64,000 nucleotides of DNA, taken from NCBI GenBank assembly GCA_963701085.1, contig OY969561.1, forward strand, positions 32,001 through 96,000, in the 5' to 3' direction. The notes beneath the pieces are model-generated. The model was not told the origin of the DNA. It saw nothing but the letters and a program-made list of their open reading frames with translations, and made no database searches. The position numbers and the translations under genes were made by a program. Positions 1-64,000 of this stretch are shown one piece after another (within the stretch, counting starts at the first letter, position 1; every line of letters begins with the position of its first letter). Source of the stretch: an uncultured bacterium (lineage in GTDB: Bacteria > Babelota > Babeliae > Babelales > Vermiphilaceae).

Positions 1-26
1 AGAAGTGTGCTATATATTTTTTTCAT
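1..26 (-). CDS. 5' end of a gene running off the window (MKKIYSTL...), probably a signal-peptide protein
   Basis: ATG at 26 on the minus strand with AAGGAA RBS upstream; only 8 codons visible. Confidence 0.45.
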
Positions 27-98
27 TATTTTCCTTGGTTTGGAGTTTTTTTTAAGTTTAACTGAAATAGAGTTTAGAAAAGAAGGCTTTTAATAGAT

Positions 99-124
99 AT
101 GGGATGCCTATTAAAGCATCCCAT
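99..124 (-). terminator. Hairpin after 138..479, probable intrinsic terminator
   Basis: ATGGGATGC-N8-GCATCCCAT just past the stop codon; U-tract is weak. Confidence 0.55.
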
Positions 125-137
125 TCATTTTGCTGTA

Positions 138-479
138 TTAATCCTCATCGAGGGCGGCTAGAGGTATCGCCATTAATATCAGAGTAGTTGTGTATACAGC
201 GAGAACTTGTTCTAATTGTTTATTGTTTTTACACAGATCATACTTTATGGCTAGAACCGCCGACGTAAGTAAGGCAGCGTATGTGGTTAGAACTATGCCT
301 GGGTGGTCTTTTGAATATCGTAAAATACGCCCTCTTATAGATTTTTCATATTTAGCAATTGTTTCTTCTTGCTTGATTTGTTCTTGCTCGTTAATAACTG
401 GGTTAGCGTATGTAGGAACCATTGTTGCCACTGAGAACGATAAAAGAGCCATAGTTGCATATTTTCGTAATGTTTTCAT
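138..479 (-). CDS. Small exported/membrane hypothetical protein
   Basis: Start MKTLRK at 479 with GGAGG RBS; signal peptide ending TYA; two hydrophobic C-terminal segments. Confidence 0.75.
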   Translation of the reverse strand: MKTLRKYATMALLSFSVATMVPTYANPVINEQEQIKQEETIAKYEKSIRGRILRYSKDHPGIVLTTYAALLTSAVLAIKYDLCKNNKQLEQVLAVYTTTLILMAIPLAALDED

Positions 480-491
480 AAGAACCTCCAA

Positions 492-645
492 TTTGGTTAA
501 AATATTAGCTTCTATATACTATTATATATACTATTTGAAATAAGTCAATCAGGGGGGGTGAAAGTGCGATCAGGACGTATAAAAGCAATTAATTAGGGGT
601 AGGTTAAAAAAAATCCCCAGTACATACTGAGGATTTTGATTGTTA
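492..645 (-). repeat. Intergenic cassette copy 1 (terminator + sigma70-like promoter + leader)
   Basis: Near-identical to 971-1125 and partly to 2028-2118; TTGACT-N16-TATAAT on minus strand (548-521); hairpin with T-run at 606-637. Confidence 0.85.
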
Positions 646-657
646 TTATAACACATA

Positions 658-957
658 TTAATCACTGTCAATGTCAATAGCGAGAAACATCGAGGTCATC
701 ATTAGAGCAGCTGCGGATCCACTGAGTAAGTTACCCAATTTTGTGTCATAGCTTGTATTTATATTATATTTTTCACAAGCTAGACCTGTGAGAACAACGG
801 CTATAGAACATGCACAACATGCGATGCAACCTATTTGTTTGTATTTTTTTTGAACTTCAAAGTTGGTTTCTTTACCGTCATATGCCGATGTGATAAATGG
901 CATATTTAAGCCAAAACCCAATATAGCCATACATAATAGTTTTTTTGATATAGTCAT
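658..957 (-). CDS. Small exported/membrane Cys-rich hypothetical protein
   Basis: GGAGG RBS; signal peptide; two hydrophobic segments; same layout as 138..479. Confidence 0.75.
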   Translation of the reverse strand: MTISKKLLCMAILGFGLNMPFITSAYDGKETNFEVQKKYKQIGCIACCACSIAVVLTGLACEKYNINTSYDTKLGNLLSGSAAALMMTSMFLAIDIDSD

Positions 958-970
958 AGTAATCCTCCAG

Positions 971-1125
971 TTTGGTTGAAATATTAGCTTCTATATACTA
1001 TTATATTATACTATTTGAAATAATTCAACAGGGTGGGTGAAAGCACGATCAGGACGTATAAAAGCGGTTAATTAGGGGTAAAATTAAAGAAAATCCCCAG
1101 TATATACCGAGGATTTTGGTTGTTA
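971..1125 (-). repeat. Intergenic cassette copy 2
   Basis: Matches 492-645; TTGAAT-N17-TATAAT; terminator hairpin 1090-1117. Confidence 0.85.
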
Positions 1126-1154
1126 TGAGGTCATAATACGCAGCTGGATGCTCT

Positions 1155-2015
1155 TTAATTAAACGAAAATTGCATGCATACAGGGTTGTGGTCACTGGTA
1201 GCTTCACTACTCTCACCACATAATTTGTAGGTTTTTATGTTAAATGCACTGTTAGGTTTAACAAGAATATGATCAATTTCAACGGGGTTCCCTTTTTTGA
1301 GATGCGTAGCAATATGTTGATTGGCTTCTTTTGCTACAGTTCGTGCATGGGTAAAACCAGATTCAGAAAGAGTTGTTTGCATACCGTTAGTAAATGTTGT
1401 GTTTAAATCACCCATCAAAATAACCGGTTTTTTATTACAACGTTTTTCACTATCGGCGATGATATTTTTTATTTGTATAATGCGATTGTCTTGGTTTCTA
1501 TGGTCAAGATGTGTGTTATAGATATAAAATTCTTTGCCAGTTGCTTTTTCTTTTAAAAGAGCCCACGTGCAAATGCGTGGTAGTGATTGCAGGTGCCATT
1601 TTGTGTTGTCATTAATACCAAAGGTATTACTATCAATGAGTTCTATTTTATCCTGATTATAGAAAATAGGGTTATGTTCATCCGTGGCAGCTTTCATGGT
1701 AACATAATGCCATAATTTTCCCATATGAGTACTGCGTGGTTTTCCGACATGACCGTAATTTGGTAATGTTTTTTTTATATCATCAAATTGATTGTTATCC
1801 TTAATAACTTCTTGAAAACCATAAATATCAGCATTCATATTTTTGATTATATTGCATACTCCTTGTTGACGCTTTGGCCAATTACCTTCTTTTGCAAACC
1901 ATCCCTTTGTTCCCCCATGTAATACATTATAGGTACCTGTGGTTAAAGCTTTGAGTGGCATAAAAATGGTGTTGCCTATAAGTAGGCTGATAATAATTGA
2001 TAAGTAGTTTTTCAT
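1155..2015 (-). CDS. Secreted endonuclease/exonuclease/phosphatase (EEP) family protein
   Basis: TYNV, GFQE, NTHL, GDLN, IDHI, SDH motifs; N-terminal signal peptide. Confidence 0.9.
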   Translation of the reverse strand: MKNYLSIIISLLIGNTIFMPLKALTTGTYNVLHGGTKGWFAKEGNWPKRQQGVCNIIKNMNADIYGFQEVIKDNNQFDDIKKTLPNYGHVGKPRSTHMGKLWHYVTMKAATDEHNPIFYNQDKIELIDSNTFGINDNTKWHLQSLPRICTWALLKEKATGKEFYIYNTHLDHRNQDNRIIQIKNIIADSEKRCNKKPVILMGDLNTTFTNGMQTTLSESGFTHARTVAKEANQHIATHLKKGNPVEIDHILVKPNSAFNIKTYKLCGESSEATSDHNPVCMQFSFN

Positions 2016-2027
2016 ACGATCTCCTGT

Positions 2028-2118
2028 TTTGGTTAAAATATTAGCTTCTATATACTATTATATATCAATCTGAAATAAGTCAATAAGGGTGGCCAAAAAG
2101 AGCGATCTGTACGTATAA
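2028..2118 (-). promoter_or_regulatory. Intergenic cassette copy 3 (promoter/leader part only)
   Basis: TTGGTTAAAATATTAGCTTCTATATACTATTATAT...TGAAATAAGTCAA shared with copies 1 and 2. Confidence 0.75.
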
Positions 2119-2262
2119 TTATATATTTTTATGTTTATAAAAGGCATAGAAAACTGACAAATGGGGCTATTTTTATGAAAAAGGGCCTGATGGTGGACAA
2201 TTTTTTGCTTTTTTTAGATGCTAATAAGAGAAAATTTGTACCATCTATAAAAAGGAAAAATT

Positions 2263-4020
2263 ATGCAATCGCAAGGGGCATTAGCATTTATTAAGCAGGT
2301 CACAAAGCCTTTCAGATTTTATATTGCAGGAATGGTATTTGTTGCATTTGTCTGGGCATTATTGATTAACGTGCAACCATATATTGTAAAGCTTATTTTG
2401 AATGTAGCAATGACTGATCATGATAATCTTGCAAACCAACTTGCATTGCTGATGGGGTTATATCTTGCTTCTGAGTTTATTTATGTTCTTATTTTTAGAG
2501 TATACGATTGGATTGTACTTAAGTTTATTCCTGCACTTAAAGCAGAGTTATGCCTTGTTCTTATGGATACAATGATGAATCACTCTCATAATTTTTATCA
2601 ACGTCAATTTGCGGGAAGCCTAACAACGCGGATTACCGATATTATTGGTGGAATTCCTGATGTTTTACGTTTGGTGATTGATCGCTTATTGGCATGCTCA
2701 TTGATGTTGCTATTCGCATTGTATAACATATCAAGAATTCATATGAAATTTACCATAGCATTAGGGTTATGGGTATTTTTGTTTTTAGGGATTTCAGTTA
2801 TTCTTGTTTTTCGCAATCAACATTTAGCATACAATGTTGCCGGAGCTCGTGCTGCGGTAATAGGTGTTGTTGCTGATATTCTAACCAATATGACCGGTAT
2901 TCGGTTTTTTGCGAGTAAACGGTTTGAGCTTTCTTATTTGAAGCGCACTGTTGATTTTTCTACTGAAAAAAATCAGGCACGTGATTGGTTTTTTTTGAAA
3001 TTACATGCATTTCAAGGGGGATCTTTTTTATTGTTTCAAGCAGTTTGTTTTTGGTGGTTGCTTGGTGGGTTGGTGAGTAAAACAATTACGCCGGGCGACT
3101 TTATTTTGGTACTCACCTTGAATTTGCATATTATTGAGAATTTTTGGAATATCGCAAAAGATATGCGCGATTTTTGGGAAAAAATGGGAAATATTGTGCA
3201 AGGGCTTGCGGTTATTCAAACTCCTGCTGATATACAAGATAGTCCTGATGCGAAAGAACTTGTTGTCACCAAAGGTGAGATTGTATTTGAGAATGTACAG
3301 TTTCAGTACCATGCTGCTGAATCATTGTTTGAGCACAGATCAGTAGTCATCAAACCAGGTCAAAAGGTTGGGTTGGTTGGGTACTCTGGTAGTGGTAAAT
3401 CAACGTTTGTTAATTTAATTTTACGATTGTTTGATGTTACCGCGGGTAAAATTATGATTGATGGTCAGGATATCCGTAACGTCACACAAGATAGTTTGCA
3501 TGAAGCTATTGCGATGATTCCGCAAGATCCATCGTTGTTTCACCGATCATTATATGAAAATATTTTATATGGTCGTAGGAACGCAACTCAAGAGGAAGTA
3601 ATTGCAGCGGCAAAACGTGCGTATGCACAAGAATTTATTGTAACATTATCGCAGGGGTATGATACACAAGTTGGTGAGCGTGGTGTGCGTCTTTCTGGTG
3701 GGCAGCGGCAGCGTATTGCCATTGCGCGTGCAATATTGAAAAATGCGCCAATTCTTATTCTTGATGAAGCAACAAGTCAACTTGATTCGGTAACAGAGAG
3801 TGAAATTCAAGATAGTATATGGGATTTGATGCAGAATAAAACAACATTGATCATAGCACACCGTCTTTCTACGTTACTTCATATGGATCGCATTCTCGTT
3901 TTTGATCAAGGCACTATTGTAGAAGATGGTTCTCATGAAGAGCTGCTTGAAAAAGACGGCCTCTATAAAAAGCTGTGGGAAGCCCAAATTGGTGGCTTTT
4001 TACTTGATGATGCTGAGTAA
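2263..4020 (+). CDS. ABC exporter, fused permease/ATP-binding protein
   Basis: TM domain, Walker A GYSGSGKS, LSGGQ signature, Walker B ILILDE, H-loop IAHRL. Confidence 0.95.
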   Translation: MQSQGALAFIKQVTKPFRFYIAGMVFVAFVWALLINVQPYIVKLILNVAMTDHDNLANQLALLMGLYLASEFIYVLIFRVYDWIVLKFIPALKAELCLVLMDTMMNHSHNFYQRQFAGSLTTRITDIIGGIPDVLRLVIDRLLACSLMLLFALYNISRIHMKFTIALGLWVFLFLGISVILVFRNQHLAYNVAGARAAVIGVVADILTNMTGIRFFASKRFELSYLKRTVDFSTEKNQARDWFFLKLHAFQGGSFLLFQAVCFWWLLGGLVSKTITPGDFILVLTLNLHIIENFWNIAKDMRDFWEKMGNIVQGLAVIQTPADIQDSPDAKELVVTKGEIVFENVQFQYHAAESLFEHRSVVIKPGQKVGLVGYSGSGKSTFVNLILRLFDVTAGKIMIDGQDIRNVTQDSLHEAIAMIPQDPSLFHRSLYENILYGRRNATQEEVIAAAKRAYAQEFIVTLSQGYDTQVGERGVRLSGGQRQRIAIARAILKNAPILILDEATSQLDSVTESEIQDSIWDLMQNKTTLIIAHRLSTLLHMDRILVFDQGTIVEDGSHEELLEKDGLYKKLWEAQIGGFLLDDAE

Positions 4021-4114
4021 GTTCATTATGTTGGTTGAGTTTGATCAATGATTTTTTATATGGTAGTGTCATTTTTGATAGTAGTTTAGGAGTAGTTTTT
4101 TTAAGGAGCATGCA

Positions 4115-5242
4115 ATGCAAAAAAAAATGATTGCTAGGTCTTCACAAGTTATGTTGTCTGTTTTGGTGTTATCATTTCCCTTATCGTCTCAGGGCTCAAT
4201 TGCCTATATTCCTCAGGCATTAAGAGAATGTATTAGTGTGGCACATGAAATTACTGAAGCCTCAAGTGATACAAGAAATTTGCAAGAGTTGCACGCAATG
4301 ATTAAAGAAAACAGGATTCTTGCATCTGATAATATGACGCGTATGGCGGTAAAAGAAGCATTTAATGTTATAGAAGCACATAAAAATGACTTTAGAGATA
4401 ACAAACAACATGCAGCAATCAAAAAATATTTGAAGGAATATGTTAAGAGCTTAGATAATGCATCGATACTGCTTGCTATTCAAGGTGAAGGTTCTCGTTT
4501 TGCATCGTGGCCAATATCTTTCGTTGCACGTAGCTTGCCTGGTTATTCGGTTGATAGGGATATGATGCATTTAAGTAGCGAATTAGCTTCGACAAACAAT
4601 ATACAATTATGTGGAAATGTTGCAGCGCATTCTCCTTTGTATAATGATTTAAATACGCGTATTCTAGCAAATGTTTTGAAGAATTTTCAGGTGAATAGTT
4701 CAAAAGACCCAAGCATTATTATTTCTTCTACTATGATGACTAATTCATTATCAAACAATCCTAATGTAATTTTTGGAACAGGTGTTTCTTCCCCAATTAT
4801 TAATACATGGTCGATGGCGCCAAGCACATCAGTGCAATCTCCTATTAATATGCAGTTTTCAATCCCTGCAGATTTAAAAATAGAAGAAGAAATATCGTTA
4901 GAATTGCATTTCTTAGTCAAGCAGCAGCTGGCTCCTGCGGGTAAGGTGTGTATTAGAGTTGATGCTAAATATATGCATAATAACGCGGATTTTGATATTT
5001 TAGCTTCGGATCCGATATTTAATTATACAAATAATTCCAGTAACTTTAAGATTACAGAGCCAAGCTCAGCTGATAGTCTTAAACATGTATCCATAGTAAT
5101 TCCACTTCAATATGCAGTAATAAAAAACTTAGATTTGGCGTTTTTGTCTCTTACACGTATTGCGCCAGTTGCGAGTGCGGAGTATGAGCAAGATATTTAT
5201 TTGGCATCTGCTGTATTTAGATATACACGTATTGATCTTTAA
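4115..5242 (+). CDS. Secreted protein, collagen-less member of the family at 35680-40472
   Basis: Signal peptide; AYIPQALRECIS N-domain; C-terminal QFSIPADL...LSLTRIAP...EYEQDIYL...RYTR shared with the collagen proteins. Confidence 0.85.
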   Translation: MQKKMIARSSQVMLSVLVLSFPLSSQGSIAYIPQALRECISVAHEITEASSDTRNLQELHAMIKENRILASDNMTRMAVKEAFNVIEAHKNDFRDNKQHAAIKKYLKEYVKSLDNASILLAIQGEGSRFASWPISFVARSLPGYSVDRDMMHLSSELASTNNIQLCGNVAAHSPLYNDLNTRILANVLKNFQVNSSKDPSIIISSTMMTNSLSNNPNVIFGTGVSSPIINTWSMAPSTSVQSPINMQFSIPADLKIEEEISLELHFLVKQQLAPAGKVCIRVDAKYMHNNADFDILASDPIFNYTNNSSNFKITEPSSADSLKHVSIVIPLQYAVIKNLDLAFLSLTRIAPVASAEYEQDIYLASAVFRYTRIDL

Positions 5243-5258
5243 ACAAAAGTATTAATTC

Positions 5259-5295
5259 AAAAAGCCTCATCTGTAAAAGGATGAGGCTTTTTTTT
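5259..5295 (+). terminator. Bidirectional intrinsic terminator
   Basis: AAAAAGCCTCATC...GATGAGGCTTTTTTTT; same stem as 6886-6917. Confidence 0.85.
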
Positions 5296-5296
5296 A

Positions 5297-5387
5297 GAGA
5301 GGAAAAAGATCATAGAAAGTTTCGCTTTTTGTAATAGATTGAGAGTTTTTTTATGCGTTCAATAATTTCTGAAGTTGAAATTCCTTT
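5297..5387 (-). pseudogene. Duplicate of the 3' end of the LicD-cytidylyltransferase gene
   Basis: Matches about 6922-7010 with two synonymous substitutions and one extra base in a homopolymer. Confidence 0.85.
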
Positions 5388-5718
5388 TGCCATTGCGCGT
5401 GCAATATTGAAAAATGCGCCAATTCTTATTCTTGATGAAGCAACAAGTCAGCTTGATTCGGTAACAGAGAGTGAAATTCAAGATAGTATATGGGATTTGA
5501 TGCAGAATAAAACAACATTGATCATAGCGCACCGTCTTTCTACGTTACTTCATATGGATCGCATTCTCGTTTTTGATCAAGGCACTATTGTGGAGGATGG
5601 TTCTCATGAAGAGCTGCTCGAAAAAGACGGCCTCTATAAAAAGTTGTGGGAAGCCCAAATTGGTGGCTTTTTGATAGATAATGGCGATGAGATTGTTCAT
5701 CATACATGGAGTAATTGA
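5388..5718 (+). pseudogene. Duplicate 3' fragment of the ABC exporter gene
   Basis: About 5388-5670 matches about 3717-4000; lacks TM domain and Walker A; different C-terminal tail. Confidence 0.9.
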
Positions 5719-5786
5719 TTAATGATTTCTAATGTGATAGGTTTCTTTTTGATAGTATTTATTAATTTTTCTAAAAAGGAGAAAAG

Positions 5787-6866
5787 ATGCAAGAAAAAAT
5801 TGTTTCTAGATTTTCAAAAATAGTAATACCAGCTATTTTGTTGTCCCTTCATATGCAATCTTTTGGAGTTGTTGCATATATGTCTCAAACGTTAAGAGAA
5901 TGTATAGCTGTAGTTTATGAACGAGCTGGATCTAATTGTCGTAAGCAAGCATTAGAAGAATTATATGAGGCTATTAGAGAAAATAGAATGTTGGCTCCTG
6001 ATACTATTGTTTCTCAGGGGATAGCAGAAGCTATTGAAGTTATTAATTCGTCTAATCGCAGTAATCAAAGAGAAATCATTCAATATTTAGAACAATACCT
6101 TAATAATTTAAATGACAGAGGCGTATTGCTTGCTCTTAATGGAGATATGTCTCGAGTCAGATCATGGCCATTGGGATTAATTGAACGTTCTATGATGTTA
6201 GATCAGAGAGAAGCGTGTGATTTGTTGCGTTTAAGTAATGAATTATCATGTAATTTAATATTTTGTGGTAGTGAAGAGAATGGAGTTTCATTAGATGCGT
6301 CCGTAATGAAGAATATTAAACGAGCTTTTACTGATCCATCAATTAATTTTAGGCCGAATGGTATGACTAATTCACAGTCATTAACACCGACCATTATTCT
6401 TGGTGGCACTGGTGTTAATTCTCCTGTTATTAATGGATGGGCTTTAACTCCGAATGATCTGCAATTCCCCGTTAATGTGCAATTTGTGATTCCTGATGAT
6501 TTTGCAAGTCATCAACCAGTAAGCTTAGAACTTGGTTTTTTGATACCAAATAATGGACTTGTTAATGGATATGCAAATTTTTTAGTACAAGCAAAATATT
6601 TAGATTCAAAGCATAGTTTTAATCCTAATGATGTTAGTTGGACGCATGCAAATACATCCGGTAATATAAAAATAACAGAAGCTTCAAATTCAGATAATGT
6701 AAAATATATGCTTATTAATATTCCTCTTTCAAAATCACATATAAAACCTGGTTATTTTGCAATGTTAAGTGTTTCTCGCACATCGCCAACGGGTGGTAAA
6801 TCTGAATATGCTGGTGATCTTTCGCTTGTATCAGCAGTATTCAAATATACATCGCTAAGTAACTAA
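5787..6866 (+). CDS. Secreted protein, divergent paralogue of 4115..5242
   Basis: AGGAG RBS; shared motifs AYMSQTLRECI, ENRMLA, SWP, GTGVNSPVINGW, QFVIPDD, EYAGDL..FKYT. Confidence 0.85.
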   Translation: MQEKIVSRFSKIVIPAILLSLHMQSFGVVAYMSQTLRECIAVVYERAGSNCRKQALEELYEAIRENRMLAPDTIVSQGIAEAIEVINSSNRSNQREIIQYLEQYLNNLNDRGVLLALNGDMSRVRSWPLGLIERSMMLDQREACDLLRLSNELSCNLIFCGSEENGVSLDASVMKNIKRAFTDPSINFRPNGMTNSQSLTPTIILGGTGVNSPVINGWALTPNDLQFPVNVQFVIPDDFASHQPVSLELGFLIPNNGLVNGYANFLVQAKYLDSKHSFNPNDVSWTHANTSGNIKITEASNSDNVKYMLINIPLSKSHIKPGYFAMLSVSRTSPTGGKSEYAGDLSLVSAVFKYTSLSN

Positions 6867-6885
6867 CCTGGAATTAATAGTATAG

Positions 6886-6917
6886 AAAAAAGCCTCATCC
6901 GCAGATGAGGCTTTTTT
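6886..6917. terminator. Bidirectional intrinsic terminator
   Basis: AAAAAAGCCTCATC-CGCA-GATGAGGCTTTTTT between convergent genes. Confidence 0.85.
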
Positions 6918-8069
6918 CTATAGAGGAAAAAGATCATAGAAAGTTTCGCTTTTTGTAATAGATTGAGAGTTTTTTATGCGCTCAATAATTTCTGAGGTTG
7001 AAATTCCTTTGGTGTAGGGTGTTATTCGCATAATATTCATAGCTAATGGGTCAGCAAAGTAAGTTTGGAGTGTGCTTGTGGCAAAATCATCACCATGAAC
7101 TACAAAATCAATATTATGAAGTTTAATAAAATCTTTGGTGGGAGCGAGTGGTGCAGAGCAAATAATTTCATCAACATATTTGCATCCGGCCATTACTTGG
7201 GCTCGTTCGTCTTGTCGTAAAATGGGTTGTCTTTTGTATGCGGTTGCTACATCATCAGGTATTAATCCTACGATCAGATGTGTTCCAAGAGCACGTGCTT
7301 GTTTGAGAAATGCTACATGACCATAATGGAATAGGTCGCCTACCATGCTTGCATAGACGCGGATGGAATCTGTTGATTTTTTTAACACGCGATTATGAAG
7401 TGGGCCAGTTGGTTGAGCGGCAATCATATCATCTGTGGTAAGTTCTCGTTCTTCTTGAATATTAAAAAAATGGTTCCATATTTTTCCGTAATGTGGCCAA
7501 TTTGGTGAAAATGATGCATTAAGATAGGGAATTGGATTGTTTGGTCCTAATACTATTGTTTCTCCAAAAGTATAAACTCGCAAGGGATAAAGCTCTTGTT
7601 TTGTTATATAGATTGGTTGATCATCTCTTTGCATCCAATGTTGTTCATAATAAATTTTGTCATTTTTTTCTATGGTTAAAAAGATATCTATACAAGGAGA
7701 ACCTTTGAGTTCGCCAAAGGTAAAGACTTCTTGATTTGTGATTTTGTAGCCAAACCATACCGGTGTTATTCCGTAATTGAGCCGTTGAAAGTCGGGAAGT
7801 AATGAAACAAATAGTTCTTCATCATCTAATTTGATATTGATATCAATATCATCATCCCAGGGAATAATTCCTTTGTGCCGAACTGCGCCCAGTAATGTTC
7901 CTCCTTGGATCCAGTATTCAAGTTTGTTAAGCGTAAAAAGTTCATGGGTGTCTTTCATGAGTTGGTATAGGTGAAGATACCATGCATCAGGCATTAATTG
8001 GTTGTTCTGTGTAGCACCACATAAAGTGAATAGATATAAAAAAGTAATGAGTAGAGTAGTTTTATGCAT
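6918..8069 (-). CDS. LicD-family phosphotransferase fused to an HxGH cytidylyltransferase, with signal peptide
   Basis: GGTLLGAVRHKGIIPWDDDIDI (LicD); GDLFHYGH, VVHGDD, YTKGISTS (cytidylyltransferase). Confidence 0.9.
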   Translation of the reverse strand: MHKTTLLITFLYLFTLCGATQNNQLMPDAWYLHLYQLMKDTHELFTLNKLEYWIQGGTLLGAVRHKGIIPWDDDIDINIKLDDEELFVSLLPDFQRLNYGITPVWFGYKITNQEVFTFGELKGSPCIDIFLTIEKNDKIYYEQHWMQRDDQPIYITKQELYPLRVYTFGETIVLGPNNPIPYLNASFSPNWPHYGKIWNHFFNIQEERELTTDDMIAAQPTGPLHNRVLKKSTDSIRVYASMVGDLFHYGHVAFLKQARALGTHLIVGLIPDDVATAYKRQPILRQDERAQVMAGCKYVDEIICSAPLAPTKDFIKLHNIDFVVHGDDFATSTLQTYFADPLAMNIMRITPYTKGISTSEIIERIKNSQSITKSETFYDLFPL

Positions 8070-9090
8070 ATTGTTTTTCCGTTATGGTTGGTTGATTTAT
8101 TATGTGATTATATAAGTTATTATATTTTGAACAGTCGGCAGTAACATGTTTTACATCTCCTGGTCGTGCTGGCATAAATAAAAATTCATTGTTGTAGGTT
8201 GGATGTTTTTTTTTCAATATATCGATGATATCAAAAATGGTGCTGCTTTTTCCTGTTGCAATATTAAACAGTTCGCCTTGCATAAGTTTTTTTTCACACA
8301 TGCCAAAGAGTATGTTTGCTTCAACAACAGTTTCTACTGGTACATAGTCACGTGTTTGTGTGCCATCACCAAAAATAGTGAGAGGAAGATTATGTTTCAT
8401 GTTGTGCATGAATTTTGCAATGACACCAGCGTAGCTTGCTTGTGGATTTTGACGGAGACCGTAAACATTAAAATAGCGCATTACGACCGTTTCCATATTA
8501 AATGCTTGAGCATATTCTTTGCAGTATAGCTCTCCTATGAGTTTTGAAAAACCGTAAGGGGATATTGGATTTGGTTGTTTTGTTTCAGTGCATTGACCGG
8601 TAGTGTCTCCATAGGTGGCACATGTTGAAGAGAAAACAAAACGTTTAACGCCATTAATGCGTGCAGCTTCAAGCAAGTTTTGTGTTCCAGTGACATTGAT
8701 GGTATGACATTTTTGAGGATCTTCCATGGATCCTGGTACAGATACAAATGCAGCAAGGTGAAAAATAATTTTTTTATTATGCGTTGCTATTAAACATGTT
8801 TCTAAATCGGTGATGCTGCCACAAATGAGAGTAACTTTATCCTTTACGGTAGCAATATTATTTTCATTGCCGGTACTTAAATCATCTAATATTGATACTT
8901 TTGCGCCAAGGTCAACCAGTTTTTCAACAAGATGAGATCCAATAAATCCGCAGCCTCCGGTCACGAGCACAGGAACTCCTTTATAGATATTTTCATATAT
9001 GTTGGCATGTAATCCTATAAAGTTGGTTAATATAGTTAATAGCGTTACAAAGGCTATTGCCGACAGATTAACATTAAAAATATATTTCAT
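8062..9090 (-). CDS. NAD-dependent nucleotide-sugar epimerase/dehydratase (WbpP/GalE-like) with signal peptide
   Basis: VTGGCGFIGS, HLAA, YGFSK, GDGTQTRD. Confidence 0.9.
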   Translation of the reverse strand: MKYIFNVNLSAIAFVTLLTILTNFIGLHANIYENIYKGVPVLVTGGCGFIGSHLVEKLVDLGAKVSILDDLSTGNENNIATVKDKVTLICGSITDLETCLIATHNKKIIFHLAAFVSVPGSMEDPQKCHTINVTGTQNLLEAARINGVKRFVFSSTCATYGDTTGQCTETKQPNPISPYGFSKLIGELYCKEYAQAFNMETVVMRYFNVYGLRQNPQASYAGVIAKFMHNMKHNLPLTIFGDGTQTRDYVPVETVVEANILFGMCEKKLMQGELFNIATGKSSTIFDIIDILKKKHPTYNNEFLFMPARPGDVKHVTADCSKYNNLYNHIINQPTITEKQYA

Positions 9091-9307
9091 TATTTGTCCT
9101 TAATAATATGTATTGTTTTTTTTATATTGATCTTAAGTAAGATGATATGGCAAATCATAGATATAATTTTAGTTCATAGTCAGATGATTGAGTTATAAAC
9201 GTTTTTGTTGGTGAATAAATATAATATTGTTGTAGTCGATTTTGTTTTTTTTGAATGATAGAACTTATATAAGAGTTTTTTTAATTGTATAACTAAAGGA
9301 GTGTTGT

Positions 9308-10177
9308 ATGAAGTTACACTTTTTAAGCAGCAGTATGCTGTGTTTGTTCATAGTAAGTAGTACTGTATTGGCGCATAATACTAATCAGAGTGTTCTACAA
9401 AATAGTGGAAATAATTATACACCAATCGAATGTACTATAATTCCAAAGCATCAATCAGAAAGTAATATTTCACATCCGCATATACCAGGCCCTCGGACAT
9501 CACGAGTTCCAAGTCATCAAGCCTCAAGTACTAACTGGAGTGGCTATGCAGCTGAAACTAATTTCAGTCATCCTCAAAAAAATTCAGTTTCTGCCGTGTC
9601 TGGATCATGGATTGTTCCAACAATTGTAGCAACAGGAATTGACGATTATGCCGCCTTATGGGTAGGTATTGATGGATATAGTACTTCCACCGTTGAACAA
9701 ATAGGCACGGAACATGATTCTATTGGTGGTATTCAGCAAGATTATGCATGGTTTGAAATGTATCCAGGAGGAAGTTATCTTATTAGTGGTTTTCCACTTA
9801 ATCCGGGAGATGTAATTAGCGCATCAGTAGTATTTATTGGACATAATACTTTTGTTATGACATTGATGAATGATACACGACAAGTATCTTTTACTGTTCC
9901 AACCCAATATACCAAATCATCAACAGCATTGAGAGAATCTGCTGAGTGGATTGTAGAAGCGCCGTATTACAATGGTATATTGCCATTAAGTGATTTTGTA
10001 ACGGCCTATATGTTTGGTTGTATGGCAACTATCAATGGTGCTACTGGTCCAATAGGTAATCACTCATGGCAAAATATTGGTATTGAAATGGTAACCAATA
10101 ATGGTATGTCAAAAGATCTTACTTCGCCATTATTGCCAGATAAGGGATCTTTCTTTGTTACATGGCATCATCAATAA
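9308..10177 (+). CDS. Secreted G1 family glutamic peptidase (eqolisin-like)
   Basis: NWSGY, WVGIDG, QIGT, AWFEMYP, SAEWIVE; signal peptide and propeptide. Confidence 0.9.
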   Translation: MKLHFLSSSMLCLFIVSSTVLAHNTNQSVLQNSGNNYTPIECTIIPKHQSESNISHPHIPGPRTSRVPSHQASSTNWSGYAAETNFSHPQKNSVSAVSGSWIVPTIVATGIDDYAALWVGIDGYSTSTVEQIGTEHDSIGGIQQDYAWFEMYPGGSYLISGFPLNPGDVISASVVFIGHNTFVMTLMNDTRQVSFTVPTQYTKSSTALRESAEWIVEAPYYNGILPLSDFVTAYMFGCMATINGATGPIGNHSWQNIGIEMVTNNGMSKDLTSPLLPDKGSFFVTWHHQ

Positions 10178-10203
10178 AAAAATTTTTATGAAATTGTTTT
10201 TAT

Positions 10204-10238
10204 TGCCCCATTATTTGATTAGGTGGGGCATTTTTTTT
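10204..10238 (+). terminator. Intrinsic terminator
   Basis: TGCCCCA...TGGGGCA followed by a T-run. Confidence 0.7.
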
Positions 10239-10257
10239 AATTAATAAAGGAGGGATA

Positions 10258-11250
10258 ATGAGGCTGCTTAGATTGATATTGTGTTTGATTTTTGTTTGTG
10301 TTGCCAGTAATGCTCAAGAGACATTTTTTTCAAAAGTAATCATCTGGGGTCATCCATTACATTCTCATACACACTCATATATTCATGGAGCTTTTTATCG
10401 TGCTTTTAAGCACCTTGGCTATGAGGTTTATTGGGTAGATAGCCTAGATGCAATGCACAATGTTGATATTCATAATGCATTGTTTATTACTGAGGGGCAG
10501 GTTGATGCAGACATGCCAAGACGGCATGATTGTTATTATATACTTCATAATTGGGATCCTGAGAATTATTGGGAGTTATTTGATGATAATCGTTGCATTC
10601 TTTTGCAGGTATATACAAATGAGTGTTTATCTTATGTTACCGAAAAAGTGGATGATTATATTTATAGTAATAGCAAAGAAAAAATGATTTTTATGCCTTG
10701 GGCAACAGATTTACTGCCATATGAAATTGATGATATAAAGAATGGTTGCAATAAAAAAATCAAAAAAGATAATGCTATTACGTGGGTTGGTACTATTGGC
10801 GATGGGAGGTTTGGCAACCAGAATGAGTTAGCTGTGTTTAAAAAAGCTTGTGCAGAAAATAATATTCTATTTAACCATAGGGTCAATGTACCCGAGGAAG
10901 AAGGAATTTCTTTAATTCAAACTTCATGTATGGCGCCAGCTATACAGGGATCCTACCAATGTGAAAAGGGTTATATTCCTTGTAGGATTTTTAAAAATAT
11001 TAGTTATGGGCAATGGGGCATAACCAATAATAAAACGGTGTATGATTTGTTCAAGGGTAAAATAATTTATAATTCTGATACATATCAGTTATTTTATGAT
11101 GCCCAGGAATATATTGCTCAAGCATCAATAGAAGAGTTATATGAATTAATGGATTTTGTAAGAAATAATCATACCTATATTAATCGTATTGAAACATTAT
11201 TAATGTTTATGAAAAAGGCATTACATATAAAGGAAGAATATGAAGAATAA
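10258..11250 (+). CDS. Secreted putative GT-B glycosyltransferase (CgeB-like C-terminus)
   Basis: Signal peptide; PCRIFKNISYG and HTYINRIETLL; glycan cluster context. Confidence 0.55.
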   Translation: MRLLRLILCLIFVCVASNAQETFFSKVIIWGHPLHSHTHSYIHGAFYRAFKHLGYEVYWVDSLDAMHNVDIHNALFITEGQVDADMPRRHDCYYILHNWDPENYWELFDDNRCILLQVYTNECLSYVTEKVDDYIYSNSKEKMIFMPWATDLLPYEIDDIKNGCNKKIKKDNAITWVGTIGDGRFGNQNELAVFKKACAENNILFNHRVNVPEEEGISLIQTSCMAPAIQGSYQCEKGYIPCRIFKNISYGQWGITNNKTVYDLFKGKIIYNSDTYQLFYDAQEYIAQASIEELYELMDFVRNNHTYINRIETLLMFMKKALHIKEEYEE

Positions 11251-12019
11251 TAAGGCATTGTTCGCTATTTTTTTGTGTAATTTTTTATCAGTTTATGCTG
11301 ATGATAGCATTAATAGAATATTAGATACATATAGAGATTATTTGGAGCAGGGTACGTATGTTGGATTTGATTGGTCTCATTATATAAAAAAGCCTGAATC
11401 GCGTTATTATACCTTTAAAATGGCATTTGAGCATTTTAAGGAAAGTAGTGGACGTGTTGTTGTTGAATTAGGGACATCGAGGAGTTTTGTGCATGGTGGG
11501 CATCCTGGATGTAATCTTGATGATATACAGTATTGGACTCCCAAAGATCCAAAAAATTGGGACTGGGGTGCAGGATTTTTTACGCGTATGGCAGCTGAAT
11601 GTTTATCTCATCTTAATCCAATAATTCATACGGTTGACCTTATACCAGCTCATATTGAGCGTTGTAAGGTAATTACTGCTGATCTGAATAATTATCTTAT
11701 GTATCACGTTGCATCTTCAGTTGATTTTCTAAAAAACTGTGCACCGCAGAGTATTGATTTGCTTTATGTTGATACAGGTGATATGACGCCAATAGAGCCA
11801 ACAGCGCAATTACAATTGGAAGAGGCTAAGGTTATTGTGGCGCAGGACTTATTGGCACCAAGTGGCATAATTTTAATTGATGATGTGCGTAATCAAACAC
11901 CAAAGCAATATGGAGAAACATCTGAGTTGGGCAAGGCAAAATATTCCATTCCTTATTTTCTTGCCCATGGTTTTGAAATTATTGCTGATGAATATCAGGT
12001 AATTTTACAAAAAAAGTAG
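11240..12019 (+). CDS. Secreted class I SAM-dependent methyltransferase
   Basis: VVELGTS, IDLLYVD, GIILIDD; signal peptide ending VYA. Confidence 0.75.
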   Translation: MKNNKALFAIFLCNFLSVYADDSINRILDTYRDYLEQGTYVGFDWSHYIKKPESRYYTFKMAFEHFKESSGRVVVELGTSRSFVHGGHPGCNLDDIQYWTPKDPKNWDWGAGFFTRMAAECLSHLNPIIHTVDLIPAHIERCKVITADLNNYLMYHVASSVDFLKNCAPQSIDLLYVDTGDMTPIEPTAQLQLEEAKVIVAQDLLAPSGIILIDDVRNQTPKQYGETSELGKAKYSIPYFLAHGFEIIADEYQVILQKK

Positions 12020-12020
12020 T

Positions 12021-12719
12021 TTAATTGTTTGTGTTCATGAATAAAACATTACCATGCCAATGAGGCTGTATGTCAGACCATATTTCTATAAAGTCATGAT
12101 CATTCATCCATGAGGTAAGTTCATCATACATGACGCAGTTTTCCCAGAAACGTTGTAAATTTACTTCTGTATAAATAAGTTTTACATTTTTTAATGAATT
12201 GAGTGCTCCTTGTAGAGCATTCAATTCATTTCCTTCCATATCAAGCCATAAAAAATCAATGGCACTCACATTATTGTTGTTTGCCCACTCATCTAATGTA
12301 GTAACTTGAACGGTAATGGGATGATCTAAGTCTGAGTGGAAATAGTCTGTATTAAAAGAATCTTGTGGCCGTAAAAGTGAACTTGCTCCGCCGGCTAGAT
12401 AAAAAAGAAATTCACCTTTTGTGTTTGATAGTGCAACTTGTGTAGCCGTGACATTGTCGTTTTTAGTCGCGACTATTTGAAGTGCTGCAAATGATTCTGG
12501 TGATGGTTCAAAGGCATAAATTTTTCCTTGTGGCCAAAGCTGACTCATCCATTGAGTATCTTCACCAAATTGTGCACCAGCTTCGATAATTATTGGATTT
12601 GATGGTAATATCTTTTTGAGTAATACATATGGCACTGCTTCACCTATTGCGTGAGTAATGTTGGTTTGTGCTGCTAAAAACAATAATAATAATGTGTGTA
12701 ATATTTTTTGTGATTGCAT
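12021..12719 (-). CDS. FkbM family methyltransferase with signal peptide
   Basis: IEAGAQFG, AFEP, LWLDMEGNEL; likely start MQSQK at 12719. Confidence 0.9.
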   Translation of the reverse strand: MQSQKILHTLLLLFLAAQTNITHAIGEAVPYVLLKKILPSNPIIIEAGAQFGEDTQWMSQLWPQGKIYAFEPSPESFAALQIVATKNDNVTATQVALSNTKGEFLFYLAGGASSLLRPQDSFNTDYFHSDLDHPITVQVTTLDEWANNNNVSAIDFLWLDMEGNELNALQGALNSLKNVKLIYTEVNLQRFWENCVMYDELTSWMNDHDFIEIWSDIQPHWHGNVLFMNTNN

Positions 12720-12738
12720 GACTTCCCTTTTTTTTAGA

Positions 12739-13836
12739 TTAATGATTATCGGTGATTTGGCTAAAAATTGACTTCCATTTTTTGATTGTTGCAGCGCGAT
12801 GCTTTTGCGCATACAGTTTTATTTTTGTGCGCAATGCATCAAAGTCAGCTGAATCAATTTTACGTTTAAGATCATCCCACGAATCAAAATATGTTATGAT
12901 TTCACTGTTTTCTCTATTGTACCATTCTGCGAGTTGATAATTGTTTTTAAAATAATTACCATTTTGCCACCAAATTTTTCCTGTGTCTAAGTTGTTAATC
13001 ATAAAGGTAATGGATGGTATGAAGTAGGGTAATCCATTCTGTATGTTTTCAAAGAATGCAACATTAGACCATGCGTAGGGAATATGAATTATGCCTTTAA
13101 AGTCTTTTAAATCACTTGGCCCATTGTATCTTCCATTGTATGCGTTGACTCCTTGGCGTGAACATTCTTGTATAAGATTCATAGATATATCATTAAGATA
13201 AGGTGGAATGAAGAATGTTTGTGATTTATCTATATATGCAGGAATGATAGACTGATTGTTCTGTGTAGTAATAATACCACTTGGTTGTATTGCTTCATGG
13301 TTAAAGATAATGATTTTTTGTTGTGCATAAAAAGATTCAAAAGCGGTGTAAGGAATAGTATAGACGTTTTTTTTGTTTCTAGCTTGTTGAAAAAGATGAT
13401 AAAATTCTTTATCAGGAAATTCACAGTCCAAGCTTGCGAGGTCAGCGTAATCAAAGCGATTGCACACCCAAATAATGAGAGGTTTTGCATAATTGTTTTG
13501 TAAGAAAATTCGTGCAAGTGGTGCCGTGTCAGAGATGATAATTGCGTCAAATTGGTTGAAGTAATCTTTGTGTTTATTCCATATGTTTTCTGCACGTTCA
13601 TGGCCAATATTATAAAGAGTATTTCCCGTTGATGTACCATCAAATTCTTTTGGAGCTAAATCAGAAATAAAAAGAGATGTTACATTAAATTGTAGTTCTT
13701 GCGCTATTGTCTCTATTTCTCGCAAGCATCCTTTATGAAAACTTAGGTGCAAAACATATAATGAGGCACTACAGTAAGTGTGCATAACACCTAATAATAT
13801 ACAAAGAGATAAGAGGTATTTTATTAGGAAATTCAT
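12739..13836 (-). CDS. Secreted hypothetical protein, possible glycosyltransferase
   Basis: Signal peptide; in an operon with GTs; IIHIPYAWSNVAFFE resembles a GT-B donor-binding segment. Confidence 0.5.
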   Translation of the reverse strand: MNFLIKYLLSLCILLGVMHTYCSASLYVLHLSFHKGCLREIETIAQELQFNVTSLFISDLAPKEFDGTSTGNTLYNIGHERAENIWNKHKDYFNQFDAIIISDTAPLARIFLQNNYAKPLIIWVCNRFDYADLASLDCEFPDKEFYHLFQQARNKKNVYTIPYTAFESFYAQQKIIIFNHEAIQPSGIITTQNNQSIIPAYIDKSQTFFIPPYLNDISMNLIQECSRQGVNAYNGRYNGPSDLKDFKGIIHIPYAWSNVAFFENIQNGLPYFIPSITFMINNLDTGKIWWQNGNYFKNNYQLAEWYNRENSEIITYFDSWDDLKRKIDSADFDALRTKIKLYAQKHRAATIKKWKSIFSQITDNH

Positions 13837-13838
13837 TT

Positions 13839-14648
13839 TTATTCTCTTATTTCGGCATGATTTTTATCAAGTGCTAATAATTTAGGAGAGCAAGTAGGGT
13901 ATCCTTTTTTTTCCCCGTTTTCTGGATAGCAGTATGAACGATCAAGAATTATGCTTGGTTGATTATCGATAAAATAACGATTTAAATGGCTTTCATCATG
14001 CCATATGGCGATGTAATTATGTTGTTCAATATCGGTGAAAATGTTGTTTGTGATACTATCTGCCATTTTTATAAATTCACTTGTTGTTCCTCCGTAAAAA
14101 CCACCAGCAAAATAATGAGTTCCTGAATCGTACGTTATGTAGGCTGTAGATTTTTCATTGCGATCATAGGGTGGTTCATTACCCCACAAAGGTTTATTTT
14201 TTTCAAAACCAGGATGTTGTGTTGCAACACGATCTGCTAAGATTTCATCACCTTCAGTTCCAACAAAAAGCATATCCGCATCCGTTGCAAACATGTAATC
14301 GGTTTGAGCAAAGAGATTTTTATGTTGATTGTATATTGAAAAGCGCATGAGGGTGTCATAAGGCCAGCCAAGTCGTTTTTGATAGGTAATAACAACGATA
14401 TCCTTGTAGGGGCTTTTTAGCAAACTATTGAGGCCATGAGCTGTACTATCAGTAAAAATGAAATAGGTTTTTTTATGATCAGGACAGAAGTATTTTTCTG
14501 CAGAATCAAGAAGTGGTTTGACGAATGCAATATACTTACCTGTTGCAACAATACATAATCCAATATGTAATGGGTTGCTATTAAGTGAAAACAATGTGCA
14601 GAGCAGTAGAAGCGATATATGTTTAATAGAGCAATTCATAATTTTCAT
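13839..14648 (-). CDS. Family 6 glycosyltransferase (ABO/alpha-1,3-Gal(NAc)T-like)
   Basis: ATGKY, WPYDTLMRF, DADMLF, YFAGGFYGG, WHDESHLNRY. Confidence 0.92.
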   Translation of the reverse strand: MKIMNCSIKHISLLLLCTLFSLNSNPLHIGLCIVATGKYIAFVKPLLDSAEKYFCPDHKKTYFIFTDSTAHGLNSLLKSPYKDIVVITYQKRLGWPYDTLMRFSIYNQHKNLFAQTDYMFATDADMLFVGTEGDEILADRVATQHPGFEKNKPLWGNEPPYDRNEKSTAYITYDSGTHYFAGGFYGGTTSEFIKMADSITNNIFTDIEQHNYIAIWHDESHLNRYFIDNQPSIILDRSYCYPENGEKKGYPTCSPKLLALDKNHAEIRE

Positions 14649-14659
14649 TGATTTCCTTT

Positions 14660-15556
14660 TTATCGAAGTATGAACGTTGGTTCATACTCAGTATGTACAG
14701 CTTTGTTTTTTATTTTGTAGAGTGGAGAAGTGTCCATTTTGTAGCCAGCTTCAAATTTTTCTAAAAGTTCTTCTGGTGTATAAAGGTTCATATCGCGATT
14801 GAGGATATTTATCGTTTGAACTTTATTGAGTGGTATGTTGAGTATTTTTGAATTTTCATAAAAAAGCCCGATGGGGCTTGGCGCTTTATGTTGTACCCAC
14901 CATGTGGCCCATTTTCCTTCTAAGAGATTGGGGTTTGTGTAATCAAGTGATTTAAAGAGAGAAATGAGATTTTTTTTACGGTATAAGGTCATATCGACGG
15001 TGTTTGGGTAATGCCAATCTTTTTCTCCTGATTCAAATTCCCATGCAAAAATAGTTTTATAGATGTGCGTGAGTGGTGGTATTTTTTGTGTAGCATTTTC
15101 TGTATAGCAGTAATCAAGATGTGATCCAAGTTTTAAGTAGAAGCCATAAGCATTTGTTTTTTCAAGCCAGTCAATGCATTCATGGATTATAATGTTATCT
15201 TTTACTACATTGTCATCAACAGCAAAGATGACATAATCAGAAGATGATGTTTCAATTGCTTGAATTGTTAATGTTTTAAAATCGCTGATACTTTGTTGAT
15301 GTAAAAATTGTACATGGGGAAATTGTGATGCTACTTCATTAAAAGCGGCATCATACCGATCGCTACTTGTGCGGTAAATCACTGCTGTTGAATTGATATC
15401 AGTTGCATATAAGTTCAATGATTCGAGGAGTGCATAAAGTTGTAGTGGTCGATCAAAAGAAAAAATTATAAGATCGGCAGCATATCGTTCTGAGGCTGTC
15501 TCTAGACAAAAAATATGAGTAAACAACAAGGACAGTATAACTATAGTTCTTTTCAT
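14660..15556 (-). CDS. Secreted GT-A-like hypothetical protein
   Basis: IIFSFDRPLQLYALLESL, FAVDD; paralogous to the C-terminal half of 15573..17060. Confidence 0.6.
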   Translation of the reverse strand: MKRTIVILSLLFTHIFCLETASERYAADLIIFSFDRPLQLYALLESLNLYATDINSTAVIYRTSSDRYDAAFNEVASQFPHVQFLHQQSISDFKTLTIQAIETSSSDYVIFAVDDNVVKDNIIIHECIDWLEKTNAYGFYLKLGSHLDYCYTENATQKIPPLTHIYKTIFAWEFESGEKDWHYPNTVDMTLYRKKNLISLFKSLDYTNPNLLEGKWATWWVQHKAPSPIGLFYENSKILNIPLNKVQTINILNRDMNLYTPEELLEKFEAGYKMDTSPLYKIKNKAVHTEYEPTFILR

Positions 15557-15572
15557 GTGTCACTCTTCATTT

Positions 15573-17060
15573 TTATGGAATTAATGTAATATGGCTTTCA
15601 TAAAAACAGAGGCCAAGACGGTCAAGGTTTCCTTCATTGGCCCATACCGCCTCTAATCCATTTGGCGTGAGATCATAATGACTTTGTAATACTTGAGTAA
15701 GAGATTCTGTTTTCTTGTGAAGGACAAGATCAAGTGAGTTAGCACATGACCATTTGTCTTGAGCAAGGGCAAAGTTCCAGGTAAAGATATTTTCTCGACA
15801 CTCTACTAATGGTATATTGGGGTAGGTGCGCATACCATTGTTTGCATTAAGTTTAAAGTAAAAAGCGTATGTGTCCGTATCCTCTAGGTTTTTTATACAT
15901 TCATGCAGGGATAATGGTTGTTGAAATTGTGCATCTCCCTTTGCAAAAAGAATGTAGTCGTTGTTTGTTTTTTGATAAAGATCAAACAGAGAAATGCTAA
16001 AATTGCTTCGGTGATCACTGATTAGACAAAATTCTATTGCGGGATATGATTCTTGGATGGTGACATATTCTTTTGATTCTTGCGCGGATAATGGTCGGTA
16101 CATGACAAATATTTGATCAATGCCATTCACGTACATTGTTAAAGATTCGAATAATTGAGTAAGCTTGTTTGGGGTTTGCGCAAAAATAATAGCATCTGCC
16201 TTTACATGTTTGTGATTTCGTTTGTTTGTTGGTTTTTTTGAGAGACAATTATAGCGTTTTTTCTTTTTAATAAGTTGGGCTAAATATGCCTGAAGTTGTC
16301 TGCTGACATGATGGTCGCTGATGCTGTTTTCATCATTATAAATATACATAATGTCAGAAATAAATTGGTGACGCTTTCCTGCCATTTCTATCATGGGAAA
16401 CATCATAGCCATGTCCCAGGTCATAGAATAAAATTTTCCTAAGTATAATAAGTCTTCTAGTTTTATTTCTTTAAATAACCATGCATAAAACGTGCGTAAA
16501 TGAGTTGGTAAATGTTGAAAATCTCTGAACGCATTGTTTTCTACTATGTAATCAGGCATTGGTGATGCCCAGCCTCGTATTCCTGATGGATGTAGTTGAA
16601 ATTGTCCATAGGTAAGCCATATTTCACCTGATGAATAAACTTCGTTGAGACGCGACAATACGTTATCATCAGAGAACCAATCATCTCCGTCAAGTGTGAC
16701 AATAATTTCATCATCATTACAGCTATGAATCATGTTGTAAAGATTATGCAGCGCGCCTTTGCGAGTTTGGTTTTTTATAAGCGCTATTTTATTATCTGGA
16801 TCATTGTGGATGAGGTATTCTTCTACAAGGTCTCCTGTTCCATCAGGAGAGCAATCATCAGTATATATGACACGAAAATTCGTATAATTTTGGTAGAGCA
16901 CTGATTGAAGGTTGTGAGCATACCATTTTTGATTATTGTATGAGGGGATAACGATTACAAATGGTTTTTCTGGATAAGAGCTACTATTTGCTAAGCTTGG
17001 AATGAAAAATAATAAAGATAGTGTAGTGAAAACAGATAAGATGACTGTAAAAAGTTTCAT
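15573..17060 (-). CDS. GT2 glycosyltransferase fused to a second GT-like domain, with signal peptide
   Basis: VIPSYN, DDCSPDGT, LDGDDW. Confidence 0.88.
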   Translation of the reverse strand: MKLFTVILSVFTTLSLLFFIPSLANSSSYPEKPFVIVIPSYNNQKWYAHNLQSVLYQNYTNFRVIYTDDCSPDGTGDLVEEYLIHNDPDNKIALIKNQTRKGALHNLYNMIHSCNDDEIIVTLDGDDWFSDDNVLSRLNEVYSSGEIWLTYGQFQLHPSGIRGWASPMPDYIVENNAFRDFQHLPTHLRTFYAWLFKEIKLEDLLYLGKFYSMTWDMAMMFPMIEMAGKRHQFISDIMYIYNDENSISDHHVSRQLQAYLAQLIKKKKRYNCLSKKPTNKRNHKHVKADAIIFAQTPNKLTQLFESLTMYVNGIDQIFVMYRPLSAQESKEYVTIQESYPAIEFCLISDHRSNFSISLFDLYQKTNNDYILFAKGDAQFQQPLSLHECIKNLEDTDTYAFYFKLNANNGMRTYPNIPLVECRENIFTWNFALAQDKWSCANSLDLVLHKKTESLTQVLQSHYDLTPNGLEAVWANEGNLDRLGLCFYESHITLIP

Positions 17061-17233
17061 GTAATTCTTCCTTTTTTTGTAATAGTGTCTGTAATTCTTA
17101 TGTTTGTCTTACCATGTGCTATTAGTCGTGTCAATTATAAACAGTTGAGTCTTGATTTGTGGTGTGTCTTATTGTTATTTTAAATATAGATAATTGGAGA
17201 TATTGTTAGGGAATAAATTTTTAAATAAGAGGC

Positions 17234-18244
17234 ATGATGTTGCACAATAGTTCTTTTTTACCGCAGTTTATGTTTTGGATATGCATTTTTTCATCAGCAA
17301 TGATATTTTCTATGCAAAAAGATGCAAAAATTTATGTTGCTGGACATCGGGGGTTAGTTGGTTCAGCTATTATGCGGGCTCTCAACGCTCAAGGTTATGC
17401 AAATATAATAGTCCGCGGTTCTTTTGAGTTGGATTTACGTAATCAGCAGGCAGTGAATGAATTTTTTGAACAGGAGCGACCAGAATATGTTTTTCTTGCA
17501 GCGGCAAAGGTTGGAGGTATTCATGCAAATAATATTTATCCTGCCCAATTTATTTACGATAATATAACTATTCAAACTAATATTATTCATGCAGCATATA
17601 TGAATAACGTAAAAAAACTTCTTTTTTTAGGGTCTTCATGTATTTATCCGCGTGATTGTCCTCAGCCAATTAAGGAAGAATATCTTTTAACATCCTCTCT
17701 TGAAAAAACAAATGAGGCTTATGCAATCGCAAAAATAGCCGGCCTAAAAATGTGTGAATATTATAATAAACAGTATGGAACTCATTTTATTGCCGTAATG
17801 CCCACTAATCTTTATGGACCATATGACAATTTTGATTTGGAATCATCGCATGTGATTCCTGCTTTAATTGTAAAAATTTATAATGCCTATCGAGCCAATA
17901 GTCCAACATGTGAAGTGTGGGGAACTGGTAATCCACGGCGTGAATTTTTACATGTTGATGATCTTGCGCAGGCACTCTTGTTGTTAATGAATACATATGA
18001 TAGTAATGGTATTGTTAATATTGGTTCAGGACAAGACCTTTCAATTCGTGAGCTTGTTACACTTATTAAAAATAGTATCGGGTATGAAGGCGAAATTGTG
18101 TGGAACAGTTCTCAGCCTGATGGGACTCCGCGCAAGTTACTCAATATTGACACGTTAATAAGTATGGGTTGGCAGCCACAAATATCTTTGTTTGATGGAC
18201 TGATCGATACGATATCCTGGTGCAAGAATAATGGTGTTTTTTAG
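17234..18244 (+). CDS. fcl: GDP-L-fucose synthase with N-terminal hydrophobic extension
   Basis: AGHRGLVGSA, AAAKVGGI, GSSCIYP, YAIAK, PTNLYGP. Confidence 0.95.
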   Translation: MMLHNSSFLPQFMFWICIFSSAMIFSMQKDAKIYVAGHRGLVGSAIMRALNAQGYANIIVRGSFELDLRNQQAVNEFFEQERPEYVFLAAAKVGGIHANNIYPAQFIYDNITIQTNIIHAAYMNNVKKLLFLGSSCIYPRDCPQPIKEEYLLTSSLEKTNEAYAIAKIAGLKMCEYYNKQYGTHFIAVMPTNLYGPYDNFDLESSHVIPALIVKIYNAYRANSPTCEVWGTGNPRREFLHVDDLAQALLLLMNTYDSNGIVNIGSGQDLSIRELVTLIKNSIGYEGEIVWNSSQPDGTPRKLLNIDTLISMGWQPQISLFDGLIDTISWCKNNGVF

Positions 18245-18284
18245 TTAAATGTATGTTTTTTGGACACTTTTTTAGGGGTGAATA

Positions 18285-19391
18285 ATGAAAAAGCAGAATT
18301 ACGTATTATTATTAGTTTTCTTTTCTTATTTTTCGTATGCATTAGACAAAATAGCAATGATTATTGGGGTAACTGGTCAGGATGGGGCATATCTTTCTGA
18401 ATTTTTACTTAATAAAGGGTATATCGTTCATGGTATTAAGCGAAGAGCTTCTCTTATTAATACGCAACGGATTGATCATTTATATGAGAATCCTGATTAT
18501 TATGGGCGGTTTTTTTTACATTATGGAGATGTGACCGATAGTTCTAACATAATTCGTCTTATTCAGGAGATTCAACCAGATGAGATTTATAATTTATCCG
18601 CGCAAAGTCATGTGCAGGTTTCATTTGAAATGCCATTATATACGGCAGAGGTTGATGCTCTTGGGCCGTTGCGAATTCTTGAAGCGATACGTATTGTGAG
18701 CGGTGCAAAAAAAATAAAATTTTATCAGGCATCAACAAGTGAAATGTTTGGTTTAGTTCAAGAGATACCACAAACTGAAACTACGCCTTTTTATCCTCGA
18801 TCTCCCTATGGTGTTGCAAAATTGTATGGGCATTGGATTACTAAAAATTATCGTGAGTCATATGGAATATTTGCTTGTTCAGGAATTCTTTTCAATCATG
18901 AATCACCTGTTCGAGGCGAAACTTTTGTAACACGCAAAGTTTCACGTGCGGTAGCACGGATAGCATATGGCTTACAGGATGTCCTCTATCTGGGTAATTT
19001 GGAGGCGCTGCGCGATTGGGGCCATGCAAGAGACTATGTTGAGGCTATGTGGCTCATGTTGCAACAAGATACTCCGGATGATTTTGTTATTGCTTCAGGT
19101 GAAAATCATTCAGTAAGAGAGTTTGTTGAGCGTGCCTTTGCAGAAATTGGCGTAGATATAGCGTGGGAGGGAAAAGGTCTTGATGAAGTTGGTTATGATC
19201 GAAAAACAGGTAGAGAATTAATATTTGTTGATGCGCGTTATTTTAGGCCAGCAGAAGTTGATCTGCTGATTGGAGATTCCGCAAAAGCACGTAACGTGTT
19301 AGGTTGGCAAGCCAGAACTACCTTTACCCAATTGGTTAAAGAAATGGTAGATCATGAACTTAAGAGCTTGAAAAAAATGTGCGGTCATTAG
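18285..19391 (+). CDS. gmd: GDP-mannose 4,6-dehydratase with signal peptide
   Basis: [36 protein letters not shown]. Confidence 0.96.
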
Positions 19392-19400
19392 ATATGGGCA

Positions 19401-19697
19401 TTAATGGCGCTCAAAGCTTGGTTGTTTCTCTAAGCTATGTTTTCTGGAGCTATATTTGTCTGTTTCTTCTGTTCCATTATGTGTGTCTAATGAAATTTTC
19501 TCATCTGCTGTTTTGGCACAATCATCATTATCATTGTTATTATAGTTGAGTTGTCCAGGAAAAGTGATTGTGGTTTTTTCGCGATATACCCATTCGGTCA
19601 GTGTTTTTTTTGTGATAGAGAATGAGCGTTTGATTTCAATTGCTGATAAAATTGATGGGACAAGTGCACTTGTGAGCAATAGATGTTTGTAGTTCAT
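19401..19697 (-). CDS. Small secreted hypothetical protein
   Basis: AAGGA RBS before MNYKHLLL; signal peptide-like N-terminus. Confidence 0.6.
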   Translation of the reverse strand: MNYKHLLLTSALVPSILSAIEIKRSFSITKKTLTEWVYREKTTITFPGQLNYNNNDNDDCAKTADEKISLDTHNGTEETDKYSSRKHSLEKQPSFERH

Positions 19698-19821
19698 ATC
19701 ATTCCTTTTGTGTATAGATATCATTTTTTTTATAGCAGCATTAGTTATTGCTAATTTATAGAATAAAAATCTAGGCTTGTAGAGAAAATGTATTTTTTAT
19801 GCCTATTATAAAGAGGTTGGT

Positions 19822-20304
19822 ATGAAAAAAAAATATGTAAGTTTTTTGTTTACAACGTTGCTGATTGTTGTTTCAGGAAGGCTTGCTTTTGGTGTTATTG
19901 AGGAAAAAAAAGAACGCCAGCAAATAGACGAGCAACGTAAAAATAATATTGCGCGCAAAGGAGTTGCACAAAAGTGGTTGTGGAACAGTGCAAAAGTGGT
20001 TGGAGCGGTGGCGTTGGTTGGGTTGGCTGTTTATAGTTTTTTTCAAACATCACCTGCAACAACACCGATGCTTTTGCCTGTTACTGGTGATGTAAGCTTG
20101 CCATTATTATCACCGCACGTAGAACCAAAGTCCGTGCCTAATCTCACAAAAGAACAATATGAAAAATATAAGCGCGCATCGAATGCTTATGGGGCAGCAG
20201 CTATTTGGTTTAGTCTTCTAGCAGTAATAGATTATCCATTTTTTGTTCCCTATGCAGCAGTCACTTATTTGGGAAGTTTGTATTATGGTGCAAAGGCATT
20301 GTAG
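19822..20304 (+). CDS. Membrane hypothetical protein
   Basis: GAGG RBS; signal peptide and further hydrophobic helices. Confidence 0.7.
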   Translation: MKKKYVSFLFTTLLIVVSGRLAFGVIEEKKERQQIDEQRKNNIARKGVAQKWLWNSAKVVGAVALVGLAVYSFFQTSPATTPMLLPVTGDVSLPLLSPHVEPKSVPNLTKEQYEKYKRASNAYGAAAIWFSLLAVIDYPFFVPYAAVTYLGSLYYGAKAL

Positions 20305-20373
20305 CCTCATTTAAAACCAATTGCATGGGATGAAATTAAGATAATTCCTGAAGATCTACCGTATTAATTTGGT

Positions 20374-21510
20374 TTAATATTCTTTTTCTAATACACGCAC
20401 ATACGATTCAAAGAGATATGCTTTATTACGTTGCCGTTGAGCTGTATGAGCAACTAATATTCCACTTTCAATAAATTGTTTTATGAGATTGTTGGCAGTA
20501 TTGTAGCTTTTGTTTAAGTGTATACTGAGTTCTGTAGCAGTAATGATTGGAAACTGAAACAAAATAGTTAGTGCATTTTCAGCCAGTTCCTTTATTTTTT
20601 GAAACGCCTTGCTGGAATGTATGGTCTGTTTAATGTTCTGCTCCAAGCTTTCTATATCTTTTGTTCTTTTATAGGCATCACTGCTGCTTTCTAGGATTGC
20701 ATTAAGATAATACTTAATCCATCCTTCAAAATCACCGTGTGTTCTGACGCGGTCGAGGTGTATATAGTATTCATGATGATGTTTTTTAAAGTAGTATGAT
20801 GGGTAAATAATAGGTGTTGATAGTAAGTTGCTATCAACAAGCATAAGCACGATGAGTAAGCGTCCTATACGACCATTGCCATCTAAAAAGGGATGAATTG
20901 TCTCGAACTGAACGTGAGCAAGACCTGCTTTAATGAGTGGAGGTAGTGAATCATCTTTATTAATAAATTGAGCAAGTTGCGCCATGAGATCTGGAATTTT
21001 TGCGGCGTATGTTGGTATAAGATTGCCGACGCGTACAGGTAATTGGCGATAATGTCCTGGATCTGCTTTGTTGGCATCATTGTCTAGATGCATGAGTTCT
21101 TTATGAGCTTTGAGGATAACTTGTGAGGCTATGGGAAGTCCATCTTGTTTAACCATGGAACAGGCTATTTCAAGTGCTTTTGTATAATTAAGCACTAATT
21201 GTGTCTCTTTATTGAGTTGTGCTCCAGAAAGAGGTTGGGTAAAAACGTCAAGAAGTGTTGTATGGATGCCTTCAATGGCTGATGATAAAAGAGCTTCTTT
21301 GATGACATATGCCTTAATGAATCTTTTTTGGTTTGGAAGTTTGCTAGTTATTTCATTTAACTGTCCTAGTTGATTCATTGCTGAGCCATAAAGGCTTGTT
21401 GTTTCTTCATCAATTACTAAAGAGGGATTGTGGGGAGGCAGAGGATGAGGAATAAAATAGTTTATAGTGCCAATCGTTTCATAGATGCCTGTTATTCTTT
21501 TCATATTCAT
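20374..21510 (-). CDS. Fic family protein (N-terminal inhibitory motif, C-terminal HTH-like region)
   Basis: HPFLDGNGRIGR Fic motif; SSAIEG autoinhibitory motif. Confidence 0.95.
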   Translation of the reverse strand: MNMKRITGIYETIGTINYFIPHPLPPHNPSLVIDEETTSLYGSAMNQLGQLNEITSKLPNQKRFIKAYVIKEALLSSAIEGIHTTLLDVFTQPLSGAQLNKETQLVLNYTKALEIACSMVKQDGLPIASQVILKAHKELMHLDNDANKADPGHYRQLPVRVGNLIPTYAAKIPDLMAQLAQFINKDDSLPPLIKAGLAHVQFETIHPFLDGNGRIGRLLIVLMLVDSNLLSTPIIYPSYYFKKHHHEYYIHLDRVRTHGDFEGWIKYYLNAILESSSDAYKRTKDIESLEQNIKQTIHSSKAFQKIKELAENALTILFQFPIITATELSIHLNKSYNTANNLIKQFIESGILVAHTAQRQRNKAYLFESYVRVLEKEY

Positions 21511-21549
21511 AAACTAACCTATCTTAAGAGGTGTTATATGCTTAATCTC

Positions 21550-21660
21550 TCAAATAAGAATAGCTTTTTTGTCTTCTTATTTCAACTTAGAGGTCTAAAC
21601 TGAAATAAGGAGCTGAAATTTTCTCTCTTATTTCAGTCTAGGGCTATTTTTTGAAATAAC
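21550..21660. promoter_or_regulatory. Five alternately inverted TGAAATAAG-like sites upstream of fic
   Basis: Sites start at 21550, 21576, 21601, 21627, 21652 (spacing 26/25/26/25). Confidence 0.6.
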
Positions 21661-21687
21661 AATGCCGATAAAAAAAGGATGACCTAT

Positions 21688-22773
21688 CTATAAATAAATT
21701 GAAGATATTTCCTTACTTTCTAGATTGTTGGTAGTTACGGGTTGTTGAGATAATAAGGCTTGATCAAGAGCTGGCGTTGTTGTTTCATTGTGATAGAAAA
21801 AACGCCATTTAATCATTTTTCCGATGAATTCATCTGTTGCATAATTAGGAATTATTGCAGATTTTGATAATTTTTCGGCCTGTTTGTCGGCAACTGTCAT
21901 AAGATTTCTTTTTATCATTTTTATAGCGATACTTAGGTCTTGATCAGTGAGATTAATCATCAGCTTATTATTCATAAGTTTTTGTAGCACAGATAATTCA
22001 TTATTAACAAATTGATCTAATGTTATTCTTCCAAATAATTTTTTTCGTAATGATGTGTTAGATTTATTGATTAACTCTCGTACAGTATGTCTGTTTTCAT
22101 TCATAATGGAAGCATCAATACGTGGATCAAGCACGAGAATATTTATTATTTTTATATGATTCTTCTCGGCTGCACAGTGTAAAGCAGTCATTTTGCATAA
22201 GTTTTTCATATTTGGTTGTAAAGTTGGTTGTCGAAGTAACTCAATGATAATTTTTTTATAGCCATTTTTTGCTGCAATGATAAACGGAGTATTGCCTTCT
22301 TTATCAGGCATATTGATATTTAAAATTCTTTGTATTCTATTAAAATCATTTTTTTTTACTGCGTCTAATAGAGGATCCTCTGTATCCGAGTCGTCATGTG
22401 ATACAGATTTGCGCGGGGATTTTTCTATAGATGATGGTAGAGGTGGAGTAGATCGAGTGAGTGGGATAGAAGAATGCTTTTTTTTAGTTTTTTGTGATGT
22501 ATTTTCAGTTGTGGGTGGTGTAATTTCAATTTTTGGTGATGTATTCTCCATATTACAAGAATCATATGGTATAGATTGAGCGAGAGAGTTAGAATGGCGT
22601 TTTATTACATTTTTGCGCTGGGATTTTTCTATAGACGATGATAGAGATGGAGTAGATTGAGTAAGTTGGTGAGAAGCGCGTTTCCTTTCAATTTTTGGTG
22701 GTATATTCTCCATGCCATGTGTTGTTATTGCGACTGCAAAGCCAAGAAATAGAGCATAAGATATTCTAATCAT
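21688..22773 (-). CDS. Secreted ankyrin repeat protein with Ser/Pro/Lys-rich N-region
   Basis: GNTPFIIAA, TALHCAA; signal peptide THG|ME. Confidence 0.88.
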   Translation of the reverse strand: MIRISYALFLGFAVAITTHGMENIPPKIERKRASHQLTQSTPSLSSSIEKSQRKNVIKRHSNSLAQSIPYDSCNMENTSPKIEITPPTTENTSQKTKKKHSSIPLTRSTPPLPSSIEKSPRKSVSHDDSDTEDPLLDAVKKNDFNRIQRILNINMPDKEGNTPFIIAAKNGYKKIIIELLRQPTLQPNMKNLCKMTALHCAAEKNHIKIINILVLDPRIDASIMNENRHTVRELINKSNTSLRKKLFGRITLDQFVNNELSVLQKLMNNKLMINLTDQDLSIAIKMIKRNLMTVADKQAEKLSKSAIIPNYATDEFIGKMIKWRFFYHNETTTPALDQALLSQQPVTTNNLESKEISSIYL

Positions 22774-22880
22774 TATATGTCCATGTTAAAATATTTTTTC
22801 AATTATTTGTATCATGACTGTTTTTGATGCTGTATTGAGTTTAACGGTAAACATGAAGAAAAAAAAAGGGTTATATTTTC

Positions 22881-23678
22881 TTATTTTAACCATGTTTTGT
22901 TTATTGCATTTAAGCTGAGGCGGAAAAAAATCATATCCATAATAAAGTTATCGGTTGCATACGGAGGCAATAGAGCTGAAGGGGGTAAGTTTCCATCTGC
23001 TTCATGAGCGTCTAATGTTTCTTGTTTCTTTTCCATAGCCCGAATTTTAGTTTTTATCTGTTGTATTGTTTCATTTATAAGCTCAGTTGTTATAAGGCCT
23101 TGCTGATAGGTAGGCCTTATTGTTGTACAAAATTGTGTTGTGATTATATCAAGAGTGGCTCTTGCAAACATAGTTCTTCGTAGTTCGGTTAATTCATCAT
23201 GGAAAGTGACTAATCCATCATGTAGTTTGGTACCAGGTTTAGTACTTTTCATGAGATCACGGATTTTGGCAATATCGATGAGGTCCCTTGCCATTTTATT
23301 TTTTATATTTCTCATGGAAGTATCTATGCGGGGATCGCTGAAAAAGAGTGCGATTGCTACATCGTCTTGATTTTCTGCAGCATAATGGAAGGGAGTGTTA
23401 AGTTCTGGGTCTTGTACATTGGGATTGAAGTAGCGATTGCTTAAATGAAATTTAATTGTGTCATGATTTTTATTGCGGGCTGCGGTTATCAATGAATGTT
23501 CGATGTATATTTCTTTGTGTTCATTAATAGATGATAAAGACACAGATTTTTTTGAAGGCCTTCTTTGAAAAATCGATTTTCTATCTTTTTCTTTTGCGAT
23601 GATTTCTTTGGGTTCCATGCCATGTGCAGTTGTTAAAAATGTGAGACTGATAAAAAAAGCATAATGCATTTTAATCAT
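22881..23678 (-). CDS. Secreted ankyrin repeat protein, paralogue of 21688..22773
   Basis: NTPFHYAA, DPRID, YATDNFI shared; signal peptide AHG|ME. Confidence 0.88.
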   Translation of the reverse strand: MIKMHYAFFISLTFLTTAHGMEPKEIIAKEKDRKSIFQRRPSKKSVSLSSINEHKEIYIEHSLITAARNKNHDTIKFHLSNRYFNPNVQDPELNTPFHYAAENQDDVAIALFFSDPRIDTSMRNIKNKMARDLIDIAKIRDLMKSTKPGTKLHDGLVTFHDELTELRRTMFARATLDIITTQFCTTIRPTYQQGLITTELINETIQQIKTKIRAMEKKQETLDAHEADGNLPPSALLPPYATDNFIMDMIFFRLSLNAINKTWLK

Positions 23679-23823
23679 AGTAGGTCCATGTTAAATTATT
23701 TTTTTTGGTTAGTTATACAGGGGACATCCTGATATTTTATCAAGTTTAGCAACAAGCATGAGACGAAGGAAGATTTAGTTTTTTTTCGCAAATATCATGC
23801 GAAGGTGGGAGCTTTATTAATTT

Positions 23824-23854
23824 GTCCGTCTACGTTCTTTGAACTACGTCGGAC
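23824..23854. repeat. Short palindromic repeat element
   Basis: GTCCGTCTACGTTC-TTT-GAACTACGTCGGAC, same family as the tRNA-linked elements. Confidence 0.6.
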
Positions 23855-23941
23855 AGTCTTCTTTACAAAACTTCAATGTTAATTTTTTTTGCAATATTGA
23901 TTTGTTGGCGTAGCCAGACGAAGTTGCGCAGCAACGAAGAC

Positions 23942-24033
23942 TGGAGGAGAGAGTGGGATTCGAACCCACGATCCCGATCTCTCGGAATAACGGTTTTCAA
24001 GACCGCCGCATTCGGCCGCTCTGCCATCTCTCC
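23942..24033 (-). tRNA. tRNA-Ser(TGA)
   Basis: Cloverleaf with long variable arm, anticodon loop CT-TGA-AA, encoded CCA. Confidence 0.95.
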
Positions 24034-24059
24034 ATCGATATATGTAAAAGAATTGTTTT

Positions 24060-24163
24060 GCCCTACTTCGCTCTGCGAGCTACGAAGGGTCTTCTTAAGT
24101 TTTCATATGGCCTGCCATACGTCCTTCGACAGGCTCAGGATGAGCGGAAGAAGCGAAGTATGG
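24060..24163. repeat. Cluster of palindromic repeat elements between tRNAs
   Basis: CCCTACTTCGCTCTGCGAGCTACGAAGGG and CCATAC...CTTCGACAGGCTCAGGATGAGCG...GTATGG. Confidence 0.7.
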
Positions 24164-24237
24164 CGCGCCCGGAAGGAGTCGAACCTGCAACCTTCAGATC
24201 CGTAGTCTGACGCTCTATCCAATTGAGCTACGGGCGC
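24161..24237 (-). tRNA. tRNA-Arg(ACG)
   Basis: Anticodon arm TCAGA-CTACGGA-TCTGA; CCA end. Confidence 0.95.
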
Positions 24238-24278
24238 ATATATTTCAAAATTTAATCAATCGATTTTTACTTTTTATT

Positions 24279-24364
24279 GCCCTACGACGCTCTAATGAGC
24301 TTCGAAGGGCATACTTCTTAAGTCTTCTGCTGGCTGCGCCATACGAAGCCTTGGCGAAGTATGG
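24279..24364. repeat. Two palindromic repeat elements
   Basis: GCCCTACGACGCTC...GAGCTTCGAAGGGC and CCATACGAAGCCTTGGCGAAGTATGG. Confidence 0.7.
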
Positions 24365-24452
24365 TGGAGAGAGAGGGATTCGAACCCTCGTGCCCGATTT
24401 CTCAGACTCTTGCTTAGCAGGCAAGCGCTTTAGGCCGCTCAGCCATCTCTCC
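24362..24452 (-). tRNA. tRNA-Ser(GCT)
   Basis: Anticodon arm CTTGC-CTGCTAA-GCAAG; long variable arm; CCA end. Confidence 0.95.
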
Positions 24453-24676
24453 CTCTTTTCCTCCGAATTTTACCGCGTCCTCTGTAGCATTAGCACAAGA
24501 GGATGCAAAAGGAGGATTGGGCTAATATATACAAAAGGATACTGTCATTTACTATTTTTTCAAGTACCATTATGAATCTTTTGTTTAAATATAACATTTT
24601 TTAAACTATTGTATATTAATTTTAAGCTGAGTTAAACTTGATAATAATGCTGAAATTGATCGATTAGGAGGGTAAA

Positions 24677-24964
24677 ATGGCATTTATTTTTGATGTAAAA
24701 GTTTTTCCTAGCTCGCAAAAAAAGGGTTGGGTAATTGATAAAACAGGCAATTTAAAATGTTATCTTAAGAGCCCTGCAGAGCAGGGAAAGGCAAATGATG
24801 AGCTTATTAAAAGTCTTGCAAAAGCGCTTGGTGTTACACAATCTATGATTTCTATTACATCGGGCGCTCAATCGCGTAAGAAACGGATAAAAGTTGATGT
24901 TGATATGACCTTTAATCAACTTTTAGAGTTATTGGGAATTGATTGGCAGATGGATATGTTTTGA
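24677..24964 (+). CDS. DUF167/YggU family protein
   Basis: PAEQGKAN..L...LA, GAQSRKK; AGGAGG RBS. Confidence 0.85.
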   Translation: MAFIFDVKVFPSSQKKGWVIDKTGNLKCYLKSPAEQGKANDELIKSLAKALGVTQSMISITSGAQSRKKRIKVDVDMTFNQLLELLGIDWQMDMF

Positions 24965-25053
24965 ACCCCATTTCCATTACATTTCAATGGGGACCCCAAT
25001 TGGAGTAAGACGTAAATTGGGGTTAAAAAATGGGGCTAAGTTGATAGGAATGT

Positions 25054-26241
25054 ATGCCGTATTTTAAATGGGTTGGCGTGGATGCTGTTGGTTCTACCAA
25101 AAAGGGTAAGCAAGCGGCATATTCATCACACGAGTTGTCAGAACAACTTTTGGGCCGTGGGGTTGCGTTGTTGCAATGTAAACCCGTGTATACGCCATTA
25201 TTCTTTTGGCCTATCACGAGTAAAATAAAAGGTGATTTGTTTAAACAAAAGGCAAAATTATTGCGTGCAGGGTTATTGTTGCCTCATACATTACAAATTG
25301 CTGCCCAACAATCCCATAATCCTTTTGTATATGATATTCTTTCTGATATAAGTCGTGATATTCAGCAAGGTGTTTCCTTTGCCAAAGCGCTTGAAAAACA
25401 GCATGATCTTTGTGATCCGATTGTTATGGTAATGCTGACTGCGGGGCATGAATCGGGCAACATTGTGAGTGCATTGGAAAATGTAGCACTTTATTTTCAT
25501 AAGCAATATGCATTTAATAAAGCCGTTCGTTCTTCCTTAGCAATGCCATTTCTGACGTTACTCTTTTTTATCGGCATTAGTCTGTTTATTTTTGTTTGTA
25601 TCATTCCACGATTTGCGGATATGTTCAGTTCTTTGCAGCAAGAATTACCAGCTCTGACTCGGTGTATGATTGAGGTGAGTGATTTTATTCGTAGCGCACC
25701 AATGATCTATCTAGTCGGAACGTTAGGGGTATTTGTTGTTGCTGCCTATTATTATGTCCATCATACAGGTAAAAAAGCATGGGATAACCTATTTATTAAG
25801 TTGCCCTTTATTGGCGTGGTAATATGGCAATATCACATGAGTCAGGCATTGCAAGCGTTAGCACTGTTGATTAATAGCGGTGTTACTTTGGTGACGGGGT
25901 TGAATATTGTGAGTGAATCAGTTGGTCATTGTTTAGTTAAATCCCAGCTCGCGGCATTACATGATGATGTTGCGGCAGGGCAGTTATTGAGTAATGCAAT
26001 GGCTGCTTCATCAATTTTTTTACCAGAAATTATTGGGTTGATTCGTATTGGTGAAGAAACAGGAACGCTGGGGCAATCGCTTGAAACTGCGGCGTTGGTC
26101 TATAATGATACATTAGAAGAATCGCTGCGACGATTTATTTTTTTTCTCCAGCCAACCGTTATCATTTTGCTTGGTTTATTAGTAGCAACCCTTATTTTTG
26201 CTGTATACTTACCTATTATGCAGCTTTCTCACGTTTTATAA
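25054..26241 (+). CDS. Type II secretion/type IV pilus inner-membrane platform protein (GspF/PilC family)
   Basis: AGHESGNI, IIPRFADMF, IGEETGTL, AVYLPIMQL; two T2SSF domains. Confidence 0.9.
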   Translation: MPYFKWVGVDAVGSTKKGKQAAYSSHELSEQLLGRGVALLQCKPVYTPLFFWPITSKIKGDLFKQKAKLLRAGLLLPHTLQIAAQQSHNPFVYDILSDISRDIQQGVSFAKALEKQHDLCDPIVMVMLTAGHESGNIVSALENVALYFHKQYAFNKAVRSSLAMPFLTLLFFIGISLFIFVCIIPRFADMFSSLQQELPALTRCMIEVSDFIRSAPMIYLVGTLGVFVVAAYYYVHHTGKKAWDNLFIKLPFIGVVIWQYHMSQALQALALLINSGVTLVTGLNIVSESVGHCLVKSQLAALHDDVAAGQLLSNAMAASSIFLPEIIGLIRIGEETGTLGQSLETAALVYNDTLEESLRRFIFFLQPTVIILLGLLVATLIFAVYLPIMQLSHVL

Positions 26242-26263
26242 GATTTCTTAGGGGGAAATTATT

Positions 26264-28186
26264 GTGATCGTACTATTACTAGCGATTTTTTCTTTTTTTC
26301 AATTTGTTTCAGCAGATCAAGCATTGAGTAATTATGCAGAGCGTGTTCTTGATAGCGCTGTGTACCAGCAGCCTACACCATCTATTATTGGCGAGCGTGA
26401 ATGGAAAGAACTTCAGTTGGATCGTTTGGTGACTACTCTTGATCGTACTACAACATCATTTGGAAGATGGGGGTTGGTTAAATTGCTGCATCCCATTGCC
26501 GATAAAAAGCAACTACAAAAGCGTAAAGAAATTATTACTTTTTTGGTTGATAATCCCGAAAAAATGAATCTTTTTAAGCAACAACTTGAGCGAGTGCATC
26601 GTTTTGAGCAATCATTGTTGACGTATTGGGATGCTCAAGATCAGTTGAACCGCAGTGTTGAGCAGTTTTATTTTTCATCCATTGGGTTGCGTGAACTTAA
26701 TAAAAGCAGTATTGCATTAAATGTTAGCACTGCCTTAGAAGGATTTAATGCAGTAAAAAATCTTTTAAGCGTGCTTGCTATGTGGGGAGTTTCTAAGGAA
26801 TTTCTTTTTTGGTCTGCGGGTATCAAACCAAAATTTAATTTTTGGGAGGGTGTAAAATCAGGATTAATGGATCCTATTATGCGCCATTATCCATGGTTGT
26901 ATCAACTTGAACAGAAGTCACCTGAACAGGAGTCATACACATCAAAAGATTGGGCGCAAGCCACTTCTTGGGGAGATGTTTTTAATATATGGAAAAGTGG
27001 TGTTTCAGATAATAATGAAAAAATTTTTTCTGGGTTTGGTACTATTGGGGGTGCTTTAATGGCGACTGCATCAATGCTTTATTATGATTATCAATGGGTT
27101 AATACGGTTGATTTTATTGCACGACGAATTATTTTTATGAATCGTTCACTTAATCTATTGCAACAACGGGTATCGGATGCTGCTCAGTGTATTGCTGCTA
27201 TCATGGATTTACATAAACTTATTGCATTCCAGAACGCTGAACTGAGCGATTATTTGAATGTGGATGATGAGAGCGATGAGTTAGTAGAAAATTTTGTTAA
27301 AAAATTAGTGCAACAGCGCTTTTTGCAAAAACCGGGTCTTTTGTATTCACGTGGTCATGTGCTGACGATGCATCAAGATATTAAACGAATGAAAAAGTTT
27401 TTAATTCCTTTACTTCATTCAGTTGCACTGCTTGATGCATATTGTTCTATTGCGCAGCTGTATAAAGAGAGTCAAGATGAGTTAGTAGTGTTTAGCTTTC
27501 CAGAGTTTGTCACGTCACCAACACCGTTTATACATTATCATAATGCATGGTTACCGTTATTATCATTTGATGAAGCGATTACCAATGATCTTTCTTTAGG
27601 TGGAGATACACCAGGTAAAATTATTATCACCGGTCCTAGTGGTGGTGGGAAATCAATTATTTTAGAAACATATGCTGTGGCGGCAGTGTTAGCACAATCG
27701 TGGTGTATTATACCGGCACAAAATGCTCGTCAAACGATGTTTGCTCGTATTAGAACGGCTCTTGCATTACAAAAAGAAAAGGGCTTGTCAGATTTTATGA
27801 CAGAGATAAAGACGATGGCAGGATTGCTTAATGATATTCGTAAATCAGATATAGATCATCCTATGCTTGTGTTGATTGATGAGCCGTATAAAACTACTGT
27901 TCCTGATGAATCAGCAAAGCGTATTTATCAGTTTGGGAAAGACATTGCCAGGTATTCGCATGCACTCGTTGGTATTGCAACGCACGTAAAAAAACCAATA
28001 TTGCTTGAACGTGATACGGGCGGCATTTTTGGCAATTACCAGGTGGAAATTAAAGAAAAATCTTTTGGTGTTTTTGAGCGTCTGTTTAAAATCGAAAAAG
28101 GCACAGCTATGTGGTGGTTTGAAGATGAGGACCAACGCAGCAGATTTATTGATTGGATTAGCACAAAAACTGTTGTTTCTAATTGA
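26264..28186 (+). CDS. MutS-related ATPase (domain III/V only) with signal peptide
   Basis: TTSFGR, IITGPSGGGKS, GLSDF, LIDEP, IATH; no mismatch-binding domain evident. Confidence 0.8.
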   Translation: MIVLLLAIFSFFQFVSADQALSNYAERVLDSAVYQQPTPSIIGEREWKELQLDRLVTTLDRTTTSFGRWGLVKLLHPIADKKQLQKRKEIITFLVDNPEKMNLFKQQLERVHRFEQSLLTYWDAQDQLNRSVEQFYFSSIGLRELNKSSIALNVSTALEGFNAVKNLLSVLAMWGVSKEFLFWSAGIKPKFNFWEGVKSGLMDPIMRHYPWLYQLEQKSPEQESYTSKDWAQATSWGDVFNIWKSGVSDNNEKIFSGFGTIGGALMATASMLYYDYQWVNTVDFIARRIIFMNRSLNLLQQRVSDAAQCIAAIMDLHKLIAFQNAELSDYLNVDDESDELVENFVKKLVQQRFLQKPGLLYSRGHVLTMHQDIKRMKKFLIPLLHSVALLDAYCSIAQLYKESQDELVVFSFPEFVTSPTPFIHYHNAWLPLLSFDEAITNDLSLGGDTPGKIIITGPSGGGKSIILETYAVAAVLAQSWCIIPAQNARQTMFARIRTALALQKEKGLSDFMTEIKTMAGLLNDIRKSDIDHPMLVLIDEPYKTTVPDESAKRIYQFGKDIARYSHALVGIATHVKKPILLERDTGGIFGNYQVEIKEKSFGVFERLFKIEKGTAMWWFEDEDQRSRFIDWISTKTVVSN

Positions 28187-28236
28187 CGGTTATAGCTCTT
28201 TGGGGTATTCTAATAATACGTTTGAAATAAATAAAT

Positions 28237-28322
28237 GCCGGGGTGGCGAAATGGCAGACGCACGAGACTCAAAATCTCGCGATGGTAACATCATGTCGGT
28301 TCGAGTCCGACCCTCGGCACCA
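28237..28322 (+). tRNA. tRNA-Leu(CAA)
   Basis: Anticodon arm CGAGA-CTCAAAA-TCTCG; CCA end; TTGACG-N17-TATTCT upstream. Confidence 0.95.
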
Positions 28323-28356
28323 TACTACGCCAAGGCTACGTATGGCGTGGCCAGCT
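28320..28356 (+). repeat. Palindromic element starting at the tRNA-Leu CCA
   Basis: CCATACTACGCCAAGGCTACGTATGG-CGTGGCCAGC. Confidence 0.75.
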
Positions 28357-28381
28357 AAATTGTAAAAAAAGGTAGCATTGC

Positions 28382-28723
28382 GTGGAAGTTCAAAACTGTG
28401 TTTTTTGTAAAATTCTTGCAGGGCAGTTACCCGCTAAAGTAATTGCGCAAACGGACGATATTATTGTTATTGATAATATTGCTCCAAAATCTCCTATCCA
28501 TTATCTTATCATTCCCAAAAAACATATTTCCGATATTACTGCATTAACTCAAGAAGATGTCACACTTGCTGGTGATATGGTGTTAATGGCAAAAAAACTT
28601 GCGGCAGATCTTTCTGGCTCGCAAGCTTTTCGTTTAATCGTTAATAATGGCTCTGATGTTGGTCAGAGCGTTTTTCATTTACACTTCCATTTTCTTGCTG
28701 GGCAAAAATTCCTCGATTACTAA
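28382..28723 (+). CDS. Histidine triad (HINT) nucleotide-binding protein
   Basis: CVFCKI, GQSVFHLHFH. Confidence 0.92.
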   Translation: MEVQNCVFCKILAGQLPAKVIAQTDDIIVIDNIAPKSPIHYLIIPKKHISDITALTQEDVTLAGDMVLMAKKLAADLSGSQAFRLIVNNGSDVGQSVFHLHFHFLAGQKFLDY

Positions 28724-28724
28724 A

Positions 28725-29642
28725 TTATATTTCTACTTGTTTTTCTTCATAATTTGCTTTGTTTTTTAACTCATCTTGGTAGAAAATATAGAGGCCAACA
28801 AGAACAATACTTATAGAAAGATAAAAATGCCAGCTGATTGTTTCTTGAAAAAATGCCCATCCATAGAGCGCTGCAAATAGTGGGCTTAAAAAACTTGTGA
28901 ATGACATAAATGTTGCAGAGTATTTTTTAAGTAATCCTGCATAAATATTGTGGCATAAAATATTGCTAATAAAGATCATAATGATTAATCCTTTGCTAAA
29001 AGCAATGGGGTCAGAGACTTGAGCAGGACCTTCCAGGGCATATGAGGCGATAAGAGAGAGAAGGCCTCCGCTTGCCATGCAGATACCATTGACGATTGAG
29101 GTATCATATTTTTTGTGTTTGACCAATTTTTGTATGAGTAACCAGCTGTAGCAATGGAGTGATACAGAAATGATAAGAAACAGTTCGTAGATAGAAATAT
29201 AAAAAAACTCTCCAAGCGTTGCTTCTTCTGGGCTTTTAGAAATAAGCATGGGCATCATGCCAATAAGGCCTATGGAAAGTCCGAACCATTGCTTGAAAGA
29301 AAGCCGTTCTTTGAATAAAAAATAGGCATAAAGTGCTGATAAGAATGGTGAAAAGTTGTAAAAAAATGATACTTTCCATACAGGAAGCACTTCTAAGGCA
29401 TAGAGTCGTAATCCATACGTTGCAAACATGCCTAAAACAGTTATTTGAGCAAATATCCAAAAATGTTTTCTTTTAATTTTGAATTCTGCTAATGGTAGAA
29501 AATATTGATAAATAAGAAGAATTCCACCTGCAATGAGCATGCGTGTTCCGGATAAAAATAGCGGAGAGGTAAAGCTTAAAAGATATTTACCCATAGGGAA
29601 TGATGTTGCAAAAAGTGCTTGTAGGAGAATGATAAACGTCAT
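28725..29642 (-). CDS. DMT/EamA family transporter
   Basis: About 10 TM helices; two EamA repeats (LFKERLS, FFQETIS). Confidence 0.88.
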   Translation of the reverse strand: MTFIILLQALFATSFPMGKYLLSFTSPLFLSGTRMLIAGGILLIYQYFLPLAEFKIKRKHFWIFAQITVLGMFATYGLRLYALEVLPVWKVSFFYNFSPFLSALYAYFLFKERLSFKQWFGLSIGLIGMMPMLISKSPEEATLGEFFYISIYELFLIISVSLHCYSWLLIQKLVKHKKYDTSIVNGICMASGGLLSLIASYALEGPAQVSDPIAFSKGLIIMIFISNILCHNIYAGLLKKYSATFMSFTSFLSPLFAALYGWAFFQETISWHFYLSISIVLVGLYIFYQDELKNKANYEEKQVEI

Positions 29643-29743
29643 AATATTCGTACCTATTAAAATGAATAAGGTTATACTGTTGTAAGTTATCAAAATTAAT
29701 GTATAAAGAGTATATCGTACAAATAAGAAATGGGGAAAAAAAT

Positions 29744-31309
29744 ATGAAAAATTTTACACAATGTCCATGGAAGAGAATGGGATTGTTTTTATTTTTTTCT
29801 TTTAATAGTGTGGTCGTTTTTGCGATGAATAGTCCTGTTATTTCGAATGATCTTTCTCTCAAGCCAGATAAAATAATGACAATTTTTGATCCAAAAAAAG
29901 AGTTAGAACTCGGCAGACCATGGAATGAGGTGGTTCCAGGAAATATGATGATTACTCCCGATGGTAAAGGAGTTGTTATAGGGGATTGTGGTAGAGTTCG
30001 TTATGCTCAATTTGATAGAGAGTACGATATTTATCCAGAGACTATTATTGAACATTCTCGGGTTAAACATTCTCCCATGATTGGAATGTCGCAAAAAAAT
30101 GATGGATCTTTGTTGGTTGTATCTGCAGGTAATTATATAAATGTAGATAAGAAGCGTGTTGCTGAATATATTATGTTTTGCAATGGATCATCTCATATTA
30201 AAAAAATAGATTGGCCTATTCAGGCAATTTCTCTTGACTCTTGTGGGAAAATACTTGCAATCGCGCGTCGTGATTCTGTTACGGTTATTGATCTTGAAAC
30301 AGGTAAAAATGCTGAAGTATACTTTAAGGGTAGTGTTTTTGATAAGAATATTTGGATTGTAGATATCGCTATTCATGCAAAAGGTAATTCAATTATAGCG
30401 ACGGGCAGCCAAGGAGGAGTTCAATTGATGGCGTTATCCAAAAAAGATCAAGGTGATATTAATTTAAGTATCCTTACGCAAGTAATGAGTGGTGACAGTA
30501 TTGAAAAAATTTATTATTCAAGTCTTGAAGAGTTGTTGTATGTAACTCATGACGGGAAAGCAAAAATAATTGCCACGTATAATCTATTGGAAAATGACCA
30601 GGAAAATGTTCAAACGACTGTTTTTGCGGCTCCATCATCATGTAATATGGCTATTGCGGATTCCGGTGAGCATATTGCCACGGCACATTGGAATAATAAC
30701 AGAAATGTACGTGAAGATATTCGACGTAAAATAAAAGTATATCGTAAAGGTATGCAATGTATTGAGAAGTTTGTTCTTGAAGTGCCTCAGTTGGAAGATC
30801 GATATGATTATATAACGGAGTTAGGACAGTGTGGACTAGGGGTGGGGCATTTATTGCATGTTGCATTATGTGACAAGTGTGTTGCTGTACTTGCAACGGA
30901 TGGTAAGATTCGCGTTTGGTCTTTGCCTGAAAAGAATGTAATTTGCAATGAGGCTGAAAAAAAAGAGCTAGGATTTCATGAAAAATTAGCAGAATTGCAA
31001 ACCGCTTCCCGTTCAAGGGATGAAAAAGAGCCGATGAAAAGAAATCGTTCAAGTTCAGAAAAGGTTCGTAGACAGAATTTAATAATTTCTGGTGATGCAG
31101 TTGAATTGGGAGAAAAGAAAAAAGTCTCTCCACGCTTTATACACCTCATTAGTAGAGGGTCTCATAATAGTTCCAAAGAGAATAGCCCTGTATTATCAAG
31201 AGAGAGTTCGCCGCATAGAGTTGAAAGGAGCGAAGGGGTTACCTTTGCGACTGATGTTAAAGAAAATAAGACACCACCAAAAAATTGTGAAGATAAAAAT
31301 ATAATATAA
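29744..31309 (+). CDS. Secreted WD40-like beta-propeller protein with low-complexity C-tail
   Basis: Signal peptide VFA|MN; DGKIRVWSL and SLDSCGKILA blades; start codon uncertain. Confidence 0.6.
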   Translation: MKNFTQCPWKRMGLFLFFSFNSVVVFAMNSPVISNDLSLKPDKIMTIFDPKKELELGRPWNEVVPGNMMITPDGKGVVIGDCGRVRYAQFDREYDIYPETIIEHSRVKHSPMIGMSQKNDGSLLVVSAGNYINVDKKRVAEYIMFCNGSSHIKKIDWPIQAISLDSCGKILAIARRDSVTVIDLETGKNAEVYFKGSVFDKNIWIVDIAIHAKGNSIIATGSQGGVQLMALSKKDQGDINLSILTQVMSGDSIEKIYYSSLEELLYVTHDGKAKIIATYNLLENDQENVQTTVFAAPSSCNMAIADSGEHIATAHWNNNRNVREDIRRKIKVYRKGMQCIEKFVLEVPQLEDRYDYITELGQCGLGVGHLLHVALCDKCVAVLATDGKIRVWSLPEKNVICNEAEKKELGFHEKLAELQTASRSRDEKEPMKRNRSSSEKVRRQNLIISGDAVELGEKKKVSPRFIHLISRGSHNSSKENSPVLSRESSPHRVERSEGVTFATDVKENKTPPKNCEDKNII

Positions 31310-32296
31310 TTATTGCAATGCTGTATCGATGAACGCAGCAATTTTTTCTTTATATAATTCTTTGTGTATAAGATGATGCTTTGCATGGAATGATTGTTTT
31401 ATCCACCAACATGTTGTGAGTGGCGCCAACTGAGAAAGTTTAAAGGCGTCACTTTTTTTTGCATATGTATCGTCATGTGAGTGAATAAAAAGAATGGGTG
31501 ATGCAATATGATGTATTTTATCAAATAATGTTGTTATTTGTTCGTGGTATTTCACTAATGGCTTTGTGCAAAAATAATAGCTTATTTTACAACTGTTTTG
31601 CGTGATAAAGCTGCATAATTTATAAATGAAGCTTTGTCGAATTTGATTTTTTGTTGCGTATATAAAAGAAAAAAGAGCGGGAAGCCGTTTTTCAATTCCT
31701 GCAGGCGGTGCTGTGCGTGCTATTTCTGTTACTGATCCCCATCCACTGTCAAAAATAAGACCTTTAATATTTGATTGAGTTTTTTTATTATTTTTTTCTA
31801 AATGGATGAGAGCATGAGCGGCATTGAATGCTCCAGAACATATGCCAGTGATAATGATGGGTAAATTGTTTGTGTCATTGACATAAGAAATTGCGCCAAG
31901 AATATCTTTATATTCATGCAAGCCATATTCCCATAGTCTCCATAGTAATGATCCATCGCTTTCTCCGTGTCCTCTGGCATCAAACAGTACTATGTTACAA
32001 TAATCGGGAAGTAATGCATAAAAGGTTGCCATTCCTTCCTTTCGTCCAGGAAACCAGCCGGCGCAGACAATGACAGTGCAGGTTGCATCGGGGCGTGATA
32101 AAAAGAGGCCATGAAGGTTGAGGTTGTCAGGTGTTTTAAACGTAATTTCTGTAAATCCATGCTCTTTTAAAGATTCTCGTACTGCGATGTAATTTTTTAA
32201 GAAAGAGGTTGAATAGAATTTATCCAAATTTTCAGTGCAGTGCAGGGAAAATGATAGTAATATTATGGAGCATAAGAAATAATTTTTGTGTAACAT
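31310..32296 (-). CDS. Secreted alpha/beta hydrolase
   Basis: FDARGHGES, GICSG nucleophile elbow, ILFIHSHDD, C-terminal His. Confidence 0.85.
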   Translation of the reverse strand: MLHKNYFLCSIILLSFSLHCTENLDKFYSTSFLKNYIAVRESLKEHGFTEITFKTPDNLNLHGLFLSRPDATCTVIVCAGWFPGRKEGMATFYALLPDYCNIVLFDARGHGESDGSLLWRLWEYGLHEYKDILGAISYVNDTNNLPIIITGICSGAFNAAHALIHLEKNNKKTQSNIKGLIFDSGWGSVTEIARTAPPAGIEKRLPALFSFIYATKNQIRQSFIYKLCSFITQNSCKISYYFCTKPLVKYHEQITTLFDKIHHIASPILFIHSHDDTYAKKSDAFKLSQLAPLTTCWWIKQSFHAKHHLIHKELYKEKIAAFIDTALQ

Positions 32297-32335
32297 GTTT
32301 GTCACTATTTTATAATTTTAAAAATGAAGTAAATT

Positions 32336-33937
32336 ATGAATTTTATAGCAATTATTATCAGTATAGCATTATCTCTATTTTCAACAATTGTCATGAGTTA
32401 TGTATCATTAGCAACGCCGATTGGTCCATGGATTGCGCCGACACTTGTTTTTTTGGCATTGTTGATTTCACGGTTTATTACCAACATTACGACAACATCT
32501 ATGGCTCATATAGTATCAGCAGGATCAATTGGTGGGATTATGGCAACCGCATGTGCGTTTTCATTTCCGACCATTTATTTTTTGGATCCAGCTCTGTTTA
32601 CTCTATGGATGAAGTCCCCACTATTTTTCAGCAGCATGCTTGGTTGTTTTTCTTTTTTGGCTGGTGCATTTGGAATATTAGTAGCAGACATGTCGGAAAA
32701 AACATTAGTTGATACGCAAAATTTATCATTTCCTGTGGGGCAACTGATTCATAAGATGATTGCTGCACAAAATCAGATTCGTAAAGCATATGAGTTGATG
32801 GCTGGTTTTATAGCAGAAGCATTTTTTTCTTTTTTGCAAGGTGGTATTTTTTTGACGCAGGCGGTTGTACCAAAATCAGTGACGGTTTTGCCATCATGTA
32901 AGTTTTTAATTTTTTCATTGCCACGCATGGTGATTAATTTTGATATTGCACCAATGATCTGGGCAATTGGTTTTGTTACCGGGCATGTTATAGCATTGCC
33001 TCTTGCAGTAGGTGCGTTTGCCAATATTGTTCTTCTTAATCCTGTGCAGCGATCATTTTTTTCTTATCTATCATCGATGGAATTTACGCTTGCATTTTGT
33101 AGTGGTATTGTTTTTTTCATTACGATGATGAGTGTTCTTTCTATGCCAAAACAAATCATTAATGGCATGAAAAATGGCATTAAAAAGATGATGAATGCAG
33201 ACAATTCCGTTATAAAGTTTTTTCATGCGCGAGATGTTTTGTTTTCTCTCTTGATTGCGGTAGGGTTGATTCTGTTTCTGTCTTATTTTAAATTTCCCTG
33301 GTATGTGCAGCTTTATCTGATTATGTGTAGTGCTATTACCACGTATCAAATTGCAGCGATTGCAGGGCGCATTGGTTTAGCGCTGTTGGGGCGGTTTGCA
33401 ACGTTTGTTATGGTGCCGGCGATGCTTATTTTTAATATTAATTATGTACATATGGTTTTCATTGCCACTTTTGTTGAAATGGCTGGTGGTGTTGCTGCTG
33501 ATGTTTTATTTGGTCGTAAGTTGGCGCAGTTGTCTGATATTTCTCGTGCAACAATGCGTAAATACCAGTTGCTTGGGTTGGTTATAGCATCGGTAAGTAT
33601 TGGAATAATTTTTTGGCTTTTGATTAATCATTTTGGGTTAGGATCACCGGAGTTGTTTGCGTATCGTGCACAATCGCGACAACTTCTTATTCAAGCCAAA
33701 CATTTTGATTATATGGTGTTGGGCTTGGGTGCTCTATTTGGTATGTTGTTACAACAGATACGCCTTAATCCGATGTTAGTATTAGGAGGGTTGTTGATGC
33801 CGCTTGATATTACGTTTGGTCTGGTTGCTGGCGGATTGTTTGCTGCCCTCTCATCTGATAAAGAGGAATGGTATCCATTTTGGTCAGGTGTTTTTGCAAG
33901 CAACTCTCTTTGTATGTTATTACGCGCGCTAAATTGA
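32336..33937 (+). CDS. OPT/YSL family oligopeptide transporter-like protein
   Basis: Many TM helices; SAGSIGG, FSFP, LSFPVG motifs. Confidence 0.7.
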   Translation: MNFIAIIISIALSLFSTIVMSYVSLATPIGPWIAPTLVFLALLISRFITNITTTSMAHIVSAGSIGGIMATACAFSFPTIYFLDPALFTLWMKSPLFFSSMLGCFSFLAGAFGILVADMSEKTLVDTQNLSFPVGQLIHKMIAAQNQIRKAYELMAGFIAEAFFSFLQGGIFLTQAVVPKSVTVLPSCKFLIFSLPRMVINFDIAPMIWAIGFVTGHVIALPLAVGAFANIVLLNPVQRSFFSYLSSMEFTLAFCSGIVFFITMMSVLSMPKQIINGMKNGIKKMMNADNSVIKFFHARDVLFSLLIAVGLILFLSYFKFPWYVQLYLIMCSAITTYQIAAIAGRIGLALLGRFATFVMVPAMLIFNINYVHMVFIATFVEMAGGVAADVLFGRKLAQLSDISRATMRKYQLLGLVIASVSIGIIFWLLINHFGLGSPELFAYRAQSRQLLIQAKHFDYMVLGLGALFGMLLQQIRLNPMLVLGGLLMPLDITFGLVAGGLFAALSSDKEEWYPFWSGVFASNSLCMLLRALN

Positions 33938-33996
33938 CCTTGCTGTAGGTGCTTGCTATCCTCTCATAAAATATTTTTAACCTATGAGAGGGTGTA

Positions 33997-35205
33997 ATGA
34001 AGAATATAGCGTGTGTTTTATTTAGTTTTCTTTTTATTGTGCAGAGTGCATATGCAGAGTTTCAGTTTGATTATGATCCAATTCTTGTTGTTGTGTTAAT
34101 GGTCAAAAATGAAGAGACGGTGATGCGAGCAACCTTGCAACCATTTATTGATGGTGGCGTTGACTCGTTTTTTATTTTTGATACAGGATCAACTGATAAC
34201 ACTGTTGCGGTGACGGAAGATTTTTTTGCTGAGCATGGTGTTACGCGAGGATATATTGCGCAAGAACCATTTATTGATTTTGCTACATCACGTAACCGCG
34301 CGCTTGATCTGGCTCAAGAAAAATTCCCTCATGCAGCATTTATGGTGATGCTTGATGCCGAGTGGTATCTTAATGATGCCCGTGCATTGGTTGAATTCTG
34401 TGAACTATGTTTGTTGCGTGGTGACATGCATCTTTCTTATTTGATGCATATTGTTAATCAAGCGCTTGATTTTTATACGTGTAGATTAATTCGCTGTAAT
34501 TGTGGTGTGCGTTTTGGTGGAGTGGTGCATGAAACTGTTCTCCAATCATCTGGCGTTAAAGTTCCTGAAAATATTTTTTTTGAGTATTTACCGGAATTAA
34601 ATGGTATTGAAAAGTCAAATGCTCGGTATGTAAGAGATTGTGAATTGTTGCTCAAAGAACATCAAAAAAAGCCGTGGTGTACGCGAACATTGTTTTATCT
34701 TGCACGTACCTGCGAAGATCTTGGTGATTGGGAACAGGCATATGATTTTTATAAAATACGTGTTGAAATGGTTGGTTGGGATGAAGAAGATTTTATCGTG
34801 AAATATCGTTTAGCGCAGACAATTAAAAAGTTAGTATTGTGTTCAGAGTATGGAGGAAAGTATCAATGGTCAGAGGCGCTTGATTATTATATGCAAGCAT
34901 ACCAAATGCGTCCTCATCGCGCTGAGCCATTGGTTGAGATTGCTGACTATTATATAGCAATTGATCAAATGGCATCCGCATTCTTGTTTGCTCGCCATGC
35001 GGCTGAAATGGAATATCCGGAAAAAGATATTTTATTTGTTGAAAAGTATCTTTATAACTATTATCGCTATGAAGTTCTTGCCCGTTGTGCGTGGTATATT
35101 AATGAGTTTGAAATTGGTGAATGGGCTGCGCGCATGGCATATGAAGCGTATCCTGATTATAAATATGCCAAGATTAATATGAATTGTTATGTATCGCGTA
35201 CATAA
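33997..35205 (+). CDS. GT2 glycosyltransferase with TPR domain and signal peptide
   Basis: MVKNEE, DTGSTDNT, FATSRN, LDAE, GVVHE, FYLA..TPR. Confidence 0.9.
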   Translation: MKNIACVLFSFLFIVQSAYAEFQFDYDPILVVVLMVKNEETVMRATLQPFIDGGVDSFFIFDTGSTDNTVAVTEDFFAEHGVTRGYIAQEPFIDFATSRNRALDLAQEKFPHAAFMVMLDAEWYLNDARALVEFCELCLLRGDMHLSYLMHIVNQALDFYTCRLIRCNCGVRFGGVVHETVLQSSGVKVPENIFFEYLPELNGIEKSNARYVRDCELLLKEHQKKPWCTRTLFYLARTCEDLGDWEQAYDFYKIRVEMVGWDEEDFIVKYRLAQTIKKLVLCSEYGGKYQWSEALDYYMQAYQMRPHRAEPLVEIADYYIAIDQMASAFLFARHAAEMEYPEKDILFVEKYLYNYYRYEVLARCAWYINEFEIGEWAARMAYEAYPDYKYAKINMNCYVSRT

Positions 35206-35215
35206 GAGGTGTAAT

Positions 35216-35252
35216 AAACTGCCCGATATAAAAAAATATACCGGGCAGTTTT
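35216..35252. terminator. Bidirectional terminator between convergent genes
   Basis: AAACTGCCCG...CGGGCAGTTT. Confidence 0.8.
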
Positions 35253-35259
35253 GTTTGCT

Positions 35260-35652
35260 TTATACAGGATTTGCGACCGCAAGTAAACATACAGTAATTG
35301 AACTGTCCGGTGCCTCGCTTACAACGCCAAAGCTTACTTGATAAACCATTATGGTTGTAGAGCCGGCGCTATTTGTGCTAACTTCTGCTCCAAATGTTTC
35401 ATTGGTAGAGTGAGGAATGTTTTGTATTACAGCAATTTGAATAAACGGTGGTTGGGTAAACCAACCAACTGGGTAGGTGAAAGTTGCGCCTCCTGTTGTG
35501 TAATTTTGTTGATCAATTACATAGTTTAATTGTGATCGACTAGCCATATCGAATGTTTGTGTTGTTTGAGTTACAACTCCTGTTACCATTCCATAGCAAG
35601 GGATCATTAAAAAAGTGATGGCTGTGATAAGAATAAGTTTAAGTTGTTTCAT
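35260..35652 (-). CDS. Small secreted beta-rich protein partnered with collagen-like protein 1
   Basis: Signal peptide; paralogue of 38287..38682 (YTTGG.TFTYPVG.FT.PP). Confidence 0.8.
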   Translation of the reverse strand: MKQLKLILITAITFLMIPCYGMVTGVVTQTTQTFDMASRSQLNYVIDQQNYTTGGATFTYPVGWFTQPPFIQIAVIQNIPHSTNETFGAEVSTNSAGSTTIMVYQVSFGVVSEAPDSSITVCLLAVANPV

Positions 35653-35679
35653 GTTTTTCCTGTTCTTTATATTATCAAT

Positions 35680-38136
<2,457 letters not shown>

Positions 38137-38198
38137 CAAAACCCCCCTTAATGAATTTATATATATAAAACAGTATCAAATTTTTTATATGAAAAACA

Positions 38199-38240
38199 AT
38201 AATTGCACAACAATAAATTAATTTATTGTTGTGCAATTAT
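38199..38240. other. Perfect 42-bp palindrome without spacer
   Basis: ATAATTGCACAACAATAAATT|AATTTATTGTTGTGCAATTAT. Confidence 0.85.
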
Positions 38241-38286
38241 GAGCAAACTTGTGTGTATTAAACTGATAATTGATTATACAGTTTTT

Positions 38287-38682
38287 TTATACAGGGTCGG
38301 CAATTGCGAGTAAGTTTATTGTGACTGATCCGTTAGGCGCTTCACTCACAACACCAAATTGGACTACATACACCATCACTGTTGTTGCTGATAAGCTATT
38401 TGAACTAATTTCTGCTACAAATGTTTCACTCGCGGCATGTGGTGCATTTGGTTGGACAGAAACTTGTACTACCGGAGGTAGTGTAAAAATCCCAACGGGA
38501 TACGTAAAAGTGATCCCTCCAGTAGTGTAGCTTTGCGAATCGCTTATGATAAATAGTTCTTCTCGGGTTGTTGATGAAGTTATAATAATTTGCTGTATTA
38601 CTGATCCTGTCATCATGGTGCCATAACAGGAATATGTTTGTAAGGTGGCGGTTAGTATAAAAAGTTTAAAAATATTTTTCAT
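38287..38682 (-). CDS. Small secreted beta-rich protein partnered with collagen-like protein 2
   Basis: Likely start MKNIFK at 38682; paralogue of 35260..35652. Confidence 0.8.
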   Translation of the reverse strand: MKNIFKLFILTATLQTYSCYGTMMTGSVIQQIIITSSTTREELFIISDSQSYTTGGITFTYPVGIFTLPPVVQVSVQPNAPHAASETFVAEISSNSLSATTVMVYVVQFGVVSEAPNGSVTINLLAIADPV

Positions 38683-38702
38683 TATATTTTCCAATTTTAA
38701 GT

Positions 38703-40472
<1,770 letters not shown>

Positions 40473-40555
40473 CTACTCTCCTTTGGGTGGAATTATTAAT
40501 AATAAAAAGAAGCTAACATGACTGTTTTTACAAAGCAAATATTGATAAGCACGAA

Positions 40556-41647
40556 TTATTCTGTTGAACTTCTCCACACAAGAAATGCTTCTATAAAGTC
40601 TATGAGTTCGCCATCGAGCACTTTATCTGGTTGTGGAGATTCAAAATCGGTGCGATGATCTTTTACCATTTTATAAGGATGTAATACGTATGATCTAATT
40701 TGTGATCCCCATTCTATTTTTCTTTTTTCAATACCACTCGTGCGTTTTGCTTCTTGCTCTTCTTTCATTTTTTGAGCAAGTTTTGCGTAAAGCATTTTCA
40801 TAGCAAAGGCTTTGTTCTGTTGTTGCGAGCGTTCATTTTGACACTGTACAACAATGTTAGTTGGTAAATGGGTAATGCGAACAGCAGAATCGGTTTTATT
40901 TACGTGTTGTCCTCCAGCGCCACTTGCGCGGTAGGTATCAATACGTAAATCTTTTGGATCTATTACAACATCAAGATCAGGAACTTCTGGTGTTACCATA
41001 ATGCTGGTAAATGATGTATGGCGGCGTTTGTTTGAGTCAAAGGGTGAAATTCTGACCAAGCGATGGATTCCATGTTCACTTTTGAAGTAGCCATAAGGAT
41101 TTTTTCCGCGGATAAAGAGTGTTGCTGATTTTATGCCAGCTTCTTCTCCTGCTTGATAGTCGATAGTATCAACATGAAAATTATTGCGTTCGCAAAAGCG
41201 GTAATACATTCGCAAGAGCATATTTGCCCAGTCTTGTGACTCTGTTCCGCCTGCGCCGGCATGAATGTGTACAAAACAGTTTGATGTATCGCTGGGTTCG
41301 TTTAATAAAAGTTGTATTTTGAATGCAATAACTTTTTTACGTAGGGATGTTATTTCTGAGGATATTTTTGCGAGTTCGCTTTCGTTTTCTGCAAAAAGAT
41401 CAACGAGTTCACTGAGTTCTTTGTGGTTTTTTGTTATTTCAAGGTATTGATCACGAAGGGTACGCACTTGCTGGAGTTCTTTTGATATTTCAGTTTGTTT
41501 TGGGTTTTTCCAGAATTCCTCTTCTTGTGATGTTGTTTCAAGTGTCTGAAACTTTTTTTCCAGCTGTGCATTGTTCCAAAATGATACAATGGTCTGAATA
41601 TCAGGGATAAGGTTTTTTAGTTGTTCGTGAAGTTCATCTATAAGCAT
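40556..41647 (-). CDS. prfB: Peptide chain release factor 2
   Basis: SPF anticodon-mimic, GGQ, WGSQIRSY; continuous ORF. Confidence 0.97.
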   Translation of the reverse strand: MLIDELHEQLKNLIPDIQTIVSFWNNAQLEKKFQTLETTSQEEEFWKNPKQTEISKELQQVRTLRDQYLEITKNHKELSELVDLFAENESELAKISSEITSLRKKVIAFKIQLLLNEPSDTSNCFVHIHAGAGGTESQDWANMLLRMYYRFCERNNFHVDTIDYQAGEEAGIKSATLFIRGKNPYGYFKSEHGIHRLVRISPFDSNKRRHTSFTSIMVTPEVPDLDVVIDPKDLRIDTYRASGAGGQHVNKTDSAVRITHLPTNIVVQCQNERSQQQNKAFAMKMLYAKLAQKMKEEQEAKRTSGIEKRKIEWGSQIRSYVLHPYKMVKDHRTDFESPQPDKVLDGELIDFIEAFLVWRSSTE

Positions 41648-41743
41648 AGAGCAGCCTTTTTTATGGTTTGTTAGTTATTGTTAGTATAGCATAGGTAGGT
41701 GGAAATGATAAATTGGCTGCCTTATATAATGCTGCCTTATATA

Positions 41744-41787
41744 ATAAGGAAAAGGATGCCGCTTTTTGGAGACATCCTTTTCCTTAT
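41744..41787 (-). terminator. Hairpin after 41806..42489
   Basis: ATAAGGAAAAGGATG...CATCCTTTTCCTTAT. Confidence 0.7.
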
Positions 41788-41805
41788 TATTGTGAGAAAG
41801 CTATT

Positions 41806-42489
41806 TTAATTATTTTGTGCTTGTTGAGTATTTGTTGCAGCGTTATTTTGAGGTTGCTGCAGGAGTGGCAAAACAATAAATTTTTTCTGTAGTAACCATG
41901 CGCATTGAGCTACTAATCCTGCAGAAATTGCGGTAATTAGCTTTGTTCTGAATGCGGTTGAACTCAGTCCAAGTGCTTTTCCAAAGGCTGTTGGTGTGAT
42001 AACTGTTGCAAGTGCTGTAAGAATTGTATTAAAGACAAAATCATTAAGGGTGAATCCTATTGTTTCAGTGTAAGGATCAGTGTAGTAAAGTTGGTTTTGG
42101 AATAGTTCAGGATAAGCACCGCTGAGTAGTTTTTGGATGCTATTTGCATGAGCAGCATATTTTAAGCCGCTGAGGAGTGAGGCATAAGGGGATAAAGAGG
42201 GATTAGATTGTGCCATGGTTTGGACAGTTTGGATGAGTGTAGTAAAAGCTGCAGCAATTTGTACTTCTTGCATGTTTTGTTGGAGATTGGCATTTGCTTG
42301 TTGCGAGAGATTGTTTACCTCATCTTTTAATGCTTGAGCTATCATGGGGTCTAAGTTAGCTTCAGCAATAATACTATCGAGGGCTGTTTGGACTACAGCA
42401 ACTTGTGGGACGAGATTAGCACTTTGAGAGCATTGAATAGCTGAAGAAGCTCCTGTAGAACATAATAAAAGAATATAGGCGTATTTCAT
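41806..42489 (-). CDS. Secreted/membrane Gln-rich hypothetical protein
   Basis: AGGAG RBS; signal peptide; two hydrophobic C-terminal helices. Confidence 0.8.
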   Translation of the reverse strand: MKYAYILLLCSTGASSAIQCSQSANLVPQVAVVQTALDSIIAEANLDPMIAQALKDEVNNLSQQANANLQQNMQEVQIAAAFTTLIQTVQTMAQSNPSLSPYASLLSGLKYAAHANSIQKLLSGAYPELFQNQLYYTDPYTETIGFTLNDFVFNTILTALATVITPTAFGKALGLSSTAFRTKLITAISAGLVAQCAWLLQKKFIVLPLLQQPQNNAATNTQQAQNN

Positions 42490-42981
42490 ATAAAGTCTCC
42501 TTGTTAAAATGAAAATATTTTACTGATGTATACAAAATTGATAGGGGAGGAGTCAAGCACAAAAATATATATGTTTTTTTGTGCTTTATATATAATGATA
42601 CATATAATAGTAAAAACTCCTTTTTTTGTATCATATAGAGTGATTTTTGTTATTGGCTATTGAGGCTCTTATTGAGCGGATTGAATTTCTGATAGCTGAT
42701 GTCTTAAAAAATGTTTTTAGAGAAAAAATGAGGTTTCAGGACGATCTTTGATTGTGTTTGCGTTTTTATTGATTTAAAAAGGGATGTTTTTATAACTTTT
42801 TTTGTCTTTATATTGGATAGTAGGTGCTAGGCATAGGCATGACCAATAAAGCCCTTAAAATGTCTATTGGATCGCTATATTCATTGATAGTATACCTACT
42901 AAAAGTTTCGTATTATTCATTAAATATGGAGACTGCTGGCAGGGCTGACACATTTTTTTTTAAAAAAGTTTAAAAAAAGGG

Positions 42982-43009
42982 TTGACTTAGTGTGAAATAG
43001 GTTTATAAT
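42982..43009 (+). promoter_or_regulatory. rRNA operon sigma70 promoter
   Basis: TTGACT-N16-TATAAT with A-tract UP region; boxA-like GTTCTTTGAAA near 43089. Confidence 0.8.
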
Positions 43010-43155
43010 TTTCAATAACAATTGATTAAAACGTTTTCAGCAACCGCGAATCAGTCGTTATTTAAAAAGATTTTGATAACATAAAAAGTTCTTTGAAATA
43101 CACAAGAAAAAGTTTCGTATCTATCGATTTTTCGGTAGGATCCCAGTTCAATTCA

Positions 43156-44702
<1,547 letters not shown>

Positions 44703-44794
44703 CGAGGGAGATTCACGAACAATATTTTTATATTGTTCTATATAGGTGTTATTTATTACTGGGTCCTGTCGAAAAATTGATAGATACGGCTTAT

Positions 44795-44871
44795 GGGCCT
44801 ATAGCTCAGCTGGTTAGAGCATTCCGCTGATAACGGAAAGGTCAGTCGTTCGAATCGACTTAGGCCCACCA
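44795..44871 (+). tRNA. tRNA-Ile(GAT)
   Basis: TTCCG-CTGATAA-CGGAA anticodon arm; in the ITS. Confidence 0.96.

Positions 44872-64000: not shown

Follow-up and report, generated by a model that had tools for sequence, protein, structure and literature searches.

Sugar-chain-building enzymes of a small Dependentiae-type bacterium appear to bear conserved export signals

Where do the glycan-biosynthesis enzymes encoded at this locus do their work, when hydrophobic leaders precede catalytic domains of an otherwise ordinary cytoplasmic type? The window, the whole 64,000-nucleotide stretch of DNA that was analysed, belongs to a Dependentiae-like genome of 1.2 Mb and 37% G+C, and a preliminary description of it had claimed leaders on all 11 glycan genes at 6918-19391 as well as on a GT2-TPR gene, the epimerase at 48721 and three GT4 genes. 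We found a hydrophobic N-terminal stretch in 11/11 of the former and 5/5 of the latter, hence in 16/16 glycan genes of the window (Table 1). The n-regions, which had been called mostly basic, carry K or R ahead of this stretch in 15/16 cases, the exception being Fcl, and are net positive in 16/16 by charge profile. The proposed housekeeping controls (PrfB, RadA, Fic, HIT, VOC and YggU, the last a DUF167 gene at 24677-24964) indeed all lack leaders, and so do 4/4 Mur ligases. A second glycan cluster elsewhere in the genome is also leader-bearing, as is a paralogue of the GT2-TPR gene at genome position 434535; the leaderless exceptions outside the window are one GT4 (genome 1123866-1125002) and one FkbM-like gene (1037092-1037751).

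General signal-peptide richness is an already known trait of the phylum, since Deeg 2019 (PMC6561590) reports signal peptides on 44% of Dependentiae proteins; with about half of the phylum's proteome so equipped, the trait is not peculiar to glycan genes. We found no printed account of leaders extending to a complete nucleotide-sugar pathway. The background in this genome is high: 510/1071 ORFs are signal-peptide-like (SP-like), and among the ORFs of >= 200 aa (n=746) 50% hold a hydrophobic 12-residue window (KD >= 2.0) within residues 1-40, versus 8-10% of internal 40-residue windows. The 16/16 glycan genes exceed this high background (binomial p = 7e-6). Classical leaders were also seen on other cofactor-dependent enzymes (Ugd, AAA ATPases, SAM methyltransferases and a 2OG-dioxygenase-like protein), and leader-like extensions on enzymes expected in the cytoplasm (GlmU-like, GalU-like, Tmk and PPDK), so that a leader may not always mean full export, or dual starts may be used.

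Table 1. Features of the window discussed in the text, with positions in the window and the evidence for each assignment.
Feature	Position	Strand	Evidence	Leader and start
Two signal-peptide proteins	4115-5242, 5787-6866 (4115..6866)	+	no Pfam family; blastp within genome	signal peptides
LicD-family phosphotransferase + cytidylyltransferase fusion	6918..8069	-	Pfam LicD 8e-19, CTP_transf_like 2e-18	~19 residues
SDR NDP-sugar epimerase/dehydratase	8062..9090	-	Pfam Epimerase 6e-57	~29 residues; SD AAGGA
Secreted peptidase A4	9308..10177	+	Pfam Peptidase_A4 8e-30	classical; SD AAGGAG
Conserved protein	10258..11250	+	no Pfam match	classical
SAM methyltransferase	11240..12019	+	Pfam Methyltransf_24 4e-6	leader; SD AAGGAAG
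FkbM-family methyltransferase	12021..12719	-	Pfam Methyltransf_21 2e-27	leader
GT-B-fold glycosyltransferase (modelled)	12739..13836	-	no Pfam family; AF2 model + Foldseek	leader
GT6 glycosyltransferase	13839..14648	-	Pfam Glyco_transf_6 9e-47	leader; SD AAAGGAA
GT2-like protein	14660..15556	-	weak Pfam GT2, 4e-3, below cut-off	leader
Two-domain GT2	15573..17060	-	Pfam GT2 2e-21	leader; SD AAGGAAG
Fcl (GDP-fucose synthase type)	17234..18244	+	Pfam Epimerase 8e-66	26 residues, no K or R
Gmd (GDP-mannose 4,6-dehydratase)	18285..19391	+	Pfam GDP_Man_Dehyd 5.5e-152, full length	19-20 residues; SD AGGGGTG
GT2-TPR protein	33997..35205	+	Pfam GT2 and TPR, both weak	classical; SD GAGAGGG
Collagen-like (GXT)n protein	35680..38139	-	Pfam Collagen 6e-49	signal peptide
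Second collagen-like (GXT)n protein	38703..40472	-	Pfam Collagen 7e-25; repeat counts	signal peptide
Second SDR epimerase	48721..49812	+	Pfam Epimerase 4e-60	leader; SD TAGGGG; no alternative start
GT4a	49836..51005	+	Pfam Glycos_transf_1 2e-38	leader; start refined to residue 4 (ORF from 49827)
GT4b	53957..55207	+	Pfam 1e-33	leader; start refined to residue 5 (ORF from 53945)
GT4c	55149..56315	+	Pfam 3e-32	leader; start refined to ~residue 17 (ORF from 55101)

The main cluster is broken up by the A4 peptidase, itself not a glycan gene, and includes two family-less ORFs, 10258+ and 12739-, that are members of the same conserved cluster. The product of the latter models as a GT-B glycosyltransferase: its AF2 model has a pLDDT of 72.8, and Foldseek against PDB returned 266 hits at E <= 1e-3, the listed ones being all glycosyltransferases, mostly GT1-type GT-B enzymes. 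The former is possibly a glycosyltransferase as well, a lead given by Atlas neighbours named 'glycosyltransferase family protein'; its AF2 model is poor and the fold search of it returned no match.

Comparison with relatives rejected the idea that their orthologues lack leaders, as Gmd carries one in 16/20 copies (17/21 when the window's own is counted) and nine further cluster genes are leader-bearing. Across genus, family and order the leaders of these 10 genes keep their character but not their sequence. They were found in three relatives' orthologues of the 8062..9090 epimerase, in five orthologues each of the 11240..12019 methyltransferase, the 12739..13836 gene and GT6, and in six of the GT2-like gene; most of the seven homologous ORFs listed for the two-domain GT2 have a hydrophobic N-terminal extension, and in four orthologues of 10258..11250 the leaders are non-conserved, conservation beginning immediately past them. 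The alignment of Gmd and Fcl with homologues that had been suggested also placed the extension within the lineage, for Gmd, and found it conserved in relatives: Gmd lacks a leader in 76/80 loci of non-relative bacteria, where it begins directly at the Rossmann strand, and of the four exceptions, those of a named Dependentiae genome, a Chlamydiae-labelled MAG and an unclassified MAG look genuine, whereas row L040 was rejected as an ORF-extension artefact.

Leader state is also shared along the pathway. Among the Fcl orthologues 12/15 are leader-bearing, one is ambiguous and two, those of G034 and G038, are leaderless; Gmd is leaderless in the same two genomes, whose clusters contain ManC, and both enzymes are leader-bearing elsewhere. 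ManC itself has a leader in G011, G012, G017, G018 and G019 and none in G038 and G021, so leader presence co-varies among ManC, Gmd and Fcl. In the Gmd tree leader state needs >= 3 changes, with at least three origins, and the leader-bearing Gmd of G028 groups, at 99% support, with sequences from Armatimonadota and Saccharibacteria that have no leader. What the sequences show is that the leaders exist, are translated and conserved, belong to this lineage, arose repeatedly and co-vary from ManC through Gmd to Fcl. On this evidence nearly all sugar-chain-building enzymes of this tiny intracellular bacterium, including the makers of GDP-fucose, appear to bear an export signal that is both genuine and conserved; assembly of the glycan therefore probably takes place beyond the bacterial cytoplasm and draws its cofactors from the host.

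Our preferred reading, which we hold tentatively and at somewhat short of an even chance, takes the leaders for Sec signal peptides and places the enzymes in the periplasm or on the cell surface, where they would use nucleotide sugars of host origin to modify exported (GXT)n collagen-like proteins. We infer export itself, cleavage, compartment, acceptor and cofactor source along the following lines. Otherwise ordinary enzymes of cytoplasmic type would have acquired, within the Dependentiae lineage, Sec-type leaders, the majority of which signal peptidase I could cleave. The enzymes would cross SecYEG unfolded and then act beyond the cytoplasm, the periplasm or the cell surface being the likeliest site, to assemble stepwise on Sec-exported proteins a glycan that contains fucose, is methylated and probably bears phospho-substituents. 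The host cytosol would be the source of GDP-mannose, UDP-sugars, NADPH, SAM and CTP; host-derived substrates are proposed because ManC is missing from the genus (0/11 genomes) and because the organism, equipped with nucleotide translocases, lives as an energy parasite. For the export machinery, the genome encodes SecY and signal peptidase I, and TatC was not found in it. This last counts against the reading, in that exported enzymes would have to acquire their fold and their cofactors (bound NADP+ for Gmd, NADPH for Fcl) once outside, and NADPH, GTP or NDP-sugars would need to reach the periplasm. That host nucleotides pass the outer membrane follows from the two TLC-type nucleotide translocases that the genome encodes. 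The preliminary claim of a pathway exported to a cofactor-containing compartment thus stands as the best, if inferential, reading, since downstream starts and leaderless orthologues are rejected and anchors disfavoured; it had missed the phylum-wide spread of leaders and those on the GlmU-like and Tmk genes.

The best acceptor candidates, judged by co-occurrence, are the (GXT)n collagen-like fibre proteins. The larger one in the window (35680..38139) has 402 residues in GXY repeats, with Thr in third position in 112 repeats, and by blastp the two signal-peptide proteins at 4115-5242 and 5787-6866 have a C-terminal domain in common with the collagen-like proteins and an N-terminal domain in common with the 35680-38139 product. 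Thirteen collagen-like ORFs are listed; 11 are SP-like, Thr is commonest at the third repeat position in 11, and one has a BclA_C domain. GXT collagen-like ORFs lie <=20 kb from Gmd in only 3/17 relatives' loci.

It is unlikely, though deserving of weight, that the enzymes cross both membranes (by Sec, then T2SS or outer-membrane vesicles) and serve as effectors in the host cytosol or vacuole, converting host GDP-mannose and glycosylating host or bacterial surface targets. Pagnier 2015 (PMC4378268) and Deeg 2019 (PMC6561590) read the signal-peptide ankyrin proteins of the phylum in this way, and Gehre 2016 (PMC4829429) supplies a precedent in the secreted glycogen enzymes of Chlamydia trachomatis, which use host UDP-glucose. 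Secretin genes and a T2SS-F-type gene (25054-26241) are present, every cofactor is certainly available in the host cytosol, and the leaders on PI3/PI4-kinase-like, phospholipase and AAA proteins suggest delivery of many enzymes to the host. However, a motif of signal peptide then Met-Glu/Asp, found genome-wide in 20/31 ankyrin and WD40 proteins, occurs at the leader boundary in 0/20 glycan enzymes (p = 1e-6), 0/15 envelope proteins and 0/8 collagen or fibre proteins. Its absence groups the glycan enzymes with bona fide envelope proteins; the motif could, as a hypothesis only, denote host targeting, and the pattern would then favour the periplasm over the host cytosol for the glycan enzymes. 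Rule-of-thumb predicted cleavage moreover gives many mature N-termini L, Q, D, E or N, residues that the eukaryotic Arg/N-degron pathway treats as destabilising.

Somewhat less probable again are leaders that stay uncleaved as tethers, fixing the catalytic domains to the inner membrane on its cytoplasmic side in a membrane-bound assembly line fed by imported nucleotide sugars. Such an arrangement would solve the cofactor problem; several of the uncharged stretches in the glycan leaders are 24-30 residues long, GT4a has a positive flank after the helix (its topology is ambiguous because a K-rich stretch and Met38 follow the leader), and the genome already has such an anchor on one GT2 (1034810-1035673), its one clear cytoplasmic-type anchor, where a K-rich linker follows the anchor-type N-terminus. 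Yet in most of the 16 glycan genes the n-region is basic and the residues that follow the hydrophobic stretch are neutral or acidic, from which the positive-inside rule would predict the reverse orientation, and small residues stand at -3/-1 in the glycan leaders, as they do near the end of the stretch in 368/391 SP-like ORFs genome-wide. Together with the lack of a stem and the different look of the GT2 anchor, these features disfavour the uncleaved anchors with cytoplasmic catalysis that the preliminary description had itself raised. For bringing a product made in the cytoplasm to the outside, no flippase, polymerase, ligase or priming transferase was found in the genome (Wzx (Polysacc_synt), Wzy_C and Bac_transf, 0 hits each; only one MraY/WecA homologue), and it is not obvious why soluble enzymes such as Gmd, Fcl, ManC and Ugd, which acquired leaders repeatedly, should be tethered. 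EamA/DMT and ABC exporter genes lie nearby, which would suit tethered enzymes; an MsbA/PglK-like ABC exporter 3 kb upstream of the cluster (2263-4020) leaves room for a lipid-linked cytoplasmic route.

The start codons bear on both remaining alternatives. The 16S 3' end contains CCTCCT, and by manual reading an SD-like motif lies upstream of the leader start in ~15/17 genes (the 16 glycan genes and the A4 peptidase). Genome-wide, an SD of >= 4 nt precedes 60% of SP-like ORF starts versus 14% of post-leader Met codons, the internal-Met control giving 19%. Fcl has SD AAGAGG upstream of its leader ATG and none upstream of Met27, an ancestral Met retained immediately past the leader, and no SD motif precedes the post-leader Met codons of LicD (Met26) or Gmd. 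Most glycan genes and many orthologues have no start codon between leader and catalytic domain; the two-domain GT2 offers none before residue 54, and in the 48721..49812 epimerase the Rossmann strand starts 2-3 residues past the predicted cleavage site.

Leaders that are weak or only partly used, whether through dual isoforms by alternative initiation, inefficient export or near-neutral 5' extensions into AT-rich DNA, we consider improbable, slightly more so than tethers. AT-rich DNA readily encodes K/F/I/L-rich peptides, leaders were gained many times, and the Met directly after the leader in 13/14 leader-bearing Fcl copies (hand count) would permit a leaderless isoform; a post-leader Met is kept also in the GalU-like, GlmU-like and Tmk genes, and the GlmU-like gene has SD motifs ahead of both candidate starts. 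Against this stand the missing alternative starts in most glycan genes, an SD rarer before post-leader than before random internal Met codons, the coherence of the ManC/Gmd/Fcl leader state within genomes and the persistence of leaders across order-level divergence, the last two of which argue for selection.

That the leaders are an artefact of longest-ORF calling, with true starts downstream, is scarcely credible and was rejected: the longest-ORF start had to be replaced in 4/16 genes (FkbM at residue 32, GT4a at 4, GT4b at 5, GT4c at ~17) and the first epimerase has an SD-like motif upstream of its residue-41 GTG as well, but all refined starts retain the leader, in-frame hydrophobic extensions stay open in the large majority of orthologues although by estimate ~7% of random codons would be stops at this base composition, many orthologues have no start past the leader, and SD motifs precede leader starts per gene and genome-wide. 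For FkbM, SD AGGGAAG lies upstream of Met32 of ORF 12021-12812, not of the longest-ORF start, and two orthologues concur.

The glycan enzymes of this locus, including normally cytoplasmic ones, had been described in the preliminary description as carrying signal peptides, and our analysis confirmed and extended this observation. In all 16 glycan ORFs of the window the catalytic domain is preceded by a hydrophobic N-terminal segment (hereafter, leader), located inside the first 30-35 residues in 16/16 and preceded by K or R in 15/16, Fcl being the exception. The uncharged stretches span 11-30 residues, the longer ones being also compatible with signal anchors. Small residues at -3/-1 were seen by eye in most glycan leaders and, by a rule-of-thumb scan, in 368 of 391 signal-peptide-like (SP-like) ORFs genome-wide. 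The 16S rRNA 3' end reads CCTCCT, and SD-like motifs (AAGGAG, AAGGAAG, AAGAGG, AGGGGTG etc.) are properly spaced before the leader start in about 15 of the 17 genes inspected; the Met codons just after the LicD, Fcl and Gmd leaders have no SD motif. For FkbM, GT4a, GT4b and GT4c the longest-ORF start was wrong, and the SD-supported start retains the leader in each. Most glycan genes have no start codon between leader and catalytic domain. Across the genome, an SD match of 4 nt or more lies ahead of 60% of the starts of SP-like ORFs, versus 14% of post-leader Met codons and 19% of random internal ones. SD placement at the glycan genes and these genome-wide statistics led us to reject a start-codon artefact.

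Leaders are frequent throughout this genome: half (50%) of the 746 ORFs of at least 200 aa have a hydrophobic 12-residue window in residues 1-40, versus 8-10% of internal 40-residue windows. A classifier flagged 510/1071 ORFs as SP-like, 391 of them without a later membrane helix, although it is crude, with at least six false positives among Pfam-annotated ORFs (adh_short, CarD, G6PD, 6PGD, DJ-1, HHH_6) that are either domains beginning at residue 3-8 or gene fragments. The 16/16 glycan genes still exceed this high background (p = 7e-6). PrfB, RadA, Fic, HIT, VOC and YggU, previously named as internal controls, are indeed leaderless, as are four Mur ligases, which also use UDP-sugars. Two glycan-type genes, a GT4 and an FkbM-like gene, are leaderless exceptions; outside the window such genes were sought via GT2, GT4, Epimerase and NTP_transferase, so that other families could escape. 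One GT2 stands apart from all other leader-bearing proteins: a K-rich linker comes after its hydrophobic helix, as is typical of an anchor facing the cytoplasm.

The source genome is a single contig of 1,198,634 bp with 37% G+C and a marker completeness of 92.6%; the genomes of its relatives measure 0.8-1.7 Mb. The window includes a bacterial rRNA operon, and we treat the organism as a Babeliales-like, obligate intracellular member of the Dependentiae (TM6). Gene annotations made from the sequence were borne out by Pfam. Gmd matches GDP_Man_Dehyd (5.5e-152, profile positions 1-332 of 332) and Fcl matches Epimerase (8e-66), and the Y-x-x-x-K motif, whose Tyr and Lys we take to be the catalytic SDR residues, is readable in both translations. 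Both enzyme families of the GDP-L-fucose de novo pathway (Gmd and Fcl/GMER) are represented in this way. Among the Foldseek matches listed for the family-less ORF modeled as GT-B, every one is a glycosyltransferase; Unk330, the other family-less ORF, had no Foldseek match at E <= 1e-3, and a PDB sequence search with three cluster proteins returned chance-level matches only. The UDP-glucose 6-dehydrogenase (Ugd) of the second cluster combines a classical leader with a strong SD motif, and the leaderless FkbM-like methyltransferase lies in this cluster too. Between the GT4 genes of the window stands a tandem PI3/PI4-kinase-like family; three of its ORFs (51031, 52056, 52988) have leaders, and the ORFs at 52056 and 52268 resemble one copy broken into two.

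Positions of the glycan genes and of the other features discussed in the text
Feature	Coordinates	Numbering	Remarks
LicD-cytidylyltransferase fusion, SDR epimerase, Methyltransf_24, FkbM methyltransferase, GT6, two GT2-type, Fcl, Gmd	6918-19391	window	Pfam
Two family-less ORFs; secreted A4 peptidase (unrelated)	interspersed in 6918-19391	window	
Family-less ORF with GT-B glycosyltransferase model	12739-13836	window	pLDDT 72.8; 266 Foldseek matches at E <= 1e-3
Unk330, family-less ORF	10258-11250	window	poor AF2 model, pLDDT 54.5
GT2-TPR	33997	window	
Epimerase	48721	window	
Three GT4	49827, 53945, 55101	window	
PI3/PI4-kinase-like ORFs	51031-51963(+), 52056-52262(+), 52268-52981(+), 52988-53941(+)	window	
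MsbA/PglK-type (MsbA-like) ABC exporter	2263-4020(+)	window	
ABC ATPase fragment	5353-5718(+)	window	121 aa
EamA/DMT transporter and OPT-family transporter	28725-29693(-), 32336-33937(+)	window	
ORFs with Met-Glu/Asp motif (examples)	21688-22773(-), 22881-23678(-)	window	
MutS-related protein (domains III and V)	26264-28186(+)	window	longest ORF, GTG start
Collagen-like ORFs between the glycan clusters	35680-38139(-), 38703-40472(-)	window	
Further collagen-like family sites	14987-25253, 249304-252369, 599497-600456 and others	genome	
Second glycan cluster (anchor-type GT2, Nucleotid_trans protein, 510-aa GT2, UDP-glucose 6-dehydrogenase, GT32)	1,034,810-1,044,634	genome	outside window
Thymidylate kinase, GlmU-like, GalU-like, pyruvate phosphate dikinase	725039-725773, 759265-, 276888-277907, 317771-320248	genome	in this order
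Secretin-domain ORFs	994897-995622, 999271-1000473	genome	
Secretin_N ORF	993226-994800	genome	

The leaders are not peculiar to this genome. Conservation in relatives and restriction to the lineage had been raised as checks on the export idea, and Gmd displays both: leaders are kept in 16 of the 20 copies fetched from relatives (17/21 counting the window's own), and 76 of 80 Gmd loci of other bacteria begin directly at the Rossmann strand. Three of these 80 have true-looking leaders (a named Dependentiae genome and two MAGs, one labelled Chlamydiae and one unclassified), and a fourth flagged row was rejected as an ORF-extension artefact. The relatives' Gmd leaders are alike in character, not in sequence, many of them without an alternative start; among named close relatives, only 'Candidatus Dependentiae bacterium Noda2021' (L043, 70% identity) shares the leader on its Gmd. 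The same pattern was seen in orthologues of nine further cluster proteins (the epimerase, the two family-less proteins, the two methyltransferases, GT6, the two GT2 and Fcl), whose sequence conservation starts immediately past the leader. A quick maximum-likelihood tree built from 100 Gmd sequences groups most of the leader-bearing ones together with weak support (81), places a leader-bearing copy of the relative G028 among leaderless Armatimonadota and Saccharibacteria (99%), and joins another to leaderless copies. Along the starred branches of this tree, leader state must have changed at least three times, and leaders were therefore gained more than once.

Leader state also co-varies along the pathway. 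Gmd and Fcl are both leaderless in the relatives G034 and G038, and both leader-bearing in the remaining genomes showing both. The G034 and G038 clusters have leaderless glycosyltransferases and a ManC without a leader in G038 and probably also in G034 (ambiguous start), and G038 adds an ABC exporter; this is an ordinary cytoplasmic layout. ManC bears a leader in G011, G012, G017, G018 and G019, all of which have a leader-bearing Gmd, and is leaderless in G021, where it adjoins a leaderless Gmd copy. Enzymes that pass metabolites to each other thus share one leader state, as expected if the leader sets a real compartment. The notion that a leader-bearing Gmd simply reflects absence of ManC was rejected, since ManC occurs in 17/41 genomes, several of them with a leader-bearing Gmd; what holds instead is that ManC's own leader state tracks that of Gmd. 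In two relatives (loci L109 of G012 and L115 of G021), a leader-bearing and a leaderless Gmd copy adjoin each other, a hint that a cytoplasmic and an exported GDP-sugar pathway may run in parallel in the same cell.

The source genome encodes SecY (2e-102), signal peptidase I (Peptidase_S26, 7e-22), two secretins, one T2SS-F-type gene and two TLC nucleotide translocases. We rejected export via Tat of enzymes already folded and loaded with cofactor, as the leaders have no twin-arginine n-regions and TatC was not found in the genome. Bac_transf, Polysacc_synt and Wzy_C (priming transferase, Wzx-type flippase and Wzy/ligase-type) each gave 0 matches in the genome, and PF00953 (MraY/WecA homologue) gave one; this is not the gene set of a conventional Wzx/Wzy or O-antigen-type assembly, and an ABC-type route is possible via the MsbA-like gene. 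An earlier genome study describes Babeliales as lacking most LPS genes (Yeoh 2016). ManC (PF22640) had 0 matches in the source genome and in 10/10 genomes of the same genus, and the PF00483 matches in the source genome are the GalU-like and GlmU-like proteins only. With ManC in 0/11 genomes of the genus, GDP-mannose must come from outside the bacterium. The MsbA/PglK-type exporter and the ABC ATPase fragment adjoin the cluster, and the EamA/DMT and OPT-family transporters lie near it; these genes might serve to export a lipid-linked glycan or to import nucleotide sugars.

Leaders were also found on proteins of many other types. Outside the window there are 316 SP-like ORFs of at least 150 aa, 298 after removal of 18 that cross locus boundaries; the 284 scanned with Pfam include leader-bearing ankyrin and WD40 proteins, phospholipases, proteases, AAA ATPases, SAM methyltransferases, a dioxygenase-like protein, a pyridine-nucleotide oxidoreductase, Ugd and thymidylate kinase. 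This range of proteins lends support to the idea that ATP, SAM and NAD(P) are available to exported proteins at their destination. A caveat to the export reading comes from leader-like extensions on thymidylate kinase, GlmU-like and GalU-like proteins, which should be needed in the cytoplasm, and on pyruvate phosphate dikinase. At the canonical start, Met is retained in three of these four, and both candidate starts of the GlmU-like gene are preceded by SD motifs, a pattern that suggests dual initiation or dual localisation.

A further motif emerged among Met codons retained after the leader. Met directly precedes the first post-leader charged residue in 127/391 SP-like ORFs (32.5% vs 1.85% background), followed by Glu in 95 of them and by Asp in 18. 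The motif has A/G/S/C at -1 and L/I/A/T/V at -3, that is, a classical signal-peptidase site and then Met-Glu. It is present in 12/19 ankyrin and 8/12 WD40 proteins and, at the leader boundary, in 0/15 envelope proteins, 0/20 glycan enzymes and 0/8 collagen/fibre proteins (Fisher p = 2e-5 and 1e-6 for the class contrasts); Fcl has Met-Gln at the boundary, and the one regex match of GT32 sits downstream of its leader. The motif was found in relatives down to order level. N-degron rules make Met-Glu a stable N-terminus of eukaryotic type. The motif may serve to target proteins to the host or to stabilise their N-termini, and we hypothesize that it marks proteins travelling on to the host cytosol. 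If so, its absence would class the glycan enzymes with envelope-retained proteins.

Candidate acceptors for such retained enzymes are collagen-like proteins. At least 8 consecutive Gly-x-y triplets occur in 13 ORFs, with Thr foremost at the third position in 11; 11 are SP-like. One ORF outside the window matches BclA_C (2e-9, 37.6 bits, slightly below the curated cut-off of 38 bits), and two more signal-peptide proteins adjoining the cluster share the C-terminal domain of the collagen-like proteins. As collagen-like proteins pass Sec unfolded, only enzymes on the far side could glycosylate them, and export of the acceptors is a plausible reason for export of the pathway. In several large proteins we saw the 'chaperone of endosialidase' domain Peptidase_S74, which typifies the fibres of phages and viruses.

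We next compared these features with known systems. In Chromulinavorax destructans, a signal peptide is predicted on 44% of CDS and on 78% of ankyrin proteins, according to the genome report (Deeg 2019, PMC6561590), and our crude count of SP-like ORFs points to the same phylum-level trait. The Dependentiae genome papers discuss ankyrins, hydrolases and ORFans, and a term search of their text for glycosyltransferase, fucose and nucleotide-sugar enzyme found none of these terms. What differs here is a coherent nucleotide-sugar pathway (ManC in relatives, Gmd, Fcl, Ugd, epimerases, glycosyltransferases, methyltransferases, LicD-cytidylyltransferase). A functional likeness is seen in Chlamydia trachomatis, whose glycogen enzymes are described as exported to the inclusion lumen and fed with host UDP-glucose (Gehre 2016, PMC4829429). 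Both organisms are obligate intracellular, with normally cytoplasmic, nucleotide-sugar-dependent glycan enzymes moved out, here by prediction. Chlamydia uses type 3 secretion signals, makes a storage homopolymer and relies on a host transporter feeding the vacuole, whereas the present system has Sec-type leaders, a predicted complex heteroglycan and nucleotide-sugar interconversion enzymes.

Golgi type II enzymes (eukaryotic GT6, LicD-like fukutin/FKRP, membrane-bound UXS) have an N-terminal hydrophobic signal before the catalytic domain, and Golgi glycosylation is sequential, in a non-cytosolic compartment supplied with nucleotide sugars. Unlike those enzymes, the proteins studied here have no stem region, their catalytic domains beginning 2-15 residues past the hydrophobic stretch (Pfam), and the small residues seen at -3/-1 in most leaders suggest cleavage. 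Inheritance of Golgi anchors was rejected for Gmd, whose nearest sequences are bacterial and leaderless, so that the leaders are a local invention and no eukaryotic inheritance; Gmd and Fcl are cytosolic in eukaryotes. Chloroviruses and mimiviruses, as intracellular parasites of protists, have their own Gmd/GMER-type enzymes and glycosyltransferases, use host GDP-mannose and decorate the surface of their particles; in mimivirus, collagen-like fibre proteins are part of that surface. For two cluster proteins the Atlas neighbours are for the most part viral, and serve as leads only. Viruses make their enzymes directly in the host cytoplasm, whereas a bacterium must export them, hence the leaders. 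BclA of the Bacillus exosporium combines (GXT)n collagen-like repeats, a C-terminal BclA_C-type domain and O-glycans on Thr, and is glycosylated in the mother-cell cytoplasm; by contrast, the candidate acceptors here have signal peptides, so that their predicted glycosylation would come after export. Legionella Lgt/SetA, large clostridial toxins and NleB are nucleotide-sugar-dependent glycosyltransferases that act outside the bacterium on host cofactors, each being one enzyme that carries a T3SS, T4SS or self-translocation signal and modifies host proteins. We know of none among these toxins and effectors that is a multi-enzyme pathway including nucleotide-sugar synthesis behind Sec leaders.

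The preliminary description went on to propose export of the pathway to a cofactor-containing compartment. The leaders on which it built are real, and assembly of the glycan outside the cytoplasm with host cofactors is the best-supported reading, although one reached by sequence logic alone. A fuller model, tentative and rather doubtful as a whole, would place the entire nucleotide-sugar glycosylation pathway, phospho-transferase included, in a periplasm chemically continuous with the host cytosol. This periplasm would act as a Golgi-like compartment, where soluble enzymes, processed by signal peptidase, would add sugars one after another to collagen-like fibre proteins exported by Sec, drawing on host GDP-mannose, UDP-sugars, NADPH, SAM and CTP. 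Ankyrin/WD40 effectors would be routed onward to the host cytosol by a code of their own ('signal peptide then Met-Glu'), with a eukaryote-like, N-degron-safe N-terminus as the result.

The very large predicted secretome of the phylum and the Chlamydia precedent with host UDP-glucose are already known from the literature cited. As far as our searches show, the whole nucleotide-sugar pathway behind Sec leaders, its co-variation, the repeated leader gain and the Met-Glu class distinction are new; the literature search found no description of a leader-bearing glycan pathway, and the supplementary tables of three Dependentiae genome papers might list such proteins. To our knowledge, textbooks hold all bacterial nucleotide-sugar chemistry to be cytoplasmic, with only lipid-linked donors used past the inner membrane. 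If true, the reading preferred here would be the first bacterial stepwise, nucleotide-sugar-driven glycosylation beyond the cytoplasm, including GDP-fucose and UDP-glucuronate synthesis, and the periplasm of an energy parasite would contain host nucleotides, NADPH and SAM. Natural signal-peptide forms of Gmd, Fcl and glycosyltransferases could serve periplasmic glycoengineering, and the system offers a testable way into surface building and the sorting of about half the proteome in Dependentiae, a widespread and almost unstudied phylum. If the leaders are instead tethers or leaky, the phylum's '44% secretome' figure needs re-reading.

Two minor observations concern other genes. The secretin-domain ORFs seem short or N-terminally truncated, with Secretin_N in a separate ORF, and may be split or frameshifted genes or an ORF-calling artefact. 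The longest ORF of the MutS-related protein, if its GTG is the true start, opens with a signal-peptide-like hydrophobic segment.
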